Part shown: piece after piece, positions 1 through 64,000 of the stretch
How positions within the stretch are numbered: position 1 is the stretch's first letter
Layout of the letters: every line of letters starts with the position of its first letter
Assembly: GCA_048538275.1 (NCBI GenBank)
Contig: JBLYPW010000001.1
Coordinates: 38,244 to 102,243 of the forward strand
Origin: Candidatus Komeilibacteria bacterium
GTDB lineage: Bacteria > Patescibacteriota > Patescibacteriia > UBA1558
DNA: 64,000 nt
Direction of reading: 5' to 3'
Notes under the pieces: generated by a model
What the model was told of the DNA's origin: nothing
What the model saw: the letters and a program-made list of their open reading frames with translations, nothing else
Database searches by the model: none
Made by a program: the position numbers and the translations under genes

Positions 1-15
1 CTTTGATTGATGAAA

Positions 16-216
16 TTATTTTGGCCATACCCGTTTGATAGCCTCAAGAATTTCTTTTTCTGAATAATGAGCGTATTCTCGGAACGCTCCTTTTTCAATG
101 AGACAAAGCAGCTTTGTCTGTAATGCCTCGGGGGTTATATTGTCCAGGCTACTATGTGCTTGGACGAAATCTTTTATGGCACCTTGTTCAACCGCTGTCA
201 CTGCTCCTACCGACAT
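16..216 (-). CDS. hypothetical small protein (66 aa)
   Basis: Six-frame ORF with no recognisable motif; stop codon at 16-18. Confidence 0.3.
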   Translation of the reverse strand: MSVGAVTAVEQGAIKDFVQAHSSLDNITPEALQTKLLCLIEKGAFREYAHYSEKEILEAIKRVWPK

Positions 217-364
217 ATCTCCTCCTTTTGACTTTTGTACTTACTCTTTTTAGATTATAGTATAAATAGAGCATAGTCAAGTGATTTTTATTATTGTGGT
301 ATTGACAATATTTATTAAATATGATATACATATATATTGACTAAATAATCTAAAATTCTTAAAT

Positions 365-1789
365 ATGGTCAAAAATAAGGTTTTTTCTTTTTTTATAGTG
401 CTTTTATTGTTATTATCTCCTATTTTAGCTAGGGCAACGGATTGGCAGATTAGCGATATAAGCATTAGCAATTTGCTTAATGGTCGAGCCACTTTACAGT
501 GGTCAACTTTTGGCATGCCTACGCGTGCAACAATTTATTATGGTTCTGATCCGGATAATTTGACTCATAGTATTGGCTATGGCAGCTTTGCTTATAGCCA
601 CACTACTTATTTAACCGGCTTGGCTGTGGATACTGATTATTATTATAAAATTTATGCTTGGTCTGCAGACGGACAAAATCAGGAAACGTTTATCCTGACT
701 TTTAATACAGATGATATGGTTGATACCGAGCGCCCAACCATTATTAGCGAAGAAATTTTGCAAGTGACTCGGGATGCCGTGGCATTGACTTGGCAAACCA
801 ACGAATTAACCAAAGCGGAAATATCTTATGGGCCCAACAGCGATGATTGGGACAAGACTAGTCGCTATAATAGTTATGATATTGATCATGATTTTATTAT
901 CACTGGATTGACTAGCTATCAGAATTATTACTTACGTATCAAAGTATACGATAAGGCCGGCAATGAGCGTTTGGGTAAATTGTGGAATTTTAATACCACC
1001 GGTAGCTATGATAGGTTGAGTGATTTGCAAATAGATAATATAGAGCCGCTTAGTTTTGACCCCAATATGATTTTTGCGGACAGCGCAATTATTGCTTGGG
1101 AGACGAATTTGGTGGCGCGTGGTTCTGTGTATTATGGCACCGAATCAGGTCATTATAATAAGAGAGTAGACGTGAATCAGGATAAAAAAGCATTGGCAGG
1201 GCGAGCTATCTTGCGGGATTTGCAACCGGGCACAGTCTATTATTATAAAATAAAAGCTTATGACAGTCTTTATAATAAACGTGTAGAAACGGTAGAGCAT
1301 ACTTTTGTTACGGTTGCTACTCAGCCTAATGAATCTGCTATTATCATTGAGGATCAACCTAGTGGATTAGTAGATGCGGACAGTGACGGCTTATTGAATG
1401 ATTATGAAAATTCCATTGGTACCAATCCATTGGTGGCTGACACTGATGGTGATGGCTATCCTGACGGTTTAGAGGTAAGCAATGGTTATAATCCCTTGGG
1501 CACTGGCCGTTGGCAAGAAAGTGCTTTTGCTTATGGCAAGCCCCGGGCGTCTCTGGCGGTTGAGCAAAACGCTGCTCAGTATTTGCGCCAGGTTTTGCAG
1601 GCTAATGCTATTAGCAAAGCTTTGCCGGCCGCTACTTGGTATCGTATGATTAACGCTTATGTCTATGGTAATTATCCGGTGGAAGCAATCGTGCAAGCGG
1701 TGCGTTGGGGTGGTAAGACAGTGCATCCTACCATTCCTTGGAGCGCTTGGCGCCATAGCTTTGATTATAATAGTTATATAGATAGATAA
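365..1789 (+). CDS. secreted protein with FN3/purple-acid-phosphatase-N-like beta-sandwich repeats and thrombospondin type-3-like Ca-binding Asp-rich repeats
   Basis: N-terminal signal peptide/TM (MVKNKVFSFFIVLLLLLSPILARA). Repeated YYYKIxAW / YYLRIKVYD / YYYKIKAYD motifs. DADSDGLLNDYE...DTDGDGYPDGLE calcium-binding-type repeats. Confidence 0.55.
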   Translation: MVKNKVFSFFIVLLLLLSPILARATDWQISDISISNLLNGRATLQWSTFGMPTRATIYYGSDPDNLTHSIGYGSFAYSHTTYLTGLAVDTDYYYKIYAWSADGQNQETFILTFNTDDMVDTERPTIISEEILQVTRDAVALTWQTNELTKAEISYGPNSDDWDKTSRYNSYDIDHDFIITGLTSYQNYYLRIKVYDKAGNERLGKLWNFNTTGSYDRLSDLQIDNIEPLSFDPNMIFADSAIIAWETNLVARGSVYYGTESGHYNKRVDVNQDKKALAGRAILRDLQPGTVYYYKIKAYDSLYNKRVETVEHTFVTVATQPNESAIIIEDQPSGLVDADSDGLLNDYENSIGTNPLVADTDGDGYPDGLEVSNGYNPLGTGRWQESAFAYGKPRASLAVEQNAAQYLRQVLQANAISKALPAATWYRMINAYVYGNYPVEAIVQAVRWGGKTVHPTIPWSAWRHSFDYNSYIDR

Positions 1790-1800
1790 TTTATATAAAC

Positions 1801-1833
1801 GGCACCGCATCGACAGATGCGGTGCTTTGTTTT
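1801..1833 (+). terminator. rho-independent terminator
   Basis: Perfect 10-bp stem gcaccgcatc/gatgcggtgc with loop gaca, followed by tttgtttt, directly after the stop of the 365-1789 gene. Confidence 0.7.
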
Positions 1834-1844
1834 ATCATGGTTTT

Positions 1845-2600
1845 ATGCAGTATAAATGGATTATCACTGTTATTATCATCCTAGCTTTAGGCGGTGGTTG
1901 GCATTATCGTCATAATTTAAACTTATGGTGGCAGCAACAACAGTTACCGCCAGCAGTTTATCGGCAGACAGGCAATGGTTTGAACAATGTAGAGGTTCAA
2001 GCCAATTTGGAATTGGCAGAGCAAGCAGAGCCAGATAATTTACCATTACAGATAAATTTAGCCGTGCCCTTTATGGTTCAAGCACCACAAGCCAATTGGT
2101 CTCTCCCTTATCAGGAGGCTTGTGAAGAGGCGGCATTGATTATGGCACATTATTATAAATTAAAAAAAGAATTAGATCCGGTATTAGCGGATCAAGAAAT
2201 TCAGAAATTGGTTGATTGGCAAAATATTCATCGTGATGATTATAAAGACACTACGATAGCAGAAACAGCCGCTATTGCTGAGGAGTATTGGGGCGACAAG
2301 GCAAAGATTATCAATCACCCGACCATAGATATGATTAAACAAGAGTTGGCGCATGGTTATCCGGTCATAGCGCCATTTTATGGCCGGGCATTAGGCAATC
2401 AGTATTATAGCGGTGACGGCCCTTTGTATCATATGCTAGTTATTAAGGGGTATTTTGATGATAAATTTATTACTAATGATCCGGGCACTAAGCGAGGGGC
2501 TGATTATGTTTATGATGCTGATATTATTATGCGAGCAATGCATGACTGGAACGGTGGTCAGGTGGAGACTGGTCAAGCGGTGATTTTTGTGTTAAAGTGA
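1845..2600 (+). CDS. membrane-anchored peptidase C39-like domain protein
   Basis: N-terminal TM helix. QEACEEAALIMAHYY (Cys region) and YHMLVIKGYFDDKFITNDPG (His region) resemble the Peptidase_C39_2/BtrH-like fold. The ORF track begins at a TTG; the first ATG is at 1845. Confidence 0.45.
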   Translation: MQYKWIITVIIILALGGGWHYRHNLNLWWQQQQLPPAVYRQTGNGLNNVEVQANLELAEQAEPDNLPLQINLAVPFMVQAPQANWSLPYQEACEEAALIMAHYYKLKKELDPVLADQEIQKLVDWQNIHRDDYKDTTIAETAAIAEEYWGDKAKIINHPTIDMIKQELAHGYPVIAPFYGRALGNQYYSGDGPLYHMLVIKGYFDDKFITNDPGTKRGADYVYDADIIMRAMHDWNGGQVETGQAVIFVLK

Positions 2601-2633
2601 TAAAAATCAGTACTTTCAAATGAAGGAGGGAAA

Positions 2634-3062
2634 ATGTCAGAAATTGTGAAAGGAGTGTTGGCTTTGGAGGTAATTGGTGAAGTTCACACCAAACATCTAC
2701 AAGTCAAGGCAATGTGTAATATTCTTTTTAGCACTAAAAATATAAAGACAGCGGTAGTGAGAAAAATATTACTGGAGGATCTTTTGTATCCTATATTGCA
2801 ATATTATATTTTTAATATTCATTCGGATCGTCTGGATCAGTTGAGAGCGGCTCAGGGTAAATTAAAATTATATTGGTTTGATAGCCTGACAAGCACAAAG
2901 CAGCTTTATGATTATTGGCGACATATTGATTTCTCCAATTATCCCGCGCTGGTAGATGTTTGGGTTGATAGGTTGTATCTTTTTTCTCGTCGTTTTGAAG
3001 ATGATATCTGGGATGAAGAATTGTTTTTACAATTTGATCACGATTTGAATGCAAAAAAATAA
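2634..3062 (+). CDS. hypothetical protein (142 aa)
   Basis: ORF preceded by a strong SD (aaggaggg) 7 nt upstream. Confidence 0.4.
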   Translation: MSEIVKGVLALEVIGEVHTKHLQVKAMCNILFSTKNIKTAVVRKILLEDLLYPILQYYIFNIHSDRLDQLRAAQGKLKLYWFDSLTSTKQLYDYWRHIDFSNYPALVDVWVDRLYLFSRRFEDDIWDEELFLQFDHDLNAKK

Positions 3063-3063
3063 A

Positions 3064-3096
3064 AGACCGTCAGTTATGACGGTCTTGTTTTTTTGT
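3064..3096. terminator. bidirectional rho-independent terminator
   Basis: Stem aagaccgtc/gacggtctt with loop agttat, T-run on the + strand and A-run on the other side. It sits between the convergent genes 2634-3062 (+) and 3074-5314 (-). Confidence 0.6.
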
Positions 3097-5314
3097 TCTT
3101 TTCTTCATAGTAACGGATTATTTTCCGTACCGATTGTTCCTCAGCGCGTGAGCTGTAATAGATGGTTTCTTCAGCAGAATCCTTATAGGCTAGTATAACC
3201 ACTTTTCCGTGATTGTGACGACCGGTTCTACCCAAGCGTTGGATATAGCGCCTGACATCACTGATCGGTTCATAAAAAACCAGAATATTAACGGCAGGAA
3301 AATCCAATCCTTCCTCACCGATAGAGGTGGCAACCAGTATTTGTATTTCTTTGTTGCGGTATTGTTCTAGGACTTGTTCCTGCTCTTTCTGCTTCATTCC
3401 GGGATCGCCATAATTGCTACTAGTGCCTGTTAGTTGGCCACAACTTACCTTGGGATGCTTCTTTTTTAGGAAGCGCATTATTTTGCGCAGACTATCACGA
3501 TATTTTACAAATATCAGCATCTGTTGCCCTTTTTCCAGGTCTTTAATCAGATCTGTAATAGCTTTCAATTTAGGATCACGCCAAGCATCGCTCCAATCAA
3601 TTTGATCATCTGCTGCCATCATGCTAGATAACTTGGGCGGGTAGTTATTAGTTGGCCAGATGTTGAAATGTACTAACCAAGAGATAATTTTCTTGATATT
3701 AGCATTTTTCATCATCAGTAGACAAGATGGTTTGGGAGCGGTTTTATATTCTACATACACTGTGAGTAAATAACCCGCTAGACGAGATACTCTTTCTTCC
3801 AGGTAGTCTAAGGCGTATTTTAGACGACATGTCAGGCTCCAAATAGTAAGCTGCTCAATGAGTGCGGCGTCGTTTTGATGTTTAGCTTGGACTTTTTTTA
3901 GCTCTACTTGCAGTGCATTACCTAGCTTTTCAAATCTATCCAGATGTATGTCTATGATTTTACCGCGATTATTAGTTTGACAATACCAGGACATGTCTTG
4001 GCGTATTAGCTGTTTGAGTTTTAGTATGCTTTTGGCTAATTCCAGCTGCAGTTTTCTTTTGATCGGTTCACGGAGCATGTCGGCAACAACGCCGAGAATA
4101 TAGTTATTTTTAGCGAAGAATCTGCGTGAGGGGCTAGGCGCTTTGTGATATTCGTAGAACTGTTTTTGCATGAAGTAGGTGAACTCGGGCATGCCGTAGT
4201 GTAAACGCTCTATGGCATTACCTAGTTTCATGGCGATTGCCCAATCTATCAGAGCAAAACCCTTTTCATGACGACTGGGTATCTGTTTTAGTATTACTTG
4301 CAGCTCTTCCATGAATTTATTGAACTGCTTGATGCGAATACCAACTACTTTGCCGGCCAGATTGCGATAAACGTAGTCTGATAAGTTTTTACCGCTTATT
4401 CTTTGTAGGCGTTTCCAGTTTTGCGTTAGCATCGTGATGAGTTGCTGTTTGTATAGCCTTTGTTGGGGTGATTGCTCTTTGTTTAAAAGGAGCAGTTTTT
4501 TAAAACGAAGGTATGTATATGGCTTTACATCAGGACTATCATAGCTTCTTACCAATACTTGGCTATCATCAATCTGTAGCTTTTTCTGTACTTCTATCAT
4601 TTTTGATAGATCGGCATCAGGACTAGCGGTTAATCCCGTGATGAGTGGAGGCTGACTGGCGGATAGGTAATGTTCAGCTATACGCGCATAGGCGTGATTA
4701 CCGCTAAGATGATGTACTTCGTCAAACACTATTAGACCGATATCCTCCGCTCTGCCCACACCACTGTTTTTTGCTAATTCTTCCAGGATTGTTTCTGCTG
4801 TAGCTACAATTATGTCATTTGTTTGCCACATTTTTGGCCTTTTCTTTTGGCTAATGCGACCAGTCAGATAAGCTGTTTTTGCTTTAGCCAAAGTTTTTGA
4901 CATTGCCATATCTTGTTGGATAGATAGTGGCTTTGTCGGAGTCAAAAATAACACCTTTTTGTTGGATTCTAAAATATGAACTGATTCCAAAATCGCAACA
5001 TAAGTTTTACCCAAACCCGTTGGCAGTATAACTAGTGAGTTATTTAGTAAAGCCTGGAGTGCGATAGCTATTATATATGGTCTAGCTTCAAAAGTGTCAT
5101 TCATCAACTGTGGGTGAAGCAAGTAGATATCTGGTGTACGCATAACGCGCGTGTGACTACTCACACCAAAGCCGGCATTTAAGATATTGCGCCACATCAC
5201 CGGCGATTTTTTTTCTTTACTCAACATTTCTTCCCGCCAAAAAATATCGGCTTGGGGATTAATGTCAAGTAAAGACATAAGATTCAGTTGCTGAGCTGTC
5301 TTTTTCTTGGACAT
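3074..5314 (-). CDS. SF2 helicase of the Hef/FANCM/RIG-I-like (DExH, TASP motif III) family, helicase-only
   Basis: Walker A PTGLGKT, motif II DEVHH, motif III GLTASP, motif VI QRLGRTGR. A large inserted domain lies between the RecA lobes. No C-terminal ERCC4 nuclease domain. Confidence 0.6.
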   Translation of the reverse strand: MSKKKTAQQLNLMSLLDINPQADIFWREEMLSKEKKSPVMWRNILNAGFGVSSHTRVMRTPDIYLLHPQLMNDTFEARPYIIAIALQALLNNSLVILPTGLGKTYVAILESVHILESNKKVLFLTPTKPLSIQQDMAMSKTLAKAKTAYLTGRISQKKRPKMWQTNDIIVATAETILEELAKNSGVGRAEDIGLIVFDEVHHLSGNHAYARIAEHYLSASQPPLITGLTASPDADLSKMIEVQKKLQIDDSQVLVRSYDSPDVKPYTYLRFKKLLLLNKEQSPQQRLYKQQLITMLTQNWKRLQRISGKNLSDYVYRNLAGKVVGIRIKQFNKFMEELQVILKQIPSRHEKGFALIDWAIAMKLGNAIERLHYGMPEFTYFMQKQFYEYHKAPSPSRRFFAKNNYILGVVADMLREPIKRKLQLELAKSILKLKQLIRQDMSWYCQTNNRGKIIDIHLDRFEKLGNALQVELKKVQAKHQNDAALIEQLTIWSLTCRLKYALDYLEERVSRLAGYLLTVYVEYKTAPKPSCLLMMKNANIKKIISWLVHFNIWPTNNYPPKLSSMMAADDQIDWSDAWRDPKLKAITDLIKDLEKGQQMLIFVKYRDSLRKIMRFLKKKHPKVSCGQLTGTSSNYGDPGMKQKEQEQVLEQYRNKEIQILVATSIGEEGLDFPAVNILVFYEPISDVRRYIQRLGRTGRHNHGKVVILAYKDSAEETIYYSSRAEEQSVRKIIRYYEEKNKKTRPS

Positions 5315-5465
5315 ATTATCCCTCCTTTTGGCGGATTGTTAAGGTTCGTATTTACTTTATCACTTTAGCTAATAGATTACTTTTTGGCAAGTGACCAAGG
5401 GAAATATAAATAAAAAACCACTCTATTAATGTGTCGGAAGTGGCTTTGGGTTATTTATGAATAAT

Positions 5466-5750
5466 TTAAGCCCTGCCCTTGAGGCGATCTTTGAGATTTT
5501 TACCGGCTTTAAATTTAGGTACAGTGACGGCAGGCATCATAATCTTTTCTTTAGGATTTAAAGGATTTACACCTTGTCTGGCTGTACGCAGGCGAGCAGA
5601 AAAAGTACCAAAACCGGTTAGGCTGACCTCATCCCCAGCCAATAATGTATTGGTAGTCGTATCGGTGAAAGCGTCAATGACTGCTTCAACTTCTTTTTTG
5701 CCGAGGCTGGTTTTCTCGGCTATGGTTTCTATTAGTTTAGCTTTATTCAT
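5466..5750 (-). CDS. hup: HU/IHF-family DNA-binding protein
   Basis: MNKAKLIETIAEKTSL...GFGTFSARLRTARQGVNP...PAVTVPKFKAGK matches the HU fold signature over its full length. Confidence 0.85.
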   Translation of the reverse strand: MNKAKLIETIAEKTSLGKKEVEAVIDAFTDTTTNTLLAGDEVSLTGFGTFSARLRTARQGVNPLNPKEKIMMPAVTVPKFKAGKNLKDRLKGRA

Positions 5751-5788
5751 GGGTATAAAGATTAACTACTTGTAGTATAGCGGTAAAT

Positions 5789-6637
5789 TCAATTGATTTC
5801 AACTAGGGCACGTAAAAGCTCAATTTTGTGGGCTTGAGCATTATTTGCATCTATTTCTAAATATATAGCGTGAGCTTCGGCTTGACCCCTTTCTGGTATT
5901 TGAAAAATTAACTTACCATTGTTAATAAAACGGTCTAAAATGATATCCTTGTCTATACCTAGGACTGATTGATAGGCGCCGGTCATACCAATGTCGGTGA
6001 TATAGGCAGTCCCATTGGGCATAATCTGAGCATCGGCGGTAGGGATGTGAGTATGAGTGCCATAAACAGCACTAGCGCGCCCGTCTAGATGCCAGCCCAT
6101 GGCTCTTTTTTCGCTACTGATCTCAGCATGAAAATCTACTATGATTATATCTGCTTGTCCACCGATTTTAGGATCGGCTAATAATTCGTCCACGGCGGTA
6201 AAAGGCGATTGGCTATTAGTTTGTCCGTCATTGCTTTTAGGGTCAATAGCTTTAATATTTACATCTCCTAAAAGGTTTATCACCAACAATTGTTTATCTC
6301 TTATGGTATGGAAGCAATAGCCATCACCTGGTTTGGTTAGAGGATTATTGTGAGGTGTGATTAAGTGAATGTCTGGCATTTTTCCCAAGGTGTGTGTGTC
6401 AGCATTGCGCCAGCTGTGGTTACCACCGGTCATTATATTGATACCAAGATCATGCATCTCTTGTATTGTTTTGGCAGTCACACCGCGACCATGAGCTAAG
6501 TTTTCAACATTAGCGATCCATAAATCAGGCTGGTATTTTTTTTCCCAGATGGGCATAATTTGAGCAACGGCGCGTCGGCCAATTTTACCCATAATATCCC
6601 CCCAAGCAATAATTTTTATAACATTGTTTTTAGGCAT
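5789..6637 (-). CDS. ymdB: YmdB-like metallophosphoesterase (2',3'-cyclic-nucleotide phosphodiesterase family)
   Basis: IAWGDIMGKIGRRAV...LWIANVENLAHGRG...GGNHSW motifs. It sits immediately downstream of rny, as in the Firmicutes rny-ymdB operon. Confidence 0.7.
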   Translation of the reverse strand: MPKNNVIKIIAWGDIMGKIGRRAVAQIMPIWEKKYQPDLWIANVENLAHGRGVTAKTIQEMHDLGINIMTGGNHSWRNADTHTLGKMPDIHLITPHNNPLTKPGDGYCFHTIRDKQLLVINLLGDVNIKAIDPKSNDGQTNSQSPFTAVDELLADPKIGGQADIIIVDFHAEISSEKRAMGWHLDGRASAVYGTHTHIPTADAQIMPNGTAYITDIGMTGAYQSVLGIDKDIILDRFINNGKLIFQIPERGQAEAHAIYLEIDANNAQAHKIELLRALVEIN

Positions 6638-6642
6638 GATGT

Positions 6643-8169
6643 TTAGCGGGCATACTCAATAACACGGGTTTCCCGAATAATATTTACTTTTATTTCTCCT
6701 GGGTATTTTAACTCTTGTTCAATTTTATCGGCAATATTGCGCGCCAATTTGGTAGCGGTGTAGTCATCTATTTCTTTGGGGTTCACAAATACTCTAATCT
6801 CACGACCGGCTTGAATAGCATAAGTATGGTCAACGCCGTCAAAACTATTAGCTACCGCTTCTAGTTCGTCTAGACGTTGGACATAATTTTCATAGGAATC
6901 TTTACGTGCACCGGGGCGGGCACCAGAAATAGCATCGGCTACTTTACAGATTATACCTTCTAAAGTTTTGGGGGCGTCTTCATGATGAGCAATGCAGAGA
7001 TAAGCCACTTCTTCGGGTAAGCCGAATTTTTTCAATATGTCATAGCCGATTTGCGGGTGACCGCCCTGGATTTCTTGATCTACCGCCTTGCCGATGTCGT
7101 GTAGCAAGCCACCTTTTTTACAAACAGCTACATTGGCATTTAATTCTTCTGCCAGTATAGTAGAAAGTTTGGCCACTTCTATAGCATGTAATAGTTGGTT
7201 TTGGCCATAACTAGTGCGGTATTTGAGGCGCCCGAGTAGCATCACTAGCTTAGGATCTAAGCCGGTGATACCCAGTTCGTATAGAGTATCTTCGCCTGCT
7301 TTTTTAATATCCAAAGCTAATTCTTTTTTAGCCTCTTCTACTACTGTTTCTATTCTGCCGGGGTGAATACGGCCATCGCTAATTAATTTATCTAAAGCTC
7401 GTTTAGCTAAATGGCGACGAATGGGATTGAAGCCTGATACCAAGATGCTTTCCGGGGTATCGTCAATAATTATCTCAACACCGGTTAATTGTTCTATGGC
7501 TTTAATATTGCGCCCTTCACGGCCAATAATACGTCCCTTCATTTCGTCAGAAGGTAGGTTCACAACCGTGGTTGTGGTTTCTATGGCATGGGAGTGGGAA
7601 ATTCTTTGAATAGCTGTGCCAATCAGTTCTTTAGCTCTATTTTCTAGATCTTCTGTGGACATGGCTTGTAGTTTGTGGATACGACCCAGTAAATCGTTTT
7701 TGATTTTTTCTTCAGTATTATTGATCAATATTTCCTGCGCCTGTTCTTGGCTCAATTGGCCAATTTGTTCTAGCTTTTCCATTTGTCTGGCTTTGACTTG
7801 CTCTATTTCTTTTTTGAGTGCTTCCACCTGTTTAGCTTTATCATAAAGTTTTTGTTGACGATTTTCTAGGTCCATTAACTTTTGATCAAACAAGCCTTCA
7901 CGTTTTTCCAAGCGCTGTTGGAGATGATTAATCTCTTTGCGTCTTTCCTCAGCCTCATTATTAGCTTTATCTAAGACTTTGATGGATTTGTCACTTGCTT
8001 CCAGCAGGATTTGTTTTTGTTTGGTTTTGGCTTCAGTGATGATATCTTCGGCTTTGCGTTCGGCTGAATCAATAGATCGGAAGCCTACATATTTACGGAT
8101 AAGATAGCCAATGCTAAAACCCGCTAGAGCGATTACCACTAGGGCTATTATCCAAAAAACTGTTGTCAT
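6643..8169 (-). CDS. rny: ribonuclease Y
   Basis: N-terminal TM helix, long coiled-coil, KH domain (IIGREGRNIKAIEQLTGVEIIIDD) and HD domain (HDIGKA...AHHEDAP). Confidence 0.85.
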   Translation of the reverse strand: MTTVFWIIALVVIALAGFSIGYLIRKYVGFRSIDSAERKAEDIITEAKTKQKQILLEASDKSIKVLDKANNEAEERRKEINHLQQRLEKREGLFDQKLMDLENRQQKLYDKAKQVEALKKEIEQVKARQMEKLEQIGQLSQEQAQEILINNTEEKIKNDLLGRIHKLQAMSTEDLENRAKELIGTAIQRISHSHAIETTTTVVNLPSDEMKGRIIGREGRNIKAIEQLTGVEIIIDDTPESILVSGFNPIRRHLAKRALDKLISDGRIHPGRIETVVEEAKKELALDIKKAGEDTLYELGITGLDPKLVMLLGRLKYRTSYGQNQLLHAIEVAKLSTILAEELNANVAVCKKGGLLHDIGKAVDQEIQGGHPQIGYDILKKFGLPEEVAYLCIAHHEDAPKTLEGIICKVADAISGARPGARKDSYENYVQRLDELEAVANSFDGVDHTYAIQAGREIRVFVNPKEIDDYTATKLARNIADKIEQELKYPGEIKVNIIRETRVIEYAR

Positions 8170-8436
8170 ATTAGTGCCTTTCTAGACTGGCTAAAAAGGG
8201 ATCTGACAGATAAAAGTAGAGACAAAAATCATTACCACCTTTATGTGGTGGACTTTAGTTTAATTTGATAATTTGTCTGTTTATGAAGGTTTATAGTAGT
8301 TGAAGTTAATTTGTTTCTGGCAAAAGAATCAATGCTGACCATAAACTAATATTGATTGTCAGTCCTTTTTCCCGGTTTTATTTATTTAAGAAGTGATTCA
8401 AGCATAACATAAAGATCTTATAAAATCAAGTAAATA

Positions 8437-8461
8437 AAATCCCCCAATTTTGGGGGATTTG
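8437..8461 (-). terminator. putative rho-independent terminator downstream of clpP
   Basis: Hairpin aaatccccca/tgggggattt with loop attt, flanked by A/T runs. It lies 3' of clpP on the minus strand. Confidence 0.45.
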
Positions 8462-8513
8462 TTCATTGAGGAGGTGCTAGGCTGTAGGGTGGATGGTATT
8501 ATGGGATATTTTA

Positions 8514-9089
8514 TTATTTGATGATTTTATCTACCAGACCATATTTAATAGCTTCTTCGGCAGACATAAAGTAGTCGCGATCGGTATCTTTTTCTATTTT
8601 TTTAATTGATTGTCCGGTGTGATTGGCTAAGATATGATTCATTCTTTCTTTTATTTTGAGAATGTGTTCGGCTCGTATTTTTATATCGGTAGCTTGTCCT
8701 TCAGCACCGCCCATTACTTGATGTAGCATTACTTCGGCATTAGGCAAAATAAATCTCTTGCCCTTTTTGCCGGCGGCTAACAGTACGGCAGCCATGGAGC
8801 TGGAACTGCCAATACAAATAGTTGAGACTGGTGCTTTAGCGTATTGCATGGTGTCATAAATAGCTAGGCCAGCGGTGACTGAGCCACCCGGAGAATTGAT
8901 ATAAAGCTTTATGTCTTGTTTATTATCTTGGCTGTCTAAGAATAGTATTTGGGCAATAATAGCATTAGCGACGTCGTCGTTTATAGCCGTTCCCAAGAAA
9001 ATAATTCTTTCTTTCAATAGACGAGAATAAATATCATAAGCTCTTTCGCCAAAGTTAGATTTTTCTATCACGGTAGGTATTAAATGCAT
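8514..9089 (-). CDS. clpP: ATP-dependent Clp protease proteolytic subunit
   Basis: Full-length ClpP similarity ([23 protein letters not shown]...[18 protein letters not shown]...). A Ser/His/Asp triad region is present. Confidence 0.9.
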
Positions 9090-9208
9090 AAGTTTATTGG
9101 TTTAATAGTCAAGTTGTTTTAATAATAGCTGATTTATGAGTAAAAGTAAAAGGTTGTCATAAGGCTTTATTGTAGCATCAAAGCATTTATAATGTTTTCA
9201 ATTTTTAT

Positions 9209-10174
9209 TTATATTAGATTGATATTATCTCCATTTTGTTGAATTTTTCCAGAAATGACAAAGCCGGAGGCTTTTTGATGTCCGCCGCCGCCCAGAGCCT
9301 TGGCTAGAGCAGCTACGTTTATATGATCGTGTATAGTGCGCAAACTGCCCTTGATATAGCCGTCCGGCGTTTCTGTTAGCAACATGATTAGATTAACATC
9401 TTCCATACTTTGTAGAAAGTTTATAATGCCCGTTGTGTCATTATCATCTAATCCTAATTCTATAAAATCAGTATGCAGAATAAAGGTATAAATAGCCCCA
9501 AAGCGAGGATTGAAACGAATCCTTTCCAAGGCGCGACCCCATAATTGTAAGGCGGCTTCGGATTTGGTACGCCAATTTTGTTTTAATACCTGAGAATAAT
9601 GCCCACCAAATTTTAGTAGACTGGCTACCGTTTCTAAGGTGTCTGCGCTGGTGGCAGCATTAGTTAAGAAGCCGGTATCGGTGACAATGCCATTCAATAA
9701 GCAAGTTGCTAGCCGACTATTAATAGGGGCGTGCCAATGTCTAGCTAAATTATATAGCACCTCGCAAGTTGATGAGGCTTTTGTATCAATATAGTTTAGA
9801 TCGCCATAAGCATCATTGGTAACATGGTGATCAATATTAATCAGCGTGAAGTTTTTAGGTTTGCCCATCAATAGTTTATCAATACCAGCGTATTGTAAAG
9901 ATCCAGAATCTGTAACAATAACAATATCGTGATTTTTTTTCCAAATATTTTTATCTTGAGTAATGCGTTGGCTATGAGGTAAATAGTCAAAATTATCCGG
10001 TACCTTTGTTAAACAAAAAGCGTCGGCTGCTATGCCCCAATTTTGTAAAATTTCTAATAATGCCGTAGTAGCGCCGGTAGTGTCGCCATCTGGATTTTTG
10101 TGCGCCACAATCAAAACATTGCGCGCGTTGCGTAATCGTTTTTGAATATGGTATTGTTGGTCCAGATTGGCCAT
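9209..10174 (-). CDS. nrnA: DHH/DHHA1-family phosphoesterase (NrnA-like nanoRNase/pAp phosphatase)
   Basis: DHH motif NIDHHVTN, DHHA1 GGGGHQKASGF, and an N-terminal HKNPDGDTTGA motif. Confidence 0.7.
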   Translation of the reverse strand: MANLDQQYHIQKRLRNARNVLIVAHKNPDGDTTGATTALLEILQNWGIAADAFCLTKVPDNFDYLPHSQRITQDKNIWKKNHDIVIVTDSGSLQYAGIDKLLMGKPKNFTLINIDHHVTNDAYGDLNYIDTKASSTCEVLYNLARHWHAPINSRLATCLLNGIVTDTGFLTNAATSADTLETVASLLKFGGHYSQVLKQNWRTKSEAALQLWGRALERIRFNPRFGAIYTFILHTDFIELGLDDNDTTGIINFLQSMEDVNLIMLLTETPDGYIKGSLRTIHDHINVAALAKALGGGGHQKASGFVISGKIQQNGDNINLI

Positions 10175-10284
10175 GCGCAATTTGAGTTAATTTAATACAC
10201 TATATTAACACACAACATTTGTCAATGTCAGGCCATAAATAAAAAAACCATCCGGAGAAAAGGCAGGGGGCGGTTTTGTTCATT

Positions 10285-10608
10285 TTATTGGGCTAGCTCT
10301 CTTTCTATGCGTCTATTTTTCAATTCAGTGTCATCCAGATGCCAACGTAATTTTGGTATTTTTCTCAGTCTGACCGATTGTTTGAGCAGATGTTGAATAT
10401 GTCTGGTTTGATTGTTTAATTTTTTTAACACTGCCTTACCGCGATTTATGGGCAGAACGCTAATAGCAATGTCGGCCCAGCTGAGATCGGGAGATACCGA
10501 AACTTTTATAATAGTGGCTAAGCTATTGGCCGGCCACTCCACATCACGTACAAAAATTTCGTTTATATGCTGTTGCAATAGTGTATTTAATTGTTCTATG
10601 CGCGCCAT
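10285..10608 (-). CDS. rbfA: ribosome-binding factor A
   Basis: Size and sequence pattern of RbfA; it sits immediately downstream of infB in the classical order. Confidence 0.75.
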   Translation of the reverse strand: MARIEQLNTLLQQHINEIFVRDVEWPANSLATIIKVSVSPDLSWADIAISVLPINRGKAVLKKLNNQTRHIQHLLKQSVRLRKIPKLRWHLDDTELKNRRIERELAQ

Positions 10609-10609
10609 G

Positions 10610-12592
10610 TTATTCGGTTTTTTCTTGATAGACTTCCAGTATATCGCCTACCTGTATATGAGGGCGACCTTGATAGGTAATACCACATTGCTGCCCAGCT
10701 ATTACTTCATTGACGATTTCTTTATTGGCTTGTAGTTCATTTAATTTACCAAAGTCTATAGTTTCATCGCCGCGGGTAATCTTGACAGTTGTATTAGCTA
10801 TGACCTTGCCTTTAGTAACTTCGCCGCCCACGATCATGCTGTGTTTGTCTGTTTTAAAGATGGCCAAGACTTTAATTTCTCCCAATTCAACTCGCATGGT
10901 TTCTTGAGCTTTTATTTTGTCTAGTTCTGCCGCCACATCATCTAGCAAGTTATAAATGATATCATATTGATGAATAATTATTTTATTATCTAGCGCTAGT
11001 TGTTCGGCAGATTTTACTGGTTTAGTATGAAAGCTGATAAGCATAGCCTTACTACTGACGGCCTCTAAAATATCGACATCAGTAATATAGCCCAGGCCTT
11101 TTTTTATAATTTTTACTTGTGCCTTCTCGGTATTTAATTTGTTTAGAGCTTCTAAGATGGCCTCTTGTGAACCCACTACATCTGTTTTTAGTATAATGGG
11201 CAGAGTAGGAATAGAATCTTCCTCGCCGTCTTCCTGCCCGCTAACGGTTTGGCTATTATTGCTTTGTGGTTTCTTTTTGTTGGCTTTTTGTTTTTGTTTG
11301 AGTAATTTAGCGTCATTGATCACTTCCAATACATCGCCTACTACCGGAGCATCTTTTAAGCCGAGAATTTTTACTGGCTTGGCCGGCGGTACGCTTTGGA
11401 CGTCTTTACCATATTCATCCTTAATAGCTTTGATTTTACCAATTACAGAGCCCACTACGACATTGTCGCCGACGTGCAAGGTACCGGTTTGTACCAATAC
11501 GGTAGCTACTGGCCCTTCGTTTTTATCTTTATGGGCTTCAATGATAGTGCCGGCCGCCTCTCCAGAGGAGTCGGCTGTAAGTTCTTCCATATCTGCTACC
11601 AATAGTACCATTTCCAGCAATTCCTTGAGGCCGGTTTTGTTTTTGGCAGAAATGGGCGCGCAAATAGTTTTTCCGCCCCAATCTTCTGGTACCAAATTTA
11701 TTTCTGATAATTCTTTTTTAACTCTTTCTATATCAGCAGCGTCTTTATCAATTTTATTGATAGCAATAATAAAGGGTAAATTTTCTTTTTGACAAAGAGT
11801 AATAACTTCAATAGTTTGTGGTTGCAAACCGTCATCCGCAGCTACTACGATAATGGCGACGTCAGCGATTTTACTGCCGCGGGAACGCATGGCTTTGAAG
11901 GCTTCGTGTCCAGGTGTGTCTAGAAAAGTTATTAAACGATTGTCTAGCTCCACTTGATAGGCGCCAATGTGTTGAGTAATGCCGCCAGATTCCTGGTCAA
12001 TGACATTAGCCGTGCGCAAGGCGTCTAATAATCTAGTTTTGCCATGGTCAACATGCCCCATAACAATAACAACCGGCGGTTTAGTTTCTTTACCGTGTCT
12101 TTGTTGTACAATTTCTTTTAATTTAGCTTCTTGTTGGTCTGATTGGGCAGCGGCCAACTCTTCGTCGCTTAGCCTTTCTACCTTTACTCCCAAGTCTTCG
12201 CCTAAAATACTGGCAGTATCAAAATCAATTGCTTGATTTAGAGTGGCCATAATGCCATTTTGCATTAATTCTACCATTAATTTATTGACGGGAATTTCTA
12301 ATCGTTCTGCAAATTCTCTTACCACAATGGTGTCAGGAATATGAATTGTTCTTTCCAATTTTTTATCATCTTTTTCTTTGTCGGCATCCAGCCGAACTTC
12401 TGTGACTTTAGCTGCTTCTTCCGCCATTTTATTTTTACGTTTGTACTCGCTCCAAGCAGCGATAATTTTATCTACTAATTTATCGTTTACTTTAATAGCT
12501 TTTTTACCAATATCAAAACCAAGCTCCGGTAGTTTTTCCAAGAGCTCATTTGTTGGTACTTTCAGACGTCTGGCTAATTCAGTTACATTCAT
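10610..12592 (-). CDS. infB: translation initiation factor IF-2
   Basis: GTPase motifs GHVDHGKT and DTPGHEAF, NKID, and the IF-2 C-terminal domains. Confidence 0.9.
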   Translation of the reverse strand: MNVTELARRLKVPTNELLEKLPELGFDIGKKAIKVNDKLVDKIIAAWSEYKRKNKMAEEAAKVTEVRLDADKEKDDKKLERTIHIPDTIVVREFAERLEIPVNKLMVELMQNGIMATLNQAIDFDTASILGEDLGVKVERLSDEELAAAQSDQQEAKLKEIVQQRHGKETKPPVVIVMGHVDHGKTRLLDALRTANVIDQESGGITQHIGAYQVELDNRLITFLDTPGHEAFKAMRSRGSKIADVAIIVVAADDGLQPQTIEVITLCQKENLPFIIAINKIDKDAADIERVKKELSEINLVPEDWGGKTICAPISAKNKTGLKELLEMVLLVADMEELTADSSGEAAGTIIEAHKDKNEGPVATVLVQTGTLHVGDNVVVGSVIGKIKAIKDEYGKDVQSVPPAKPVKILGLKDAPVVGDVLEVINDAKLLKQKQKANKKKPQSNNSQTVSGQEDGEEDSIPTLPIILKTDVVGSQEAILEALNKLNTEKAQVKIIKKGLGYITDVDILEAVSSKAMLISFHTKPVKSAEQLALDNKIIIHQYDIIYNLLDDVAAELDKIKAQETMRVELGEIKVLAIFKTDKHSMIVGGEVTKGKVIANTTVKITRGDETIDFGKLNELQANKEIVNEVIAGQQCGITYQGRPHIQVGDILEVYQEKTE

Positions 12593-12737
12593 AAAAATTA
12601 ATGGGTGTTATTTTGCTAGATAAAAGTGTATAGCTTATTAAGCAATGTATCAAATTTACCCTAAAATATTAGTTTTGTCAATAAATCTAAATATTGTTAT
12701 AATTTAGTCACTAAGTTACTTTAAATAAAATAAAAAA

Positions 12738-13772
12738 ATGAATAAACTATTTAATGCCGCTATTGATGCACAAGCATCAGATTTACATTTAATAGCCGGA
12801 TCGCAGCCTTTTATTAGAATTGATGGGGTTTTGCAGCCACTACCTAATTCATCTCCACTTGCGGCGGCAAAGTTGAAAGAGATGGTTTTTGCTTTGTTAA
12901 CAGTTGAACAAAAGAAGAGGCTGGAAGAAGAGAAAGATTTGGATTTTTCTCACGAAACTTCAAATGGGGATCGCTTGCGTATCAATGTGCATTGGGAAAA
13001 GGGGAATATTGGTCTGGTGGCGCGTGTTATACCTGGCGATGTTCCGACTATGGAAGAACTGGCTATGCCAGCAAAATTGTATGAAGTGGTGCGGGAACAG
13101 CAAGGGCTTATTTTATTGACTGGCCCTACTGGTTCTGGCAAGACCACCTCCATGGCAGCGATGATAGATTTAATTAACCATGAGCGAGCCTCACATATTA
13201 TTACTTTGGAAGACCCGATTGAATATATTCACGAACCAGACAAGAGTATTATTATTCAGCGAGAGTTGGGTGAAGATATGTTGTCTTTTCAAGCCGGCCT
13301 AAAACACGCTTTACGACAAGACCCAAATGTTATTATGGTGGGAGAGATGCGCGATTTGGATACTATAGCAGCTACTCTTACATTGGCGGAGACTGGTCAT
13401 TTGGTGATGGCTACTTTGCACACGCATGACGCTGCGCAGACGGTAGATAGAATAGTGGATGTTTTTCCACCCCATCAGCAAAACCAGATTAGACTGCAAC
13501 TTTCTTTTACTTTGAAAGCGGTTTTATCACAACATTTATTACCAGCTAAAGAAGGTGGTCGTATTGCCGCGCGCGAGCTTATGATTAGTACGCCAGCTAT
13601 TGCTAATATTATTCGGGAAAATAAAATCGCACAATTAAAAAATGCTATTCAGACTTCTTCTGATTATGGTATGTTTACCGTAGAACAGGACGTTAAACGT
13701 TTGATAGAAGACGGCAAATTGGACGAGTCTATCGCTGATAATTATTTAGCGGCCTTGCCTGACACTGATTAG
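12738..13772 (+). CDS. pilT: type IV pilus retraction ATPase PilT/PilU family
   Basis: Walker A LILLTGPTGSGKTTS, GEMRD motif and His box of the PilT-family secretion ATPases. Confidence 0.8.
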   Translation: MNKLFNAAIDAQASDLHLIAGSQPFIRIDGVLQPLPNSSPLAAAKLKEMVFALLTVEQKKRLEEEKDLDFSHETSNGDRLRINVHWEKGNIGLVARVIPGDVPTMEELAMPAKLYEVVREQQGLILLTGPTGSGKTTSMAAMIDLINHERASHIITLEDPIEYIHEPDKSIIIQRELGEDMLSFQAGLKHALRQDPNVIMVGEMRDLDTIAATLTLAETGHLVMATLHTHDAAQTVDRIVDVFPPHQQNQIRLQLSFTLKAVLSQHLLPAKEGGRIAARELMISTPAIANIIRENKIAQLKNAIQTSSDYGMFTVEQDVKRLIEDGKLDESIADNYLAALPDTD

Positions 13773-13899
13773 CTTATGTTTGAAGATCCAGTAAAATTGG
13801 CAACATTTTTAGTGGTAACCACATTATTGTTTTATGCGGTGGTTTTTAGTTTGCGCGGCTTGCCAATTTGATAAAATTATAGTACATTATGTTGGCTTT

Positions 13900-13976
13900 T
13901 TATTATCCTGCTCCCGTAGCTCAACTGGATAGAGTGTCTGGCTTCGGACCAGAAGGTTGTAGGTTCGAATCCTGCC
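13900..13976 (+). tRNA. tRNA-Arg (anticodon TCG)
   Basis: Hand-folded cloverleaf: acceptor GCTCCCG/CGGGAGC, anticodon stem TCTGG/CCAGA with loop CTTCGGA, T-arm GGTTCGAATCC, and an encoded CCA. Confidence 0.85.
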
Positions 13977-14441
13977 GGGAGCACCACCACGTCATAACTT
14001 GCTTCCGCTGTTTCATGCCCCTGAACAAGTCAGGGTCATTCCACTGCTCATCAAGTTATTCCTTGATGCTCATTGCTTAACTCCTCGACAAGCTCGGAGC
14101 CCAAGCAATGCGCATGGCACTCACTTTTCAACTTGCTTCCGCTTACCCACTTTATTTGAGTCTTTAATTTATAAAACAGAATCTATTTTAAGACTCTGTT
14201 TTTTTGAAAGAAAACGTCGCCTAACGTTTCGGCATATCTGATGTCCGCTTTGCGGATATGGATGGAGGCTTTTGTATAAAAGCCGTAACCAGATATGCCG
14301 TGTTATATGATGTACATGTTTTCCTTTTGATTTGCGATAGCAAATCGCTCTTAAAAAAGAATCTGATTTTGTTTTTCCGTTTTGGGCGAAGGGCAGAGGG
14401 GAATTAAAGGGGTGAATGCCCGAGCCCAAAACACCTTACAA

Positions 14442-16046
14442 TTAATTTGAGCTAAATCCTTTTGTATTTGCTGCTTCAAGCGCGCTAAATATAATTTGCA
14501 TGTCTGATTCAAATTGTTCTTGCGTGATATTTCCAGCAACTTCTTTTGCGTATTCTACTTTTTGACTATTTTCTATTTCATCTTTAGATTTTTTATATTC
14601 ATTTGGATAATATTCCTCAAGTGATTCAACTGCTAATTCAAAAATTTGCCCGTTTGTAAATAAATATGGATAGCCAGCTTTAAATTGGTCATATTTTGTT
14701 TGTTGTTCGCTGTTAGGTTTGTCTATTAGAACAACTGCTTTGTCTTTATATATTGGGTTGTCCGATCCAGCTAGTGGAACAAATAATTTATGAACAGCTA
14801 ATAAACTTGGTTCTTGCTCGTCAATATCTCCACCAGCAAATATTATTTTAATTCCTTTATATTTTGTTGAGTAAAAACGCTTAATAACGATGTTAATAAA
14901 CTCAAATTCACTTTTTCCCTCGACTATTATAAAATTTCTAGGTAAGAGTAAGTCAGACGGACTACCACCCAATAGATCAAAGATTACATCAATTTTTTCT
15001 GCATCACTTACTTCTGTTATTTGGGTAATTTTATTTAATTTTTCAACCTTATGAATTTTTTGACAGTCATGATTCTCTACCACTAAAACAGACGAATGCG
15101 TGTTAATGAATACTTGGTCTGTATCGCAAATATCAAGTAAAGCTTTTTTTAAAGCTCTTTGAGCAGAGGGGTGCAGATGTAATTCTGCCTCATCAATTAA
15201 AAAGAGAAATGTGCCACCGCCACTTTGTTCTTTTCTATAATCTGCAAAAGCTTGAATAATAGATAGCATTATCGCCCTTTGCATTCCGTCGCCTTTATCT
15301 TCAGCTTTTGTTTCAATCCCGTCATCCACGGTTGTGTCAAAGCTTTTTAAAAGATCATTGAAATTTGGCGGATTTACTCCAAACTTAACTTTTGTGCCAT
15401 CTGGAAATTGTTTTTGAAGATAAACCTCAACTTTCGTACCCAGTTTATCAAGCTCTTTTCTAACTTCTGACGAATCGCTATCAAATAATTTTGAAAATTG
15501 AGTTTTAAAATCAATGTAATCTTGTGAATTGTCAATAATAGCGGTTAAAACTCCGGATAACATTGTTCCTATGGGATTCTTGTCTTTGTATTTTGAAACA
15601 TCATCAAGGCGTATCTTTGTATTCACATATTCTAATTTCGGTAAAAATTCATTTATTGCAGTATCTAATCCTGACGGATTACCTTTGTCTTCAGCACCAA
15701 CAAGATATTTTCTTTTATGATCTACGCTAGTTTTTAATACAGAAAAGTTAGTATTGCCGCCAAGCATTGTTCTAATTTTAGTTTTATTTGCATCAGTTGT
15801 TAGTTTTTCAATATCAGATTCAATCACATCTTCAAAAAAAATTTCTACGGAAATTTTATTTGATTCTTCTTTATTGAAATGTTCATCTGCTTTGGATGAT
15901 TTCGAAGTATAAAACCAATCTATTGATTCAAAAAAATTTGTTTTACCATGATTGTTCTGACCGACAAAAACTGAAAATTTATTCGGCAAAACTTCAACCT
16001 CTTGAATTGAACGGTAATTTTTTACAATAATTTTTGATATTCTCAT
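14442..16046 (-). CDS. OLD-family ATP-dependent endonuclease (ABC-type ATPase + Toprim)
   Basis: N-terminal AAA_15/ABC ATPase (VFVGQNNHGKTNF Walker A; LFLIDEAELHLHP Walker B/D-loop). C-terminal OLD-type Toprim (IIVEGKSE ... GGDID). Confidence 0.7.
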   Translation of the reverse strand: MRISKIIVKNYRSIQEVEVLPNKFSVFVGQNNHGKTNFFESIDWFYTSKSSKADEHFNKEESNKISVEIFFEDVIESDIEKLTTDANKTKIRTMLGGNTNFSVLKTSVDHKRKYLVGAEDKGNPSGLDTAINEFLPKLEYVNTKIRLDDVSKYKDKNPIGTMLSGVLTAIIDNSQDYIDFKTQFSKLFDSDSSEVRKELDKLGTKVEVYLQKQFPDGTKVKFGVNPPNFNDLLKSFDTTVDDGIETKAEDKGDGMQRAIMLSIIQAFADYRKEQSGGGTFLFLIDEAELHLHPSAQRALKKALLDICDTDQVFINTHSSVLVVENHDCQKIHKVEKLNKITQITEVSDAEKIDVIFDLLGGSPSDLLLPRNFIIVEGKSEFEFINIVIKRFYSTKYKGIKIIFAGGDIDEQEPSLLAVHKLFVPLAGSDNPIYKDKAVVLIDKPNSEQQTKYDQFKAGYPYLFTNGQIFELAVESLEEYYPNEYKKSKDEIENSQKVEYAKEVAGNITQEQFESDMQIIFSALEAANTKGFSSN

Positions 16047-16052
16047 ATTGAA

Positions 16053-16880
16053 TTAATAACCCAAGGCAAGCTGATCAAGCATATCGGGTCCCTTTTCTCG
16101 ACCGACTTCCTGATAAATCTCAAGGACTTGCTCATATGTTCCGGCTCCACCCACCAAATCCCAAAATTCTTTACCAAGTAAAACCTCGTCTTCCAAATCC
16201 ATGTAATTCACAACGAAACTATGCTTATATGTTGCTTTATTTACACCATAGGGGTTATAGGCAGTGGCGTAATATGCTTTTGCTTTTGGATATTGTTTGT
16301 AAGTTATCCCGTGAATTTGTAGCAACCGTCCTGTTGCCTCTAAACATTGTCCTTTATTCGGTTTTGGGCTTTTTATCTCAATAAAAAGTTCCGTGCCGTC
16401 TTTTTTGACAATATATAAATCAGCAATGCTGGTTCTATCTGCACTTTTCCCATCTCCAGCAATTTTAATAATTTCTTCGACAAATTCAGGATAACTTGAT
16501 TTCATTCCACCTGTGCCAATTTTGCTTGTGATTTCTTCAATTCGTTTTATAGCCTTAAGTGAGATTTGACCAGTAACACGATGTCCTCGCTCTGCGTGTT
16601 TGTGATTATCAAGTGCGATAAGACGAGCACACTCTTCAAATGTCGTGCCAAGTTTTGTAGAAAATGACCTTTCAAATTCCGTTATCGTTAGTAGTCCGTC
16701 TGGCAATAAGGATTCGTGGAACGGTTTTAAATCGCCTTTCTTTGATTCTTGGCGCAATGGCCTTAGTTGCTTAGGGTCAAAACCGTTGTCAGTTTTCTCT
16801 TCTACCATTCCTTGAATAAATCCTTCAAGGTAACCTTTAATTAATTGTCTGGTGTTTTTTGTAATCATATTTTTTGCCAA
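16053..16880 (-). CDS. putative type II restriction endonuclease (PD-(D/E)xK fold)
   Basis: ADLYIV...ELFIEIKSPK fits the PD...(D/E)xK catalytic motif. Its 3' end overlaps the start of the adjacent DNA MTase by 16 bp, implying an operon. Confidence 0.5.
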   Translation of the reverse strand: MAKNMITKNTRQLIKGYLEGFIQGMVEEKTDNGFDPKQLRPLRQESKKGDLKPFHESLLPDGLLTITEFERSFSTKLGTTFEECARLIALDNHKHAERGHRVTGQISLKAIKRIEEITSKIGTGGMKSSYPEFVEEIIKIAGDGKSADRTSIADLYIVKKDGTELFIEIKSPKPNKGQCLEATGRLLQIHGITYKQYPKAKAYYATAYNPYGVNKATYKHSFVVNYMDLEDEVLLGKEFWDLVGGAGTYEQVLEIYQEVGREKGPDMLDQLALGY

Positions 16881-18058
16881 ATTAAAATACTTTCATAAAA
16901 TGCGCCATTGCGCCGTCCTGTACGACGATTAACATGGCGTTCAACCCTCCCGATTGATTTAAACCCAACATCTGAGGGATTATATAAATTATGTTTATCG
17001 TTAACAACGATAGCCATAATTCCGTTTTTAGTCATATAATTGCGTGTGTGCAATAATACATCATTTATACCTTTTATATATTCTTTTTTTGCATCTTCTG
17101 AAGATCCTCTTTTTGCTGGTCCAATTTCTCTGGTTTCGTTATTTTTTAACCCAAGTAATTCATAAGCGTATTTATGCTGATCATGATAATCAATTAAACC
17201 AATGTAAGGTGGTGATGTAAAAACCATATCAATATCTTTCGGCAAGATTACTGTTCGTGAGTCATCATGAAATATTTTGACATCTGCTTTAGTTCTAATT
17301 TTGTTAAATTCTTTTACTCGTTGTAGAGCATCAATAGAATAGCGACTTAAAAATTTATAAGCTTCTTGAACAGGCGTACAAACTCTTCTATGTTTAAAGC
17401 ATTTATATGGTGTTTTCTGTGGTTTTTTAGGGAAGTCTAAATCATAATGCGTAACTAATCGAGCTGAACGTGCCGAGCGAGAAAGAATGATTTTTAATAA
17501 ATCTTGATATTCATAGTCTTTTATCAAACGCAAGTAGCAAAGAAGTTCTTTTTTTGTCCTATCTGCAAACCAGTCGTTAATATATTCATTTTTTGTAGCG
17601 AAAAGTTTATTAACTTTTTCATCATTTAAAAAATCTTTTTCGTATTTCGACATTCGTTTTAAGATATCACGAATTTCCTTATCTAAAAGTTCAATATCAT
17701 ATTTATCAGTTTTAACCTTAGAAAGCAGGGTGTTAAAAACAGAAATATCTGTGCCGATTGAATCAATTCCTAGTGCATTTGCTTCAACAAGTGTTGTTCC
17801 TGACCCACAAAAAGGATCATAAACTAGTTTGGGATTGAATTTACGCAAAAAAATTTCTGCCATTTGAGGAATAAATTTTCCCATGTATGGATGAAGTCGA
17901 TGAACGTGCTTTGTTCGCGCTATTTCCGGTAAATCATTTTCCCGCCAATTTAAATTAAGTGTTTCTAAATCTGTATCAAAATTAATGCTTGAAAAATTGG
18001 TCAACGGAGTTTGTTGATATTGTTTAGCGATTTTTTGAGCTACTTTATTATCGTACAT
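16865..18058 (-). CDS. DNA amino-methyltransferase (N6-adenine or N4-cytosine), alpha-type motif order
   Basis: Motif I DPFCGSGTT near the N-terminus and motif IV TSPPY about 200 aa later (N6_N4_Mtase family). The SPPY variant hints at m4C but does not prove it. Confidence 0.7.
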   Translation of the reverse strand: MYDNKVAQKIAKQYQQTPLTNFSSINFDTDLETLNLNWRENDLPEIARTKHVHRLHPYMGKFIPQMAEIFLRKFNPKLVYDPFCGSGTTLVEANALGIDSIGTDISVFNTLLSKVKTDKYDIELLDKEIRDILKRMSKYEKDFLNDEKVNKLFATKNEYINDWFADRTKKELLCYLRLIKDYEYQDLLKIILSRSARSARLVTHYDLDFPKKPQKTPYKCFKHRRVCTPVQEAYKFLSRYSIDALQRVKEFNKIRTKADVKIFHDDSRTVILPKDIDMVFTSPPYIGLIDYHDQHKYAYELLGLKNNETREIGPAKRGSSEDAKKEYIKGINDVLLHTRNYMTKNGIMAIVVNDKHNLYNPSDVGFKSIGRVERHVNRRTGRRNGAFYESILIWQKI

Positions 18059-18231
18059 ATTTTATTGCCTGAGTAAATGTATTAGTATTGTACTTCATTT
18101 CCCCTTATAAATAAATCGTTTTCGTAGCGGAGCGGAGAAAACACCTTATTCCCCTCTATAATTAAAGAAAAAGAAATTTGAAAATTTTTTAAAACAATTG
18201 GGCGTTAGCCCAAAAAAGAAAAGGAATATTT

Positions 18232-18333
18232 CATATAACATCAGGGATATACGAAGTTTTTCTGGAGCGGAGCGGAAGAAATTTGGGAAATTTGCGAGCC
18301 GAGCAAATTTCCTCATAAGCCCTGTTATACGAG
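18232..18333. repeat. GC-rich long imperfect palindromic element, copy 1
   Basis: catataacatcagggatatacgaag ... cctcataagccctgttatacgag, with internal ggaaatttgc/gcaaatttcc arms. Related to the copy at 19409-19495. Confidence 0.5.
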
Positions 18334-18397
18334 GGTGAGCGTAACGAAGTGGAGCGAAAGCGCAGCGTCCCCTTGCGTATGACGCAGGAGCCAGCCG

Positions 18398-19333
18398 TTA
18401 TCTTTTACACACAGCAAGAGCATAAGTATCTTTAGAATCAGAATATATTTTCACACTAGAAAAGAACTTCTCAAGTATTTTTTTAAACTCGGGTTTGGTA
18501 TATTTATAGGATATTGCAGTAATTATAACATCTCCTTTTTTAAAATTTAAAGTTCTTCCGAGATGTTTAATCGTTTTGTCTTTTTTCAAAATATACAATT
18601 CTTCAATCCTAGAATTGACAAAACGAACATCATAAGCAATATCATGTTTTGTTAAACCTAATTGTTGTGGTATCTGAACAAGCCAATTATTAATTATGGT
18701 GTCTTTGTATTCTTCTGTCCAATCTTCATGACCATTTGTTAGACCATTACCAATCAGAAGAATATCATCTTTGTTCATGCTTGTTTTTATTCCATGCAAT
18801 ATGTCCTCTCTGTCAAAATTCCCCAAGGTATTGCCCAATAACATCATAAAATGAGTTTCAAAGCCAGTCTCTCTAAAAAGAGGAGTAATATTATTAAGAT
18901 TTTCAAAGTCGGAAATATTCCAACGAAATTCCAAAACTTCTCCGACTTTCATTTTACGAATAGTTTTGGCGGCTTTTGAAACCATGTAAGAACTAATATC
19001 AATAGGGCAATACCTGATTTTCATGTGCTTTGCTAATTCATGAATAAACAGAGAGGCTTTTTGTCCGTCGCCACAACCTAAATCAATGATATTGCATGAA
19101 CTTTTTGGTAAAGCATGAACAAAATCTTTCATATTTTGTTTTATCAAAGACACCTCTTTCTCAATAATGGATTTCTTGTATCCCTCAGTCTTACTTAAAT
19201 CAAGAAAACCCTGGGCTTGTTTAGGAGTCAGATACCACAACTTAGAATCTGCAACATCCCAAACCCGAGTTTTTCCCTCGAGTTTATATCCTCTTTTGAG
19301 AAGTTCTTTGAAAATTAAATCATTGATTTGCAT
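18398..19333 (-). CDS. EgtD-like (Methyltransf_33) SAM-dependent small-molecule methyltransferase
   Basis: IIDLGCGDGQKASLF (motif I), LGNTLGNF, DDILLIGNGL and the C-terminal YALAVCKR parallel EgtD's LVELGSGTSEK / LGSTIGNL / GDSLLLGTDL / LSLAVR. The annotated ORF start at 19417 runs into the repeat element; the in-frame ATG at 19333 (MQINDL...) is more plausible. Confidence 0.5.
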   Translation of the reverse strand: MQINDLIFKELLKRGYKLEGKTRVWDVADSKLWYLTPKQAQGFLDLSKTEGYKKSIIEKEVSLIKQNMKDFVHALPKSSCNIIDLGCGDGQKASLFIHELAKHMKIRYCPIDISSYMVSKAAKTIRKMKVGEVLEFRWNISDFENLNNITPLFRETGFETHFMMLLGNTLGNFDREDILHGIKTSMNKDDILLIGNGLTNGHEDWTEEYKDTIINNWLVQIPQQLGLTKHDIAYDVRFVNSRIEELYILKKDKTIKHLGRTLNFKKGDVIITAISYKYTKPEFKKILEKFFSSVKIYSDSKDTYALAVCKR

Positions 19334-19408
19334 AATAAGTGAAAATATATTCTTTATAATATAAATCTTGCGATTGAATTTATTTAGGCTGGCTCCGAGT
19401 AATATGTC

Positions 19409-19495
19409 GTATAACATCAGGATTATGAGAAGTTCGCGAAGCGAATTTGGGTGGAGAAGTCTGCAAGACTTCGTAACCTCATAATCCTTGTTATA
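19409..19495. repeat. GC-rich long imperfect palindromic element, copy 2
   Basis: cgtataacatcaggattatgagaagttcgcgaagcgaa ... cctcataatccttgttatat; the outer arms are mutually complementary. Homologous to 18232-18333. Confidence 0.5.
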
Positions 19496-19615
19496 TTCCC
19501 CGTAGGGCTGAAATTTAGTGCAACGTCCCGAAGGGAAATTTCAGAGTCGTCGTGTCTATCTAAAAAATTTGAATTGCCGCCGCCTTTTTTGTTTCTTTTT
19601 TTCTAAAAAAGAAAA

Positions 19616-20980
19616 TTAGGGTGCGAGTTTTTTTGTTTTAAAAATTTTATCATAAAAAATAATCATTAATATTCCTAAAGGAGAAGTTATACCAAAGGTA
19701 CTTTCTTTCAAAAAAGGAAATAAAACTAATAGTAGGATTGTTGGTATTAGAATTGAATAAAAACTTGCGTTTGAAGTAGTTTTTTTAGAATAAATTCCTG
19801 CAATAATTGGCGGAACAAAAATTAAAGCAAGATAAGTAACAAGTAATGATAAGGTAATAATATTTGGTATTAAAAATGCAAATAAAAAACCAATTGTTCC
19901 AAATGTTGCTGTTATAAGTCTAGCATACAGCATTTTCTTTTTTGAATCGAGTTTACTTTTATCAAATAATCCTCTGTAAATAATCGCCGAACCACCAACT
20001 AATAAACTATCAATTGAGGACATAATAACAGCCAGAATTGAAGCAAAGCCAATCCCAACAAGAGAAGGAGGTAAAATTTTATCCATTAGTAAAAATATTG
20101 CAAATTCTTGTTTGATTCCTGAAAGTAAAACTGATGAAACCAGTCCTAAAAATAAAACAATAAATCCTAACAGAATTACAAATGGAATAGAAAGATAAAA
20201 AGAGTTTTTGGCAGTTTTTTCATTGTCAGCGGAGAAAATCCTTTGCCAATGAGTTGTATTTCCAAGATATATAAATCCACTTAAAACAATAACGCCTATC
20301 ATCCAACCAATACCCCCAAACCCAAAAGGATTTAGGTGTCCTTGAGGAACATTGGATAATAAATTTGAAATTCCTCCAACTTCTGAATAACCAATAAAAG
20401 CTAATATTAAAAAAACTATTAAGATAATCCAAAATTGGATAAAATCTGTAATTATATCAATTTTTAAACCGCCAATTGTAGTATATAGAATAACAACAAC
20501 AGCTGATAAAATTAAAGCGAGTTCATATTCTAATCCAACTAAAACAGAAGCCAAAGAAGCAATAGCTATTGCTTGAACTCCTATCCAAATAGTGAGTAAG
20601 AATATTTGTAGGATTCCTGTTAAAATTTTATTTCTTCTATCAAATCTCTTAGCGAAAAAATCTACAATTGTGTGAGCATCATATTCATCACCTATAGTTT
20701 TTATTTTTTTAGCCATAATACCCAGAATTATCATTCCTGCAACAAATGAGATAGGCAACGCTAAACCATAGGAAATTCCTGAATTATAAACTTCTGAGAC
20801 TATGGCAACAACTCCCCCAGCTCCAACAATTGTAGCAACAGTGGAAAAAGTCATAAGCCATAAACTTGTTTTTTTGTTATTCAAAAAATAAGCATTTAAC
20901 GATTCTTTTCTTGAGAAATACCATGCAACTCCAAACATTAATGCAAGATAAACAAATAAGATTATTAGTGTTGTATTCAT
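19616..20980 (-). CDS. sodium:solute symporter (SSF) family transporter
   Basis: Multi-TM protein with the SSF N-terminal signature (...NAYFLNNKKTSLWLMTFSTVATIVGAGGVVA...). Composition is extremely AT-rich compared with its neighbours. Confidence 0.65.
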   Translation of the reverse strand: MNTTLIILFVYLALMFGVAWYFSRKESLNAYFLNNKKTSLWLMTFSTVATIVGAGGVVAIVSEVYNSGISYGLALPISFVAGMIILGIMAKKIKTIGDEYDAHTIVDFFAKRFDRRNKILTGILQIFLLTIWIGVQAIAIASLASVLVGLEYELALILSAVVVILYTTIGGLKIDIITDFIQFWIILIVFLILAFIGYSEVGGISNLLSNVPQGHLNPFGFGGIGWMIGVIVLSGFIYLGNTTHWQRIFSADNEKTAKNSFYLSIPFVILLGFIVLFLGLVSSVLLSGIKQEFAIFLLMDKILPPSLVGIGFASILAVIMSSIDSLLVGGSAIIYRGLFDKSKLDSKKKMLYARLITATFGTIGFLFAFLIPNIITLSLLVTYLALIFVPPIIAGIYSKKTTSNASFYSILIPTILLLVLFPFLKESTFGITSPLGILMIIFYDKIFKTKKLAP

Positions 20981-21288
20981 ATTATAAATTTAAAGAATAA
21001 ATGTATTTATTAAATTTTCTAAAAACTCGCACCCTTTTTATTATATCCTTTGCGATAGCAAAGACAAATTGTGCGAAGCACTAAGGCGGCAATTCAAAAT
21101 ATTAATTTTCACGACGATTGAATATAACTGGTTATTATACGAACTAATGATCGGATAATGTACTAAATTGGTATATTATAGTAACTAATCCTTGGTTTTG
21201 GTAGCATTAAATTACACCCAGATTATAACCTGCTGGATGGAATCGCGCAATTTAGCTAGCCAGTCATCAATGTTCCTATAATGATGAG

Positions 21289-22131
21289 TTATTTAGTTTT
21301 CTTAATATAAAAATCACGGGAGAGTTTTTTTGTCAGCCGTTCGGCTTTGTCGGGATTTTTACTAATGGACAATCTGTTTTTTCCTTGGAGTTGAATAATG
21401 TTTTGTAGTTGTTTTTTATTGTCAGCTGTAAGCTGAGTGGTAGTTTGAAAAAAAGTATCTATTGTTTTGCTAATATTTTTATCCAGCCATACTTCAATCA
21501 GATAATCTTGGATTATGTTGCAATAGTAATTGTCTCCTTTTTTTAATACATTGGCGTTAATATTGTACTGTACATTTTTGTCAGCAAATGCATGGCGCAT
21601 GGCTTTGTCTAGAACATAATCTTTGGCAATGGTAATCAGTATCTGGCGGCCTTGTTGGCGAGCGGTTTGTAATAGTTTTTGTTCTGATTCTGATCGGGCA
21701 TAAGTAAACCACTCGTGTGGATTGTAGACAAAAACAGGCGCGCTATTTTTGGTAGCAAGCATTAAGCTGTGCAGAGCATGTGACCAAAAAATATCTAGCA
21801 AACGTAAATTTTTAAAATAATAGGTAATCTTATCGCCCGGTTTTAGATTGAGAAAATTGCCTGGATCATTTTCTGGGGTAGAGTAGTGAAATTTAGCCAG
21901 GTTAAACCACTCAGCTTGCTCTTTTAACCAATGGAGGTTGAGAGAGAACGATTTTCCGTGTTGCACAATTTTTTCTTCTTCCTTAAGCTGGCGCAAAGTT
22001 TTATATAGTCCTTGTTTGGTGGTGTCAGGGCGATTTTTTTGTATTGCTTGAAGTAATTTTTGCCCGGTTAAAGCTTTATTTTGTAATGCCTTTATAACTA
22101 ATTCTTGAATTGATGGATTATGAGTTGTCAT
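21289..22131 (-). CDS. hypothetical protein (280 aa)
   Basis: ORF only; no recognisable motif. Confidence 0.35.
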   Translation of the reverse strand: MTTHNPSIQELVIKALQNKALTGQKLLQAIQKNRPDTTKQGLYKTLRQLKEEEKIVQHGKSFSLNLHWLKEQAEWFNLAKFHYSTPENDPGNFLNLKPGDKITYYFKNLRLLDIFWSHALHSLMLATKNSAPVFVYNPHEWFTYARSESEQKLLQTARQQGRQILITIAKDYVLDKAMRHAFADKNVQYNINANVLKKGDNYYCNIIQDYLIEVWLDKNISKTIDTFFQTTTQLTADNKKQLQNIIQLQGKNRLSISKNPDKAERLTKKLSRDFYIKKTK

Positions 22132-22271
22132 ATTTTGAGGTTATCATAAAATAACTATTTTGTAAACTATTAGTTTACTTTTATATGTAAATTACACTAT
22201 TTATTGTTAATTTTGAGTTTTTGTATAATAATCAGACATTAGTTATTTAATAATCAAATAGGAGGTCCAAA

Positions 22272-22799
22272 ATGACTATTTTACAATGGCTAAAGAAAAA
22301 GTTCGTGGCACTGAGAAAGTGGCTTGTCACTCCTAATCCATTAGGACATTTAGCGGTATTATTTTTTGTTTTAATGCTATGGTTATTGCGCCTGGCAGCA
22401 GTGGGAGGTTATATTCCTGCATCTTATGCTGATTTTGTCTTGATTGATCCAGACATGACCAGATTGGATTATTATATTGGAACGCCTGCTTTGTTTTCCA
22501 TGTTATTTGCCTTGTGCTTCTTTTGCACCCTATTAATAATCTGGTTTATAAGTATTTTTGTGCTAGTGGGTGCTATTTATGGTTGTGGAGAGTATGTTGT
22601 ATTGACTAAAAAGCACATAATGGGTGTGGCGAGCATGTTTTTGCGAAGCACCCCAGAACAATTAGAATCGTTTAAGGAGCGTGGTTACCATCCCCAGTTG
22701 TTGACTTACAGAAATATGGTACGTTGGTTACTAGGCGGTATTTTCATCGGGTGGTGGCGGCATTTGGGTCAAAAGCTCAAGTTGCGTTCGTTGGTCTGA
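22272..22799 (+). CDS. hypothetical membrane protein
   Basis: Multiple hydrophobic helices; SD ggaggt 6 nt upstream of the ATG. Confidence 0.4.
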   Translation: MTILQWLKKKFVALRKWLVTPNPLGHLAVLFFVLMLWLLRLAAVGGYIPASYADFVLIDPDMTRLDYYIGTPALFSMLFALCFFCTLLIIWFISIFVLVGAIYGCGEYVVLTKKHIMGVASMFLRSTPEQLESFKERGYHPQLLTYRNMVRWLLGGIFIGWWRHLGQKLKLRSLV

Positions 22800-22833
22800 T
22801 CAACAAGCAACAAAAGTTAGAGGGAGGTATAGG

Positions 22834-23421
22834 ATGGACAATTTTGCCGGTTTTCTTCTGGTATTGATAGTAATTATAAATGTGTATGTAAGAATGAGTG
22901 CCTTGTATCGTGGCGTGAAGGATATTGATGAGACAGAAAGAAAAAAATGGGTAGCCATGGACGAGACACAAAGAAAGCAAAAAGCAAGAAGTGATTGGCG
23001 GGGTGCATGGCAAGCATATTTGGGTGGTATTATGGCTGCTGAATTAGTTGCATCCATCACGGTTATTGTATTATTAGTCAAACCGCACAGTGCCTTTGTT
23101 AGCATTCTTCTGCCTCGGCTCACTGTACCAACAGTTTTGTTTGTCGCTCTCGTTCCTTGGCTGGCAATGCGCTGGAATAGTACTGCCAAGCGAGCAAAGC
23201 AATATCAGGTTTATGGCGGTGATGGTATGATTGGCACCATTGATAGTATCATGTTGATGATCCTGCTTGGTTGTAGTTTTTTGCTCTTTCCAATTTTGCG
23301 CTATAATTGGTTGTTGGCTATTTATATAGCCACAAACTTCATCTCTATGATGAAAGCGTGGCAAAAGCATAAGCAGATACTAGTTCTGGATAAAGCCGAA
23401 GAGTCGCCGGCAGAAACTTAG
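22834..23421 (+). CDS. hypothetical membrane protein
   Basis: ORF with several TM helices. The antisense ORFs overlapping it are ignored. Confidence 0.4.
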
Positions 23422-23536
23422 ACTATTCCCTGCTGCAAATTATCCAGTTCGTCCACTGAAGCAATTGCATATAATGCGATTGATTCGGGGGCGGGCTGGT
23501 TTTTTTTTAGATAAAGTGGTATTTTATAAACATCAT

Positions 23537-24571
23537 ATGGAAGAAAAAGAAGAAAAAAATAGAGTGGTTTCCGGATTATCGCAAGGCAGCGATAAGGTTT
23601 TGGATTTGACTTTGCGGCCGCAAACACTAGATGAATTTATTGGTCAGGATAAGATTAAAGAAAGTTTGACTATTTTTATGGCAGCGGCGCAACAACGCAA
23701 AGAACCGATTGAGCATGTGCTCTTGTATGGCGCGCCGGGGCTGGGCAAGACCACTTTGGCGCATATTATTGCCCGATACATGGGGGTGAATATTAAAGTT
23801 ACTTCCGGGCCGGCGGTGGAAAAGGCCGGTGACTTAGCGGCTATTCTGACCAATTTGGAAGAGGGTGATATTTTGTTTATTGATGAAATTCATCGTTTGA
23901 ATAAATTGATTGAAGAAGTGCTTTATCCAGCTATGGAAGACTATGCCCTGGATATCATTATCGGCAAGGGACCATCGGCGCGAACCTTGCGGCTGGATTT
24001 ACCTAAGTTTACTATTTTGGGAGCTACCACTCGTTATAATTTATTGTCTTCACCCCTACGGGACCGTTTTGGCTCTACTTTTCATTTGCATTATTATGAG
24101 CCGGATAATATTGAAGCTATTATCAGGCGTTCGGCCGGTATCCTACAAGTAGAGATTGATGCGGCGGCCTCCCAACTTATTGCTTCGCGGGCTCGTTTGA
24201 CTCCACGGGTAGCTAATCGTTTATTGAAGCGAGTGCGTGATTATGCGCAAGTCAAAGCCGATGGTAAAATTACGGCTGACTTAGCGGAAAAAGCTTTGAC
24301 TATGTTAGAAATAGACAAGGCCGGTTTGGACGCCATTGACCGACGCATTATGCAGGCGATCATAGAAAAGTTCAACGGTGGTCCGGTAGGGGTAAACGCT
24401 ATCGCAGCAGCTACTAATGAAGAAGTGGGCACCGTAGAAGAAATATACGAGCCTTATCTGATGCAGCTGGGTCTACTGCAGCGCACGCCACGAGGCCGGG
24501 TGGTGACTGCTTTGGGATATAAACATTTGGATTTGGATCCGCCCGTAGATTTGCAGCAAAAGTTGATGTAA
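23537..24571 (+). CDS. ruvB: Holliday junction branch-migration ATPase RuvB
   Basis: [12 protein letters not shown], Walker [16 protein letters not shown], and a winged-helix C-terminus. The start is placed at the internal ATG (MEEKEE...) of the longer track ORF. Confidence 0.9.
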
Positions 24572-24620
24572 AATTATTAGCAACAAAAAACAGCTCTGTC
24601 TAGAGTCTGTTTTTTTATGA

Positions 24621-25586
24621 TTAACCGCGTGCTAGCAAGAAAATAATATAGCCAAGATAAATAAATACCAGGGCGAAGCCTTGCCAGCGTTCCAATTCTC
24701 TTTTTTTACCAATTGCCAAGAAAACAAACAGTACTACTGATAGACCAATTAAATAAACAATATCAAGCCATAATAAATTGGGTACACGTAATGGTTGTAT
24801 GATACTAGCAATACCGAGAATTAATAAAATATTAAAAATATTAGAGCCGACAATATTGCCAATCGCCATGTCCAAGTTGCGCTTGAAGGCAGCTACTAAA
24901 GAAGTTACTAATTCGGGTAAAGAAGTGCCTATCGCAATAATGGTGGCGGAAATAACAAATTCACTAAGACCAAAAACATGGGCGATAGCTACGGCGCCAT
25001 TGACCACCCACTGGCCACCATAGTAAAGACCAATCAGTCCTATTATTATCATGAGAGCTATTTTGGCATTATTGTGGGTGATATCCGTTTCATCATCTAG
25101 GTGCATACGCCGGTGGCGCACAAAAACTCCGACCGTATAAGCGACGAACAATACAAAGAAAATTAGTAAAATGATACCATCTACTCTATTTATGCTAGAG
25201 TTGAGGACATTATTGAAAAAACTATCGCTGCTGATTAGCAATAAAATCAAAGCCGCCACCATGCTATAAGGTATTTCACGCCAGATAGTAGAGTGCCGCA
25301 CTGACAGGGGATAAACTATGGCGGTAAATCCTAGCACTAAGGCAATATTGGAAATATTACTACCAATCACAGTGCCTAGGCCAATGTCGCTGGAACCACG
25401 CAGGACAGCTAAAATGTTTACGATTAATTCTGGTAAAGAAGTGCCAAAAGAAATAATGGTTAAGCCGATGATGATGTCGGGAATGTGTAATTTTTTTGCC
25501 AAGGAAGAAGCGCCGTCCACTAGCAAATCCGCTCCCTTGATCAGGAAAATAAAGCCGATAATAAATAATATATAAGTAAGAGTCAT
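24621..25586 (-). CDS. Ca2+/cation antiporter (CaCA, YrbG-like)
   Basis: Two alpha-repeat GTSLPEL motifs (GTSLPELIVNILA / GTSLPELVTSLVA) in an ~10-TM protein. Confidence 0.75.
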   Translation of the reverse strand: MTLTYILFIIGFIFLIKGADLLVDGASSLAKKLHIPDIIIGLTIISFGTSLPELIVNILAVLRGSSDIGLGTVIGSNISNIALVLGFTAIVYPLSVRHSTIWREIPYSMVAALILLLISSDSFFNNVLNSSINRVDGIILLIFFVLFVAYTVGVFVRHRRMHLDDETDITHNNAKIALMIIIGLIGLYYGGQWVVNGAVAIAHVFGLSEFVISATIIAIGTSLPELVTSLVAAFKRNLDMAIGNIVGSNIFNILLILGIASIIQPLRVPNLLWLDIVYLIGLSVVLFVFLAIGKKRELERWQGFALVFIYLGYIIFLLARG

Positions 25587-25981
25587 TATTCTGTTTTGAG
25601 CGTGCCAATAAAGAAATTTTTTAGATTTTCGCGAGCACGATCAGAATGTGGCGTGCCTGAGCCCATTGGTCTGGTTTCAAACAACTCGGTAGCATCTTTA
25701 CCGCAGCCTTGTAGAATGGCTTGGCCACCGGGATGGCGCGATATAAAGGAAGTAATCTCATAGACACTGCCCTGAATAGCCAGCCAACAATCCTTAGCCG
25801 TATTATGTTGTGCCACGTCGGTCAGGCTAAATTCTGGCGCTATGGTAGCAGGCGTGGTATTGTTGGTGTTTGATTTGATAGTATTGCTGTTGTTTGAAGT
25901 GGCTGTATTGCCACAGGCGCTAAGTAGTAGCATAATAGCTAGTAAAGCCACCAAGCCCTTTAAATTATTAAAATTTTTCAT
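25586..25981 (-). CDS. lipoprotein with cytochrome b5-like heme/steroid-binding domain
   Basis: Lipobox LLLSACGN. The segment HNTAKDCWLAIQGSVYEITSFISRHPGG fits the cyt-b5 family motif. Confidence 0.55.
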   Translation of the reverse strand: MKNFNNLKGLVALLAIMLLLSACGNTATSNNSNTIKSNTNNTTPATIAPEFSLTDVAQHNTAKDCWLAIQGSVYEITSFISRHPGGQAILQGCGKDATELFETRPMGSGTPHSDRARENLKNFFIGTLKTE

Positions 25982-26263
25982 AAAAATAATAAATAGTTCG
26001 TTAGGTTATATAATTGCCAAATATATATAATTATAACTAATAGTCTTGTTTTAGTATAGTTTTTATCCCATGATAAACAAATATACAGTTTCAATTTAGA
26101 TAAATAGGCTTATTGGCGAAAGACTTGCGTTATGATAAAATAGTATTGTCTCTAGTTTGTTTGTGTTCATTGATAGATTGTCGTAAAACTCCTAGCACTA
26201 GGAGATACTAATAGTTATATGGTTTTTTATTATCTTTTTTTGGCTAGTATCCAAAATAAAAAA

Positions 26264-26272
26264 TGATATAAT
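26264..26272 (+). promoter_or_regulatory. extended -10 promoter element (TGaTATAAT) upstream of the RT operon
   Basis: tgatataat at 26264-26272 in an A/T-rich UP-like context. The predicted TSS is just before the IR-flanked CATGCC-repeat leader. Confidence 0.4.
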
Positions 26273-26280
26273 TTTAATGC

Positions 26281-26361
26281 TTAATAACGCAATCCGTGCC
26301 ACGCCATGACATGCCATACTGCGTATGCCATGCCCTACCATGCCACACATTACGTTATTAA
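26281..26361 (+). ncRNA. candidate structured 5' leader/ncRNA of the RT operon: 13-bp inverted repeats flanking a CATGCC repeat core
   Basis: ttaataacgcaat (26281-26293) is the reverse complement of attacgttattaa (26349-26361) with one mismatch. Between them lies ccgtgccacgccatgacatgccatactgcgtatgccatgccctaccatgccac, carrying four (C)CATGCC repeats. It ends 54 nt before the RT start. Confidence 0.35.
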
Positions 26362-26414
26362 CCATTTCATTCACAATTGGCCGCTAGGCGCAATTGTCTT
26401 ACGACAATTTATCT

Positions 26415-27617
26415 ATGAAAGACCCGATTTATGAAGAGATAGTTTCCACCACAAATTTAGCTGAGGCTTATTTTGAGATAGGTGAGAAATTTATATTGGA
26501 AGGGAAGTCTGGTTATAGCGGTTTGGATGGTTTGCAGATACAAGAATTTGATACTAATTTAGAAAAGAATTTACAAGAAATTCGTGCAGATTTGATAACA
26601 TTGGCACCGCTCATGCCTTTAAATTGCAGCCAAATTCCTAAAAAAAATGGAAAACTGCGAGATATATATATTTTATCTTTGCATGATAGGATCAAATCTC
26701 AGGCAATAATCAGAGTGCTAGAACCATTATTAGAAAAGGTTTATTCACCTTTTCTTTTTTCGTATAGGTCTACGCACCCTACACATCTAGCGGCTCGTTC
26801 AGCAGTGCGCCGTTATCATCGGTATTTTGGGAAAGATTATATTTTATTGACGGATGTTGAGAAATATTTTGATAATATTGATAAAAAAATTATCATTAAT
26901 AAATTAGAGAAATTTGGCTTGCAGTCAGCTACCTTGAGTTTAATTCAATTGTTTCTGGATCAGAAGATTTTAAGGAATAATAAGTTGCTTTCGTTAGATA
27001 GAGGCTTAATGCAAGGCGTTCCTTTGGCGGTGTCATTAGCTAATTTCTATCTCAATGAAATTGATTGGTTAATTGGCAAAAAAGTGTCTTTTTATAGGCG
27101 AGTTAGTGATGATATTTTAATTATGGATAAAAGCGAGCATAAAGTTCTGGAAATTTATGATTTGTTACAGATTGAGTTAGATAAATTGGGTCTAAATATG
27201 CACCCGACAAAAACCAAATTAATGAAAAATAGCGAATTGTTTGAGTATTTAGGGTATTTATTTCATAATAATAAAGTGGCCATCGCTACTCGGAGCCAAG
27301 AAAAGTTAATTGCCAAGTTGGAAGCAGAACTACATTATTATCCCATTGCGCTAGACAAAAAAATTGAACGATTAAGGCAAAAAATATTTACCGGCGCAGA
27401 TTCTATTTCAGCTTACCTGCAAAATACTATTCGTCATTATAGGTTTGTAGATGATTATGATCAGATAAAGGAAGTTTCAGAGAAAATTTATCATATATTA
27501 ACTAGGTATTTTTTTAAAACTTATACGGCGCGTCATCGTCGGCGGACAAAAAATATTTGTCGTGATTTGGGCATGCCATCATTTTATAAGATGTTCGTAA
27601 AATATCATCATGAATAA
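26415..27617 (+). CDS. stand-alone reverse transcriptase (group-II/retron-like RT motifs, no maturase/endonuclease domains)
   Basis: RT motifs read off the translation: IPKKNGKLRDIYILS (motifs 1/2), SYRSTHPTHLA, LLTDVEKYFDNIDKKII (motif 3), RGLMQGVPLAVSLANFYLNEID (motif 4, QGxxxS..LaN type) and FYRRVSDDILIM (motif 5, catalytic xSDD). The track ORF begins at a TTG; the first ATG is at 26415. Confidence 0.75.
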   Translation: MKDPIYEEIVSTTNLAEAYFEIGEKFILEGKSGYSGLDGLQIQEFDTNLEKNLQEIRADLITLAPLMPLNCSQIPKKNGKLRDIYILSLHDRIKSQAIIRVLEPLLEKVYSPFLFSYRSTHPTHLAARSAVRRYHRYFGKDYILLTDVEKYFDNIDKKIIINKLEKFGLQSATLSLIQLFLDQKILRNNKLLSLDRGLMQGVPLAVSLANFYLNEIDWLIGKKVSFYRRVSDDILIMDKSEHKVLEIYDLLQIELDKLGLNMHPTKTKLMKNSELFEYLGYLFHNNKVAIATRSQEKLIAKLEAELHYYPIALDKKIERLRQKIFTGADSISAYLQNTIRHYRFVDDYDQIKEVSEKIYHILTRYFFKTYTARHRRRTKNICRDLGMPSFYKMFVKYHHE

Positions 27618-29310
27618 TTTACATAACATCGTGAACTTATATACTAAAAGACAAAAGCAAAAACAGGACTTTGGTTATTTTGGTTGGCAAAATTATCACC
27701 GGGAGTATTTGTTGGGTTTTTGGAAGGCGCAAAAGCAACAAATTCTTAGAGTCGGGTGGTTAAGTTTGGCGGCTATTGTTATAGAAGTGACAATTTTTTT
27801 TCTGGCCCGGGTGGTCATTAGAAATTTATCATTGCAATTGAGCATTATAAGCCTATGGTATGTGGCGGCGTTTTTGGTAGTGGCGGTGATAATTTATTTA
27901 TTACTTAGTTATTTCAGTATTTTTTATCAAAAGAGACTTTTGGTTGATTTATTAAATGATTTAAGAAAGTTATGGTTTAAGATTGTTTTACGACGACCAA
28001 TATTGGCGTCGGATAGAGAGGAAAAAGATAATGCGATTGCCAAAGTATCTTATCATTTTTCTTTGCTAAGCATGGGTTTTAATAGTGCCTTAGTGGGAAC
28101 GTGGCAAGCTATTTTAATTGTCATGGTGTTGTTATTATTATCCGCTTTTGTTAGCTGGACAATGTTTATATGGAGTATAATAATTATTATTTTTGCTGTA
28201 ATTTTTGCTATCGTCGCTTATAAAATAGCTTTTATTTATGTGAGTAGAGAGCAGACATTTTATACTCAGATTATCAAACATATGTTGAAAGTTTTTTATG
28301 ACTTGGAAAATCATCAGCTACATAACCGCGAGGCAATGGCTTTGCAGAGGTTGAATAAGTTGGTAGAGCTTGATAGTTGGTTTCGGGTGCGTAGAGATAT
28401 TTGGATGAAATTTGGCGCTGATATATTATTTGTTTTGATATTGTTGGGCGGGGCAATTTTGTATATTGTTCAGCTTTATTGGCCACATATTTTTAGGCAG
28501 GAAGCGGCCAGTTTATTTTTATATGGTGTTATAGCAACGTATAGCGTGCGTTTATTTTATCTGAGTTTGCGGGCTGGTCTTTTTTATGTGCCATTGCGTT
28601 TGGGTTTGTGGTTGTCAATACCAGAAAAAAAGCCGGCAAAAATAAGAATTGTAGAAGAAATAAAAAAAATATGTTTTCGTTCGGATAAGTTTAGGTTATT
28701 TGATGAGGATAAATATTTTTGCAATCAGTTTTGTTTTCAACAAGGTCAAAGCTATTTAATCGTTGATAAAAATAGAGACCGTTTGGATGCCTTGGCACGG
28801 ATTTTTGCTGGCATGGCCTTGTCTAGGGCCAAGCCATGGATTTTGTCGGTTAATGGGCAACGTTATTTATATAAGGATTATTTTAAATATCACACACCAA
28901 ATTATTTGATTTCCGCGAACTGGCGATTTCAGGGCACGGTGGGAGATTTTTTATTACCTCAGGCAGAAGATAGTATTTCGCCTAGTGCAGTGACAAAGAT
29001 ATATGAACAATTGGCGCCATATAATGCGTGGCATTTTTTGTTTAAAAAAAACAAGGTCTTGGCTCAAAAAATAGATTTTGTTGCTTCTTCTATTGAGCAA
29101 AGAGCTTTATTACAAATTGCCTACGCCATCATTCACCAAGTGAATTTTGTTATTATTGATAGTAGTTTGGTTGATTTGCAAGGCAAGCAATTTGTAGCGG
29201 CGATACGATTGTTGCGACAGAAAGTAGCCAAATGTATTATTATAATATTATCAACGGCTGATAACGCCATTTTAGATTATGAAGAAAAGTTCTCACTTAA
29301 AGAAAAATAG
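27610..29310 (+). CDS. ABC exporter-like half-transporter (TMD+NBD) with a catalytically degenerate NBD
   Basis: Six N-terminal TM helices, then an NBD-like region that is colinear with ABC domains. Walker A is replaced (LIVDKNRDRLDAL instead of GxSGSGKST). The signature is degenerate (ASSIEQRALLQIAYAI vs LSGGQRQR). Walker B/catalytic Glu is lost (VIIDSSL vs LLDEATS). The start overlaps the RT stop by 8 nt. Confidence 0.55.
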   Translation: MNNLHNIVNLYTKRQKQKQDFGYFGWQNYHREYLLGFWKAQKQQILRVGWLSLAAIVIEVTIFFLARVVIRNLSLQLSIISLWYVAAFLVVAVIIYLLLSYFSIFYQKRLLVDLLNDLRKLWFKIVLRRPILASDREEKDNAIAKVSYHFSLLSMGFNSALVGTWQAILIVMVLLLLSAFVSWTMFIWSIIIIIFAVIFAIVAYKIAFIYVSREQTFYTQIIKHMLKVFYDLENHQLHNREAMALQRLNKLVELDSWFRVRRDIWMKFGADILFVLILLGGAILYIVQLYWPHIFRQEAASLFLYGVIATYSVRLFYLSLRAGLFYVPLRLGLWLSIPEKKPAKIRIVEEIKKICFRSDKFRLFDEDKYFCNQFCFQQGQSYLIVDKNRDRLDALARIFAGMALSRAKPWILSVNGQRYLYKDYFKYHTPNYLISANWRFQGTVGDFLLPQAEDSISPSAVTKIYEQLAPYNAWHFLFKKNKVLAQKIDFVASSIEQRALLQIAYAIIHQVNFVIIDSSLVDLQGKQFVAAIRLLRQKVAKCIIIILSTADNAILDYEEKFSLKEK

Positions 29311-30775
29311 TTTTTTATTGTCTAGGCAAAAGAAAATTCTGGTAAAGAAATTATTTTTTGTAATTATTATTTTAGCCTGCATTATTTATATTTTACATTT
29401 GGTAGGAAATAGGGCATGGCCTTGGTTAAATGATAAAAATTATAATCCATTGATCACTAAGCGCATTAATGCGCCAATAGATTTCAATATTTTTTTCAAT
29501 GATGTGGTGGGAGACGATGTTTTGTCTAGTAGGATTATAGCTGCTATTGATAGCGCCAGATCATCTATCAAAATAGCTATGTTTGCTCTTACCTCGCCAC
29601 AAATAATCAGCGCCCTGGATAGAGCTGATAAACGCGGCGTGATTATAAAATTAGTCTATGACGAAAGCAATCGCAACCGTTATGCTGTGGCGCTGGGTAA
29701 ATTTTTTGATACTGGCATGGCTAGAGGCGCAGGAGTGGATAATCCTAAGCATAATATTGGTTATTATATGCATCATAAGTTCATTATTATTGATGAAGGG
29801 TTTGATGATGAACAATTGATTACGGGCAGTTTGAATTGGACTGATTGGCAACAACAGTATGATCCTAGTTATTTTATTATTACCAGGCGGCCAGAGATTA
29901 TCAATATTTACAATCAAGAGTTTATGCGTCTTTGGCGTGGGCAATCGGGTGTGGCCAAATTGCGAGATAATGATTATCAGCCATGGATTGGCGAGTTTAA
30001 GTATAATAATGCGACATTGGAATTGTGGTGGGGGCCAGGATTCAAAGAAAATTCTTATCGTCAAAGATTATTGGATCTTATCACTGCCGCCACGCAAAGT
30101 ATTGAAGTAGCAATTTGGCAACTGACCGATCGTGATATCGCGCAAGCACTTTTGGTCCAAGCTACGAAAGGGGTTTCGGTAGCCATCGTGACTGATGATT
30201 ATACTTTATGGTCACGAGATAGTGCATTTCCTTATTTGATTAAGCAAAAGGAGCAATTAGGCTTAGATAATTTAATAATAGCAAGTGATAGTTGGCGCTC
30301 AGTTGATCTTGATAATATTTATAAAATAGTTGGCAGGGATTTCTTTAATTCTTATTTTCATCGTCATGGTGCGCTGATAGACAATAAAATTTTAGCGCTT
30401 GGAACAGCTAATTGGTCATATAGAGGGTTCTGGAGTAATGATGAGTCTGGTTTGGTGACGGATGATTTTGATATGATTCAGGCTTGGCAGCAATCGTGGG
30501 ATTATCACTATCATAGTTTACAGGCACAAGAGCTACATTTTTTTAAAAACGAACAAGTTTTAACTTTGGGTGATAAATTTGATCAATTTTATGGAAAAAA
30601 TTTATTAGCAATTTGTGAGCTGAGCGGTGACTCGGTGAAGCCCTTGATCTTGAGTCAGACCATTTTAGCTGATTTAAATCAAAAAATTATGTTGAAGGGA
30701 GATTGTCCAAATGTGGTGCAGGTGTTTATTTATGATGACAATAATAAATTATTGGGTGCTGGTCGAGCCAATTAA
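29279..30775 (+). CDS. membrane-anchored phospholipase D (HKD) superfamily protein, two HKD-like motifs
   Basis: A single N-terminal TM helix. HKD motif 1 is HHKFIIIDEG...GSLNWT. The second motif, HRHGALIDNKILALGTANWS, is degenerate with K replaced by H. The start overlaps the preceding gene by 32 nt. Confidence 0.6.
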   Translation: MKKSSHLKKNSFLLSRQKKILVKKLFFVIIILACIIYILHLVGNRAWPWLNDKNYNPLITKRINAPIDFNIFFNDVVGDDVLSSRIIAAIDSARSSIKIAMFALTSPQIISALDRADKRGVIIKLVYDESNRNRYAVALGKFFDTGMARGAGVDNPKHNIGYYMHHKFIIIDEGFDDEQLITGSLNWTDWQQQYDPSYFIITRRPEIINIYNQEFMRLWRGQSGVAKLRDNDYQPWIGEFKYNNATLELWWGPGFKENSYRQRLLDLITAATQSIEVAIWQLTDRDIAQALLVQATKGVSVAIVTDDYTLWSRDSAFPYLIKQKEQLGLDNLIIASDSWRSVDLDNIYKIVGRDFFNSYFHRHGALIDNKILALGTANWSYRGFWSNDESGLVTDDFDMIQAWQQSWDYHYHSLQAQELHFFKNEQVLTLGDKFDQFYGKNLLAICELSGDSVKPLILSQTILADLNQKIMLKGDCPNVVQVFIYDDNNKLLGAGRAN

Positions 30776-30839
30776 TAATCAAGTTTTTTGCCAAATGTTC
30801 AAAATTGTATATAATGCCCTTGTTTAAGAATAAAATAAT

Positions 30840-31421
30840 ATGAAAAAAGCAAAATTATTATTACATGCCTGTTGCGCGCCGTGTTCCATTTATGTGGTAC
30901 AAAAATTGGCGCAGGATTATAATTTGACTATATATTATTATAATCCCAACATACATCCGGCTGGTGAATATCAAAAACGGTTACAAGAGATTATTCAATG
31001 GTCAAAAAAGGAAGGCATTGCTTTGCAAGAGGCGGATTATCGTCCGCAGGATTGGATTCAGACAATGCAGGGTCATGAATGGGATAAGGAGGGCGGCGAG
31101 CGTTGCGCTATGTGTTATGATTATCGGTTGCGACAGACGGCAGAATTTGCATCTGTTCATAATTTTCCAATATTTTCCACTACCTTAACCATTAGTCCTC
31201 ATAAAAAAGCGTCTGTTATTAATCCGATCGGACAAAAATTGGCCGAAGAATATGGTATAGATTTTTTGGCGGCTGATTGGAAAAAACAAGATGGTTTTAA
31301 AATTGCTTGTCAGCTAAGTCGCGAGGCCGGTTTTTATCGGCAAGATTATTGCGGTTGTATCTATTCTTATCGTGATAGATTATTAAAAGATAAAGCTAAA
31401 TATGAAGCTGCAGGAGTTTGA
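30840..31421 (+). CDS. queH: epoxyqueuosine reductase QueH (DUF208)
   Basis: N-terminal LLLHACCAPCS Cys cluster, a C-terminal CGC motif, and the expected size. Confidence 0.75.
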   Translation: MKKAKLLLHACCAPCSIYVVQKLAQDYNLTIYYYNPNIHPAGEYQKRLQEIIQWSKKEGIALQEADYRPQDWIQTMQGHEWDKEGGERCAMCYDYRLRQTAEFASVHNFPIFSTTLTISPHKKASVINPIGQKLAEEYGIDFLAADWKKQDGFKIACQLSREAGFYRQDYCGCIYSYRDRLLKDKAKYEAAGV

Positions 31422-32430
31422 TTATCATTTACCAGTGGAGCTGATAGCTCAGACGCCGGCGGATAAGCGTGATCATTCACGTTTATTAGTTTATAGTGCT
31501 GGACAGATTGAACATAGAAACTTTTTCAATCTCTCGGATTATTTACAAGCCGGCGACGTTTTAGTATTGAATGATAGCAAAGTATTTCCGGCGCGGCTAC
31601 TGGGTCGGCGGCAAGGTACAGGCGGTAAAGTGGAAATATTTTTATTACAAAACAAGGACCATGGCCAGTGGGAGTGTTTAGTAGGCCATGCCCGTGCTCA
31701 AGTTGGCTTGGTAGTGGATTTTGAATGTGGCTTGCATGCTACTTTACAAGCCAAGTTGGCAGATAGCTGGCTAGTACAATTTAATAAAGAGGCTGAGGAG
31801 TTAATGGAGATTATCAATAAAATTGGTGAAACTCCCTTGCCGCCTTATATTAAGACCATGGACGGTCCGCAGGTGCGCCAGCGCTATCAGACAGTATATG
31901 CTCAGCCAGTCGGCTCAGTAGCCGCGCCGACCGCTGGTTTTCATTTTACGTCAGAATTATTAAATAAATTAAAGAAACAAAACGTACAAATTGAATATGT
32001 AACTTTGCATGTTGGTTTAGGAACTTTTGCGCCGGTAAAAACAGATAGGATTGAAGATCATCAAATGCACTCGGAGTATTATGAAGTAGCTGATGAAACT
32101 TGGCATAGTATACAAAAAGCTAAAAAAGAAAATAGAAGAATTATAGCGGTGGGCACGACCGCTACTAGGGTTTTAGAATCAGTGGCTAGTTCTAATAAAC
32201 TTTCTGGCTGGACAGATATATTTATTTATCCCGGTTATAAATATAAAATAGTGGACTCATTAATAACAAACTTTCATTTACCAAAATCCACCTTATTAAT
32301 GTTAGTATCTGCTTTGTTGGATAATAGGGGGAGTGTTGATGGTATTGTTGAATTAAAAAGAATTTATCAGGAAGCTATAAATAATCATTATAGATTTTAT
32401 AGTTTTGGGGATGCAATGTTGATAATTTGA
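31402..32430 (+). CDS. queA: S-adenosylmethionine:tRNA ribosyltransferase-isomerase
   Basis: MKLQEFDYHLPVELIAQTPA... and the conserved C-terminus ...[11 protein letters not shown]. It overlaps the queH stop by 20 nt. Confidence 0.85.
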   Translation: MKLQEFDYHLPVELIAQTPADKRDHSRLLVYSAGQIEHRNFFNLSDYLQAGDVLVLNDSKVFPARLLGRRQGTGGKVEIFLLQNKDHGQWECLVGHARAQVGLVVDFECGLHATLQAKLADSWLVQFNKEAEELMEIINKIGETPLPPYIKTMDGPQVRQRYQTVYAQPVGSVAAPTAGFHFTSELLNKLKKQNVQIEYVTLHVGLGTFAPVKTDRIEDHQMHSEYYEVADETWHSIQKAKKENRRIIAVGTTATRVLESVASSNKLSGWTDIFIYPGYKYKIVDSLITNFHLPKSTLLMLVSALLDNRGSVDGIVELKRIYQEAINNHYRFYSFGDAMLII

Positions 32431-32455
32431 CTTTTACTCCAAAATATGGTACAAT
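32427..32455 (+). promoter_or_regulatory. sigma70-like promoter for the 642-aa DGR target gene
   Basis: -35 TTGACT (32427-32432), a 17-nt spacer, and -10 TACAAT (32450-32455) preceded by TG (extended -10). It sits 27 nt upstream of the ATG at 32483. Confidence 0.55.
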
Positions 32456-32482
32456 GACATTATTAATAATAACTACAAACAT

Positions 32483-34411
32483 ATGAGCATGGAAAACCCA
32501 GGCTGGCTAAAAAATAAATATAATGATTTACATAGCTCTAAAGAGGTAAAAGCTGCAGTTCGTAGTGAAGAAGCACAAACAGGTGAAAAACTATCTCAAA
32601 ACCCAGAAAAGCAGATTCAAAGCTATTTAGATCGTTTAGAAAAGCTAGTCCTTGATCCAGATAAGAAGCAATCAAGGAAGATGATGGGTAAAGAACAAAG
32701 ACCAAGAGCAGTATCTTTACTACGTGAAATGGTAATGAATGAATATATTCGTCCCAATAAAGAAAAACTAGCAGAAGGAGCAGCCCGTGTAGAAGAAAGA
32801 GCAGCTAGGAATTTAGGAATGGATATTGAATATGGAGAAGAACAATTAGAACAAAGAGGAGAAATAGCTATAGAAGATTTAGAAAAATCACTAGATAATT
32901 GGATTTCTTATCTTTCAGATGCTAATGAACCATATCCAACTTGGTTTAGATATTATGCTTTTAGAAATATATTAAAGCTAGGAGATTATGATAAAGACAA
33001 AAAAGAGTTTACCAAGAGAACTAAAGGTAGTACTAAACTATTCCCCGAAATAGATAGGGGAGCCTTAGCATATATACAGCAAAATATAGAAGCTTCTAAA
33101 GATCCTAAAATACTTGCCAAGCTTCAAGAAGCACAAAAACAAGCAGCTAATGGTGATGTTCCAGAAGATCAGCTTATCACCAAAGAAAAGGTACAAAACT
33201 TTTCTAATCTTTCCTTTGCTAAGCAATATGCAGAAGGAATATCTAAAAATGGTGAAATAACCCCAGAGCTTAGAGCCATAACAGAAGGTAAATGGGTTAA
33301 GTATCAACAAGGTACAGAACCAACAGCTCTTTGGTCATCTCTACAAAACAAAGGCACAGCTTGGTGTACAAAAGGTTTTGCTACAGCCAAAACTCAACTT
33401 GAAGGTGGAGATTTTTATGTATATTACACATTAGATAAAAAAGGCAGTCCTACTATTCCTAGAATAGCTATAAGAATGCAAGGAGAGAATGTAGGAGAAG
33501 CCAGAGGAGTAGAAGACAGTGATCAGAATATGGAAGGTAATATGATAGCTATTGCCGAAGAAAAGCTAAGTACACTTCCAGGAGCTGAAAGCTATAAAGA
33601 AAAAACAGCTGACATGAAAATGCTTACTAGTATATATAACAGACATAAGCAAGGAGAAGAACTTATAAAAGAAGACCTTATCTTTTTATATGAAATAGAT
33701 AAACCTATTCAAGGCTTTGGTTATAAAAAAGATCCGAGAATAGAAGAAATACGAGACAAAAGAGATGTAACCAAAGATGCATCAATTGTATTTGAATGCA
33801 CTCCAGATCAAATAGCTAAAAATATTAATGAAGTAAATGAAAATACAGTAGCATATATAGGGCAATGGAATATACCAGCTTTTCAAGTAATTAAAAACCA
33901 TCCCAATATTATTTACTTTTATGAATCTTTCCCAGATAAAAAGATATTCATGCAAACTCTAGAAACAGATCCTAGTATAGATTCACCTGATACAGCCAAA
34001 CAGTCTCTTAAAGATAAGAACATCTATCTTTCAGATTGGGGAAAGGATATTTTAGAAAAAACAGAGTTTAGTAAAGAAAAACAAGAATATGATTTAGTGA
34101 GATTTACAGTAGAGCAATTAGGATTTCCAAATGGTGCTACTACTGATGAAATATATAATAAAGCTCAAGAGCTCGGACTTGAATTATGTCCAGCTGAAAT
34201 TGGACCTCAATTAAGATTACAAAGTACTAGTAAGGAATGGATGCTTATTGCTATGAAACAGATTATAGACCGTGATGGCGCTCCGAAGCTGTTCGATCTG
34301 AATGATTATGGTGTTCAGCTGGCACTGGTCAGCAACGATGCAGGGTCTGACGACAGGTGGGATTCGGACGGTAGGTTTGTGTTTCATTACCGCCCCAGTA
34401 GCAAAGCGTAG
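32483..34411 (+). CDS. hypothetical 642-aa protein whose C-terminal ~44 aa form a DGR variable region (putative DGR target)
   Basis: ORF with purine-rich composition distinct from its neighbours. The last 132 nt (34261-34392) match a downstream non-coding copy, with mismatches only at positions where that copy has A. Confidence 0.6.
   Translation: MSMENPGWLKNKYNDLHSSKEVKAAVRSEEAQTGEKLSQNPEKQIQSYLDRLEKLVLDPDKKQSRKMMGKEQRPRAVSLLREMVMNEYIRPNKEKLAEGAARVEERAARNLGMDIEYGEEQLEQRGEIAIEDLEKSLDNWISYLSDANEPYPTWFRYYAFRNILKLGDYDKDKKEFTKRTKGSTKLFPEIDRGALAYIQQNIEASKDPKILAKLQEAQKQAANGDVPEDQLITKEKVQNFSNLSFAKQYAEGISKNGEITPELRAITEGKWVKYQQGTEPTALWSSLQNKGTAWCTKGFATAKTQLEGGDFYVYYTLDKKGSPTIPRIAIRMQGENVGEARGVEDSDQNMEGNMIAIAEEKLSTLPGAESYKEKTADMKMLTSIYNRHKQGEELIKEDLIFLYEIDKPIQGFGYKKDPRIEEIRDKRDVTKDASIVFECTPDQIAKNINEVNENTVAYIGQWNIPAFQVIKNHPNIIYFYESFPDKKIFMQTLETDPSIDSPDTAKQSLKDKNIYLSDWGKDILEKTEFSKEKQEYDLVRFTVEQLGFPNGATTDEIYNKAQELGLELCPAEIGPQLRLQSTSKEWMLIAMKQIIDRDGAPKLFDLNDYGVQLALVSNDAGSDDRWDSDGRFVFHYRPSSKA
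34261..34392 (+). repeat. DGR variable repeat (VR) at the 3' end of the 642-aa gene
   Basis: Aligns over 132 nt to 34846-34977. All 18 mismatches are non-A here versus A in the other copy. A GC-rich imperfect hairpin follows (ccccagtagcaaagc / gtagcttgctacgggg). Confidence 0.8.
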
Positions 34412-34496
34412 CTTGCTACGGGGCAAGCAAGTTAGAAACTTAGAAATTTTGCCTGCCTGCCGAAGCTTCGGCGTAGGCAGGATCCTTTGTTTTTTT

Positions 34497-34598
34497 AATT
34501 CTTTGATTTCTTTGATGCTTTGATACTTTGCCTGCCCCGTAGGGAGGAACGACCGTACGGGGACCCTTTGATTTCTTTGACGCTTTGATACTTTGAGT
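34497..34598 (+). repeat. two copies of a ~32-bp unit built from CTTTGAT(T) iterons, each followed by a GC-rich hairpin
   Basis: ctttgatttctttgatgctttgatactttg (34497-34526) and ctttgatttctttgacgctttgatactttg (34566-34595). Adjacent hairpins: cctgcctgccgaagc/gcttcggcgtaggcagg and ccccgtaggg...ccgtacgggg. Confidence 0.5.
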
Positions 34599-34845
34599 CG
34601 CTACATTTTTTTGGTATAATTAATTTAGTTTGGTCTATCAGGTGGTCATGGCTTTCTGAAACCTTTCTAACGAACATAAATCGAGAATGTAAGCGGTTAA
34701 GATTTCTTGCAGAGTGATTTGTGTATCGTTTCCAAAAGAAATTAACTTGGTGTGCATTGCTGGAGGATTTTAGATCCCAAATAAAATACAGTCCATAGTC
34801 TTTTTAATAAATTACTTGGACAGTGATATAGATGGCACTGCACAT

Positions 34846-34977
34846 ATTATAGACCGTAATGGCGATCCGAAACTGTTCAATCTGAATGATAATGGTGATC
34901 AGCTGGAACTGAACAGCAACAATGCAAGGTCTGACAACAGGTGGAATTCGAACAATAGGTTTGTGTTTCATTACCGC
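34846..34977 (+). repeat. DGR template repeat (TR), non-coding
   Basis: A copy of the VR with A at all 18 variable positions (many AAT/AAC codons). No in-frame start codon upstream; a TAG stop lies in frame at 34771-34773. A hairpin ccgtag(ctactatagt)ctacgg follows. Confidence 0.8.
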
Positions 34978-35184
34978 TAGTCATTTCTTTTCCGTAGCTA
35001 CTATAGTCTACGGTTTTTCTTTTCTGGATTTTTTAGACTGTTTTTCCAGCCGCCAAACATTTTGCCAATCTCATTAAATTTTAAGGATATTGTTTCATAT
35101 TGCTTATTAGAAATAATTTTAGCTTCCCAGGATATGTGTATTAAAAATTTAAGAGTATCTAAGATTAAAATGCATTTAGAAATT

Positions 35185-35310
35185 TTATCTGCTTTTTTAG
35201 AAAATAAAGACAGTAATGATGGAATTCTAGAATTAAAAAAAATTTATCAAGAGGCGATTGAACAACAATATAGATTCTATAGCTTTGGTGACGCGATGTT
35301 GATTTTATAG
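35185..35310 (+). pseudogene. duplicated, diverged 3'-terminal fragment of queA (last ~41 codons)
   Basis: Encodes [41 protein letters not shown], matching the queA C-terminus [41 protein letters not shown]. By eye the nucleotide identity is about 78%. There is no upstream queA body. Confidence 0.7.
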
Positions 35311-35428
35311 TAGGAGTTGACACTTTTCATAATATATGGTAGTTTAATATATTAAGAACAACAGTGTTCTTTTATAACCGTAGTCAGTCTTTTGGTAGAC
35401 AGACTGCACAAAAACAAAGGAGTTTGTC

Positions 35429-36097
35429 ATGACAGAAAGAAATGTCACAGACGAGCAATGTTTAAAAATCAGACGACAAACAGACGATCTTGTTCGTCGA
35501 GTTGAGCAAGGAAACCTTCCTTATGATCAAGTAAGAAATTATTTGCAATATTTGATTGAGGGTAAGAGATTAAAGGTTATGAAGTCCTTTTGGATAGAAA
35601 AAGATGGTATCATCCATTTCTCTGTCACTTCAGATGGCACAACTGGTCCTGAACGGATCAAACGCCTTGAAGACAAAGGTTTTTGCATCAGTGATTTTGC
35701 CAAACGGTTATTAAATTCTTCAGAGTTTAAGCCCACCAATGGCATAACTGCTGAAGTTGCTGTTCTCAAAGGTGATCTTTTTTCAGATGGTGACCGCATC
35801 ACTAAAAAGATCAGAGCTTATGCTAAGAAGCAAAAGTTTACCATTCCTAATGCAGAAATCGCTTGTCTTATTCGTGAACAATTCACAGATGAAGATATTA
35901 AGGTAATGGGACTAAGTTGGATTATTGCTATGCACGAACCCATCAAGGATTCTGACGGTGATCCGAGCTTGCTCAGTACGCTTCGTGAAGGCGATGGCCA
36001 TTGGCTGGATGCCTATTGGGATGAGCCTGACGGTAGGTGGAATTATAACTGTGGTTTTGGTTTTGCCTTTGTTCAGTCGCAAGTATCTAGTACTTAG
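35429..36097 (+). CDS. hypothetical protein sharing the C-terminal ~40-aa module of the DGR target
   Basis: The C-terminus DSDGDPSLLSTLREGDGHWLDAYWDEPDGRWNYNCGFGFAF aligns with the VR/TR-encoded DRDGAPKLFDLNDYG...SDDRWDSDGRFVF. The shared pattern is DxDGxP.L..L...G...L......D.RW.....F.F. Confidence 0.45.
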   Translation: MTERNVTDEQCLKIRRQTDDLVRRVEQGNLPYDQVRNYLQYLIEGKRLKVMKSFWIEKDGIIHFSVTSDGTTGPERIKRLEDKGFCISDFAKRLLNSSEFKPTNGITAEVAVLKGDLFSDGDRITKKIRAYAKKQKFTIPNAEIACLIREQFTDEDIKVMGLSWIIAMHEPIKDSDGDPSLLSTLREGDGHWLDAYWDEPDGRWNYNCGFGFAFVQSQVSST

Positions 36098-36177
36098 TGC
36101 TTAGACACTTTGTACTAAAAATAACCCCTTACTTTCAAAGAAAGTGAGGAGTTTTAAAATTGTTAATATATACAAAA

Positions 36178-36215
36178 ACACACCCATGCCAGGTGTGTGT
36201 TTTTGTTTTTCTTTT
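36178..36215 (+). terminator. rho-independent terminator
   Basis: Stem acacacc/ggtgtgt with loop catgcca, followed by ttttgtttttctttttgtttttt. Confidence 0.65.
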
Positions 36216-36399
36216 TGTTTTTTGAATAACTAACGGTTTTTGGCCCTCGTCAGTAGAAGCAAAAAGAAAGCTAGTCCCTTTTTATGGTACAACCCCTAAA
36301 ATTTTGCGAGGAAAGTCCCCGATGCTTGGGTTGTTCCGAGTCAAGCTCGGTTTTTATCACGTGAAACGTGATGATATGCTAAAGAACTTTTATATAAAT

Positions 36400-36783
36400 T
36401 TATTTATCTGTTCCATTCAGAGCCACCGTTCTTTTGTCCATAACTTGTTCTTGACCATCGGTTTGTTTTTCTTCGGTTGGAGTTGGGATTAGATCGTTTA
36501 TTCCTAAATAGCCATTACTGATATTTGCTTGAGTATTATAATAATAGGGATTATCTATGCTATTGGCAGTAGAAGGACTTAGAACAGTATTATAATCATT
36601 ATTGTCAGTTAAAGCAGTTTCTGCTAGGCTAAGCATTTTGGCAGCAGCTATTATTAAAATAAGAGAAAAAAGAAAATTAAAAAACACGCTCTGCAACGAG
36701 TGTGATCGTTTTTTGTGATGATTAGATTGGTTAGTCGGTCTATTGATCCGACTATAAACAGCAGTGTTACTAACAACGCGCAT
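36400..36783 (-). CDS. hypothetical small membrane-anchored protein
   Basis: ORF with a single TM (FFNFLFSLILIIAAAKMLSLA) and an N/Y/T-rich extracytoplasmic tail. Confidence 0.3.
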   Translation of the reverse strand: MRVVSNTAVYSRINRPTNQSNHHKKRSHSLQSVFFNFLFSLILIIAAAKMLSLAETALTDNNDYNTVLSPSTANSIDNPYYYNTQANISNGYLGINDLIPTPTEEKQTDGQEQVMDKRTVALNGTDK

Positions 36784-36865
36784 TTTTTTTGATTTTTTGT
36801 TTTTTATTTTGGGAGATTTTTTTAACCTCTACTAGTAGTTTAGCACACTTTTTTACAAAAGTCAA

Positions 36866-37142
36866 CCCCGTTAGAGGTTTAGAGGGTTTTTTAACCTATT
36901 TTTACTATAATTTTGCTTAGGTTTTGTGTTTAGTGGTTTTTGTTGCCATATATTATATATGGTGTAGGAAAATGTATTTATAGACCCAAACCTCTAACGA
37001 GGCAGACCCCGTTAGAGGTTTAGAGGGTTTTTTAACCTATTTTTACTATAATTTTGCTTAGGTTTTGTGTTTAGTGGTTTATGTTGCCATATATTATATA
37101 TGGTGTAGGAAAATGTATTTATAGACTAAACTTCTCATGAGG
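36866..37142 (+). mobile_element. tandem pair of ~136-bp MITE-like elements with 15-bp terminal inverted repeats
   Basis: Unit A is 36866-37002 and unit B is 37007-37142, separated by 4 bp (caga). The two differ at only a few positions. Each starts with ccccgttagaggttt and ends with aaacctctaacgagg (degenerate to aaacttctcatgagg in B), which is its reverse complement (14/15). Each has an internal TATAAT-like box. Confidence 0.55.
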
Positions 37143-37169
37143 TAGGTTTACCGGGCCGGTGGGGAACGG

Positions 37170-37198
37170 AAAAAAAACCCACCGCTTTCGCCGGTGGG
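37170..37198 (-). terminator. rho-independent terminator (minus strand)
   Basis: Stem cccaccg/cggtggg with a 7-nt loop, followed on the minus strand by T8 (the plus strand shows aaaaaaaa before the stem). Confidence 0.65.
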
Positions 37199-37551
37199 TT
37201 ATATAATAAAGGTTTATAATTGTGGTACTTATGAAAGACTATCCCAAATAAGTTTGGGACTCCAGGGGGTTAGCCTGGAACGCCAGATATGGATCACCTC
37301 CCTCCCTTAATGCTACGCAGCTCAACAGCATTGGCGTAGTTGATTTGGCAATCACGATTGACTGGCATTTCTTCTCCTTTCATTGTTTTGCTAGCGCAGT
37401 TGTGAGCTAGCTCAATTTGACTTTTTCTACTTAGTTGGTGATTATTGCGATAATCACTATCTTTATGAGCCAATAATCCCTCCCTTGTTTGAGTTTAAAG
37501 TACCTATTAATATTATTATAAACTATTCACTTTTTGCCAAGTGGAAAAAAA

Positions 37552-38613
37552 TTATACACTAAAGCGGAAATGGCAGACATCACCGTCTTGCATAACATAA
37601 TCCTTGCCTTCTAATCGCAGCAAGCCTTTATCTTTGGCACCGTTTTCACCGTTACAATCAACAAAATCCTGCCAATTGATAACTTCTGCGCGGATAAACC
37701 CTTTGGCAAAATCAGTATGAATAACGCCGGCGGCTTCAGGTGCGGTGGCGCCTTGTTTGACTGTCCAGGCACGGGACTCTTTCGGTCCTGATGTAAAAAA
37801 AGTTAATAAGTTGAGCAATTTGTAGCTGGATATTATTAATTTATCCAGCCCGGTTGCATTGACGCCTGCAGCTTGTAAATATTCTTTCACTTCATCATCG
37901 GGCAGATCGGCCAAATCAGCTTCCAGTCGAGCACAAATATTAAGAGAATTATCAGTTTCTGGAACGCTGCCCAGCTCTTTTTCATCTACATTATTAATAT
38001 ACAGTAATGGTTTGAGCGTGAGCAAGGATAATTCTTTAATGCTGGCCAATTCTTCTTTAGTAAGGTCTAAAATACGAGCCGGTCGTCCTTCCGATAAAAC
38101 AGTTTGTATTTTTTCAGTAACGGTTATACTGGTTAATAATTTTTTATCACTATTGCCTTTAGCTTGATTTTTAAGAGCAGCTAACCTTTTTTCTACGGTG
38201 GCTAAGTCGGCTAAAGCTAGCTCAGTGTCAATCACAGCCTTGTCGTCTTCTGGAGCGATTTTATTGTTGACGTGAATAATATTATTGTCTTCAAAATGAC
38301 GTACCACTTCTATGATAGCATCCACTTCACGAATGTGTGATAAAAATTTATTGCCCAACCCCTCACCTTTATTGGCTCCCGCCACTAGACCAGCAATGTC
38401 CACAAACTCAATAGTGGTGGGTAGGGTTTTTTCTGAATTAGAAACGTAACTAAGTTGTTGCAGTCTTTCATCGGGCACCTCTACTACGCCGACATTAGGG
38501 TCAATGGTGCAGAAGGGATAATTTTCCGCGGCTACTTGTTTTTTGGTGAGAGCTTGAAAAAGGGTTGATTTGCCGACATTGGGCAAGCCGACGATTCCGA
38601 TTTGTAAGGCCAT
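37552..38613 (-). CDS. ychF: ribosome-binding ATPase YchF (Obg-family GTPase)
   Basis: MALQIGIVGLPNVGKSTLFQALT..., a C-terminal TGS domain and the expected size. Confidence 0.9.
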   Translation of the reverse strand: MALQIGIVGLPNVGKSTLFQALTKKQVAAENYPFCTIDPNVGVVEVPDERLQQLSYVSNSEKTLPTTIEFVDIAGLVAGANKGEGLGNKFLSHIREVDAIIEVVRHFEDNNIIHVNNKIAPEDDKAVIDTELALADLATVEKRLAALKNQAKGNSDKKLLTSITVTEKIQTVLSEGRPARILDLTKEELASIKELSLLTLKPLLYINNVDEKELGSVPETDNSLNICARLEADLADLPDDEVKEYLQAAGVNATGLDKLIISSYKLLNLLTFFTSGPKESRAWTVKQGATAPEAAGVIHTDFAKGFIRAEVINWQDFVDCNGENGAKDKGLLRLEGKDYVMQDGDVCHFRFSV

Positions 38614-38734
38614 AATTGATTATATATTTGATAACAAGGCTAAGTTTATTATATTTATTCGTAAATGTCTAGGCGAGCTACTTGACAAAATGTAATTAAA
38701 CAAGTAATTTAAAAACAAATAGGAGGGAAGCACC

Positions 38735-39064
38735 ATGACAACTTTAGCTCAGCAAAGTGTTATCAGCTATTGTGGCCCAGTTTTGGGAAAAGGCGTAAAC
38801 ACGAAAAAAGTTTATCGTGTTCGCGTTCCCCAGCATTTATTTGATGATTTTTATGATTTTATCAGGGCGAAATGGTCTGGTAAAAAATTTCAATCTGGAG
38901 TTTGGGAAAATGATGGGGAGAACAATGATAATGTCTTTTGTTGGTGTAGTCGGTCAGAGGGTCTTTTTGCCCTGGTTATACCCATTGGTCAGGAGAGTAA
39001 ATTTTATAAGCAGTTGATTGAATTTCAACAAGACACCGGCGTTGTTTTGGATTTCAGTTCATAA
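38735..39064 (+). CDS. hypothetical protein (109 aa)
   Basis: ORF with SD aggaggg upstream. Confidence 0.35.
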   Translation: MTTLAQQSVISYCGPVLGKGVNTKKVYRVRVPQHLFDDFYDFIRAKWSGKKFQSGVWENDGENNDNVFCWCSRSEGLFALVIPIGQESKFYKQLIEFQQDTGVVLDFSS

Positions 39065-39190
39065 GGTTTTGTTCTTATTTATCCGCCATTGACTTGCAGC
39101 GAGAAGCTGGGGTCATTGGCGGATTTTTTTATGGAATTTTAATATGTTAAAATTGCTTGTCTGGTCAAGATGCTTTATAATCATATTACT

Positions 39191-39592
39191 ATGGGACAGA
39201 AAATACTACTTACTATAATATTATTACCTATTTTAGAATTAGCCGTTTTGATTAAGGTTGGTCAGTATATAGAAGTGTGGAATACCATTGCTTTGGTGGT
39301 GATTACTGCTGTGATTGGTTTGTCTTTATTGCAGTGGCAGGGCTTGCAAGTGTGGTATGATATGAGCGCACAATGGCAGCAAGGCAAAGAACCTTCTGAC
39401 ATACTATTAAACGCCGGCTTAATTTTATTGGGAGGTATTTTATTATTAGTACCGGGTTTTATTACTGATTTAATTGGTTTGCTATTACTATGGCCTGTCA
39501 CTCGTCCTTTATTTAAAGAATGGATCATAAAGCGTTGGTGGCCGCGACGAAGGCAGCCGGCTGATGTGATAGAAATAAAAGTTATTAAGTAA
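39191..39592 (+). CDS. fxsA: FxsA-family cytoplasmic membrane protein
   Basis: Two N-terminal TM helices, a conserved LLLVPGFITDLIGLLLL segment, and a basic C-terminus. Confidence 0.55.
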   Translation: MGQKILLTIILLPILELAVLIKVGQYIEVWNTIALVVITAVIGLSLLQWQGLQVWYDMSAQWQQGKEPSDILLNAGLILLGGILLLVPGFITDLIGLLLLWPVTRPLFKEWIIKRWWPRRRQPADVIEIKVIK

Positions 39593-39605
39593 ATAAAATA
39601 ATATT

Positions 39606-40187
39606 ATGATGAAGAAAAATTTTTTAGCGAACATAAGTAAAGATTTGCGTGCTTATCAAAAGGAACGCAATGCTATATTTGGTAAATCTCGTCAGATTTT
39701 GCAGGCAGCTAAAGAGTCAATTTTTGCTACTCATCGGCAAGATTATAAAAAGGCAGCTGACTTTTTGAAAAAAGCGGAAATTATTTTGAAAGAATTATCT
39801 AAAAATTATGACAAGGCCAATCGTCTGCGTTTTGAAGGGTCTTATAAAGCGGCGCTGGAAGAATATGTAGAAGCCAAGTTTTTTTATATGGTGATGACCG
39901 GCAAGCAATTGGGACCGATTGCGATTGGTAGCATCGGACCGGAAGAATATATTGGCGGTTTAGCTGATTTGACGGGTGAGTTGGTGCGGCAGGCGGTTTT
40001 GCAAACTATTGCTGAAAATTATGACCGAATTCAGCCTTGGCGTGACTTAGCTGAAGAGATTGTTGGTTTTATGACTAAATTATATCTCACCGGTTCATCG
40101 CGGCAGAAGTTTGATGAATCTAAGCGCAACCTTAAGCGTTTAGAAAAGATTCTTTATGACATTAAATTGCGTCCCAGTGACGATTAA
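39606..40187 (+). CDS. translin-family protein
   Basis: All-helical, about 190 aa. EEYIGGLADLTGELVR and the C-terminal RQKFDESKRNLKRLEKILYDIKLR parallel the translin EDYLSGVLILASELSR / RKRYDGLKYDVKKVEEVVYDLSIR blocks. Confidence 0.5.
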   Translation: MMKKNFLANISKDLRAYQKERNAIFGKSRQILQAAKESIFATHRQDYKKAADFLKKAEIILKELSKNYDKANRLRFEGSYKAALEEYVEAKFFYMVMTGKQLGPIAIGSIGPEEYIGGLADLTGELVRQAVLQTIAENYDRIQPWRDLAEEIVGFMTKLYLTGSSRQKFDESKRNLKRLEKILYDIKLRPSDD

Positions 40188-40199
40188 GATAGTTTTGGT

Positions 40200-42251
40200 A
40201 TGAAGGTTTACAAAATTCCTCAATCAGCTGGTCGCAGGAAGCCTGTTGATTGGCGAGCAGAGCTTAATGATTCTCAATATGAAGTGGTGACCACGGCCGA
40301 TGGGCCGTGTTTAGTACTAGCTGGCGCCGGTAGCGGCAAAACTAGAACCATTGTATATCGAGTGGCTTATTTGTTATCTCAGGGAGTTGCGCCTGAGAAT
40401 ATTTTATTGTTAACCTTTACCAATAAAGCAGCGCGCGAGATGATCAACCGTGTAACCGAATTATGCGGTCAATATCCCCAGGGTTTATGGGCCGGCACTT
40501 TTCATCATATTGCCAATCGTATATTGCGTCAGCACGCCAAGGCCATCGGTTTCAATAATAAGTTTAATATATTAGATAGTGGTGATTCTAAAGATTTATT
40601 AAAAATGTGTATCAAGGATCAGGGCATTGATCCACGACAACGACGATTTCCTTCCCCGGCGGTTATACAAAATATTATTAGTTATAAAACCAATGCTCAG
40701 CAACCCTTAGCCAAGGTAGTCACTGACAAACATCCACAGTGGGAAAGTCTGATCAAGGACATTGACCGACTGGCCAAAACTTATACTGATAAAAAACAAA
40801 ATAATCAGGTGATGGATTTTGATGATTTATTGTGGCATTGGTATAGGCTTTTGGAAGAACATCCTACTGTCAAAGACAAATTAGCGCAACAATTTTTATA
40901 TATACTGGTAGATGAATATCAGGATACCAATTATTTACAGGCTAAAATCGTGCAACAGTTGGCTAGTCGCCATAAAAATATTTTGGTGGTTGGTGATGAT
41001 GCGCAAAGCATTTATTCGTTTCGGGCCGCTGACATTGGCAATATATTACAATTTCCTAAATTATTTCCTGATAGCAAAACTTTTAAATTAGAAACAAATT
41101 ATCGTTCCACGCCGGAGATTTTAGCGGTGGCTAATGATGTTATAATGAATAATCCTGAGCAATATACAAAAAAACTACGCGCCGTATTACCTTCTCAGGA
41201 TAAGCCACAGATAATTCCTTGCAATTCGGCCCGTCAGGAGGCGGAGTTTATTGCCAGCATGATTTTGCAGCTTAGGGACGAGGGTGTGGATTTGCCTCGT
41301 ATTGCTGTTTTATTTAGAGCTTCGCATCACTCTCAAACTTTAGAAATGGAATTAAATAGACGAGATATTCCATATGATTATCGTGGAGGCATTCGTTTTT
41401 TTGAACGGGCGCATATTAAGGATGCGGTATCTTTTTTGAAGATTATTAATAATCCGGCTGATGAGATTAGCTGGTGGCGAGTGTTAAATATGCAAGTAGG
41501 CGTGGGCACAGCAACAGCAGAAAAGATAGTTACCCTGATTAGAAATGGTCAAAGCTCTGATTTAAAACAAGTTTTAACTTTGCCGATAAGTGATTTATTA
41601 TCTTCTAGGGCAAAAGACGGCTGGAATAATTTATTACAGATTTTGCAGACTATTATAAAAGAGCAAGATAAGGGTGTGGCAAATTTGATTCGTGCCATTA
41701 TTGAGTCTGATTATCAAAGTTATTTGGAGTTACAGTATCCTGATTGGAGTGAACGCTTGAGTGATATAGAGCAATTAGCTGAATTTTCAACAACCTATGA
41801 TGACCTCACTAGTTTTTTGGCGGAAGTTACCTTGCAGGAAAATTTTGCTTTGCAACAAGAGACCGATGATAAGGATGATAAGGAAAGGATGATCCTCTCC
41901 ACCATTCATCAGGCAAAGGGCCTGGAATGGCACACAGTATTTATTATCAATACGGTAGACGGAGCTTTTCCCAATAGTCGTGCCCTGATTGAGCCCAATG
42001 GAATGTCAGAGGAACGGCGTTTATTTTATGTGGCGGCTACGCGTGCACAGCGCCAGTTATTTTTTACTTACCCAATGATTGGTGGGTTTAGCGGTGAACT
42101 AAATCAACCCTCTATTTTTTTGGGAGAAATTGATCCAGCTAAGCTTGAAAAGGCCAGGGTAGAGAATGATTATAGTGGCGGGGAAATGGTGATTGAAGTG
42201 GATGAAGAGGGGAATCGCCGGGGTATTTTGCCGGATATAGATAGTCTATAG
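40200..42251 (+). CDS. uvrD: UvrD/PcrA-family ATP-dependent DNA helicase
   Basis: Walker A AGAGSGKT, motif II VDEYQDTN, and a conserved C-terminal domain (FYVAATRAQ). Confidence 0.85.
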   Translation: MKVYKIPQSAGRRKPVDWRAELNDSQYEVVTTADGPCLVLAGAGSGKTRTIVYRVAYLLSQGVAPENILLLTFTNKAAREMINRVTELCGQYPQGLWAGTFHHIANRILRQHAKAIGFNNKFNILDSGDSKDLLKMCIKDQGIDPRQRRFPSPAVIQNIISYKTNAQQPLAKVVTDKHPQWESLIKDIDRLAKTYTDKKQNNQVMDFDDLLWHWYRLLEEHPTVKDKLAQQFLYILVDEYQDTNYLQAKIVQQLASRHKNILVVGDDAQSIYSFRAADIGNILQFPKLFPDSKTFKLETNYRSTPEILAVANDVIMNNPEQYTKKLRAVLPSQDKPQIIPCNSARQEAEFIASMILQLRDEGVDLPRIAVLFRASHHSQTLEMELNRRDIPYDYRGGIRFFERAHIKDAVSFLKIINNPADEISWWRVLNMQVGVGTATAEKIVTLIRNGQSSDLKQVLTLPISDLLSSRAKDGWNNLLQILQTIIKEQDKGVANLIRAIIESDYQSYLELQYPDWSERLSDIEQLAEFSTTYDDLTSFLAEVTLQENFALQQETDDKDDKERMILSTIHQAKGLEWHTVFIINTVDGAFPNSRALIEPNGMSEERRLFYVAATRAQRQLFFTYPMIGGFSGELNQPSIFLGEIDPAKLEKARVENDYSGGEMVIEVDEEGNRRGILPDIDSL

Positions 42252-42315
42252 GACTGGCTTTAAGAAAAGTCGTAAATATGCTAAAATGGAGGGGTAAATA
42301 ATTAATTTTTTTCCT

Positions 42316-43173
42316 ATGCATAAAGCAGGTTTTGTATCCACTACAATACTACTGATAATATTTATTGTCATAGTAGCAGTAATAGGTGGTTTTATTTATT
42401 TAGACAGTACGGGCCAATTGAGCTTTGGTTCTGGAAATAATGACAATATTGACAATCAGGCAGTGCCTGATAATGATCCAGAAGCAGGCTCTGATCAGCC
42501 GCAGATTAATTTTATTCCTTATCAAAGTACGGATAATCTGTTTACTTTACAGATACCAGAGAATTGGAGCGGAGAAGAGAGGAATGGCGCTATTTTATTC
42601 TACAGTTATGATATAGCGCAGGTGCAGCCAGAGCAAAGAATTAAGGTGGAGATCACACGTCAGGCCAACCCTGATTTATTAACAGCTACGGAGTGGCTTA
42701 GTGAAAAAAACGTAGAGGTGACTAACGCCGAACAACAGCCGGCTACTTTTGGTCAAGTGCAAGGAGTGGCCTTGATACAAGATAATACAGATACTAACCC
42801 CGGGGATTTGAATGTGACAATGTATATTCCTGTCAATGAAGAAATGATCGTTGTTAATGCCAATAGTTATGGACAAATTCGCGACGCTGCCGTGCAATAT
42901 TATAATGCTATTTTCAACAGTTGGCAGTGGCATGATGATATTACTTCTCCCAGCCTAATTAGTGCTGATGCGGGAGCTGAGGATGCCGCGTTGACAGAAG
43001 AAAATGTACCGGCTGATGCGATTGAAGATGCTAATACTGTTAATGATAATGATGATGTAGTGGCAGATGATTCTGGTGATATAAATGATAGTCAGCCAGA
43101 TGTGAATACTGATGAAGCGGTTGATAATTCGGTTGATGATACCGCAATGCCAGACGACCAGCCTCTGCCATAA
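42316..43173 (+). CDS. hypothetical membrane-anchored protein with acidic D/N-rich C-terminal tail
   Basis: N-terminal TM followed by a low-complexity acidic tail. Confidence 0.35.
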   Translation: MHKAGFVSTTILLIIFIVIVAVIGGFIYLDSTGQLSFGSGNNDNIDNQAVPDNDPEAGSDQPQINFIPYQSTDNLFTLQIPENWSGEERNGAILFYSYDIAQVQPEQRIKVEITRQANPDLLTATEWLSEKNVEVTNAEQQPATFGQVQGVALIQDNTDTNPGDLNVTMYIPVNEEMIVVNANSYGQIRDAAVQYYNAIFNSWQWHDDITSPSLISADAGAEDAALTEENVPADAIEDANTVNDNDDVVADDSGDINDSQPDVNTDEAVDNSVDDTAMPDDQPLP

Positions 43174-43199
43174 TAAGTAAATAAGGAAAGAGATTATTT

Positions 43200-43976
43200 A
43201 TGTCAGATAAAATTGTTTTGGACTTGGAAACTAAAAAAAGTTTTGACGAAGTGGGCGGTCAGCAGAACGCCCACTTATTGGAGATATCTGTTGTTGGAGT
43301 TTATTCTTATGAGCGTGATCAGTATCATGCTTTTAAGGAGAGTGAATTTTCAGAATTGGAAAATTGGTTAAAAAAAGCCGATTTAGTCATCGGTTTTAAT
43401 AGTAAAAAGTTTGATTTTGCCGTATTGCAGCCTTATTTCCGTTGGAATTTAAGTAAATTACCTCATTTGGATATTTTGGAAGAAGTGGTTCATGCTTTGG
43501 GTCATAGATTAAAATTAGAATCAGTCGCTACCAGTACTTTGGGTGAAGGAAAGTCCGGTAGCGGTTTGGATGCTATTTGGTATTATAAAAATAAAGAATG
43601 GGAAAAATTAATTAAATACTGTTTGGATGACGTGCGCGTGACAAAAGAAGTTTATGAATACGGCCAAGCTCATGGCAATTTATGGTATGAAAATTCTGGT
43701 CAGCATACGCCTATTCCCGTGCGCTGGGGCCAAGAACCAAGCGCGCGAACATTATTGACAGAGGCGATGAAGTTTGGCAAGCAAATAAAGATAGATTATT
43801 TAGGTAGGGGCGGTCAAGCCAGGCAACAATTGGTAGTGGATGCCAAGGATTTAACTGATACACATTTGATTGGTTTTAATCATGCCGCTCATAAAGATGA
43901 GCAACTGGCTATTGAAAGAATTTTTTCGGTTGAAATTCAGGGGCAAGCTACTTCTTTTCAGACTTCATTATTTTAA
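43200..43976 (+). CDS. DEDD-type 3'-5' exonuclease-like protein
   Basis: Exo motifs LDLET (I), GFNSKKFDFAVL (II) and YCLDDV (III). Confidence 0.45.
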   Translation: MSDKIVLDLETKKSFDEVGGQQNAHLLEISVVGVYSYERDQYHAFKESEFSELENWLKKADLVIGFNSKKFDFAVLQPYFRWNLSKLPHLDILEEVVHALGHRLKLESVATSTLGEGKSGSGLDAIWYYKNKEWEKLIKYCLDDVRVTKEVYEYGQAHGNLWYENSGQHTPIPVRWGQEPSARTLLTEAMKFGKQIKIDYLGRGGQARQQLVVDAKDLTDTHLIGFNHAAHKDEQLAIERIFSVEIQGQATSFQTSLF

Positions 43977-44424
43977 ATAATATAGAAAGTAGTTTGTATT
44001 CCATTAGCATATTAGTTTTTTATTTTATTATGAACTACTTGCGGACAGATAAGGTGGTGACCATGAAGTATGCCGACTAGTCATGTTTTTTTGTCCAATT
44101 GACGTGAATTATAATTAGCAAGTTGTATTTGAGGATTATTTGTTGTAGAGGGTAGTAGTGAAGACAAAAAAAGTTTAGCAGCAGACACTTGCCGATAATA
44201 TTGATTTGACTGATAGCTAGCGTTTGTCCAATGATTTTTTCGGATTGGGTTTTGGATATAATGCATAATCAGCATCAAGCTATAAATAATGATCGGGTTA
44301 ATCATTGTAGTTATTTCTGCACCGGTGAGGCTCATTATTTTGTAGAGCTTGATCTTGCGGGGGGGGGTATTCAAGTGTAGTAAAATGGAGGTTCATATAA
44401 CTACTGTTGGTTCAGCGGTTTTTT

Positions 44425-44462
44425 TGTATAAAAAAAGAGCCTCTCGTATTTGGAGAGACTCT
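44425..44462 (-). terminator. rho-independent terminator for the 44479-44988 gene
   Basis: Stem agagcctctc/gagagactct with loop gtatttg, and a T-run on the minus strand. Confidence 0.6.
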
Positions 44463-44478
44463 GAAAATTGAAGTTTTT

Positions 44479-44988
44479 TTACAAATTTGCTACGGCGTCC
44501 GTAGCAACCGCCTTATACCAAGTATATTGGTATAAGGAAGGCGCATACTTGAGCACAACTGCTGGGTGTTCAAATATGCTGTTGATGGCCTTGACCTTGG
44601 CCGTCTCTTCATACCATGTGCAGCACCGTAGTACTGGTGCTGCGAAGAACAACTCTTCAGCTGACAGATTTTGAGCAGCGAGTTTTATCACTTCATTAGT
44701 GATGACCCCTGCAGCTGTCAGCTTTTGGTACGTGTCTTTTGTCAACACATACCTTACGTCTAGACGACGTGGAATCACGTCATCGTAGACGAAGTCTTTG
44801 AAATTATCGTTGTTGGTTACCAAACCAACAACCGTAAACGGCTCGTCAGTAGCCATTTGTCGGAAGATTGATTTTGCCGCAGCCATGTTATTCTGCTCGA
44901 TAGCAGTATGCAGTTGAGTCAGACTATCTTGTGCAGATAAGCTCACCTGCACTGTGAGGCTTAAAAAAACAACAAGTACTTTTTTCAT
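44479..44988 (-). CDS. hypothetical secreted protein (signal peptide)
   Basis: MKKVLVVFLSLTVQVSLSAQ signal peptide; no known domain recognised. Confidence 0.4.
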   Translation of the reverse strand: MKKVLVVFLSLTVQVSLSAQDSLTQLHTAIEQNNMAAAKSIFRQMATDEPFTVVGLVTNNDNFKDFVYDDVIPRRLDVRYVLTKDTYQKLTAAGVITNEVIKLAAQNLSAEELFFAAPVLRCCTWYEETAKVKAINSIFEHPAVVLKYAPSLYQYTWYKAVATDAVANL

Positions 44989-45093
44989 TTTTTACCCCTT
45001 TCAGGTATATTTTTAAATAACAATAATCTACTATATCATATATATATTAGATTGTCAAGAGTGTATAAGATTGTAATCCAAAAAAAGCTAATA

Positions 45094-45942
45094 TTAGCTA
45101 TTTTTATTTAGTAGTCTTTGTGTTAGATAAACACAATTTTGTAGTAGCATAGCAATGGTCATGGGGCCTACACCGCCGGGCACCGGAGTGATATAAGAAC
45201 ACTTATCTACTACGTCATCATAGTCAACATCGCCTACTATTTTTTTACCGGGCAAGCGATTGGTACCTACGTCAATGATAATGACGTCTTTTTTTATATT
45301 GTCAGCTGTAATGAGCCATGGTTGACCAACGGCTACTATTAATACATCGGCCTTTTTTGTTTTAGTTTGCCAGTCTGGTTCAGATAAATGAGTGTGCGTG
45401 GCTTGCAACTTTTGGTTATGAAAAAATTTCTCCAATCCTTCAGCAAATTCATCGCTATTGGCTAGGATACAAATTTGTTTTGTGGCAAGATTTTCCTTGG
45501 TGTCAGCCAAAAGTAGCTGGATGCCACGCGTGAGTCCAGGTAAAAAATCGCTTTCACCCGCTAAATAAGATTTGATATTGTCTGGATGAAAGCCATCTAC
45601 GTCTTTTTTTGGATCAATGGCTTGAATAATGGCAGTTTCGTCTAAATGTTTGGGTAGAGGAAGTTGTACTAGTATAGCCTGAATTTCATTGTCTTGATTG
45701 AGCCACTGGATGGCTTCTATAATTTCTGTTTGGCTGCTATCTCCGGGAAAGCGATAAACGTGAAAATCTATACCGACCTTATGACAAGCCCTGCCTTTTA
45801 GTTTTACATAAAGTTTGGAGGCGGCATTGTCGCCAATTAGTAAAACCGCCAAGCCAATGCGCAGGTTTTCTTTTTTTATAGTATTGCCGACTGATTCAAT
45901 GATTGTATCGGCTAGCTTTTTTCCATCTATTATTTTACTCAT
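45094..45942 (-). CDS. folD: bifunctional methylenetetrahydrofolate dehydrogenase/cyclohydrolase
   Basis: Full-length FolD pattern (GRACHKVG..., [12 protein letters not shown]). It overlaps glyA by 4 nt. Confidence 0.9.
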
Positions 45943-47219
45943 ATAATTTGGTCAGGATAAAGCGGGAAGCGAGTGGCCATATTTACCACTTTGTCTTTGA
46001 TTATTTGCAAGGTTTTTTGATCTTGGCTGTTTTTAAGTATAGTGACAATCCATTCACCCAGCTCGGTGATATCTTTTTCCTGCAAGCCGCGAGTGGTGAG
46101 AGCAGCAGTGCCTAAACGTAGTCCCGAAGGATCAGTTGGTTTGCGTTTATCAAATGGTATCATATTTTTGTTGGTGTAAATGCCGACAGCATCCAGAGCG
46201 GTTTCAGCCACCTTACCGGAGATATTTAGATTAGTTAAGTTTAGTAGTAACAAATGATTGTCAGTGCCGCCCGATACCATATTGATATTATTGGCTTGGA
46301 ATATTTTTTCTAGAGCTTTGGCATTGGCTAGTATTTGTTTTTGGTAGGTGATAAAGTTTGGCTGCAAAGCTTCCTGAAAGGCTACGGCTTTGGCGGCGAT
46401 TATGTGTTCTAAGGGACCACCTTGCATACCAGGGAAAACTGCACTGTCTATTTTCTGGGCTAGATTTTTTTTATCTTGCGGGTGAAGGCGATCATCTCGT
46501 TTACTTAAAATCATAGCGCCGCGTGGTCCTCGCAAGGTTTTATGTGTAGTAGTGGTGACTATATCGGCGTGTGGTATGGGATCTGGATGTAGTTGGGCGG
46601 CTATTAAACCGGCGATATGAGCCATATCTACCATAAAATAAGCCTCAATTTCATCAGCGATAGTGCGGAAAGCGGCAAAATCAATCAGACGTGGATAGGC
46701 AGAGGCGCCGGCGAGGATTAATTTAGGTTTATGCTGTTTGGCTAGTGTTTTTATTTCAGCCAAGTCAATTTGTTCGTTGTCACGGCTGACCCCATAATGT
46801 ATGACATTATAAAATTTGCCGGAGAAATTTACCGGATGACCGTGAGTGAGATGACCGCCGGCGCTTAAATCCATGGCTAAAATAGTGTCGCCCGGTTGAA
46901 GAATGGCAAAATATGCTTCCATATTAGCTTGACTACCGGCATGGGGCTGGACATTGGCGTGCTCGGCGCCAAATAATTGGCAGGCCCGTTCAATAGCCAA
47001 CTTTTCTATTTGGTCAATAAATTCATTACCACCATAATAGCGTTTGCCTGGATAACCCTCGGCATATTTATTGGTCAGAGGCGTTCCCATGGCTTCTAGT
47101 ACCGCTGGGGAAACAAAGTTTTCTGAGGCTATCATTTCCAACCCCCGGCGTTGACGGTTGGTTTCTTGATTTATAAATTGGTAAATTTGCGGATCGCTAT
47201 TTTTTAAGCTCTTGTTCAT
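45939..47219 (-). CDS. glyA: serine hydroxymethyltransferase
   Basis: [15 protein letters not shown], the PLP site ...[11 protein letters not shown]..., and the expected size. Confidence 0.9.
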
Positions 47220-47510
47220 ATTTTTTAATTTAAGATGAAAATAAAAAACCTTAACTGTATATAGTCTATAGCAAAATAGACCTCGTGTTAAGGCTGGCGA
47301 GTGCGTATATTATTAATTGAATTCTAGAGCAAGATAAATCATTCCTTTATTTATAGCATAAATCTATTAGCTAGTTTACCTTTATTTCACGATTAGTCAA
47401 GGTGTATTTATATACTTCAATTCTATGCCAAATCTTAATTATTTTTTGGGGTTGACATATGTATATAAATATGTTAGCCTGTAGTGAACGTTCATTATAA
47501 GGAGGACAGC

Positions 47511-47867
47511 ATGAAGAAAGTTTTGATATTTGTGGGAGATGAAAAATCTCTCCAGATCTATACTCAGTTAATAGCTGAGTTGGGTTATGAACCTGTTCCG
47601 GTAGTGCATGAAAAAAATGTATTGCCCACGGTTCAAAGCCAGGCAGTGGACGCCATAATCATTCGTAATTCAGCGGGTATCGCTGTTCACGGATTTGATT
47701 TGGCGGTGTTGGCCAAAAAGCGCCAGCCACATGCTGTGATAATAGTTGAATCGCAGGGCGAGGCAGATGTCCAGCGGTTATCTGAACACGGTTTTCTGCA
47801 TTGGCAGACTCCGCAGAAGATAATAGAAATTGAAGATCTGCTGGTCGCCTTGGCTGAACCAGCGTAA
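47511..47867 (+). CDS. receiver-like (CheY-fold) domain protein, possibly a pseudo-receiver
   Basis: MKKVLIFVGDE...DAIIIRN pattern of a REC domain, but the canonical phospho-acceptor context is unclear. Start taken at the internal ATG. Confidence 0.3.
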   Translation: MKKVLIFVGDEKSLQIYTQLIAELGYEPVPVVHEKNVLPTVQSQAVDAIIIRNSAGIAVHGFDLAVLAKKRQPHAVIIVESQGEADVQRLSEHGFLHWQTPQKIIEIEDLLVALAEPA

Positions 47868-47977
47868 TCAAACAGTAAAAAAGCCATCTCCAACGAGGTG
47901 GCTTTTCTTATTGACTAATATAGATAGGGGTGATAAATTGAGAGTGCTTTTTTATATAAAATACAGGAGGGAATATA

Positions 47978-48355
47978 ATGAAAGTGATGCGAGTGTTGAT
48001 TTTATCCGATTATCTTCCGTGTAATCGTTACTGGGTTGATCGGATATTAGCCAATTTGCCGCGACCACCTTTTCAACCGCTTTATAGTAATAATATTGAT
48101 TCGGTGCGAAAATGGTTAGCAGAGGATCCTGCTCAGTTTCAAGCTGTGCTCATCAACCCCGACCAAGGCCAATGGCCTACAGGAGTTAATTGGGCGGTAG
48201 AATTGTCTAGGTTGGTCAATCCGGATTTAATCTGGCTGGTCAGTCAACGGAATTTTCAAACACATGAGTTACAACCATCACAGGGAGCGGGGTTTCATTG
48301 TAAAACCCTTACTCAAGGTTGGTCGGAATTGAGACAATTATTAGATTCGGGATAA
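47978..48355 (+). CDS. hypothetical protein, distant paralog of the receiver-like protein
   Basis: MRVLILSDY...AVLINPD has similar topology to 47511-47867. Confidence 0.25.
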   Translation: MKVMRVLILSDYLPCNRYWVDRILANLPRPPFQPLYSNNIDSVRKWLAEDPAQFQAVLINPDQGQWPTGVNWAVELSRLVNPDLIWLVSQRNFQTHELQPSQGAGFHCKTLTQGWSELRQLLDSG

Positions 48356-48406
48356 AACACGAAGTAAATCAATAAGTTAGTCCGCTTGAGCCAAAGGCAG
48401 GGCGGA

Positions 48407-50020
48407 CTATTTTTTTATTGTTTTTAGCATATAGGTATCTTTTAGCTGATAGCCTATTTTGCGATAATATTCTCTGACGCCAATACCAGCGATAACTGCC
48501 ATTGTTTCATAACCATGCTGACGAGCAATATCTTCAGCGACGTTCATTAATTTTCTTCCCAAGCCACGATGTTGAACGTGAGGGCGGCTGACAGCATCAT
48601 CCATAGTTTCATCATACACTGGTTGCATTTGGCCGTAAACGTGCAGCTCTCTTATAAGGGCGGCTTTTTTTAAAACAGAAAAGACAATATTGGCAGCTGG
48701 CGTGTTAAATCGTAGGCGCACAAAACCATAGATGATTTTTTTATCAGGTGATGTATAACTGATGAAATATTCTTTACCTTGGGAAGCAGAATATTTGTTA
48801 ATATTTAATTTTGCTTTATTAATATTGCTTTTTCTACCTCGTGCCTCGCGACAACGAATACATTGACATTCTTTACCCTCGGTTTTTAATCTGTCTTGCA
48901 AGAGTTGACGTAAATTAGTGATACTATTACCGGCACTAATGCTAGTTTTGGGAATATCCCTGACTAGACGATTAATTCGTATCCAGGGTGGTGTCAGTAA
49001 TTTTACTTTGATTAATAAATCGGCTAATTGTTTTACGCTATAGGGTTTGTATTTGCCTTGTTTCCACCAGCCATATAGTTGAGCGTGCGGATTAACTACG
49101 CAGGGATATATTTTTATTTGGTCGGGAGATAGTTGGCCACTATTATAAACATATTTAAACATTGCTAAATCTTTGGCAGGCGTGCTACCTGGCAAGTCCG
49201 GCATATAGTGATGATCAACTTTTAGGCCGGCTTCTTTTAGTAAACGGGTAGCTTGAATAGCATTAGCTAGGCTATCGCCTCTTTGGATATAGCTTAAGAT
49301 TTTATCATCTGTATGTTGGACTCCTAGTTGTACACGAGTACATCCTAGCTCGCGTAAGCGTTTTATTTCTTTTCTATCAATATGATCAGGACGAGTTTCC
49401 ATGGTCAGGCCGATGATGCGATAGCGCGTAGTTTCATTGATTTTTTGTTCAGCAGCTAAACCTTTGTAGGGTCGTTTTGTTTTATTATAATTATTGGCCG
49501 CTTGAAACAGACGACCGACAAACCAAGTTTGATAACGCGCGGGATATGCCGACCAAGTTCCTCCCAGGATTAATATTTCTATTTTATCAACTTGGTGACC
49601 ATTGTTCTCAAGGGCTTGGATGCGGGCTTGTACTTGGCGATAGGGGTCAAATAAATTGCGCACTGCTCTTTGCGCCGCCGGTTCATTGGAAAGATAACTT
49701 TTTGGCATATCTGGTTCGCTGGGGCAATAGACGCATTGACCGGGACAGGGCCATGGTTTGGTTAGTACCGTGATAACGCTAACACCGGAAAGGGTGCGTG
49801 TTGGTCTTTTTATTAGCCATTTTTCTAGATTAGGAGAGGCCTTTATTTTTTTCTGTTTTACTAATTGACGGTAGTGAGAAAGTAAAGTAGCATTAGAGGG
49901 TGGTGCTAGTTTAATGTTTTTGCTGAATTTTTTTTTGGCGCGCATAAAGTCAGCCAGGTTTTGCGGTTGGCTTGCAATAATATCAATAATAAGTTGTTGG
50001 ATAACCTTTGATGAAGTCAT
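48407..50020 (-). CDS. Elp3-like radical-SAM/GNAT acetyltransferase (tRNA U34 modification family)
   Basis: Radical-SAM CxxxCxxC (CPGQCVYC) in the N-terminal half. C-terminal GNAT fold (HRGLGRKLMNVAEDIARQHGYETMAVIAGIGVREYYRKIGY). Confidence 0.65.
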   Translation of the reverse strand: MTSSKVIQQLIIDIIASQPQNLADFMRAKKKFSKNIKLAPPSNATLLSHYRQLVKQKKIKASPNLEKWLIKRPTRTLSGVSVITVLTKPWPCPGQCVYCPSEPDMPKSYLSNEPAAQRAVRNLFDPYRQVQARIQALENNGHQVDKIEILILGGTWSAYPARYQTWFVGRLFQAANNYNKTKRPYKGLAAEQKINETTRYRIIGLTMETRPDHIDRKEIKRLRELGCTRVQLGVQHTDDKILSYIQRGDSLANAIQATRLLKEAGLKVDHHYMPDLPGSTPAKDLAMFKYVYNSGQLSPDQIKIYPCVVNPHAQLYGWWKQGKYKPYSVKQLADLLIKVKLLTPPWIRINRLVRDIPKTSISAGNSITNLRQLLQDRLKTEGKECQCIRCREARGRKSNINKAKLNINKYSASQGKEYFISYTSPDKKIIYGFVRLRFNTPAANIVFSVLKKAALIRELHVYGQMQPVYDETMDDAVSRPHVQHRGLGRKLMNVAEDIARQHGYETMAVIAGIGVREYYRKIGYQLKDTYMLKTIKK

Positions 50021-50706
50021 TTCAAGTTCAAAAAATATTAAAAGACGTGCAAGATAGCTATGTTGATATGGCGGATGATTTTGTTATTAGCCGTCCTTAT
50101 CCTTGGCGCATTATGACTTATTTAGCGCAATGGATAAAACCCGGTCAGCGTGTTTTAGATTGGGGTTGTGGACACGGGCGTTTTTATCAAGCGATTGCCG
50201 ATAAGCAAGTGGATTATTGGGGGTTTGATAATTGTAAGCCATTGCTGGAAAAAGCTCAAGCACAATATCCCAACGCTCATTGGTGCGCTGAGGAGAAAAA
50301 TATTCCTAACCAGTTTGATATTATCGTGGCTTTAGCCTCATGGCAGCACCTGCCTAGCAGACATTTGCGCTATGAATATTTAAGACGTTGGGAAGAGCAA
50401 TTAACCTCCGGTGGATATTTATTATTGACTAGTTGGAATTTAGGGTCGCGACGGTATTGGCGACAATGGTTGAAGAATAATCTTGTTAATTGGTTACGAG
50501 GCTGGGAATGGAATGATATGCAGGTACCTTGGCGGGCAGGCGGCAAAGTTCTTTGGCGTTATTATCATTATATTACTAAGCGCGAATTGTCTGGCTATAT
50601 AGAAAAAATGTCTTTTAGTATAGAGTTGTTGGATTATTTTAAGCAGGACAAAAAGTCAGATTGGCAACGGGGAGAAAACTTGGTTTTAGTGGCTAAAAAG
50701 CTATAA
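50008..50706 (+). CDS. class I SAM-dependent methyltransferase
   Basis: Motif I VLDWGCGHGRF. Confidence 0.55.
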   Translation: MMKSFQVQKILKDVQDSYVDMADDFVISRPYPWRIMTYLAQWIKPGQRVLDWGCGHGRFYQAIADKQVDYWGFDNCKPLLEKAQAQYPNAHWCAEEKNIPNQFDIIVALASWQHLPSRHLRYEYLRRWEEQLTSGGYLLLTSWNLGSRRYWRQWLKNNLVNWLRGWEWNDMQVPWRAGGKVLWRYYHYITKRELSGYIEKMSFSIELLDYFKQDKKSDWQRGENLVLVAKKL

Positions 50707-50742
50707 TTTTGTTACAATAAAGAAAATTATTGAATATAAAAT

Positions 50743-51846
50743 ATGTCCAAATTCAAACTGTTTAGTTTAATTTTAGGAGGAGTATTTTTATTTTCCTTGC
50801 CTATTGCTGCTTGGGCAGCTGGTAATTTTTATTTAGCGCCGGATGATAATTATTATGCTAATTTATATCATATTGGTGGTGAGGTGGATATTGCCGGCAT
50901 AGTGGCAGGCGATGTTATGGTGGTAGCGGATAAGATTGTTGTTAGTGGAGAAATTAAAGGTGATTTATTAGCCGTGGCCAGCGATATTGATATTAGTGGC
51001 ATAATAAATGGTAATGTCAGGATTTTAGCGCAAACAGCTAGTGTGAATGCTGATATCAAAAGAGCAGCTACGCTAGCTGGGGGGCAAATATTTGTCAATG
51101 ATAAAACTACTGTTGGTGCAACGGTTATAGTAGCGGCTCAGCAAGTGGAAATGCGCGGGGAGATAGCTGGCAACTTGGATGGTTGGGCCGATCGGTTATT
51201 TTTGACTGGGAGTGTTACTCACACTAATTTGCGTGTAGCACAATTACAGTTATCGGACACTGCTAAGGTGAAAGGCAATTTAAATTATATTTCTAATCAA
51301 TCAGCGCAGGTAGCAGATGGTGCTCAGATCGGCGGTGGCACCTATCAGAAGTTAAGGTCGGTTGAGTGGCAATCTTTATCTAGCGCACAGTGGTGGTGGC
51401 GCCGTCTGTGGCAATGGTTGTCGTGGTTTTTAGTTGGTTTGTTATTATTTTGGCCGAGCCGACATTGGTCGGCTAAGCTTTGGTCGCGGGCAGAAGGTAA
51501 TTGGTGGCCCACTTTATTACGAGGTGCTTTATTCTTTTTTGTCATACCCATCGCTATAGCTTTACTTTTATTATCTATTATTGGCGCGCCATTGGCATTA
51601 TTGTTATTGGGAGCTTATTTGGCCTTATTATATTTGAGTCGCTTGGTAGCGGCTTGGTGGCTGGGCAAGCTGGTAGTGAGGCGGTGGAAAGTAAAATGGG
51701 AATGGCCTTGGATATATGCTTTGGGGCTTGTGTTGTATATTATATTAGTCAATTTACCTTGGCTGGGAGGATTGTTTAGCAGTTTATCAATCTGGTTGGT
51801 ATGGGGCAGTATTTGGCAGTGGTTTAGAAAACGTAAAATAAATTAA
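50743..51846 (+). CDS. bactofilin-like (polymer-forming beta-helical repeat) domain fused to a C-terminal multi-TM region
   Basis: Signal/TM, then repeated G[ED][IV]xGD[LV] beta-helix units (GEVDIAGIVAGDVMVVADKIVVSGEIKGDLLAVASDIDISG...), then W-rich TM helices. Confidence 0.4.
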   Translation: MSKFKLFSLILGGVFLFSLPIAAWAAGNFYLAPDDNYYANLYHIGGEVDIAGIVAGDVMVVADKIVVSGEIKGDLLAVASDIDISGIINGNVRILAQTASVNADIKRAATLAGGQIFVNDKTTVGATVIVAAQQVEMRGEIAGNLDGWADRLFLTGSVTHTNLRVAQLQLSDTAKVKGNLNYISNQSAQVADGAQIGGGTYQKLRSVEWQSLSSAQWWWRRLWQWLSWFLVGLLLFWPSRHWSAKLWSRAEGNWWPTLLRGALFFFVIPIAIALLLLSIIGAPLALLLLGAYLALLYLSRLVAAWWLGKLVVRRWKVKWEWPWIYALGLVLYIILVNLPWLGGLFSSLSIWLVWGSIWQWFRKRKIN

Positions 51847-51849
51847 TTT

Positions 51850-53208
51850 ATGGCCGGTATTTTTAAAGCTTATGATGTGCGAGGTGTTTATCCAACAGAA
51901 ATAAATGAGGATTGGTGTTATCGTTTGGGTAGAATTTATGGTGCTTGGCTTTATGACAATAGCTCAGATAAAGAGCCGATTGATTTGGTTGTTGGACGAG
52001 ATATGCGTGTATCATCACCGGCCTTGGCGGAGAATTTAATTCAAGGATTAGTAGAAGCAGGTATTATTGTTTATGATGGTGGCTTGTTGAGCACGCCCAG
52101 TTTTTATTGGTCGGTGGCCAAATATAAACATGCTGGCGGCTTGCAAGTCTCCGCTTCGCATAATCCTAAAGAATATAATGGTATAAAATTTGTTGGCCCC
52201 AAAGCTAGCCCTATTGGTTATGACACTGGTTTGGCTGAGTTAGAAAGGTTGATGGAGGATGTAGATTTTCCGGAGAAAAGAGCTGGCGGAGAGATAAAAG
52301 AATTGCCCCCGGTTTTGCAAGATGAAGTAGCAGAAGTTATTAGTCGTTATGACATTCACAGTCTAAGACCGTTGAAAATTATTGCCGATACAGCTAATGG
52401 CATGGGGGCTCAGTATTTACAAGCTTTATTAACTCATTTGCCCGTTACTTTGGTGAAAATGAATTTTGCTTTTGATGGTACTTTTCCAGTCCATCAGGCG
52501 GATCCTTTTCAGCCAGAAAATACGGCAGATTTACGACGGGCAGTGGTAGCAGAGAAAGCTGATTTAGGTATTGCCACGGATGGTGATGGTGACCGGATAT
52601 TTTTTATTGACAATAAAGGAGAGTTGATTGATCCTGCTATTGTACGGGGAATTTTGGCTAAAGCTGTTTTAGCGCGTGAGCCAGGAGCAGTGATTGGTTA
52701 TGATATTCGCCCCGGACGAATTACCTTGGATATGATTAGGCAGTATGGTGGTAAACCATTATTAACAAAAGTCGGACATTCTTTGATTAAGGCAGAGGCA
52801 ATTGCGGCCGACGCGGCTTTTGCCGGTGAATCTTCTGGTCATTTTTTTTATCGTCGCCCCTTTGGTTTTTTTGAGCGGCCTATGGATGTGATTATGGATT
52901 TTTGGCAAGAATTAACTCTCAGTGGTAAAACAGTCGCTAAATTTATCCAACCCCTGCGCAAATATTATCATTCTGGTGAGATTAATTTTACTGTTGTAGA
53001 TAGCGCAACAAAATTAAACGAATTGGCTAAGTATTTTTTCGATTCTCAGCAAAGCGATCTTGATGGTTTGAGTATAGTTTATCCAGACTGGTGGGCTAAT
53101 ATTCGTGCCAGCAATACAGAGCCAAAGTTAAGATTGAATGTGGAGGCCAAAACAGCCGCTATCCTTAAGAAGCAGACTAAATTATTGAGTGATTTGATTA
53201 GCGCTTAA
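51850..53208 (+). CDS. phosphoglucomutase/phosphomannomutase-family phosphohexomutase
   Basis: Active-site SASHNP, metal-binding DGDGDR, and a sugar-binding loop. Confidence 0.8.
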   Translation: MAGIFKAYDVRGVYPTEINEDWCYRLGRIYGAWLYDNSSDKEPIDLVVGRDMRVSSPALAENLIQGLVEAGIIVYDGGLLSTPSFYWSVAKYKHAGGLQVSASHNPKEYNGIKFVGPKASPIGYDTGLAELERLMEDVDFPEKRAGGEIKELPPVLQDEVAEVISRYDIHSLRPLKIIADTANGMGAQYLQALLTHLPVTLVKMNFAFDGTFPVHQADPFQPENTADLRRAVVAEKADLGIATDGDGDRIFFIDNKGELIDPAIVRGILAKAVLAREPGAVIGYDIRPGRITLDMIRQYGGKPLLTKVGHSLIKAEAIAADAAFAGESSGHFFYRRPFGFFERPMDVIMDFWQELTLSGKTVAKFIQPLRKYYHSGEINFTVVDSATKLNELAKYFFDSQQSDLDGLSIVYPDWWANIRASNTEPKLRLNVEAKTAAILKKQTKLLSDLISA

Positions 53209-53266
53209 GGCTATTGATGTAAATAAAAAACGCCGCCAGCAGAGGCGGTGTTTTTGATAAGAAAAA

Positions 53267-54262
53267 TTATAATAAACCAAACTTTTTCTTAAATTTAACC
53301 ATATTGTCCTGTGCTATCTTATTGGCTTGCTTTGCTCCGCGTTCCAAAATTTTATCTACTTTACTTTTATTTTTCTCCCAGTAAGCAATTTTTTTCTGTA
53401 TCGGTTCTAGGTTTTTTATAATAGCCTCTGCCAGATCATTTTTTAGCTCTGCATATTTGATAGTGCCTTGTTGGTATTGTTTTTCGTATTTATTAACCGC
53501 CGTGGCATTGGCAAATAATCCTAGTAGTTCAAACAAGTTGTGTACGCCCAGAGATTTTTTTCCCGCTATTATTGGACCGGTATCGGTAACAGCCCGACTA
53601 ATTTTTTGTTTAATAATTTCCGGCTTGTCGCGTAAAGCGATATAGTTTTTAGAACCCCGTGATTTACTCATTTTTTTATCTGGCTCAGTCAGAGACATAA
53701 TGCGCGCTCCGGAAGTTAATAAGGGTTTAACGGGTGCAAATGTTTTGCCTAGTTGATTATTAAACTTGCGAGCAATAACATTGGTCAGCTCTATATGTTG
53801 TAATTGGTCATCGCCTACCGGCACTACGGCAGCTTCGTAAAGTAAGATGTCAGCTGCCATCAGCGCAGGGTAGGTAAGTAAGCCGGCATTAATATTCTGC
53901 TTGTTTTGTCTGGCTTTGTCTTTATATTGTGTCATACGCTCTAACTCACTGACCGGTATGAGCGTATTAAATAACCAAGCAAGCTCAGTGTGAGCCGGTA
54001 CTTGTGATTGAACGAAGAAAATCGCGCATTTTGGATCCAAACCAATTGCCAGTAAATCAATAGCTGTCTGACGTATTTTATTGCGAAACTCTTTAGGATC
54101 TTGTGCTATGGTCAAAGCATGCAAGTCTACGATGCAATAGATGGCTTGGTATTTATCTTGCAAGGCTACCCAGTTTTTGAGCGCCCCTAAGTAGTTGCCG
54201 ATGTGTATTTCGCCAGTCGGCTGTATGCCAGAAAATAAAGTTGTATTTTTAGTTTTCGTCAT
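53267..54262 (-). CDS. trpS: tryptophan--tRNA ligase
   Basis: Class I HIGH (TGEIHIGN) and KMSKS motifs, about 330 aa. Confidence 0.9.
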   Translation of the reverse strand: MTKTKNTTLFSGIQPTGEIHIGNYLGALKNWVALQDKYQAIYCIVDLHALTIAQDPKEFRNKIRQTAIDLLAIGLDPKCAIFFVQSQVPAHTELAWLFNTLIPVSELERMTQYKDKARQNKQNINAGLLTYPALMAADILLYEAAVVPVGDDQLQHIELTNVIARKFNNQLGKTFAPVKPLLTSGARIMSLTEPDKKMSKSRGSKNYIALRDKPEIIKQKISRAVTDTGPIIAGKKSLGVHNLFELLGLFANATAVNKYEKQYQQGTIKYAELKNDLAEAIIKNLEPIQKKIAYWEKNKSKVDKILERGAKQANKIAQDNMVKFKKKFGLL

Positions 54263-54369
54263 GTTTTTATTTTAGCATAAAATAGCCATTAAAGATATCA
54301 ACAATAAGCGAACAAAATACAAATTTGTTGTTTAACGTTTTGTATCTTGTCGCCTATTGTTTGGTGAGA

Positions 54370-56124
54370 TTAAACTTCAATTATCACCGGTAATATCATT
54401 GGCCGGCGTTTGGTTTTTTGGTAGAGGAACTGTCCAATTTCATTGCGGATTTTATCTTTTAGGTACATGTCATTGGCCATTTGCTTAGGATTATTGTCTT
54501 TGAGAATAGTTTTAAGTTTTGAGCGAGTTTGTTCTACCAGTTTTTTATTTTCTTTCATGTAGATAAAGCCACGAGAAATAATATCGGGAGATTGGTTCAA
54601 GTCGCCTGTCTTGGCATTAATGGTGGCAATCACTACCAACATGCCGTCCTCAGACATCACTTGGCGATCGCGCAAGACTACATTGGAAATATCGCCGACG
54701 CCTAAGCCATCAACGAAAACATAGTCAGAAGGTACGTGTTGATTGGTTAACTTACCTCCCAATTTAGTGAATTCCATAACCTGTCCATTGTCAGCTATAA
54801 AGATGTTTTTATCATTGATGCCGGTTTCGCGAGCATATTGAGCGTGCATATGCAGGAAAGAATGATTACCTTCAATCGGTATGAAGTATTGGGGGCGGAT
54901 TAGATTGAGTAATAGTTTCAAGTCTTCTTTACGGGCGTGGCCACCAGCGTGAATGTCCATCATTTGATAGTGGATAACATTTGCTCCTTGGCGATAAAGA
55001 GAGTCTTTTAGTCTTTGCACAGAACGTTCATTGCCAGGAATTACAGATGAGGAAAAGACAAAAGTATCTCCTTTGGCAATGCGAATGGTGCGGTGTTCAC
55101 GATTGGCAATACGCATCAATACCGCATTGTCTTCTCCTTGGGCGCCGGTGCAGAGAACTACGATTTGGTCATCACGATAGTCTTTTAGTTGTTTTTCTGA
55201 AATCAATGTTCCTTTTTTAGTTTGTAGATAGCCTAATTCTTTAGCAATTTCTACATTGGATTTCATACTAAAACCCTGGATCAGTATTTTTTTATTAAAA
55301 CGTTCGGCTGCCCAAATAATTTGTTGGACACGCCCCAATAATGAAGCAAAAGTACCGATGATCAAGCGTCCAGTAGCATTGCGAATGATATCATCTAGAT
55401 TCCGCTGAATTTCATTTTCTGACAGTTGGTGGCCGCTATGTGGTGCGTTGGTGGAATCTGACATCAAGGCCAATACTTTTTTATCTGCTAGTTTGGCAAT
55501 TTTATTTATTTCTACTGGAGTATCACCACTAGCATCTAGATCTATTTTGAAGTCACCGGTGTGAACAATTATACCTAATGGTGTATGAACAACCACCCCC
55601 ATTGAAGTGGGTATGTTATGAGAGACACCAAAAAATTCTATTTCAAAAATACCGAGCTTTAACTTGTCATCGGTGTTAACTGATTTAGAGTTTAGTGGTG
55701 GAGCGCCAGTAAAGTCTTGTTGGCGTTTTTCAATTATCTTGAGTGATAGGTCGGAGCTAAATATCGGAGGATTGCCCAGCTTACTCATCAAGTGAGGTAT
55801 ACCACCAATATGGTCATAGTGAGCATGGGTAATAATTACGCCACGAATATTTTTTTCTTTTCCTTTCAGGTAGTCGGTATTGGGAATGATATAATCAATA
55901 CCTGGCATATCCTCTTCGGGAAACTGCAATCCCATGTCAACAATTATTATGTCTTGACCATATTCTAATACAGTCATATTGCGTCCGACCTCTTCATTAC
56001 CGCCCAGGACTATCACGCGTAGTTTATTGGCGCCAATAGCTCCCGGTCGGTGTGTCGGCTGAGACGTGGCATAGGTTTGACCTCGTCTTTTAGGATGGGG
56101 ACGATTTTTTCTTTCTGTCATCAT
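54370..56124 (-). CDS. rnj: ribonuclease J (metallo-beta-lactamase/beta-CASP)
   Basis: HAHYDHIGG motif, beta-CASP region and the RNase J C-terminal domain. Confidence 0.85.
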   Translation of the reverse strand: MMTERKNRPHPKRRGQTYATSQPTHRPGAIGANKLRVIVLGGNEEVGRNMTVLEYGQDIIIVDMGLQFPEEDMPGIDYIIPNTDYLKGKEKNIRGVIITHAHYDHIGGIPHLMSKLGNPPIFSSDLSLKIIEKRQQDFTGAPPLNSKSVNTDDKLKLGIFEIEFFGVSHNIPTSMGVVVHTPLGIIVHTGDFKIDLDASGDTPVEINKIAKLADKKVLALMSDSTNAPHSGHQLSENEIQRNLDDIIRNATGRLIIGTFASLLGRVQQIIWAAERFNKKILIQGFSMKSNVEIAKELGYLQTKKGTLISEKQLKDYRDDQIVVLCTGAQGEDNAVLMRIANREHRTIRIAKGDTFVFSSSVIPGNERSVQRLKDSLYRQGANVIHYQMMDIHAGGHARKEDLKLLLNLIRPQYFIPIEGNHSFLHMHAQYARETGINDKNIFIADNGQVMEFTKLGGKLTNQHVPSDYVFVDGLGVGDISNVVLRDRQVMSEDGMLVVIATINAKTGDLNQSPDIISRGFIYMKENKKLVEQTRSKLKTILKDNNPKQMANDMYLKDKIRNEIGQFLYQKTKRRPMILPVIIEV

Positions 56125-56289
56125 TTAGATTAATTTAGTTAATGATTAATTAATTTATGAACAAATGACGACACCTGATCTGAGTAGGGTGATCAGATTT
56201 ATAGGCCGGTTTGTTCAATTATTTTTCTTTAGTAAAGAAAGTATAAATATACTGGTTGGCTTCTTGGAGTGGTAGCTTATAATATAGTT

Positions 56290-56376
56290 TGGTGCCAGAG
56301 GCGGGAGTCGAACCCGCACAGCCTTGCGGCCACACGGCCCTGAACCGTGCGTGTCTACCAGTTTCACCACTCTGGC
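56290..56376 (-). tRNA. tRNA-Leu (anticodon CAG), long variable arm
   Basis: Reverse complement folds as: acceptor GCCAGAG/CTCTGGC, 3-bp D-stem, anticodon stem CACGG/CCGTG with loop TTCAGGG, variable arm stem GCC/GGC with GCAA tetraloop, T-arm GGTTCGACTCC, and an encoded CCA. Confidence 0.85.
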
Positions 56377-56419
56377 TTTGCTAAAAAAGTCAGCGACTTT
56401 ATTGTATGATTGGAGTTAT

Positions 56420-58249
56420 TTACCAGCTAAACTGTCTCTTGGTTTTTATATACCACTTGGTAATATTATTAAAACGATCTGCTGGGGAAATAATATTGGC
56501 CGTATCTATGCCTTTTATTTTATCGCTAACTGGATATAGATAGACAGGATTGTATAAAAATATAGCTGGGGCATTATCCGTTAATATAGTTTGAAACTCT
56601 ATGAGTTTCTCTGTGCGGATTTGCTCATTAGCGGTACTACGCGCCTGCTCTAGCAAATCATCAACGCCGCGATGTCCCCATATGCTTAAGTTTACTCCGG
56701 GGCTTATATTTTGGGAGGAATGCCAGAAAGGATAAGGATCAGATTTTATTAATTGACCGAATAATAAAGCTTCATAATCACGAGGTTCAATAACATCGCT
56801 TCTAATTTTATCTTTGGAAACTATTTTGATATTAGTTTTTACACCTATAGCTTCCCAACCATCCTTTATGATATTAGCCGCTTTCTCATATTCTGGGTTT
56901 TCAACAGTGGTAATGGTAAATGTTAGTTCAGTATCATTTTTTTGGCGATATTGGGTATTGGTTGTCTTTAGCCAGCCGGTTTTGTCTAGCAAGGCGCTGG
57001 CTTGATCAGGATCATAATTATATGTGGTCAATTTGTCGGTATAGCCGGTATAGCCTGGCAATATAGGTCCATTAATGATTTGCCCTTCGCTATTGAGTGA
57101 ATCAGAGAGAATTTTTTGTTTATTAATGGCATGGGCCAGTCCTTGACGTAGGGCTTTGTCTTTAAGTAAGTTATTTTTAGTAGTATTAAAAAAAATAGCT
57201 GTATATTGGGGTAGGCTCAGTTGGTGAAAAATTAAGTCTGTGTTTTTGTCTAGTTCTGAGCGGTATTCTTTTGGTAAAAGACTCAATCCTTCTACATTAT
57301 TGTTTTTGAGCGCTTGTGTTCCAGTATTATAATCGCCATAAAATTTGAAAGTGATTTGATTGAGATAAGGTAAGGAGTCAAAGTAGTTGTTATTGCGCAC
57401 CAATACTATGGTTCTAATATTGCCATTTTTATCTTTGGTTAAAGAACTAAATAGGAAGGGTCCGGTACCGATTGGTTTTTTGTTTAGTTCTACTAAAGTA
57501 ATATTGGCGCTGGGCACTGATAACCATAAGTGTTCTGGTAAAATGCCCACAGTCAAGCTGCTTAGAAAGTTCGCTGAGGGCTCTTGCAGTAAAAATTTTA
57601 TAGTATGGTCATCTATTTTTTCTACTTGTACATTGGCTAATGATAGACGTAGGGGGCTTTGCCATTGGGGATCTTGGATACTAGCTATGGTAAAGATTAT
57701 GTCATCAGCGGTTAGCGGTTGTCCGTCGTGCCAGAAAATATTTTTTTTGAGAGTGAAATTATATTCTTTTTGATCAGGGCTAACTTGTAGACTTTCCGCT
57801 AATTCAAGTTGTAAACTGCCTTGTTGGTCATATTTTAGCAAGCCATTAAATAGTAGTTTACTTAGATCACGATCTACATCATTGTATTGGGCGAGAATAG
57901 GATTGATAAAGTTTGGAGCGCCGATCAAACCTTCAATATAATCACCGCCGGCCCGTGGCACTATTTTGCTGTGTTGCCAATAAAATTGGCCTAGCAAACC
58001 AACTATTGCTATAACAATTACAATCACTGCTCCGCGGAAAAGATTTCTTTCCCAGGGGTTTAATATTTTGATGAGATGTTTTAGTTGTTGCCAAGTAGGC
58101 CAACGATTATTGTGTAAGTTAGATATGGATTTTCTATCTAAATCAGCAAAAACGACTTCTTCTGATTGATTTTTGTTCCATTGAGACACGGTGGCACGTG
58201 TTTTGTTGACCAATGTTTTGGCAAGATTGGCTAGTTTTTTGTTTGACAC
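56420..58249 (-). CDS. ABC transporter substrate-binding protein, family 5 (Opp/Dpp-like), membrane-anchored
   Basis: N-terminal TM anchor, then the SBP_bac_5 pattern (LLKYDQQGSLQLELAESL..., FWHDGQPLTADDIIFT). Confidence 0.7.
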   Translation of the reverse strand: MSNKKLANLAKTLVNKTRATVSQWNKNQSEEVVFADLDRKSISNLHNNRWPTWQQLKHLIKILNPWERNLFRGAVIVIVIAIVGLLGQFYWQHSKIVPRAGGDYIEGLIGAPNFINPILAQYNDVDRDLSKLLFNGLLKYDQQGSLQLELAESLQVSPDQKEYNFTLKKNIFWHDGQPLTADDIIFTIASIQDPQWQSPLRLSLANVQVEKIDDHTIKFLLQEPSANFLSSLTVGILPEHLWLSVPSANITLVELNKKPIGTGPFLFSSLTKDKNGNIRTIVLVRNNNYFDSLPYLNQITFKFYGDYNTGTQALKNNNVEGLSLLPKEYRSELDKNTDLIFHQLSLPQYTAIFFNTTKNNLLKDKALRQGLAHAINKQKILSDSLNSEGQIINGPILPGYTGYTDKLTTYNYDPDQASALLDKTGWLKTTNTQYRQKNDTELTFTITTVENPEYEKAANIIKDGWEAIGVKTNIKIVSKDKIRSDVIEPRDYEALLFGQLIKSDPYPFWHSSQNISPGVNLSIWGHRGVDDLLEQARSTANEQIRTEKLIEFQTILTDNAPAIFLYNPVYLYPVSDKIKGIDTANIISPADRFNNITKWYIKTKRQFSW

Positions 58250-58292
58250 AAAAAATAGATTATTGCTTATGAAGCATATATAAGCGAAGGCC

Positions 58293-58511
58293 TTAGTTGA
58301 TAAAAAGATCAGCTAAGGTAAGTCCTAAGAAAAGTATAGCTAAGATTATAGTAGTGTAGTAGATGGTCTTTTCCGCACCTCTTTTTGTCCGATAAACTGT
58401 GCTTTCACCACCAAAAGCAGAGCCTAGGCCCGCTCCTTTGTTTTGCATAATAATTGTTACTATTAGTAGTACAGCAACAATAGCTTGGATGATTTGAATG
58501 ATTTTTTCCAT
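58293..58511 (-). CDS. secG: preprotein translocase subunit SecG
   Basis: MEKIIQIIQAIVAVLLIVTIIMQNKGAGLGSAFGG...; two TM helices. Start taken at the internal ATG. Confidence 0.7.
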   Translation of the reverse strand: MEKIIQIIQAIVAVLLIVTIIMQNKGAGLGSAFGGESTVYRTKRGAEKTIYYTTIILAILFLGLTLADLFIN

Positions 58512-58597
58512 AGTTTTTTCAATAGAATGATAACAGATTAGCATATAACAAGCAAGGTGTCAACCCGACTTACTTCGCTTTATTACAATGTCAGAGA

Positions 58598-60280
58598 TTA
58601 TTTGCAAGAGTCAATAATCAAGTGGGCTTTGGCAGAGCCTATCAATTTGATTAAATCTTCTTTTTTGGCTTGATTTATTTCTTGCCAGGAAGAATAATTT
58701 TGTTTAAGGCGTTTTTTAGTGATAGGGCCAATTCCTTTTATATTATCTAAGCGAGAGGCGAGAGATGTGCTCCTGTGAGTTTGGCGATAATAGTTGATAG
58801 CAAAACGGTGTGCTTCATCACGCATGCGCTGCATAAGAAAAAAGGCCGGTGTATTGAAAGGCAGTTTAATAATTGTTTTGCTATTTATATAAATTTTTTC
58901 TTCTCGCTTAGCTAAAGCAACTATTTTGTATTTTTTGCTGATCGGTAATTTTTGTATTGCGCTCCACTGTGTCGGCCCGCCATCTAATACTATGAGATCT
59001 GGTTGGGGCCAGTCTTGATGTTGCCAGCGTCGCGCCAGCATTTCTTGCATCATGCGTGGATCATCGCTACTGCTTATAGTTTTGATGCGAAAACGTTTGT
59101 AATGGTGTGGCGCCGCCTTACCATCTATAAAGACTATCATACTGCCAACCGCAAAGCGGCCTTGGATATTGGAAATGTCATATGTTTCTATACGTTGAGG
59201 AGTATTGTTTAATTGTAAGGCTTTTTGTAGTTGGTCTAGGGCTGGTACGCGATTATCTGTTTGTTTAGCCCAGGGAGCTTTATTTTTGCGCGCCAGATCA
59301 GCCGCATTATTTATGCCCAGCTGAATCAGTCGTTGTCTGGCGCCGCGTTGTGGAACCAGAATGGGAGCAATAAATTCTCCTTTTAAAGGATATTGGCAAA
59401 TGATTATAGCTGGGCGGTCACTGCTTTTTTCATAATAACTCTGGATGAATTGAGTGAGCATGTCGTCGCTGCTTAGTGCGGGCCGCCTATTGAAATTGAA
59501 TAGTTGTTGCTCCCATAGTTTGCCTTGGCGCAATTTAAAAAGATTGACATATATTTTATCTTCTTGTTCATAAAGAGAAAAAATATCTTCTGCTCGGGTT
59601 TGGCGAGTTATTATATTTTGTTTTATATGTAAATGTTCTATGGCTTGCAATTGATCACGATAATGAGCGGCTAATTCATAATTATGAGCAGCCGCGCTTT
59701 TTTTCATACGGATGCTTAATTCTTTTGTTACAGCACTGGTTTTGCCTTGCAGAAAGTTTTTTATATTTTGACCGATTGTTTTGTATTGGGCGGGGGAGAA
59801 ATCAATCAGCTTATAATCACCTATTTTTTTCAGCCAGATTTTTTCAACTAGCCGTACGATATGACGAGCCGCACCGGCGGAAGTATAGGGACCAAAATAA
59901 TGGCGGTTTTTATCTGGTTGGAACTGACGAGTGACTGCAATCATTGGTTCATCAGTTTTTAGATCGAGTAAAATATAAACAAAGCGTTTATCATCTTTCA
60001 GATCAATATTATAAGGTGGCTGGTGTTTACGAATTTGCGTGCGTTCTAGTAGAAGAGCCTCGGTTTCATTAGTGACAATAGTATAAGTTATACGTTTAAC
60101 TTGTTTTATCATTTGCTGCTTAGCTGGTGTAAGCTCGCTGCTATTTTGGAAATAAGAACGCACCCGTTGGCGTAAATTTTTTGCCTTACCTATATATAAT
60201 AATTTATTTTGATCAGAAAAAAACCTGTAAACGCCAGGTTTGGCAGGTAGTTGTTGTAAAATTTTCTTTATTTTATCCAT
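58598..60280 (-). CDS. uvrC: excinuclease ABC subunit C
   Basis: N-terminal GIY-YIG (PGVYRF...LLYIGKAKNLRQR), a UvrBC-interaction region and a C-terminal RNaseH-like/HhH endonuclease domain. Confidence 0.9.
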   Translation of the reverse strand: MDKIKKILQQLPAKPGVYRFFSDQNKLLYIGKAKNLRQRVRSYFQNSSELTPAKQQMIKQVKRITYTIVTNETEALLLERTQIRKHQPPYNIDLKDDKRFVYILLDLKTDEPMIAVTRQFQPDKNRHYFGPYTSAGAARHIVRLVEKIWLKKIGDYKLIDFSPAQYKTIGQNIKNFLQGKTSAVTKELSIRMKKSAAAHNYELAAHYRDQLQAIEHLHIKQNIITRQTRAEDIFSLYEQEDKIYVNLFKLRQGKLWEQQLFNFNRRPALSSDDMLTQFIQSYYEKSSDRPAIIICQYPLKGEFIAPILVPQRGARQRLIQLGINNAADLARKNKAPWAKQTDNRVPALDQLQKALQLNNTPQRIETYDISNIQGRFAVGSMIVFIDGKAAPHHYKRFRIKTISSSDDPRMMQEMLARRWQHQDWPQPDLIVLDGGPTQWSAIQKLPISKKYKIVALAKREEKIYINSKTIIKLPFNTPAFFLMQRMRDEAHRFAINYYRQTHRSTSLASRLDNIKGIGPITKKRLKQNYSSWQEINQAKKEDLIKLIGSAKAHLIIDSCK

Positions 60281-60416
60281 AATAATTATAAGTATATGGC
60301 AAGCTTAGTTCTTAGGCAATATTGTGCGCATTTGACATAAACTATAAAATATGGTTAGATGATGAGAAGTCCAGATCATTAATAATATAATAAACAGATA
60401 AGAAGCGAGGTGGTTT

Positions 60417-61136
60417 ATGCGTCAAGATAAGTCAAGCAGATTTTTTTCCTGGGTTAAACCCCAGTTAATAGTGAAGGGAGAACATCATTTTGCTGGAGCG
60501 CCATTTGCTTTTTCAGTTCATCATCAATTGCATCAGACGCGATTGAATGTGGATTTTTGTCAAAACAACAAAGGTGGACGCAAGATCAGGCTCAATATTG
60601 AGCAGCAGCGGTGGTTGAAAATGACATTTGCTAACAAAACTTTATCTTATGGATTGCAGCTGGAAGAAAGAGCGATTATTGAAAATAAAACCCGTTTGAT
60701 CGCCGCCGCTAATGGCGAAAGTCTACGCCCGGTGATTATTCCCCAACGCAATAATCCAGCAGAAATTTATCGGGTATTGTTTCATTTTCCGGCTAATCAT
60801 CCGGCCGCTGTAGTTGAGGTAAATGATACATCGTTTTGTTTGCGGCGCGTGTGGATTGATCAGGATGGAAATTTATTTAGTCAGTCCTTGGTACCGTGGC
60901 ATAGGCTGAAGCAGGAAAATGTTGTTGATAGGATTGCTATCGGCAATTATTTACGTCAGCATGTCTTTGATGAGTTAGTGGAACAAACTGATTTCCTGAC
61001 CATGATTACGGCAGGTTTATTAGCTTGGCAACACGGACCAACCCGTATGAGGCCGTATTATGCGGCACCAGAACATTTGTTGGTATATCCAACGGTTGAA
61101 AACATGTTGACTGTGCATAGCATGGTTGGCATTTAA
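60417..61136 (+). CDS. hypothetical protein (239 aa)
   Basis: ORF only. Confidence 0.35.
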   Translation: MRQDKSSRFFSWVKPQLIVKGEHHFAGAPFAFSVHHQLHQTRLNVDFCQNNKGGRKIRLNIEQQRWLKMTFANKTLSYGLQLEERAIIENKTRLIAAANGESLRPVIIPQRNNPAEIYRVLFHFPANHPAAVVEVNDTSFCLRRVWIDQDGNLFSQSLVPWHRLKQENVVDRIAIGNYLRQHVFDELVEQTDFLTMITAGLLAWQHGPTRMRPYYAAPEHLLVYPTVENMLTVHSMVGI

Positions 61137-61374
61137 CCTTTTAGGAGGAAATATGGAATTGATTATTGTTGTGACAGGATTGTTTCTGTTTTTAATCGGC
61201 GTCCTATGGCTAGATGCTTTTCGGCGCAAACAAGCATCACGTTCAGGCGCCAGTCGTAGTAAAGTGAAAAATTTTATTTATCGGCTAGCCTGTTTGATTG
61301 GGCCTCGACCGGTTGTCGGCAATGACGGTATGTCTCGTAGACAACGTCGGAAACTAAAGAAAAGATATCCTTAA
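61126..61374 (+). CDS. hypothetical small membrane protein
   Basis: Single TM, basic C-terminus, SD aggagg upstream. Confidence 0.3.
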   Translation: MAFNLLGGNMELIIVVTGLFLFLIGVLWLDAFRRKQASRSGASRSKVKNFIYRLACLIGPRPVVGNDGMSRRQRRKLKKRYP

Positions 61375-61431
61375 AGTTTTATTGATACATTTTACGGGAT
61401 AAATTATACAAATAATTGAAGGAGGGTATAA

Positions 61432-61707
61432 ATGGAACGAGAAGTTGCGGTTTTGACCGACGATCAAATTCTTGGAACCATTAAAGGTATTCTGGAGAAA
61501 CAGTTTAACATTGACCCAGACAAGGTGACATTGCAGGTTAATTTGATCAAGGACTTACCTTTGGATTCATTGGATGTGGTAGAGTTTGCCGCAGAGGTTG
61601 AGGAGGTCTTTGCGATAGAACTGCATCCCGATGATCAAGATCAGTTGGAGCTTGAGAATCCAACTATTCGGGAAACAGTAAATTTGGTGAAAAAATACAC
61701 CAATTAA
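61432..61707 (+). CDS. acpP: acyl carrier protein-like
   Basis: Phosphopantetheine attachment motif DLPLDSLDVVEF, about 90 aa, acidic. Confidence 0.65.
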   Translation: MEREVAVLTDDQILGTIKGILEKQFNIDPDKVTLQVNLIKDLPLDSLDVVEFAAEVEEVFAIELHPDDQDQLELENPTIRETVNLVKKYTN

Positions 61708-61722
61708 AAAAATACACCAATT

Positions 61723-61752
61723 GAGGGGTTGCAAAGCAACCTCTCTTTTTTT
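61723..61752 (+). terminator. rho-independent terminator after acpP
   Basis: Stem gaggggttgc/gcaacctctc (one mismatch) with loop aaa, then a T7 run. Confidence 0.65.
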
Positions 61753-61827
61753 AGTTCTTAACCTTGAAGGTTGAGATGTTGAAATTGTATTAAATAGCTA
61801 ATATTAGGTAATTTATGGTTTTTAACC

Positions 61828-61856
61828 TTGACAAATTAGTGAATATGATGTATAGT
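61828..61856 (+). promoter_or_regulatory. near-consensus sigma70 promoter
   Basis: -35 TTGACA (61828-61833), a 17-nt spacer, -10 TATAGT (61851-61856). It drives a ~240-nt leader before the 62100 gene. Confidence 0.55.
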
Positions 61857-62099
61857 ACTTTATTACCTTGAAAATTTAGCTGTCTGCCCAGGAGAGAGTT
61901 AATTGTCTTTTAGACTGGTTTGCACCTGTCCCTGACGGCGATAATTCTGATAAGAGTAATCCGGCTTACATTTTTTATGTTTGATTCTGGATCATTCCTA
62001 TCAATTTATCATTGAGCTGAAGTTGGCTATTATAGCTGACCACTCAGCTTTTAACTCTCTTGTTGGCAGACAACTAATTAATAAAAAAAGGAGTTCATC

Positions 62100-62735
62100 A
62101 TGAACTTATGGATTTGTCAGGTGGTATTGATAATTGATCGGGTCATTCCCGAGATTGTCAACCACAAGATGGTCAAGATTGTTAATAAGGGTAAAAGAAA
62201 TTTTACCCAGATTATCATGGATGTTGCCGAGAATGGTGACATCTCAAATCCATTGAGTGTTGAGCTTAATGGAAAGTTGAGGATTAAGCTTTTGTCCAAG
62301 ACTTGGACGGCTGGGCGGAATGGTTTTCATTATGCACAGAATGTCTGTGACTTGCATGGCCGCAAGTTACAGCCTTTGCATGCGAATGGCAATTTTGCCA
62401 TTTTCTCTTATGAGAAGGCGGCTATTGTCCAGGCCTGTTGTGAAACAGGCAGCTTCCGGATAGTCACTTTACGGCTGGATGGCAATTGCCTGAAAGCTGA
62501 TGAGGTGATGCCCTGGACAGAGCAGTTTGGATCCATGATTCCCGAGGGGAGTCGGGAGAATTGGTTGAGGAATTATGGACTCAAGGCAGCTGGCAAAAGC
62601 CAGTATACTGCGGCTGCCCTGGATGCTTACGCGCTGGCAAAAGCTGCGGCAACGGAGCAGATTCCACCTCGTCCGAGCTTTTTCCTCACCCGTGAGGAAG
62701 TCAAAGCACGTCGCGCAGAGAAATCCACGGCGTGA
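62100..62735 (+). CDS. hypothetical protein, compositionally GC-richer than its surroundings
   Basis: ORF with strong SD (aaaggag) and no recognised domain. GC is visibly higher (~50%) than in the neighbouring genes. Confidence 0.4.
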   Translation: MNLWICQVVLIIDRVIPEIVNHKMVKIVNKGKRNFTQIIMDVAENGDISNPLSVELNGKLRIKLLSKTWTAGRNGFHYAQNVCDLHGRKLQPLHANGNFAIFSYEKAAIVQACCETGSFRIVTLRLDGNCLKADEVMPWTEQFGSMIPEGSRENWLRNYGLKAAGKSQYTAAALDAYALAKAAATEQIPPRPSFFLTREEVKARRAEKSTA

Positions 62736-62943
62736 TTTTGACATCACAACCATTTATCCCGGCATGAAAAGGAGGGTTCATCATGACCTGACAATGCAAT
62801 TTATTCAAAATTGGGAAAAAAGGGCAACATTAATGTTGCCCTTTTTATTTTGATTTCACTATGGAAAGACTAAAAGGTTGATCTCTTGACACAGCATGAT
62901 TTTGGTAGTATGCTATACGCTGATTTATATATTTTAGGTTTTT

Positions 62944-64000
62944 ATGCCTAGCAAATCTACAAAAAATAAAACTATAAAGCCCAAAGCTTTGTCTGCCAAT
63001 CATATTGTGGTGCGTGGTGCTCGGGTGCACAACTTAAAAAATATTGACGTAGAAATTCCTCGCGATAAACTAGTTGTGATTACCGGTTTGTCAGGATCAG
63101 GAAAGTCTTCTTTGGCTTTTGATACTATTTATGCTGAAGGCCAACGTCGTTATGTAGAATCACTGTCTGCTTATGCTAGGCAGTTTTTAGGTTTGATGGA
63201 TAAACCCGATGTTGATCAGATAGAAGGTTTATCACCAGCCATTTCTATTGATCAGCGCACGGCTTCTCATAATCCTCGTTCTACTGTTGGTACGGTCACG
63301 GAAGTTTATGATTACCTCCGTCTATTATATGCACGTATTGGTAAGCCGCATTGCCCGTCTTGTGGCGATCCGGTGCAGCAACAGACTATTCCTCAGATTT
63401 TAGAACAAATTAATAAATTACCTTCAGGCACGGCTATTTTATTATTAGCGCCAATAATACGGGATCAAAAAGGTGAACACCGCAATGTAGTACAAGAAGT
63501 GGAGCGAGCCGGTTATGCCCGTATGCGTATTGATGGCATTATGCAAACTACGGCGGAAGCGGCCGAGTTAAATTTAGAAAAGAATAAAAAGCACAATATT
63601 GAAATGGTAGTTGATCGTATTAATGTGGAAGCAAAACAGCGTGATCGCTTGGCAGATTCAGTAGAGAAAGCTTTGGATTTGGGTGATGGATTATTAATAG
63701 TGCATGATTCTGACCAAGAAGAGGATGTGGTTTTTTCTCAGCATTTTGCATGCCCCAAATGTAATGTAAATTTACCACCGATTGAACCACGTAATTTTTC
63801 TTTCAATAGCCCGCATGGTGCATGTAGCGCTTGTACCGGTTTGGGAACAAAGCTGGAAGTGGATCCGGAATTGATTATACCCAATAAGCGTTTGACTTTG
63901 GCGCAAGGCGCTATCCGTCCTTGGTCACGCACCACGGCCAATCAGACTTGGTATTTTAAAATATTGGAAGCCGCTACTAAAGCACATAAGTTTTCTGTAA
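62944..64000 (+). CDS. uvrA: excinuclease ABC subunit A (N-terminal part, runs off the window)
   Basis: Walker [15 protein letters not shown], ...[14 protein letters not shown]..., and a zinc-finger Cys pair (CPKCN). It has no stop codon within the window. Confidence 0.9.

Follow-up and report, generated by a model that had tools for sequence, protein, structure and literature searches.

A reverse transcriptase cassette with a structured RNA and two membrane proteins in Patescibacteria, a candidate accessory defense system

The window, a stretch of 64,000 nt from a Candidatus Komeilibacteria bacterium (GCA_048538275.1, contig JBLYPW010000001.1, positions 38,244–102,243 of the forward strand; GTDB lineage Bacteria; Patescibacteriota; Patescibacteriia; UBA1558), carries a cassette of four parts: a structured non-coding RNA (ncRNA), a reverse transcriptase (RT), an ABC-like membrane protein and a membrane-anchored PLD protein. 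We see an even chance that the cassette is a new accessory RT–ncRNA system of the DRT/retron kind, with a membrane effector pair and a putative role in defense. This way of working is favored because of the synteny, the covarying ncRNA, the invariant RT aspartates, the effector-type partners and the accessory nature of the cassette.

Results

Layout of the cassette

The following features were located in the window:

26113–26141, + strand: candidate sigma-70-type promoter, TTGGCG-17-TAAAAT with TG before the −10 (consensus scan only, weak)
26173–26413, + strand: structured ncRNA (covariance model, fold, covariation), a four-way junction closed by helix P1
26264–26272, + strand: TGATATAAT, within the 3′ strand of helix P4 in the ncRNA (covariance-model alignment, fold)
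26415–27617, + strand: RT (gene 1), ORF of 400 aa
27610–29310, + strand: ABC-exporter-fold half-transporter homologue (gene 2), ORF of 566 aa, TMD + NBD
29279–30775, + strand: tandem PLD-superfamily protein (gene 3), ORF of 498 aa, membrane-anchored

A preliminary description had reported three genes with overlapping stops and starts, and the ORFs agree with it (26394(TTG)/26415(ATG)–27617, 27610–29310 and 29279–30775). According to the ORF list, genes 1 and 2 overlap by 8 nt and genes 2 and 3 by 32 nt; gene 2 appears to be translationally coupled to the RT gene, and gene 3 to gene 2. The RT starts at ATG 26415, giving the same 400-aa product as the NCBI protein P0001, and the alternative TTG 26394 lies inside an RNA helix. 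The system proved not to be three-part as described, since the ~240-nt structured ncRNA directly 5′ of the RT is a fourth part. The 'extended −10' formerly assigned as the operon promoter does exist (TGATATAAT), but it is unlikely to serve this role because, in the conserved helix P4 of the ncRNA, it belongs to the 3′ strand. The candidate promoter listed above lies 5′ of helix P1, and the subfamily-A loci likewise have a −10-like box just 5′ of this helix.

The structured ncRNA

The ncRNA (~240 nt) abuts the RT start codon and is built of these elements:

26176–26186 / 26399–26409, + strand: helix P1, the closing helix
26189–26204, + strand: hairpin P2
26205–26210 with the P5 loop at 26245–26250, + strand: pseudoknot P3
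26213–26275, + strand: long hairpin P4/P5
26281–26361, + strand: hypervariable hairpin P6, with GCCATG/CATGCC repeats
26362–26372, + strand: junction J6/7
26373–26397, + strand: hairpin P7, with the conserved loop GCCGCUAGGCG

The covariance model R1 was built from 11 homologous loci, with the window left out. It matched the window ncRNA at 59.4 bits (E = 1e-8), the sole significant match in the 64 kb. The minimum free energy fold of the window gave the same helices (z = −7.1). Among the 45 covariance-model hits, one of which is a marginal reverse-strand match, 43 of the 44 base pairs covaried, the pseudoknot included. In these hits, 92.5% of the cells were paired, as compared with 67.9% in shuffles and ~42% with slid partners. 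In independent MAFFT alignments, none of 500 shuffles was as good. Compensatory changes are visible on comparing the window with loci L078 and L080. Rfam yielded no match to the ncRNA (cmscan of 24000–32000, E ≤ 1). The presence of this RNA makes the system comparable to retrons and DRTs.

Across the family, the ncRNA measures ~170–250 nt and keeps the multi-helix fold and the pseudoknot directly 5′ of the RT; the non-coding gap at this place is 250–500 nt in nearly all loci. The junction after P1 reads AA(AAC) and belongs to a conserved A-rich AAAAC. The P6 hairpin is missing in L080, and its sequence had no match elsewhere within the 64-kb window. Tandem ncRNA copies with differing central hairpins occur in L025, L044, L046 and L074. 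The ncRNA can also exist apart from the RT: in L047, three pilin genes lie between the two, and the RNA has a terminator of its own.

The reverse transcriptase

The RT was confirmed as a stand-alone 400-aa protein with a VSDD box: Pfam gave an RVT_1 match (E = 3e-28) and no additional domain. It carries QGVPLAVSLANFYL and YRRVSDD, so that the catalytic box in the window is V-S-D-D. The family consensus is YRRVGDD, residues D154, D239 and D240 are invariant in 43 sequences, and the enzyme appears to be catalytically intact. Its fingers, palm and thumb are group-II-intron-like. The best profile match was the group II RT/maturase model TIGR04416 (167 bits against a family cut-off of 300 bits; model positions 14–351 of 353). 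The closest sequences were GsI-IIC (135 bits) and Cas6-RT-Cas1 (124 bits), the best solved relatives were GsI-IIC and other intron RTs, and G2L4 matched at only 47 bits. The Pfam GIIM domain (PF08388), which true intron RTs carry, was not detected in the RT. An Rfam cmscan of 24000–32000 (E ≤ 1) showed no intron RNA around the gene, and no intron domains enclose the ORF; the earlier view that this is not a group II intron thus stands. No Cas1 ORF or CRISPR array was found around the RT in the window and related loci, and the likeness to CRISPR-associated RTs is confined to the RT domain.

Retron RT models scored 41–50 bits against the RT, and Ec86 scored 36 bits against the family profile. The retron signatures NAxxH and VTG are absent from the family consensus, which has a group-II-type FLGY in motif 7. 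Motif 4 reads QGxPL...N and not SQ, the signature typical of DGR RTs. UG26 and UG17 were among the best PADLOC matches, at 121 and 111 bits. In a scan that took in all 43 RT family members, they were the best matches (E = 2.6e-42, RT core only, and E = 1.2e-33), both below the generic RT model and the group II model. The profile search proposed in the preliminary description, against UG/Abi/DRT/retron RT models, thus returned no family-level match, and the protein is a member of no PADLOC RT model. As had been supposed, it falls outside the described UG/DRT, Abi and retron sets. Judged by these scores and motifs, the RT is nearest to the group II intron and CRISPR-associated RTs and outside the UG/DRT, retron and DGR groups.

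The ABC-exporter-like protein

Gene 2 had only a weak Pfam match (ABC_membrane, E = 0.049), and its profile matches to ABC exporters reached E = 1e-17. The AlphaFold model, of moderate confidence (pLDDT 70, 4-sequence alignment), matched PCAT1, MsbA, TmrAB and HlyB over the full length (Foldseek E ~1e-13), at only 12–17% identity. The structure prediction that had been suggested for this protein therefore points to a full type IV ABC-exporter fold with TMD and NBD, and the hydrolysis residues are replaced in the sequence. In the window, the Walker A position reads DKNRDRLD and Walker B reads IIDS without Glu; the signature has degenerated, and the H-loop lacks its His. In the family, the Lys of Walker A (GxxxxGK[ST]) is kept in 59 of 71 members and lost in the window, a loss specific to the window's sublineage. 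Where the catalytic Glu would be, 58 of 71 members have Asn, and the window copy has Ser; the Walker B Asp is present in most members and the coupling-helix motifs are conserved.

Most members of the family are predicted to bind ATP without having the residues for hydrolysis. The earlier statement that gene 2 cannot hydrolyze ATP is reasonable, but the loss of Walker A does not extend to most relatives, which keep it for ATP binding. Since the window's sublineage lost this motif, nucleotide binding cannot be essential for function. As a homodimer, gene 2 would have both sites dead. The family is small and sharply bounded (of 1.84 billion representatives, 85 clusters matched at E ≤ 1e-30; ~85–100 overall), and in the loci examined it occurs only beside an RT of the present family.

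The tandem PLD protein

Gene 3 contains two PLDc_2 domains (Pfam, 3.6e-40) and one N-terminal TM segment (a signal-anchor helix, predicted N-in), which agrees with the one-TM anchored two-HKD protein described before. Because the N-terminal flank of the TM segment has a net charge of +4.4 as compared with +1.0 on the other side, the positive-inside rule predicts that the PLD domains face outward. The first motif (H165xK167...D172) is canonical, HxK(x)4D...GSxN, and the second (H361xH363...D368) reads HxH(x)4D...GTxN. The K-to-H change noted earlier in the second HKD is present, but it is not a sign of decay, as H363 is invariant in 70 of 70 homologues. Its extra C-terminal extension of ~90 aa is shared by only ~20% of homologues.

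Among solved structures, the best relatives of gene 3 are Zucchini/MitoPLD, NucT and Nuc. As in gene 3, Zucchini has an N-terminal membrane anchor, and the HxK(x)4D...GSxN motif is common to this group and DrmC, which together supply the closest solved structures and NCBIfam models. Unlike Nuc, NucT and Zucchini, which are homodimeric, gene 3 fuses two domains in one chain, its second motif is invariantly HxH and its catalytic domains are predicted to face outward. Gene 3 also matched the DISARM DrmC and Mokosh PLD models. The likeness to DrmC is at the domain level only (45 bits, cut-off 133), and no DISARM partner (DrmA, DrmB or methylase) was found among the neighbors, so the cassette is not a DISARM system.

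Distribution and neighborhood

The synteny check bore out a conserved RT-centered module: in each of the 77 genome loci with enough sequence, the RT, gene 2 and gene 3 lie next to one another. Nearly all of these loci come from Patescibacteria, and stop codons that overlap the next start are close to universal. In four loci, genes 2 and 3 lie on the opposite strand, still adjacent. Among 2.9 million viral contigs, the cassette was found at one locus only. No terminal repeats were found at the cassette.

The cassette had been described as an accessory defense module. Its accessory nature was supported by an empty site in the related contig L083, where RuvB-CaCA-QueH-QueA has 82 nt at the place of 5.25 kb in the window. 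The neighborhoods, however, are not defense islands. On either side of the cassette lie genes for housekeeping or for the cell surface (pilins, cupredoxins, sigma factors), and the enrichment among neighbors is in pilins, giant surface proteins, cupredoxins and MacAB-like transporters and not in defense genes. Some genomes carry 2–3 divergent copies. Because the RT identity within single genomes is only 37–62%, these are old paralogues and not the result of recent transposition. An apparently fragmented copy was seen in L081. The same position of the cassette is kept in species with RTs only 68% identical, which indicates stable inheritance and not rapid turnover.

Discussion

Proposed mechanism

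In the reading that we prefer, a DRT/retron-like system, the RT would bind its cognate ncRNA, probably through P3, P5 and P7, and would copy part of it into cDNA. The RT–RNA(–cDNA) particle would act as a sensor or regulator and communicate with the cytoplasmic NBDs of the ABC-like dimer. The latter would be a nucleotide-gated switch or conduit, not a pump, and would control, at the membrane, the PLD phosphodiesterase that executes the response. The result would be protection against phage or other invading DNA, either through envelope or membrane damage of the infected cell or through destruction of nucleic acid at the cell surface. The predicted outward PLD topology does not fit a classical cytoplasmic nuclease effector and complicates the abortive-infection idea.

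DRT10 consists of an ncRNA, a membrane protein (SLATT) and an RT (PMC12632851), and this architecture is a precedent for the present combination of ncRNA, RT and membrane proteins. The present system shares with DRT10 (UG17; formerly G2L3), DRT2 and DRT9 the stand-alone ~400-aa RT without fused domains and the dedicated structured ncRNA beside it. It differs from DRT10 and the class 2 UG systems in its PADLOC scores, which are far from family level and lower than those of the group II intron models, in the four-way junction and pseudoknot of the ncRNA and in the Patescibacteria host range. Its partners are an ABC-exporter homologue and a PLD enzyme, not SLATT. In relation to type IV ABC exporters, gene 2 is set apart by the Glu to Asn/Ser exchange, the degenerate signature and the missing H-loop His.

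Several observations speak against a defense reading: the lack of defense islands, the stable position of the cassette and the fact that its RT is closest to group II intron RTs and G2L4, which include non-defense enzymes.

Alternative explanations

A DGR-like 136-nt repeat pair was found 7 kb downstream of the RT:

34258–34393: variable-like copy, at the 3′ end of a 642-aa ORF
34842–34977: template-like copy

The adenine bias of this pair (16 of 17 mismatches at adenines of the template copy), together with the lack of any further RT ORF in the 64-kb window by two RT profiles, could mean that the RT serves a diversity-generating retroelement. We give this almost no credence. A template/variable pair occurred in none of 82 other loci (81 with the family RT) within the available sequence, which reached at most 8 kb to either side of the RT. 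The RT has its own dedicated ncRNA, and its motif 4 lacks the SQ signature. In L078, the ~660 nt downstream of QueA to the contig end, with one opposite-strand gene called, hold no such cassette. In the window, the segment with the repeats is flanked by queA and by a leftover duplicate of its 3′ end, and may be a separate insertion. We judge the pair to be unrelated to the RT, in line with the earlier exclusion of a DGR RT. That the cassette is a mobile group II intron, decayed or atypical, or another retroelement, with the membrane genes as cargo or neighbors, is extremely improbable, even though the group II RT/maturase profile and the intron RT structures are the best matches, motifs 4 and 7 are alike, the thumb region aligns and several genomes have more than one copy. 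The profile score is far under the cut-off, no intron domains appear in Rfam even at E ≤ 1, and the upstream RNA, only ~240 nt, is self-closed before the ORF, while the RT stop overlaps gene 2. The low identity of the within-genome copies, the lack of terminal repeats and the single locus among the viral contigs also disagree with mobility. Compared with group II introns and RT-Cas1, the system has no ribozyme RNA, endonuclease domain or nearby Cas1. Its box is V[G/S]DD instead of YADD or YIDD, and it has its own ncRNA and membrane partners, unlike intron RTs, G2L4 and RT-Cas1. A true retron would have the ncRNA as msr-msd, P1 as a1/a2 and P6 as msd, with a branched msDNA restraining the two membrane proteins. 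The order of parts resembles that of retrons such as Ec48, with its two-TM effector: an RNA closed by a long-range inverted repeat, its 5′ part conserved and one hairpin variable, then the RT immediately 3′, then effector genes, some of which encode membrane proteins in retrons. This explanation is nevertheless very improbable, given an RT that lies outside the retron clade by both scores (41–50 bits against 167 for group II) and motifs. Retrons prime at a conserved guanosine in the junction; the A-rich AAAAC after P1 shows none. The variable hairpin is missing in L080, and the effectors differ.

A non-defense accessory function at the envelope, somewhat unlikely in our view, could take two forms. 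A nucleic acid made by the RT–ncRNA might pass to the ABC-like protein, and the PLD nuclease might process or display it outside, which would amount to cDNA export or surface display; or the ABC-like/PLD pair might scavenge host nucleic acids or phospholipids under regulation by the RT–ncRNA. Either would suit the episymbiotic, auxotrophic lifestyle of Patescibacteria. The predicted extracytoplasmic PLD domains, the complete exporter fold of gene 2 with its conserved coupling-helix motifs, the surface-related neighbors and the stable genomic position in the window's lineage are all consistent with it, and NucT- and Nuc-type enzymes work in DNA uptake outside the cytoplasm. However, a gene 2 product without the catalytic Glu, and in the window without Walker A, cannot power transport, and we know of no ABC exporter that moves DNA. 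The cassette is dispensable, as the empty site shows, and rare, which is a poor fit to basic nutrition. To our knowledge, all characterized non-mobile bacterial RTs with a dedicated ncRNA and a separate effector protein serve defense. Reverse transcription coupled across the membrane is distinctly unlikely, its two versions taken together. FtsEX transmits force to extracellular hydrolases; in a similar manner, the RT–ncRNA could dock on the dead NBDs and turn on the outward-facing PLD nuclease. Otherwise, cDNA could be fed through the exporter-like protein, for processing or display at the surface of the cell. In this reading, the hypervariable hairpin of the ncRNA would be a lineage-specific specificity or payload element.

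Significance

Prokaryotic RT + ncRNA systems (retrons, DRT2, DRT9, DRT10) have each brought unexpected biochemistry and genome-engineering tools. With the cassette comes a new structured RNA that has an exchangeable hairpin and a pseudoknot supported by covariation. The putative effector pair, which joins an anchored tandem PLD protein to a hydrolysis-dead homologue of ABC exporters, is in no defense catalogue searched. The parts of the cassette are precisely defined, with RNA boundaries, catalytic residues and natural Walker-A-plus/Walker-A-minus variants. The hosts are Patescibacteria, episymbionts of extremely small size, and little is known about their immunity and their envelope; some of their tiny genomes carry two or three copies. 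If true, membrane-coupled reverse transcription would have no known precedent among RTs.

Organization and conservation of the cassette

The preliminary description proposed a three-part system made up of a reverse transcriptase (RT) and two partner genes. A fourth component was overlooked, namely a structured non-coding RNA (ncRNA) upstream of the RT, which was revealed by a covariance model (CM) and by covariation. The cassette thus comprises the following elements:

26173–26413 (+), ncRNA
26415–27617 (+), gene 1, RT
27610–29310 (+), gene 2, ABC-exporter-fold half-transporter homologue (566 aa)
29279–30775 (+), gene 3, membrane-anchored tandem PLD protein (498 aa)

The three same-strand open reading frames (26394/26415–27617, 27610–29310 and 29279–30775) with overlaps of 8 and 32 nt were confirmed, and the motif strings reported for them were found in the translations. 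The window belongs to a Candidatus Komeilibacteria (Patescibacteria) MAG, and its RT matches, with 100% protein identity, an NCBI entry derived from a contig of 487 kb. Pfam searches assigned RVT_1 (E 3e-28) and no second domain to gene 1, a marginal ABC_membrane match (E 0.049) to gene 2, and two PLDc_2 domains (3.6e-40) to gene 3.

About 43 full-length RT homologues were found (~400 aa each, 31–68% identity). Beyond these, the scores drop sharply from 193 to 113 bits, where the maturase-bearing group II intron RTs start. A scan of one genome per species yielded 77 RT loci, nearly all of them in Patescibacteria and distributed over several classes. Homologues of genes 2 and 3 adjoin the RT wherever the contig is long enough. 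Overlapping start and stop codons are usual across the loci, and the flanking genes vary. In four loci, genes 2 and 3 together have the opposite orientation to the RT with the adjacency kept, which indicates a linkage that is more than operon inheritance.

A structured RNA precedes the reverse transcriptase

In nearly every locus, 250–500 nt of non-coding DNA lies 5′ of the RT, irrespective of the upstream gene. These regions share common sequence blocks with evident compensatory changes. From 13 sequences of one subfamily aligned with MAFFT, RNAalifold predicted a closing helix (P1), several hairpins and a 3′ hairpin. The paired cells amounted to 92.7%, as compared with 82% in shuffles and 37–48% with slid partners; 28 pairs changed on both sides versus 15.2 ± 2.0 in shuffles, and 0/500 shuffles were as good as the observed alignment. 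A 6-bp pseudoknot, P3, connects the strand 3′ of hairpin P2 with the apical loop of P5; covariation across subfamilies is seen in five of the six P3 pairs, and the paired cells of P3 reach 100%. Examples of the strand pairs are GATATTA/TAATATC, GGCATTA/TAATGCC, GGTGTTA/TAACACC and GATATCA/TGATATC, with ATACTA/TAGTAT in the window and ATACAA/TTGTAT in the locus L080.

The CM was built from 11 sequences of one subfamily, with the window excluded. It matched 41 related loci over the full length, with two copies in three of these loci, and also the window, where the match at 26173–26413 (59.4 bits, E 1e-8) was the sole significant one in the 64 kb. L078 and L079, the closest relatives of the window, were matched once the searched sequence was smaller. 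Double-sided changes occurred in 43/44 pairs of the 45-row CM alignment, which contains one marginal reverse-strand match and, being CM-fitted, is biased toward structure; the MAFFT-based tests concur. Folded alone, the window RNA forms a four-way junction as in the CM (z = −7.1). Rfam held nothing resembling this RNA. An nhmmer search from the CM alignment located it in 51 of 83 sources, and in the more divergent loci the P3/P5 complementarity was seen by eye only; the RNA is thus possibly, but not certainly, common to all cassette loci. In a cross-subfamily MAFFT alignment of the 5′ RNA domain, P4 was structurally inconsistent, and this helix was assessed on the subfamily and CM alignments instead. 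A P2/P3/P5 motif scanner was discarded as non-discriminating, as it hit 75/75 loci but also 64–71 of the 75 shuffled controls.

The 3′ strand of P1 terminates 5 nt upstream of ATG 26415, which places the RT start at this codon and not at TTG 26394. The supposed extended −10 promoter element TGATATAAT (26264–26272) turned out to be the 3′ strand of helix P4. The window, L078 and L080 all conserve TTTGTGTTCATTGATAG (26160–26176) immediately 5′ of P1; this sequence may extend the RNA at its 5′ end or represent a promoter/TSS sequence. Conserved single-stranded or loop elements comprise the AAAAC junction, the P5 loop and the CCGYUWRGG loop of P7. The central hairpin P6 (26281–26361) is hypervariable. 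L078 has a version unlike that of the window but with the GCCATG repeats retained, and L080 lacks the hairpin. As a candidate guide or target, P6 had no match elsewhere in the window.

Tandem ncRNA copies stand before one RT in four loci (L025, 932–1500; L044, 7625–7995; L046, 7524–7996; L074, 7401–7990), with near-identical scaffolds and unlike central hairpins. The upstream copy of L046 keeps the first bases of the RT reading frame and is followed by an intrinsic terminator. In a further locus, L047 (5810–8001), an intrinsic terminator and then three type IV pilin-like genes lie between the ncRNA (5810–5979) and the RT; this ncRNA is a transcription unit of its own. The tandem copies, the terminators and the separation from the RT in L047 show that the ncRNA is a discrete functional unit, more than a leader.

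Reverse transcriptase

The RT family is nearest to the group II intron RTs, matching TIGR04416 with 167 bits (cut-off 300) and with the thumb region covered. Against solved structures, the family profile scored 135 bits for GsI-IIC, 134 for the E.r. intron RT, 124 for Cas6-RT-Cas1, 84 for LtrA, 74 for 9ioa (an RT chain of unstated type), 55 for Drt2, 47 for G2L4 and 36 for Ec86. The catalytic aspartates are invariant, and the catalytic box is V[G/S]DD, in contrast to YADD in group II RTs. The impression that the operon belongs to no recognized system was borne out for its RT by a PADLOC scan of all 43 members, in which no UG/DRT, Abi or retron model matched at the family level; the best match was UG26, through the RT core only. 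UG17, formerly G2L3, is now DRT10, a tripartite system of ncRNA, SLATT membrane protein and RT (PMC12632851). DRT10 is the nearest functional precedent for the cassette.

Partner proteins

The AlphaFold model of gene 2, based on a 4-sequence alignment (pLDDT 70), matched type IV ABC exporters along its full length, in agreement with the fold proposed initially. A 32-sequence profile matched these exporters too. A word-index protein search returned 4 sequences even with a profile, as transmembrane low-complexity words dominated, and the 32-locus alignment was too heterogeneous for a metagenome scan. A profile search run exhaustively over 1.84 billion representative proteins found only 85 proteins with E ≤ 1e-30 and 180 with E ≤ 1e-3. 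The family is small and sharply delimited; the numbers of its members and of RT loci are of similar order.

Walker A, the signature and the catalytic Glu had all been described as lost. Among 71 homologues, this holds family-wide for the Glu (Asn in 58/71) and for the signature, which is degenerate together with the H-loop. Walker A (GxxxxGK[ST]) is mostly intact, with the Lys present in 59/71; L046 and L067 are examples of loci that keep the motif, whereas the window copy and those of the two loci nearest to it have lost it. The Asp of Walker B is kept in 69/71. The intracellular coupling region carries the conserved motifs KISYH..SMG and DSxFRxRRD, which suggests that communication between the transmembrane and nucleotide-binding domains still matters.

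Both halves of gene 3 resemble single-HKD Nuc-type enzymes (NucT models ≤ 94 bits), and the solved structures matched were Zucchini/MitoPLD (63 bits), NucT (47 bits) and Nuc (40 bits). The first motif, HxK...D...GSxN, is canonical. The second reads HxH...D...GTxN with an invariant His, so the K-to-H replacement noted earlier is a conserved peculiarity and not decay. The protein has one N-terminal hydrophobic helix, flanked by charges of +4.4 on the N side versus +1.0. This strongly positive N-flank predicts an N-in/C-out orientation, with the catalytic domains outside the cytoplasmic membrane. Most homologues are ~400 aa long; the 90-residue tail of the window copy occurs in about a fifth.

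Distribution and genomic setting

L078 and L079 (RT 68% identical) are flanked like the window, with cytochrome b5 upstream and QueH–QueA downstream. A locus of comparable kinship, L083 (FLOH01000674.1; RuvB 77%, QueA 65% identity), has the order RuvB–CaCA–QueH–QueA. Its CaCA and QueH genes are separated by 82 nt (8395–8477), as compared with 25587–30839 in the window, so cytochrome b5 and all four elements of the cassette are missing; L083 is an empty site in a related genome. Six genomes each contain two or three cassettes, with RTs 37–62% identical. In L081 (6001–10350), the RT has 362 aa, the ABC-like gene is split into 42 + 398 + 186 aa and the PLD gene into 118 + 142 + 223 aa. Its ncRNA is detectable (50.7 bits) despite the genes being in pieces, and the locus may be a decaying copy or an assembly/frameshift artefact.

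The neighbours are heterogeneous, including cupredoxins, pilins, sigma factors, housekeeping enzymes and a few Fic/AAA-type genes, and no clear defence island was found among the neighbour genes of the loci. A phage origin was dismissed: 50,697 phage records gave remote RT matches only, and IMG/VR contained one locus only. One RT subfamily (L013, L023, L025, L028–L031, L058, L074) has a recurring context downstream of gene 3, with giant repeat-rich surface proteins (~980 aa) at the cassette flanks. A 197-aa membrane protein lies directly 3′ of gene 3 in 14 loci, followed by one or two cupredoxin-like proteins. This context may reflect synteny within the lineage or a wider functional neighbourhood.

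Possible functions

About 7 kb 3′ of the RT, a 136-nt repeat pair (34842–34977, template-like, and 34258–34393; 88% identical) was found, the latter copy at the end of a 642-aa reading frame (32483–34411). Adenine-specific differences between repeats are a hallmark of diversity-generating retroelements (DGRs), and 16 of the 17 mismatches here are adenines in the downstream, template-like copy. The cassette RT might serve this pair, being the sole RT, DGR-type or other, that two RT profiles detected in the 64-kb window. This has a low probability: 0/82 other loci searched, over up to 8 kb on either side of the RT, have such a pair, the RT possesses its own ncRNA, and the repeat-bearing segment, bounded by queA on one side and by a residual copy of its 3′ end on the other, could have been inserted separately. 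On these three grounds, we judge the repeat pair and the cassette to be probably unrelated. The residual copy, which corresponds to the QueA C-terminus (35221–35310), is ~2.8 kb 3′ of the intact queA (31402–32430), so an insertion at the 3′ end of queA may have brought in the segment with the 642-aa frame and the template repeat. Between this frame and the template repeat is a ~1-kb non-coding stretch, unusual for a compact genome, in which 34432–34595 contains short direct repeats (CTTTGATTTCTTTGATGCTTTGATACTTTG and related) and GC-rich hairpins.

A conflict system of the retron/DRT type ranks first among the readings of the cassette, and we give it about an even chance. It is suggested by the structured RNA beside a domain-less RT, the enzymatic and membrane partners, and the accessory, paralogue-rich distribution. 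The RT would make cDNA, there would be a trigger for the system, the ABC-like protein would serve as a nucleotide-gated switch, and the PLD protein would act as the enzyme in the response. A non-defence envelope function, which may also take the form of RT-coupled transmembrane signalling or cDNA export, appears rather unlikely; the predicted outward-facing PLD, the surface genes in the neighbourhoods and the complete exporter fold of gene 2 speak for it.

The full-text literature searched, whose coverage is incomplete so that an earlier account is possible, contained no description of the RT/ABC/PLD cassette, its RNA or its RT clade, nor of a Patescibacteria-specific RT–ncRNA system. We class the cassette as an RT–ncRNA–effector system in which the RT lineage, the RNA and the effector pair are each new.

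Follow-up and report, generated by a model that had tools for sequence, protein, structure and literature searches.

A 642-aa gene stands immediately downstream of queA in a Candidatus Komeilibacteria genome and is followed by a template repeat and then by a displaced second queA tail, with no DGR-type RT beside it, so that the cassette looked like a DGR working without an enzyme of its own. The question raised by this locus is whether it represents such an enzyme-free system, a mobile element that had entered the 3′ end of queA, or the remains of a DGR of a known kind. The window analyzed here comprises 64 kb (64,000 nt) of a 487-kb contig from a metagenome-assembled genome (MAG); related loci used for comparison carry L numbers.

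Target Gene and Variable Repeat

The target gene, its repeats, and a neighboring ORF with a similar C-terminal domain are:

32483–34411, + strand: DGR target gene, 642 aa (NCBI start 32489, 640 aa, ACKKL5_00390, MFW0837446.1)
34262–34393, + strand: variable repeat (VR), last ~44 codons of the variable domain, 16 mismatches to the template repeat
34846–34977, + strand: template repeat (TR), 43 adenines, 11 AAY codons
35429–36097, + strand: ORF222, C-terminal ~140 aa homologous to the target-protein variable domain, no match to the TR

The VR/TR repeat is 87.5% identical (34258–34393 vs. 34842–34977). Across the 132-nt core (VR 34262–34393, TR 34846–34977), 16 of 16 mismatches fall on TR adenines (P = 1.7e-9 for random positions), and the two repeats show zero non-adenine differences. 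A TR/VR pair with adenine-only differences is a defining property of DGRs, as is the placement of the VR near the 3′ end of the target gene, where the final ~50 codons of the 642-aa ORF contain the variable positions.

The target protein belongs to a large Patescibacteria family (>2600 homologues at 57–80% identity) and has no Pfam, NCBIfam, or PADLOC match; hypervariable columns coincide with VR positions in 50 of 50 aligned homologues. The C-terminal domain is modeled with a pLDDT of 88.8, and a Foldseek search against PDB and BFVD returned no match at E < 0.1, the weak matches being C-type lectin-like (TM 0.3–0.45); in having no significant match to the C-type lectin fold, this variable domain may differ from that of the Bordetella phage BPP-1 DGR. 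With the TR as query, no further VR was found in the window. ORF222 matches the C-terminal domain of many target-family members (25% identity to the window variable domain by BLASTP, E = 4e-5), and was considered as a second VR of the window TR, but was rejected because its 38-nt similarity (36027–36064, 71%) includes non-adenine differences.

Template RNA Gene

Three features accompany the TR and delimit its transcript:

34593–34620, + strand: promoter-like site for the TR transcript (TTGAGT-16-TATAAT, TG before)
34669–34845, + strand: structured RNA leader of five helices, directly 5′ of the TR
34992–35024, + strand: terminator-like hairpin (stem 34992–34997/35008–35013) and T-run (35014–35024), closing the TR transcript

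The promoter-like site, located by promoter scan, is kept in three related loci (L003, L001, and L002). In the leader, helix 3 pairs 34750–34761 with 34834–34845, and the end of this helix is the first base of the TR. Across 18 loci, 35 of the 49 leader pairs show compensatory changes, and 95.2% of cells are paired, vs. 33–48% when the partners are slid. The leader matches no Rfam family at threshold, the only echo being RT-7 (23 bits vs. a cut-off of 116.8), and the 12 related loci searched at the Rfam gathering threshold yielded nothing but tRNAs. This strongly covarying structured RNA immediately 5′ of the TR in the Patescibacteria DGR family is a by-product of the analysis that may be more useful than the main finding. 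The terminator-like hairpin is kept in 16 loci, with stem covariation (CCGTAG/CTACGG, CCGCG/CGCGG, and CCGCA/TGCGG) read by eye from an unscored alignment; read on the other strand, the T-run corresponds to the C-terminal codons of avd (EKKNR). All parts of the TR RNA gene, from promoter through leader and TR to terminator, are intact in the window, as is the target gene.

Homologous spacer, leader, TR, and terminator hairpin across 16–18 loci place the cassette in a Patescibacteria DGR family with the order target, TR, opposite-strand avd, and RT. The Patescibacteria (CPR) DGRs have been described as “DGR clade 2” (Roux et al., 2021; PMC8144416) and the “CPR set” (Wu et al., 2018; PMC5758913); homology between the window and complete DGRs on Patescibacteria contigs covers target family, VR position, spacer, leader, TR, and avd, and the adenine-specific mutation pattern is common to both. 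The likeness to the BPP-1 DGR consists in the TR/VR logic, the VR at the 3′ end of the target, a four-helix-bundle Avd, and, in intact relatives, a dedicated RT. The Patescibacteria family differs from BPP-1 in having avd downstream of the TR on the opposite strand, and in having a conserved structured RNA upstream of the TR and a terminator-like hairpin after it, whereas the key noncoding segment (Sp) of BPP-1 is downstream of the TR (PMC6182149).

Loss of the RT and of the avd Start

To the right of the TR, two further features were recognized:

35001–35189, − strand: avd remnant, last 62 codons and stop codon; ~45 N-terminal codons gone, no start codon
35186–35189, no strand assigned: recombination junction, 4 nt (TATC) common to the end of the avd homology and the start of the queA homology in three-way alignments

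According to the original prediction, neither an RT nor avd adjoins the TR, and nothing coding follows it before the queA fragment. The absence of an RT is upheld: a profile built from 120 Patescibacteria DGR RTs, applied to the six-frame translation, found neither a DGR-type RT nor a remnant of one in the 64-kb window, and no DGR-clade RT is encoded with the TR. The remainder proved mistaken, since the C-terminal 62 codons of avd follow the TR on the opposite strand and extend up to the queA fragment. By tblastn, the remnant is 65.5% identical to the Avd of L003 (E = 1e-24) and aligns to residues 43–107 of its 107; the Avd family profile matches it at E = 1.3e-35 (positions 41–105 of 106) and Pfam bAvd at E = 7.6e-9 (positions 57–106 of 107). 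Its frame is open, with in-frame stop codons upstream of the remnant; with only these profile positions covered and the start codon absent, an intact Avd is not encoded here. A weak match to the Avd profile in another frame (35168–35326, E = 0.58) was set aside as noise, since the DNA there is the queA fragment.

Intact relatives share the order target/VR, promoter, structured leader (~180 nt), TR, terminator-like hairpin, avd on the opposite strand, and DGR RT (~300–340 aa). Because avd and RT directly follow the TR in three fully read loci (L003, L089/L090, and L092/L093) and in ~17 of 46 metagenome loci, their absence from the window is read as truncation, not as a design feature. Compared with the CPR DGRs, the window retains everything up to mid-avd, the first ~45 avd codons and the entire RT being gone. 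Other copies of the family have decayed as well: one keeps its TR and part of avd but lacks an RT (L117), one is a 47-nt TR remnant beside an IS200-like fragment (L105), and one is a C-terminal RT remnant alone (L118). The cassette is best read as a decayed copy of a system already known and not as a novel enzyme-free mode of operation, and offers a clear case of DGR decay, in which one illegitimate junction would have removed the RT and half of avd while sparing the target and the template RNA gene. In the Bordetella prototype, cDNA synthesis requires bRT, Avd, and the DGR RNA, and these three suffice for it (PMC6182149); given this need for both RT and Avd, the cassette would by analogy be unable to diversify its VR alone. 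RT-anchored surveys miss such cassettes, and repeat-anchored ones could take them for trans-acting systems.

The RT Upstream of queA

The only RT in the window (26394–27617; profile match 26388–27614) is group-II-like and lies 7 kb upstream. As the sole RT in the window, with both catalytic aspartates kept in its active-site motif (VSDD, not YADD), it might be thought to diversify the VR, but it scores 77.7 bits on the Patescibacteria DGR RT profile, vs. 508–697 bits for members, and is 28.7% identical to the L003 DGR RT. It matches instead the group II intron RT/maturase model TIGR04416 (E = 5e-49, positions 14–351 of 353; 167 bits, not reaching the cut-off of 300) and solved group II RTs (3e-25). 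Relative to the syntenic Komeilibacteria locus L009, it sits in an insertion that is separate from the cassette and also encodes a 566-aa membrane protein and a PLD-family protein; furthermore, every intact DGR of the family has its own DGR-type RT (with the motif LGNLTSQ in that of L003), and this RT would have no intact Avd as partner. We therefore regard diversification of the VR by this enzyme as extremely improbable, use of an atypical RT for this purpose being unlikely, and the earlier view that the nearby RT is not a DGR RT holds.

In the alignment of its RT and thumb/maturase regions to TIGR04416, the window RT resembles free-standing group II intron-like RTs; it differs from them in its score below the model cut-off, in the VSDD motif, in a retron-like inverted repeat upstream, and in that no group II intron RNA domains were found at E ≤ 1 in 25500–37500. 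A 45-nt repeat (73%) flanks the RT insertion (26014–26058/30788–30832) and is too weak to interpret.

Two queA Tails and the Avd–queA Junction

The cassette lies between two copies of a repeat that includes the end of queA:

31402–32430, + strand: complete queA, 342 aa (Pfam Queuosine_synth, E = 3e-128), last ~41 codons part of repeat copy 1
32306–32491, + strand: repeat copy 1, with queA tail, stop codon, promoter-like site, ribosome-binding region, and target-gene start
35186–35431, + strand: repeat copy 2, with the displaced tail of a second queA allele (last 41 codons, stop 35308–35310), promoter-like stretch, and ribosome-binding region

The displaced tail is a true queA fragment, as had been claimed: 35186–35303 is 77% identical to 32306–32423, its translation matches Pfam Queuosine_synth (E = 1.2e-8, profile positions 295–322 of 322), and it has 73% identity over 113 nt (E = 3e-14) to queA from a related genome. 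The repeat itself is likewise real, although its extent had been drawn too short; it runs past both stop codons, the promoter-like site (in copy 1 at 32427–32455, TTGACT-17-TACAAT with TG before, by promoter scan), and the ribosome-binding region, to about 32491 and 35431, respectively. Both tails carry Komeilibacteria-type sequence, and the complete window queA has 67% aa identity to that of L009. Over the 41 codons, the tails have 75% nt identity, a dN/dS of 0.11, and changes at 66% of synonymous sites; this low ratio with near-saturated synonymous change indicates that they diverged as working genes in separate lineages, and that copy 2 is not a local duplicate.

In L009, queA leads directly to the homologue of a 127-aa gene: ~4 nt after queA begins a block that aligns to window 36166–36285, so that synteny resumes at 36166. 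This empty site indicates that the cassette next to queA is an insertion. An intact gene, an insertion, and a displaced tail, together with an empty site in a relative, recall genomic islands and prophages that restore the 3′ end of a gene, and the original prediction had a small mobile element integrating site-specifically into the queA 3′ end, bringing a replacement end and displacing the original. Divergence of the tails under purifying selection is what such an event would produce if one tail came from another genome. The borders argue otherwise. Homology to the DGRs of L089, L003, and L092 stops at 35177–35204, and queA homology begins at 35186, so that the right border interrupts the reading frame of avd, which is itself part of the inserted DNA, at a 4-nt microhomology; it appears to be an illegitimate junction and not an attachment site. 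Between 32431 and 36165, the ORFs comprise the target gene, the avd remnant, the queA tail, and ORF222, with no integrase or recombinase among them. The two repeat copies agree without interruption over 10 nt at most, and the site has no identical core with borders outside the genes of an element. A DGR adjoins queA in 0 of 46 metagenome loci with the target family and in 0 of 80 queA loci; the neighbors of the DGR in other genomes are housekeeping genes, and the gene tables there reveal no borders of an element. Site-specific integration could be reconciled with the right border if a later deletion had by chance extended exactly to the attachment site; on the evidence as a whole we consider integration into queA quite improbable, and the claim that an element supplied a replacement gene end is not sustained.

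Since the sequence comes from a MAG, and the two queA tails resemble allelic sequences from a single locus, the avd–queA junction might also be an assembly chimera of two strains, one with queA and the DGR and the other with queA and ORF222. The 4 nt common at the junction are far too short for a k-mer or overlap-based mis-join, and the contig is 487 kb long, which makes a chimera very improbable.

We consider it probable that what remains here is the left portion of a DGR of the Patescibacteria type, which lost its RT and the start of avd through recombination with a second queA gene end. At the break, 4 nt of microhomology join avd to the region of codon ~302 in another, diverged queA allele of Komeilibacteria type, with which come a downstream promoter of its own and ORF222. 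Two versions of the locus downstream of queA, one with the DGR and the other with ORF222, may have recombined. The likely route would combine a homologous crossover at one flank with an illegitimate join at the opposite one, as in the homology-facilitated illegitimate recombination of naturally competent bacteria, in which homology anchors one end and a few bases of microhomology serve to join the other (PMC3240628); that process would give a junction of the type seen here, a parallel drawn from the sequence pattern only. ORF222, too, is within the DNA missing from L009, a point against this reading. In a DGR truncated by recombination, the adenine-only VR/TR differences would have been written by the lost enzyme pair or a closely related one. 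The zero non-adenine differences between VR and TR, together with the open avd frame, suggest either that the loss was recent or that the cassette is still maintained. At present the cassette would be either frozen or served in trans, and we lean toward the former.

A Second Target and Possible Diversification in Trans

A second copy of the target (P0121; ACKKL5_01910, MFW0837733.1) is encoded on the same 487-kb contig; it is identical to the window protein over residues 76–596 and the tail, and differs at 11 VR codons. Such near-identity with a different VR points to recent DGR activity in this genome, after the two copies had become identical, and is compatible with a working RT elsewhere. 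Counted by hand, 14 of 15 differences between the P0121 VR and the window TR are explainable by adenine mutagenesis; P0121 has Tyr at one codon for which the window TR reads GAT.

It is possible, although we judge it unlikely, that the cassette is a working satellite whose RNA and VR are served in trans by an RT–Avd pair at the second target locus or on an unbinned contig, phage, or plasmid. The RNA gene from promoter to terminator is intact, the VR/TR differences lie at adenines while the other bases have not drifted, and the second target fits the same mutagenesis; moreover, target-family members standing alone, with no TR within 10 kb, keep VR-type hypervariable columns, and targets >100 kb from the RT are known in other DGRs (Wu et al., 2018; PMC5758913). 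The searches for the enzymes speak against it. No intact Avd of this family was found among the named proteins of the MAG. With the avd remnant as query, 79 Avd clusters were obtained (best 86% identical), none from the 487-kb contig or with an ACKKL5 name, the NCBI-sourced clusters having no names that tie them to the MAG; and the best 120 of >8000 DGR RT matches, all 64–75% identical, include none from the MAG. The CPR DGRs surveyed in 2018 have as a rule a single target, and the remote targets of that survey were confined to another lineage (PMC5758913).

More doubtful still is the broader proposition that the orphan TR remains in use, with an RT–Avd pair from elsewhere in the cell or community rewriting both the adjacent VR and the second target ~300 genes away; if true, such a “satellite TR” arrangement would be invisible to surveys that start from the RT gene. 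The remote-target DGRs of Treponema denticola and Legionella, which can act in trans on a VR gene far from the RT (Wu et al., 2018; PMC5758913), are comparable in that the window genome likewise has two targets with different VRs. In those systems, however, the TR stays beside the RT, whereas the window TR itself is without an RT, and none was located. The genome also departs from CPR DGRs, reported as mostly single-target (PMC5758913), in its second near-identical target far off on the same contig. Two near-identical targets with different VRs in one small genome provide a direct test case for trans action in a CPR bacterium, a second by-product that may outweigh the main finding in usefulness.

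VR/TR Pair and Target Protein

Two repeats (34258-34393 and 34842-34977) share 87.5% identity, and across their 132-nt core (34262-34393 and 34846-34977) all 16 mismatches (16/16) fall at adenines of the downstream copy, which has 43 of them (P = 1.7e-9 for random positions), with zero differences at other bases. The downstream copy is therefore the template repeat (TR) of a diversity-generating retroelement (DGR) and the upstream copy the variable repeat (VR), in agreement with the original prediction. The gene that carries the VR is as follows:

32483-34411, target ORF of 642 aa, VR at its 3' end

The target protein falls in a very large family of Patescibacteria (>2600 matches at 57-80% identity); the protein matching it at 100% is encoded on a 487-kb contig of a Candidatus Komeilibacteria MAG. 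No Pfam domain was found in the target protein. The hypervariable columns of the family coincide with the VR positions in 50/50 aligned homologues. No structural match of the AlphaFold models (pLDDT 77 for the full length and 88.8 for the C-terminal 173 residues) was significant, the best, all weak, being to C-type lectin-like domains.

Truncated avd Gene and Related Loci

The claim that nothing coding follows the TR is contradicted by an avd remnant. An Avd query from the related locus L003 matched the window minus strand at 35195-35022 (tblastn; 65.5% identity, E = 1e-24), and a profile from 79 Avd proteins of the Patescibacteria DGR family recovered the same minus-strand frame (E = 1.3e-35). 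Coverage is confined to family profile positions 41-105 of 106 (Pfam bAvd: 57-106 of 107), and the avd-derived open frame comprises 62 codons ending at the stop codon 35001-35003; 5' of these 62 codons there are stop codons and no start codon. Judged by this coverage and frame, only the C-terminal 58% of the avd gene is kept, on the opposite strand directly 3' of the TR.

Three independent, fully read loci (L003, L089/L090, and L092/L093) have a common order: target with VR, a spacer of 330-480 nt, TR, avd on the opposite strand, and a reverse transcriptase (RT) of 291-343 aa on the target strand, which in L003 contains the DGR-type motif LGNLTSQ. In their VR/TR pairs (129-136 nt), the adenine-directed mismatches number 19/~23, 21/21, and 23/23. 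The target-TR-avd-RT order also occurs in ~17 of the 46 metagenome loci retrieved with the window target protein. The window follows the intact layout base for base as far as mid-avd, and homology to L089, L003, and L092 stops at 35177-35204. By homology, the cassette is a truncated member of this known Patescibacteria DGR family. A DGR designed to work without an adjacent RT was rejected on that ground.

Decay seems common in the family: one locus (L117, 3213-3635) has a TR and partial avd with RT absent within 4.5 kb, another (L105, 2506-3071) has a 47-nt TR remnant adjoining an IS200-like transposase fragment, and a third (L118, 6424-6642) has an RT tail alone (last ~70 codons). Many target-family members are solitary, with TR absent within 10 kb. 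Two members of the family (L005 and L007, 10001-11917) are located between topA and dprA. Within 10 kb of them there is no TR, avd, or RT, yet their variation falls in the VR columns that vary in DGR-linked copies; they could be remote or former targets.

Probable Recent DGR Activity in the Genome

Because RT, Avd, and DGR RNA are together necessary and sufficient for cDNA synthesis in the DGR prototype (PMC6182149), the cassette would, by analogy, be unable to act alone. A second target (ACKKL5_01910) belongs to the same protein cluster and lies on the same contig as the window target (ACKKL5_00390), ~300 genes apart. Over the first 75 residues the two differ at 10 positions; from residue 76 up to the VR they match exactly, and only they among the homologues end in the C-terminal tail HYRPSSKA. 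Their VRs differ at 11 codons, and in a codon-by-codon comparison 14/15 differences between the second VR and the window TR could have arisen through adenine changes. The pattern suggests recent gene conversion, then independent retrohoming; the lack of non-adenine VR/TR differences, together with a second target bearing another VR, points to recent activity in the genome. An RT-Avd pair located elsewhere could still serve the cassette in trans, but none of the 79 Avd clusters found with the avd remnant (best 86% identical) belonged to the 487-kb contig or carried this MAG's name, and we regard such service as rather unlikely. We lean toward a recently disabled DGR, the TR of which once served both targets.

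Predicted TR RNA Module

The TR seems to be transcribed as a separate RNA of ~400 nt, since a terminator-like hairpin follows it and two predicted elements precede it:

34593-34620, promoter-like site, TTGAGT-16-TATAAT with TG before it
34669-34845, structured leader of five helices, immediately 5' of the TR

The promoter-like site is kept in relatives. In an alignment of 18 loci (the window and 17 others), the leader fold has 49 pairs, 35 with compensatory changes; pairing holds in 95.2% of cells vs. 33-48% with partners slid by 1-3 columns, values matched by 0/500 shuffles. Leader helix 3 pairs 34750-34761 with 34834-34845, and its end marks the first TR base. Directly after the TR, a conserved CCGAAAGT is followed by the hairpin (34992-34997 / 35008-35013), the stem of which has apparent covariation between loci (read by eye off the alignment), and by a T-run. 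The opposite strand of this T-run forms conserved avd C-terminal codons (EKKNR), and thus one DNA stretch (34992-35024) would serve both strands. The predicted promoter-leader-TR-terminator module is complete in the window.

No Rfam family matched the leader at threshold; the sole echo was of one hairpin to RT-7 (23 bits vs. a cut-off of 116.8 bits), one of the RT-associated motifs proposed by Weinberg et al. as possibly serving DGRs (PMC5737381). The layout differs from the Bordetella prototype, because the decisive noncoding segment there is downstream of the TR (PMC6182149), whereas the structured leader of the Patescibacteria family is 5' of the TR.

The VR-TR spacer contains two G+C-rich hairpins (34448-34483 and 34531-34566) that are absent in L003, L001, and L002; the latter hairpin lies between the copies of a 30-nt direct repeat (34501-34530 / 34566-34595, 97% identical). 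In other loci, hairpins unrelated to these are inserted in the spacer or in the leader helix 2 loop.

Second queA Tail and Proposed Origin

The predicted duplication of the queA tail was confirmed: 35186-35303 is 77% identical to 32306-32423, its translation matches Pfam Queuosine_synth (E = 1.2e-8, profile positions 295-322 of 322), and it also matches queA of a related genome. The Komeilibacteria locus L009 (JBLYPX010000001.1) is syntenic with the window through ruvB, cation antiporter, cytochrome b5, queH, and queA, and after queA through a small minus-strand gene, ychF, and onward. Two window blocks are extra relative to L009:

25982-30839, block 1: RT, 566-aa protein, PLD-family protein
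32431-36165, block 2: target, TR, avd remnant, queA tail, ORF222

The absence of block 2 from L009 therefore upholds the proposed insertion next to queA. Synteny restarts at 36166 (79.5% identity). The noncoding block there (36166-36285 vs. L009 11030-11152) is, at 79.5% identity, conserved above its flanking genes and contains a bidirectional terminator-like hairpin (36178-36198); it had no Rfam match.

Integration of an element at the queA end, as originally proposed, is not supported. Homology to avd runs up to ...GAAATTTTATC and homology to queA starts from TATCTGCTTT, so that in the assembled sequence the junction lies inside avd, and the bases common to both are TATC only (35186-35189). 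Exact matches between the two repeat copies reach 10 nt at most, and block 2 contains no recombinase. Judged from its sequence, the DGR part does not end on the right in an attachment site. A classical integrative element was rejected, given the border inside avd and the lack of a recombinase in the block.

Over 41 codons, the queA tails differ at 25% of bases, with dN/dS 0.11 and 66% of synonymous sites changed, and both contain Komeilibacteria-specific tail sequence. Their similarity extends beyond the stop codons, via a promoter-like TTGAC...TGGTA element, as far as the start codons of the genes that follow. In our reading, two alleles of one locus (queA then DGR, and queA then ORF222) would have been joined by recombination, illegitimate on the avd/queA side, a joining that we liken to homology-facilitated illegitimate recombination (PMC3240628). 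Neither parental arrangement was found (0 among 80 queA loci and 0 among 46 target loci).

ORF222 (35429-36097) is a short paralogue of the variable C-terminal domain of the target (25% identity, E = 4e-5), without a matching TR, and is preceded by a separate copy of the queA-tail promoter.

Reverse Transcriptase of Block 1

The RT at 26394-27617, placed in block 1 apart from the DGR block, aligns to the group II intron RT/maturase model along almost its entire length (E = 5e-49, below the family cut-off) and also matches solved group II RTs (3e-25); no intron RNA was detected for it. Its identity to the L003 DGR RT is 28.7%, and it scores 77.7 bits on the family DGR RT profile vs. 508-697 bits for members, consistent with the earlier view that the nearby RT is not DGR-type. 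It is considered unrelated to the DGR.

The 4.9-kb block 1 may represent a defence-type RT system. Its RT has the active-site motif VSDD instead of YADD and is overlapped by a 566-aa multi-pass protein with no family match; the block also encodes a two-domain PLD-family protein with DrmC-like matches. Directly upstream of the RT, a 24-nt inverted repeat (26166-26189 / 26396-26419, 88% complementary), the second arm of which overlaps the RT start, encloses a long imperfect hairpin (26276-26366, 44-nt arms), a layout that recalls a retron msr/msd region (fold z-score -3.1).

Follow-up and report, generated by a model that had tools for sequence, protein, structure and literature searches.

The window analysed here, a 64,000-nt stretch of Candidatus Komeilibacteria DNA, contains a decaying diversity-generating retroelement (DGR) of an already known kind of system. 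It probably represents the non-coding half and the target gene of a Patescibacteria-lineage DGR from which the protein-coding half has been deleted, so that the locus is now most likely a frozen remnant.

Adenine-specific repeat pair

The 3' end of a 642-codon target ORF constitutes the variable repeat (VR), which recurs downstream as the template repeat (TR).

32483–34411, + strand: target gene ACKKL5_00390, protein MFW0837446.1 (642 codons by the ORF call; PGAP start at 32489)
33920–34408, + strand: predicted C-terminal C-type-lectin-fold domain, carrying the VR
34262–34393, + strand: VR, with the mutated stretch at 34274–34371 and a final 22 nt (34372–34393) matching the TR exactly
34274, 34281, 34288, 34295, 34307, 34314, 34323, 34328, 34329, 34337, 34343, 34352, 34361, 34367, 34370, 34371: VR mismatch sites
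34846–34977, + strand: TR, with 43 adenines

In the ungapped comparison, the two repeats align over 132 nt without gaps at an offset of 584, and the same pair was recovered independently by a repeat search and by self-BLAST. At all 16 mismatches the TR base is A, and there are no differences at the 89 non-A TR positions; the respective VR bases are G (11), T (3), and C (2). Given 43 A among the 132 nt of the TR, the chance of 16/16 mismatches falling at A is about 1.6e-8. Fifteen of the 16 differences are non-synonymous; of the 14 TR codons involved, nine read AAT or AAC. The position just upstream (34261 G / 34845 T) is already outside the repeat. Candidate features of the IMH type are the 22 identical nucleotides at the VR 3' end and a hairpin at 34392–34424, with no IMH/IMH* asymmetry definable. 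We conclude that this pair is the genuine trace of a DGR, which rewrote the tip of a conserved Patescibacteria protein.

Both the adenine-specific pair and the lack of any other mismatch had been claimed in a preliminary description of this DNA, and both were borne out, as was its remark that the TR codons concerned are mostly AAT/AAC. Its numbers needed correction: 18 mismatches were predicted (18/0) and the alignment gives 16/0, the spacing was put at 585 bp, and the VR was started at 34261, one base low. The TR was also said to lie in no ORF, which is not strictly true, since a 54-codon TTG-initiated ORF (34816–34980) spans it in the VR frame; this ORF is most likely not a gene, because it overlaps conserved RNA helices.

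Target protein and past diversification

The target belongs to a Patescibacteria-wide family of ~640-aa proteins. Over 2600 homologues share 57–69% full-length identity with it, and the family alignment shows a conserved scaffold with a hypervariable C-terminus. The protein has no match in Pfam, NCBIfam, or PADLOC. A Foldseek search of the full-length model against PDB returned no significant match, and the separately modelled C-terminal domain alone was informative: in this model, the VR is located on a C-type-lectin (CLec) fold, a setting familiar from other DGR targets. Downstream, an ORF encodes a paralogous domain.

35429–36097, + strand: 222-aa ORF ACKKL5_00400, whose C-terminal ~150 aa are a paralogue of the VR-bearing domain

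ACKKL5_00400 is 27–34% identical to the C-termini of target-family members. It was rejected as a second VR of this TR, having many mismatches at non-A TR bases (ungapped, 123 nt).

Elsewhere on the 487-kb contig, a further paralogue, ACKKL5_01910 (MFW0837733.1), matches the target exactly over residues 76–599 (524 residues) and differs from it in 11 VR codons, all of which contain TR adenines and 10 of which are reachable from this TR by A-only changes. Diversification has therefore taken place in this lineage. The tyrosine at residue 609 of ACKKL5_01910 (TR codon GAT) is not derivable from the window TR, and hence a second, slightly different TR may exist in the genome. Such near-identical paralogues with different VRs constitute a within-genome record of earlier diversification. 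A metagenome scan with one VR/TR 21-mer, AGGTTTGTGTTTCATTACCGC, yielded three contigs that otherwise have no similarity to the window.

Related loci and a series of decay

For comparison, 60 related loci were fetched (denoted below by L numbers). About 20 of them yielded A-biased TR/VR pairs; an adjacent reverse transcriptase (RT) is present in 15 loci, and in 13 of these 15 an A-biased pair was also detected. All family RTs whose sequences were read contain LGNLTSQ or LGNVTSQ together with YADD, or YSDD in one case, and their best PDB match (E 7e-43) is 8ub7, a 328-aa chain labelled 'Reverse transcriptase', which we take to be the Bordetella phage bRT.

Approximately 15 related genomes have the same ~640-aa target gene followed by a TR, a minus-strand avd, and a DGR-clade RT, in agreement with the DGR reading of the preliminary description. 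The intact order is the target with a C-terminal VR, a spacer of about 450 nt, promoter, leader, TR, stem-loop, avd on the opposite strand, and RT; in the 15 RT-bearing loci, the RT gene follows the target and is separated from the TR by no more than about 0.5 kb, and in the complete loci examined TR and RT are at most about 1.5 kb apart. The window aligns from about 34597 to 35198 with L046, L061, L003, L024, and L013 at 66–72% nucleotide identity. On these sequence comparisons, the locus is assigned to a Patescibacteria-specific DGR lineage.

Decay recurs in this target family. In L007 and L015 the TR/VR pair persists, and neither avd nor RT was detected in the stretch inspected. The closest relative, L001, has retained its VR and promoter, but its leader is cut back to the first ~110 nt. 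Together with the window locus, these form a series from the complete element through loss of RT and avd to loss of the TR as well, and this series, which concerns a single Patescibacteria protein family of very wide distribution, shows the course by which hypervariability in a protein comes to an end and one form is fixed.

RNA elements around the template repeat

The following elements precede and follow the TR.

34392–34424, + strand: GC-rich hairpin beginning at the VR end and overlapping the stop codon (DNA dG -13.7, z -3.7)
34452–34497, + strand: terminator-like hairpin followed by a T-run, 3' of the target gene (dG -12.5, z -4.1)
34484–34600, + strand: array of seven (C)TTTGA motifs directly upstream of the DGR-RNA promoter
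34593–34620, + strand: promoter-like site, TTGAGT, 16-nt spacer, and TATAAT with TG before it (10/12 matches)
34641–34845, + strand: structured 5' leader of the DGR RNA, six helices, ending exactly where the TR starts
34641–34656, + strand: leader helix H1
34675–34682 with 34716–34723, + strand: leader helix H2
34688–34711, + strand: leader helix H3
34750–34761 with 34834–34845, + strand: leader helix H4
34765–34777, + strand: leader helix H5
34791–34795 with 34817–34821, + strand: leader helix H6
34983–34991, + strand: U-rich segment directly 3' of the TR, able to pair with leader positions 34734–34742 (AAAAGAAAT with ATTTCTTTT)
34992–35024, + strand: stem-loop 3' of the TR with a bulged 9-bp stem (hairpin 34992–35013, z -4.1), then a U-run

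The (C)TTTGA motif is about 10-fold enriched and also occurs in the spacers of related loci L001, L024, L028, L011, and L016, and the -10 box is kept as TTTGnTAnAAT in the alignment of related loci. For the leader, RNAalifold predicted 45 pairs, with compensatory changes in 33. Within the alignment, 94.6% of cells are paired, compared with 39–51% when the partners are slid, and none of 500 shuffles reached the observed values. The leader RNA is under structural selection, and the window copy keeps 44 of the 45 pairs. In Rfam, the segment 34681–34733 gives a weak partial match to RT-7 (RF03028), scoring 23 bits where the gathering score is 116.8 and skipping 139 model positions; in none of eight related loci was an Rfam threshold reached in the leader region. 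The covarying leader is hence a concrete, testable RNA element of the CPR DGR lineage, outside every Rfam family at threshold.

Hairpins following both VR and TR had been reported in the preliminary description. Both were found, and the one 3' of the TR is conserved, being present at the same place in 13/13 folded loci with different stem sequences, whereas the one at the VR is not conserved across related loci. The stem-loop 3' of the TR may terminate the DGR RNA or bind Avd.

A candidate duplex between the sequences up- and downstream of the TR is suggestive only, because its anchoring was motif-based: 86 of 99 cells are paired over 11 loci, including switches from A-T to G-C and from A-T to T-A. 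MAFFT misregistered the short concatenated flank segments, and the long-range duplex therefore rests on the motif-anchored count; RNAduplex energies between the leader and the TR 3' flank were no better than those of shuffles. The cPRT-stop duplex provides the comparison for this candidate (bioRxiv 10.1101/2023.10.23.563531).

The promoter, leader, TR, and 3' stem-loop are no less intact than in complete elements. Intact RNA parts and the lack of non-A drift are what would be expected if the RNA were still used, an observation that runs counter to a frozen state.

Loss of the protein-coding half

Downstream of the TR, DNA homology to intact cassettes ends at 35198, within the following arrangement.

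35001–35198, - strand: truncated avd, C-terminal 65 codons (35004–35198) plus stop; the N-terminal ~43 codons and the start are gone
35186–35312, + strand: stray fragment of a queA 3' end, covering the last ~42 codons and the stop

In a tblastn search with family Avd queries, the avd remnant showed 65% identity to residues 44–101 of the L003 Avd (E 1e-24); it encodes only Avd residues ~44–107, and its frame has no start codon yielding an ORF of at least 50 aa. It covers positions 53–106 of the 107 in the Pfam profile bAvd (PF22296) at 36.9 bits, while intact family Avds score 54.5 and 43.4. The stray queA fragment shares 77% identity with the terminal part of the real queA gene (32306–32430), and its junction with the avd remnant is a 9-nt microhomology, ATCTGCTTT.

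When the 45 ORFs of 150 aa or longer in the 64-kb window were all scanned against Pfam, no DGR-type RT was found. With 15 family RTs as tblastn queries, the only match was an unrelated RT at 26.4 kb (23–29% identity).

26394–27617, + strand: group-II-intron-like RT, the only RVT_1 protein in the window

This protein, which has VSDD, was missed by a YxDD/SQ regular expression over six frames and detected by the Pfam scans. It was rejected as a group II intron, as it comes without intron RNA (no Rfam group II match in the window).

Outside the window, a near-identical Avd from this metagenome-assembled genome (MAG) was not found in 5.8 billion proteins, the best match being 86% identical and from another source. 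No RT from the same contig (487,038 bp) occurs among the best 120 of at least 8000 relatives of the RT of the closest cassette, which is weak negative evidence on a same-contig RT, because only the best 120 matches are covered. Of the features of a complete autonomous DGR, the locus has the A-specific TR/VR pair and the C-terminal VR on a CLec fold, and it has neither an adjacent RT nor a full Avd. The recently active, working element assumed in the preliminary description goes beyond this evidence: the window has no DGR-type RT, and avd is cut to its C-terminal half.

Origin and present state of the locus

In intact relatives, an RT–Avd complex copies the leader–TR RNA, misincorporating opposite template adenines, and the cDNA then replaces the VR, recoding a C-type-lectin-fold surface of the target protein. 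The pattern and the family suggest that the 16 A-only differences in the window were written by such copying. The sequence shows that illegitimate recombination at the 9-nt microhomology followed, in which avd lost its 5' portion, the RT gene disappeared entirely, and the avd remnant became joined to the queA 3' fragment. The locus is still able to encode template RNA but is incapable of diversification by itself; it is most likely frozen now, unless an RT–Avd from elsewhere in the genome serves it.

A trivial explanation, that the pair is an ordinary decaying duplicate of a gene 3' end with an A bias due to AT-biased mutation pressure or chance, has a negligible probability. The genome is indeed AT-rich (GC ~0.33–0.42), and at 11 of the 16 differences the VR has G where the TR has A. 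Symmetric GC-to-AT pressure would, however, also produce sites with C in the VR and T in the TR, and none was seen; chance alone would give 16/16 at A with a probability of about 1.6e-8. Moreover, related genomes repeat this arrangement complete with avd and a DGR RT, and the flanking leader RNA is under structural selection, so that the related loci and the mismatch statistics effectively refute this explanation. It is also very improbable that the RT at 26394–27617, which lies about 7 kb upstream, belongs to this element as its cognate enzyme, even though it is the sole RVT_1 protein in the window and is encoded on the same strand. Not only is it just 23–29% identical to family DGR RTs, but it has QG...AVS instead of LGNLTSQ and VSDD instead of YADD; in PDB it comes closest to group II intron RTs (E 3e-25), the 8ub7 chain taken to be bRT reaching only E 7e-5, and its top NCBIfam model is the group II intron RT TIGR04416 (167 bits against a cutoff of 300). 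Five unrelated genes separate it from the TR, it seems to form an operon with a 566-aa protein and a PLD nuclease, and none of the related DGR loci contains such an RT.

The zero non-A drift and the intact RNA parts fit either recent loss or in-trans protein supply. Possible, although rather unlikely, is a cassette that is still active and served in trans by an RT–Avd encoded elsewhere, e.g., beside ACKKL5_01910, the window holding a satellite target and template-RNA unit of a multi-target DGR. The intact promoter, leader (44/45 pairs), TR, and 3' stem-loop and the zero non-A mismatches between VR and TR are consistent with such activity, as are the 524 residues that the paralogues share next to 11 differing VR codons containing TR adenines, a combination suggesting mutagenesis after a very recent duplication or gene conversion. 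On the other hand, the Avd closest to the remnant in 5.8 billion proteins is 86% identical and not from this MAG; a same-contig orthologue of the RT would be expected near the top of the relatives and does not appear among the best 120 of at least 8000; and in the complete family loci examined the TR lies within about 1.5 kb of the RT. It is likewise rather unlikely that the locus is a satellite DGR unit proper, i.e., a target with its own promoter, leader, and TR RNA gene and no enzymes, the RT–Avd being elsewhere, possibly near the second target copy ~300 genes away. If so, several template/target modules scattered over the genome would share a single enzyme pair, and the large 5' leader would correspond to the Bordetella spacer RNA in a transposed position, giving a priming RNA of distinct architecture. 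The frozen remnant remains our preferred reading.

Comparison with known systems

The first survey of Patescibacteria (CPR) DGRs was reportedly that of Paul et al. in 2017 (Nat Microbiol). These elements form the 'DGR clade 2' of Roux et al. 2021 (PMC8144416). The window locus resembles this clade in host phylum, in being a cellular and not a viral element, and in its target, which has a C-terminal VR and no transmembrane segment or recognisable domain; its relatives have an RT with LGNLTSQ and YADD as well as Avd. Unlike clade 2, the window locus has no RT and has lost the N-terminal portion of Avd. As DGRs are usually found via the RT, RT-less cassettes are invisible to surveys, and with its RT missing this locus would not be reported by RT-anchored DGR finders.

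Among the closest known systems are Treponema denticola TvpA (PDB 2y3c) and other variable proteins with the CLec or FGE-type fold. Adenine-specific TR-to-VR differences, a CLec-fold variable protein, and an Avd helper are shared with the DGR of Bordetella phage BPP-1 (mtd VR, avd, TR, brt). In that system, reverse transcription depends on structured RNA flanking the TR (bioRxiv 10.1101/2023.10.23.563531; PMC6182149), and here, too, structured RNA surrounds the TR. The arrangement differs: in BPP-1, avd precedes the TR in the same orientation and the bulk of the structured RNA (the 140-nt spacer) is 3' of the TR, whereas here the large covarying structure (~205 nt, 45 bp) is 5' of the TR and a short stem-loop alone is 3'. 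In the set of RT-1 to RT-19 motifs of Weinberg et al. 2017 (PMC5737381), RT-10 is the BPP-1 DGR RNA, while the H2/H3 hairpin of our leader (34681–34733) matches the 5' hairpin of Rfam RT-7, including its AGAGU...AGAGUG flanks.

Structure of the locus

The locus is an incomplete diversity-generating retroelement (DGR): it contains the target gene with its variable repeat (VR), the template-RNA gene, and half of the accessory gene avd, and has no reverse transcriptase (RT). A repeat search of the window yielded a direct repeat of 136 nt (34258–34393 and 34842–34977, with 584-nt spacing). Within its 132-nt core, the ungapped base-by-base comparison of the VR (34262–34393) with the template repeat, TR (34846–34977), found 16 mismatches. 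The TR base is A in 16/16 cases, and the corresponding VR base is G (11), T (3), or C (2); with adenines at 43/132 TR nucleotides, the chance of such an arrangement is about 1.6e-8. The preliminary description had predicted 18 mismatches, all at template adenines, and an offset of 585 bp. Its adenine rule and its three quoted examples proved correct, with no mismatch at any other TR base, while the count had to be lowered to 16 and the offset to 584. Symmetric AT-biased drift is excluded as the source of the differences, because TR-T is never matched by VR-C. Fifteen of the 16 changes are non-synonymous, and AAT or AAC account for 9 of the 14 affected TR codons, in line with the predominance noted before. 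The stop codon of the 642-codon target ORF (32483–34411) is located 18 nt past the VR end.

The target ORF has no match in Pfam, NCBIfam, or PADLOC. More than 2600 full-length homologs (57–69% identity) were found in many Patescibacteria classes, and the exact protein is ACKKL5_00390 from a Candidatus Komeilibacteria MAG (487,038-bp contig). An alignment of 29 family members has a highly conserved body and a hypervariable stretch of the last ~45 residues on a fixed scaffold, DRxGxPxVFxL...W.....FVFRxRK. Among 60 related genomic loci retrieved for comparison, self-BLAST revealed biased TR/VR pairs in about 20 (80% or more of the mismatches fall at a single base, A, or T where the TR occupies the locus minus strand), and in 15 an RT of 310–350 aa adjoins the target gene. 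All RT sequences inspected carry LGNLTSQ or LGNVTSQ and YADD (in one case, YSDD); their closest PDB match is a 328-aa chain of 8ub7 labeled 'Reverse transcriptase' (E = 7e-43), presumably the Bordetella phage bRT. The survey therefore establishes the canonical cassette order: target with VR, ~450-nt spacer, TR, minus-strand avd, and RT. The adenine-only pair, together with related loci containing TR/VR, avd, and a DGR RT, confirms the proposed DGR signature as a true footprint.

The template-RNA half

Upstream of the TR, the following site was observed:
34593–34620, plus strand, promoter-like site: TTGAGT, 16-nt spacer, and TATAAT preceded by TG (10/12 matches)

Its −10 box is conserved across related loci. 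Six predicted helices lie within ~205 nt between this site and the TR (34641–34845); helix H4 ends at 34845, and the TR starts immediately after. In the 19-sequence leader alignment, 33 of the 45 pairs predicted by RNAalifold show compensatory changes. Paired cells constitute 94.6%, compared with 39–51% when the partners are slid, and no shuffle attains the observed values. The window keeps 44/45 pairs, as do complete elements. All 13 folded loci carry a stem-loop followed by a U-run, 14 nt 3′ of the TR, whose stem differs in sequence among them, and a short duplex of leader positions 34734–34742 with 34983–34991 shows some covariation. Judged by these features, the RNA-encoding half of the element is intact.

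In Patescibacteria DGRs, the structured ~205-nt leader directly 5′ of the TR is a conserved element. It matches no Rfam family above threshold; the H2/H3 hairpin weakly resembles RT-7 (RF03028), and the rest of the leader has no such likeness. Just upstream of the promoter, seven (C)TTTGA motifs with a spacing of roughly 9–10 nt occupy 34484–34600. This motif, enriched about 10-fold over the locus background, recurs in the spacers of related loci L001, L024, L028, L011, and L016, and the array may serve as a binding site for a regulator or as an UP-like element.

Truncated avd and missing RT

Similarity of the window DNA to complete cassettes extends over ~34597 to 35198 and ends there, at the junction of two features:
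35198 down to 35004, minus strand, avd remnant: 65 residues (KKADKISKC...KNRRL), then stop
35186–35312, plus strand, queA 3′ fragment, directly abutting the avd remnant

The remnant is 65% identical to Avd residues 44–101 of related locus L003 (E = 1e-24) and covers positions 53–106 of the 107 in the bAvd profile. The N-terminal ~43 codons are absent, and none of the start codons in this frame opens an ORF of 50 aa or more. The queA fragment duplicates, in divergent form (77% nt identity), the C-terminal end of the genuine queA gene (31402–32430). The two features overlap at ATCTGCTTT, which the genuine queA also carries at the corresponding position; illegitimate microhomology-mediated recombination presumably took away the 5′ part of avd along with the RT. 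A chimeric ORF of 82 codons (35062–35310, plus strand) is antisense to the avd remnant and continues into the queA fragment; judging by the tag ACKKL5_00395, numbered between 00390 and 00400, PGAP apparently annotated a protein here.

A tblastn search of the window with 15 family RTs found no relatives except one unrelated RT, which is also the sole RVT_1 protein in Pfam scans of all 45 window ORFs of at least 150 aa:
26394–27617, plus strand, other RT (PGAP: reverse transcriptase domain-containing protein)

It is 23–29% identical to the family DGR RTs, with GLMQGVPLAVSLANFYL in place of the DGR-RT GLPLGNLTSQLLVNIYM and VSDD in place of YADD. Its best models are group II intron RTs (TIGR04416, 167 bits, below the cutoff of 300), and it matches group II RT structures with E = 3e-25 and 8ub7 with only E = 7e-5; no group II intron RNA was detected in the window. 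The RT gene overlaps a 566-aa ORF and a PLD-like nuclease, with five genes lying between it and the TR. Given the low identity, motif differences, group II affinity, and distance, we rejected it as the cognate RT and regard it, on sequence grounds, as unrelated to the VR/TR pair.

Past diversification and decay

At 90% identity, the target clusters with ACKKL5_01910 (MFW0837733.1), encoded ~300 genes away on the same contig. The two proteins have 11 differences in residues 1–75, none in 76–599, and 11 in 600–625. All of the latter sit in TR-adenine codons, and 10 are derivable from the window TR via adenine-only changes. Such VR differences between near-identical paralogs are expected if the DGR acted after a recent duplication or gene conversion. 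The exception, Y609 (TR codon GAT), is not derivable from this TR and thus hints at a second, slightly different one. Paralogs of at least 90% identity were absent for queA, queH, the 222-aa ORF, and other neighbors.

The evidence on present activity points both ways: the intact RNA half and the diverged paralog VRs agree with the recent activity proposed earlier, and the missing RT and halved avd speak against an element that still works by itself. We consider it probable that the element was recently beheaded and is now a frozen remnant. That enzymes from elsewhere in the genome act on the cassette in trans seems less likely. Such enzymes would find a promoter-like site, a nearly complete leader, and the 3′ stem-loop, but the closest match of the Avd remnant in the protein collection is only 86% identical and comes from other than this MAG. 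Moreover, no RT of the 487,038-bp contig is among the best 120 of at least 8000 relatives of the RT from L061, the closest cassette; since the second-best of these matches is only 72% identical, a true ortholog should have ranked high. Very little credence goes to the nearby group II-like RT, or to chance, as the origin of the repeat pair: that RT is the only one in the window, but its divergence speaks against it, and the strict adenine bias speaks against chance.

Incomplete forms of the element also occur among the related loci. L007 (pair at 11776–12436, 16/19 mismatches at A) and L015 (11814–12418, 14/14) keep the TR/VR pair, and inspection of the available sequence revealed neither avd nor RT; L007 has a decayed leader (30/45 pairs) and L015 an intact one (43/45). 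The closest relative, L001 (Komeilibacteria CG_4_10_14_0_8_um_filter_37_78; 81% nt identity), retains at 4858–5183 the VR, TTTGA array, promoter, and first ~110 nt of the leader, with no TR, avd, or RT, and represents a further stage in the decay of this DGR. The leader breaks off into glycosyltransferase genes, and the L001 target gene is split into two ORFs (3173–3856 and 3878–5008). Decay of the DGR is evidently common in this target family.

Other features of the window

The region 26394–30775 (plus strand), encoding the group-II-intron-like RT, the 566-aa ORF without family match, and the two-domain PLD-like nuclease, resembles an RT-based operon and may be a defense system; its best PADLOC matches are a generic RT model (159 bits) and UG26 (121 bits). 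A low-GC island (0.33–0.34) at 14442–18058 (minus strand) with an OLD-family ATPase-nuclease, a TdeIII-type restriction endonuclease, and a DNA methyltransferase is a small defense island. A 121-nt sequence occurs twice, 141 nt apart and 99% identical (36865–36985 and 37006–37126), in a 1.45-kb stretch nearly devoid of ORFs, each copy holding the promoter-like TTTACTATAAT. At 37270–37300 (plus strand), GGATCACCTCCCTCCCTTA resembles the 16S rRNA 3′ end, probably by coincidence; Rfam detected no rRNA there. A Translin-family protein (39606–40187, plus strand; PF01997, E = 6e-19), of a family typical of eukaryotes and archaea, adjoins FxsA and UvrD.

Comparison with known systems

The system is of a known kind, here decayed, and its mechanism is not new; the interest rests on the decay series, the paralog comparison, and the well-supported leader RNA. 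In contrast to the Bordetella phage DGR, the bulk of the structured RNA at this locus and in the related Patescibacteria DGRs sits 5′ of the TR. The canonical cassette of the related loci fits 'DGR clade 2', which is restricted to Patescibacteria and whose targets have no recognizable domains (PMC8144416). The duplex between the leader and the region 3′ of the TR resembles the 'cPRT stop' duplex, formed by upstream and downstream sequences, that has been described in many DGRs (bioRxiv 10.1101/2023.10.23.563531).

Follow-up and report, generated by a model that had tools for sequence, protein, structure and literature searches.

The described systems closest to the locus analyzed here are the small palindromic intergenic repeats known as Correia elements (NEMIS/CREE) in Neisseria, ERIC/IRU in enterobacteria, and RUP in Streptococcus pneumoniae, which measure 100-155 bp and occur as families of tens to hundreds of dispersed copies. 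Correia and RUP elements show a TA target duplication and carry inverted repeats related to an IS, and the REPs of enterobacteria are about 35 nt long, occur in great numbers, and go together with RAYT transposases. Local tandem duplications of intergenic DNA with hairpins, for their part, are common and usually neutral. Clustered multi-base changes that perfect an inverted repeat with a short spacer are the signature of template-switch (quasipalindrome) mutation, a form of correction that is reportedly known from the E. coli mutagenesis studies of Ripley and of Lovett and colleagues.

We followed up an earlier reading of a 64-kb stretch of DNA from a Candidatus Komeilibacteria bacterium (the window, by which we mean the whole stretch that was analyzed). 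This sequence-only reading had described a tandem pair of MITE-like elements with terminal inverted repeats or, alternatively, a small duplicated structured-RNA gene. We find that the tandem pair is real and most likely of an ordinary kind, one more case of intergenic DNA with a hairpin that was duplicated locally in tandem, and that nothing tested shows its units to be a mobile element or a known RNA gene.

Anatomy of the tandem units

Tandem Repeats Finder reported a repeat of period 141 with 1.9 copies, 99% matches, and a score of 517 at 36865-37126, and a repeat search of the window recovered the same locus as two 121-nt copies of 99% identity (36865-36985 and 37006-37126). These copies are the cores of two units that lie head to tail at a constant period of 141 with no unique DNA in between, which is the form expected of a simple tandem duplication (Table 1). 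Repeat finding and base-by-base comparison therefore bear out the description of two near-identical units in the same orientation with only CAGA between them. The inverted ends had also been quoted correctly, with 14/15 complementary positions in unit 1 and a weaker 11/15 in unit 2; if G-U pairs are allowed, these values rise to 15/15 for the unit 1 3' arm on minus-strand RNA (one G-U pair) and to 13/15 for the unit 2 3' arm on plus-strand RNA. The arm pairing of unit 1 can be extended to 19 pairs with a 3-nt bulge, and the 3' arm of unit 2 contains a perfect 8-nt palindrome of its own (CTCATGAG). Measured from arm to arm, the units span 137 and 136 nt around an AT-rich interior of 107 nt, and each has the TATAAT box and the T tract that had been assigned to it.

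Table 1. Coordinates of the tandem units, their surroundings, and other features of the window
Feature	Position	Strand	Description
Tandem unit 1	36865..37005		141 nt; 121-nt core plus 20-nt tail (3' arm plus CAGA spacer)
Tandem unit 2	37006..37146		141 nt; core identical to unit 1 at 120/121 positions; tail with 5 substitutions and 1 indel
Unit 1 5' inverted-repeat arm	36866..36880	+	CCCCGTTAGAGGTTT; directly adjoins the -35 box of the downstream gene's promoter
Unit 1 3' arm	36988..37002	+	AAACCTCTAACGAGG; 14/15 complementary to both 5' arms
Unit 2 5' arm	37007..37021	+	CCCCGTTAGAGGTTT; same as unit 1 5' arm
Unit 2 3' arm	37128..37142	+	AAACTTCTCATGAGG; 11/15 complementary to the 5' arm
CAGA spacer between units	37003-37006		
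TATAAT boxes	36907-36912, 37048-37053		
T6 runs	36887-36892, 37028-37033		
Junction palindrome	36984..37033	+	Unit 1 3' arm plus CAGA plus unit 2 5' arm; stem of about 20 bp
ychF	38613-37552	-	
Promoter-like site 3' of ychF	37540-37512	-	
Small transcription unit downstream of ychF	37240-37545	-	Conserved in relatives L082 (11250-11560), L084, and L093
Strong intrinsic terminator T1	37168..37200	-	9-bp GC stem (37200-37176) plus T8; ends the small-ORF unit
Sigma-70 promoter of the small membrane-protein gene	36837..36865	-	TTGACT (36865-36860), 17 nt, TGn-TAAACT
Predicted membrane-protein ORF	36400..36783	-	127 aa; driven by the sigma-70 promoter above
222-aa ORF	35429-36097	+	No Pfam or NCBIfam match
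Duplicated queA 3' end	32306-32423, 35186-35303		118 nt, 77% identity
DGR-type repeat pair	34258-34393, 34842-34977		88% identical over 136 nt
GC-rich inverted repeat	34407-34430, 34528-34551		24 nt, 79% complementary, arms 97 nt apart; begins at the DGR target's stop codon
Reverse transcriptase	26394-27617	+	Pfam RVT_1, E 3e-28; 7 kb from the template repeat
Inverted repeat in leader	61876-61902, 62051-62077		27 nt, 85% complementary, 148 nt apart, within a leader of about 230 nt

Inverted repeats of this quality are not rare in themselves. At a spacing of 50-200 nt, 14/15 inverted repeats occur at 4 loci in the window versus a mean of 1.25 hits per Markov-shuffled window (20 shuffles), and the inverted repeat by itself is only mildly unusual. 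Chance does not account for its placement at the exact ends of a 141-nt tandem unit together with its extension to 19 pairs. The period of 141 equals 47 codons, and a coding repeat was rejected because neither strand of the units contains an ORF of at least 30 aa. The exclusion of a CRISPR array in the sequence-only reading was equally sound: The unit size is wrong, there are only two copies, and cas genes are absent. On the same grounds, and with no toxin genes present, we also discarded repeats of a type III antitoxin.

Differences between the copies

Base-by-base comparison revealed a single mismatch in the first 121 nt (T at 36940 versus A at 37081), and all other differences lie in the last 20 nt of the units. 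Hence 6 of the 7 differences between the copies, which comprise C/T, A/C, and T/A changes and an indel, fall into one 20-nt stretch of 141 positions (binomial P = 5e-5). Judged by this comparison, such clustering is a misfit with the uniform decay of two slowly diverging copies, so that the earlier picture of two copies drifting apart is wrong, and the decayed terminal repeat of the second copy is better seen as a difference localized to the arm. Either an event specific to the arm took place, or the tail was left unhomogenized while the core was homogenized. In its present state the internal arm is complementary at 14/15 positions to the arm 4 nt away and the outer arm at 11/15, and an outgroup would be needed to decide in which direction the arm changed. 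The core identity of 120/121 shows that the putative duplication, or a later gene conversion, is recent.

A repeat of 121 nt is near short-read length, and the one independent assembly of this locus breaks within it, which could be taken to mean that the duplication is an artifact of assembly. This assembly, a Logan contig (SRR32315888) from the independent strain L081, is 99.56% identical to the window over 37111-38933 and identical throughout 37111-37551, including the tail of unit 2, before the short-read contig stops 16 nt inside the repeat. A real repeat would tend to produce a break of this sort, which is no proof of one but counts against an artifact. Moreover, artifactual duplications are normally perfect and located at contig ends, whereas the two copies differ by one internal mismatch and have different tails, and the site lies in the middle of a contig of 487 kb. 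We regard an artifact as so improbable that it barely counts.

The junction palindrome and the folding of the units

Where the 2 units meet, a palindrome arises from the 3' arm of unit 1, CAGA, and the 5' arm of unit 2; it is the most clearly defined element of the array and exists solely through the adjacency of the units. As plus-strand RNA the junction folds with -23.9 kcal/mol (z -5.7) into a stem that runs directly into U6 (encoded by the second T6 run), and as minus-strand RNA it forms an 18-bp stem of -28 kcal/mol (z -7.8) with no U tract. A stable, GC-containing hairpin followed by a U tract is the structure of an intrinsic terminator, and the plus-strand junction accordingly looks like a textbook example that may be able to terminate transcription. 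Its position is a different matter: The nearest plus-strand ORF stops at 36097 and is followed by a terminator-like site of its own (36336-36350), and only antisense transcription could reach the junction hairpin.

The folding of the single units differs between the two copies. Unit 1 alone forms a long hairpin with z-scores of -3.7 (plus strand) and -6.4 (minus strand) relative to shuffled sequences, and unit 2 shows no significant excess stability (z -1.2 and -2.0). One could imagine from this that each unit is a small RNA gene on the plus strand with transcription starting after the TATAAT box, in which case the junction hairpin with its U6 would end a first transcript of about 115 nt, and a second one would end near T1, acting as a bidirectional terminator. 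The -10 box indeed lies about 75 nt upstream of the strong terminator-like hairpin, and the folding of unit 1 exceeds that of shuffled sequences. Against this stand the lack of an acceptable -35 box and the promoter scan, which listed no plus-strand site in the units despite their TATAAT boxes and only weak candidates on the minus strand (TAAACA-17-TATAGT, 9/12), as well as the fold signal itself, which comes mainly from the terminal arms and is not significant in unit 2. Rfam 15 matched nothing in the window at gathering threshold except a tRNA, and the best scores within 36600-37500 were far below threshold; for the units, Rfam was empty at both gathering and E-value thresholds, and we rejected a known RNA family on these grounds. 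The relatives described below hold no homologue of the unit, which precludes a test for covariation. A duplicated structured-RNA gene, the second proposal of the sequence-only reading, thus finds no support in Rfam or in conservation among relatives, and we consider small RNA genes very unlikely here.

Genomic setting

On the minus strand, the order of features is ychF, a promoter-like site, the small-ORF region, terminator T1, a spacer, unit 2, unit 1, the sigma-70 promoter, and the membrane-protein ORF, for which NCBI calls a 78-aa version. T1 lies about 22-29 nt upstream of unit 2 in minus-strand sense, and at the other end the repeat overlaps the -35 hexamer TTGACT by one base, the first T of the hexamer being base 1 of the repeat. 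The array therefore occupies the space between a terminator and a promoter of 2 co-directional units. The adjoining stretch at 37150-37200 is GC-rich in a genome of about 38% GC and contains two copies of CCCACCGGC, one within the T1 stem and the other 20 nt farther downstream on the minus strand, a further sign of small local duplications in this spacer.

Immediate contact with a promoter raises the question of whether the array is a set of protein-binding sites, either an operator or an UP-like element, for the membrane-protein gene. Six copies of the motif TAGAGG(G)TT lie within 210 bp, placed on both sides of the core promoter in inverted orientation (plus strand, 36873-36880, 36881-36889, 37014-37021, and 37022-37030; minus strand, 36989-36996 and 36824-31), and the relatives carry TAGAAGGT at the matching position of the 5'UTR. 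Most of these motif copies, however, are the repeat arms counted again, the upstream copies are missing in the relatives, and no regulator gene lies adjacent, which makes binding sites a highly improbable explanation. We also asked if the array contains further relics of duplication. A decayed third copy and an origin of the interior as a diverged duplicate of the promoter/5'UTR were both rejected (102/1000 and 247/1000 shuffles score at least as high as the local alignment), and the sole stretch similar to the promoter/5'UTR side is one of 16 nt (36813-36828 versus 36882-36897).

The small transcription unit downstream of ychF is conserved in its own right. It consists of the promoter-like site and one or two short ORFs with strong ribosome-binding sites, and the N-terminal motif NNHQL.RK..F.L of the short ORF is kept across relatives. 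The sequence GGAGGTGATCC, which we take to be the canonical Shine-Dalgarno consensus (the 16S rRNA of the host is not encoded in the window), overlaps or follows the stop codon of the short ORF (37301-37291 in the window), is not followed by a start codon, and precedes two conserved hairpins and then the terminator. Directly after the ychF stop, the relatives have a stretch of about 190 nt that includes a GC-rich terminator (L082, 11063-11250, and its equivalents in L084 and L093); the window lacks this stretch (37545-37551), so that the promoter of the small-ORF unit directly follows ychF.

Comparison with related loci

We compared the locus with its counterparts in seven Komeilibacteria (L082-L087 and L093), which share the order ychF, about 540-590 bp of DNA, a small membrane ORF, and queA. 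A search with YchF found only two near-identical proteins, one annotated on the 487-kb contig of a Candidatus Komeilibacteria MAG and one on the Logan contig; the next relatives are about 75-76% identical, so that public data offer none in between. The membrane ORF of the window is 40% identical to the ORFs of 118 to 136 aa found at the same site in the relatives, and this family has a single match in the protein database and none in the JGI metagenomes. Its promoter is kept nearly base for base (GGGGTTGACTTTTG..AAAAATGTGCTACAAT, or TTGACTTTTG...TGTGCTACAAT, in the relatives).

Directly against the same -35 box, all seven relatives have a short GC hairpin of about 25 nt with 9 to 12 bp. It reads CCCCTGTCT-ATTCTTT-AGACAGGGG in L082, L083, and L085-87, CCCCCATCTAAA-TC-TTTAGGTGGGGG in L084, and CCCCCATCTAA-ATCA-TTAGATGGGGG in L093, and these variants differ from one another by compensating changes. 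Neither nhmmer nor blastn found anything similar to the 141-nt unit in the seven related loci, and the roughly 310 nt between T1 and the -35 box are therefore specific to the lineage of the window. From this alignment of loci, the segment is best described as an insertion-like gain that is absent from the same intergenic site of the nearest relatives. For a homology of the arm to the terminator hairpin of the relatives, the approximately 22 of 33 columns that match by eye are suggestive, but we rejected it because the sequence is too short and too low in complexity for such a claim.

Evidence for and against mobility

The resemblance to a MITE holds as far as form is concerned. The units are non-coding, have sizes below the limit of about 600 bp, contain no transposase ORF, and are bounded by inverted repeats that are good in unit 1 (14/15) and poor in unit 2 (11/15); their interior is AT-rich, and the relatives lack them. 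It fails on target duplication, and the window shows neither further copies nor a transposase. No target-site duplication surrounds either unit or the pair under the 15-nt or the 20-nt definition of the arms (the flanks read ..GTCAA, unit 1, CAGA, unit 2, TAGGT..). Likewise, blastn, nhmmer, and an arm search allowing 3 mismatches found no further full or partial copy in the 64-kb window, and Pfam found no transposase or integrase among its ORFs of at least 110 aa, of which all but two short ones were scanned.

The search for copies elsewhere was also negative. The exact 21-mer that spans the 5' arm had no match in 185,579 GTDB species genomes, the JGI metagenomes, and IMG/VR, none of which contain the source genome; the pattern of 2 terminal inverted repeats with a gap had none in IMG/VR, nor did blastn of the unit in phage and plasmid collections, from which the source genome is again missing. 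These negatives are weak tests of mobility because the source genome is absent from the collections, as the lack of a self-match shows.

On this basis we can weigh the proposal that a single unit is a mobile element of the small palindromic sort represented by Correia, ERIC, or RUP elements that inserted between terminator and promoter and gained its second copy by local duplication or a second insertion. Its size of 137 nt, the 15-nt inverted ends extendable to 19 pairs, the AT-rich interior with promoter-like boxes, and the intergenic site beside a terminator that is empty of it in the relatives all speak for such an element. Besides the missing target-site duplication under any definition of the boundaries, the missing copies and transposase in the window, and the lack of matches in public collections (the weak tests just mentioned), it is at odds with the position of the arm, whose GGGG end lies exactly where the terminator hairpin of the relatives has its GGGG end, a hint that the arm may be ancestral sequence. 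We therefore judge a mobile origin of the unit rather unlikely. As to the double insertion envisaged earlier, two transpositions in the same orientation 4 bp apart are much less likely than one local duplication.

A changing neighborhood

Compared with its relatives, the neighborhood of the tandem pair is a hot spot of change: The region from queA to the membrane ORF is rearranged and holds a DGR target cassette flanked by a duplicated 3' end of queA, which is biologically more interesting than the tandem repeat. One copy of the DGR-type repeat pair forms the 3' end of a 642-aa ORF (32483-34411), and the non-coding copy lies 584 nt downstream. The two mismatch at 17 positions, and at 16 of these the downstream copy has an adenine (11 A to G, 3 A to T, and 2 A to C), the classic relation of a template repeat to a variable repeat. 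The inverted repeat that begins at the stop codon of this target gene can be seen alongside the hairpin or cruciform elements that DGRs often carry next to the variable repeat. The 2 copies of the queA 3' end bracket the 642-aa target gene and the template repeat, an arrangement that looks like an insertion of the cassette at the queA end; an 82-aa ORF (35062-35310) matches the last 28 positions of the Queuosine_synth profile, and the relatives have zero to two small ORFs at the position after queA. The C-terminus of the 222-aa ORF (..DGDPSLL..DGRWNYNCGFGFAF) is similar to the variable domain at the C-terminal end of the 642-aa target, and this ORF may be a second or former DGR target gene.

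The only reverse transcriptase encoded in the window is closest to the RTs of group II introns and the G2L type (NCBIfam group_II_RT_mat, 167 bits versus a cutoff of 300; best PDB matches 7uim and 5hhl), has VSDD where YxDD is expected, and shows QG instead of the SQ motif of DGR-type enzymes. Two links between these features and the tandem units were considered and dismissed. The units are not themselves a pair of DGR template and variable repeats, as their differences are not adenine-specific, neither copy is coding, and a conserved gene separates them from the DGR cassette, and they are not the ncRNA of a retron, as they lie 9 kb from the reverse transcriptase.

Further away in the window, a leader between a promoter-like TTGACA..TATAGT (about 61829-61857) and an ORF without Pfam match (62100-62735) contains a long inverted repeat; it had no Rfam match even at E-values up to 1 and looks like a structured 5' leader or riboswitch candidate. 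At 13910-18058, a tRNA-Arg(TCG) precedes a stretch of low GC (0.33-0.34) with genes for an AAA_15/AbiEii-like ATPase, a TdeIII-type restriction endonuclease, and a DNA methylase, probably a small defense island inserted beside the tRNA.

Discussion

We propose, with a probability of about one half, that this lineage acquired the locus, a non-coding spacer specific to it, when a hairpin-bounded segment of about 140 nt was duplicated locally in tandem, and that subsequent change was restricted to one arm. Replication slippage or unequal recombination could have produced the duplication, which is favored because it is a single event that replaces two far less likely transpositions in the same orientation 4 bp apart. 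By its geometry it would have brought the 3' arm of one copy and the 5' arm of the following copy to within 4 nt of each other and created a near-perfect palindrome of 15 to 20 bp. A one-step duplication predicts identity over 141 nt in some phase, and the 121 nt observed mean that a second process must be invoked. This could be a palindrome-directed template switch (quasipalindrome correction) or selection for pairing of the arms; alternatively, a tract of gene conversion that stopped short of the tail would account for the arm differences. The 107-nt interior has no counterpart in the relatives, and its source is left unexplained by local duplication; it also speaks against this view, and against a terminator, that no plus-strand gene lies upstream of the terminator-like hairpin on that strand.

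If the element has a function, it would most likely be that of a transcriptional insulator. The site lies between ychF with its small-ORF unit, which ends at T1, and the co-directional membrane-protein gene. On the plus strand, the junction hairpin with its U6 would halt antisense transcription, and on the minus strand any RNA reading through T1 would form long hairpins reaching as far as the -35 box, so that the units would take the place of the short terminator hairpin of the relatives. At most, we infer a role in insulating the co-directional units from each other.

As it stands, the tandem pair is of small importance. Its value lies in being a clean natural case of very young duplicates whose sequence differences stay within one arm of a freshly formed palindrome, the expected signature of template-switch correction or of selection on the hairpin. 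Should further copies exist in the genome, the unit would give the CPR bacteria a rare documented case of a non-autonomous element; genomes are small in this group, for which our literature search found no paper describing non-autonomous elements of this kind. It is quite unlikely that the unit represents a new family of small palindromic mobile elements in the CPR/Patescibacteria, of which it would be the first member seen, or a small-RNA gene that exists in this lineage alone. If it did, the unit would carry an outward-facing intrinsic terminator and insert beside promoters and terminators, and the tandem pair would testify to very recent activity in a genome streamlined to about 1 Mb.

Comparison with known systems

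Clustered palindromic units in intergenic DNA downstream of terminators are reminiscent of REP/BIME clusters, from which the locus differs in that the size and high copy number of REPs and their RAYT transposases are not seen here. With Correia, ERIC, and RUP elements the unit shares its non-coding nature, terminal inverted repeats, an AT-rich interior with promoter-like boxes, an intergenic location near terminators and promoters, and the long hairpin that it forms when transcribed. Unlike Correia and RUP elements, it comes without target duplication or a cognate transposase and is known from one locus; the resemblance is one of form, and membership in this type of family fails on target duplication.

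The junction is like an intrinsic terminator, including bidirectional ones, in its GC-containing stem of about 20 bp followed by U6 on the plus strand. It departs from them in that no plus-strand gene ends upstream of it and the minus strand has no U tract, and in a single unit 107 nt separate the arms, many more than the loop of a normal terminator would have. For the changes in the arm, selection for the hairpin or a conversion tract ending before the tail would give the same picture as a template switch, and the perfect 8-nt palindrome within the outer arm is a feature that quasipalindrome correction does not share. What the locus has in common with this process are changes confined to one arm, a spacer of 4 nt, and an arm that is nearly perfectly complementary to its neighbor.
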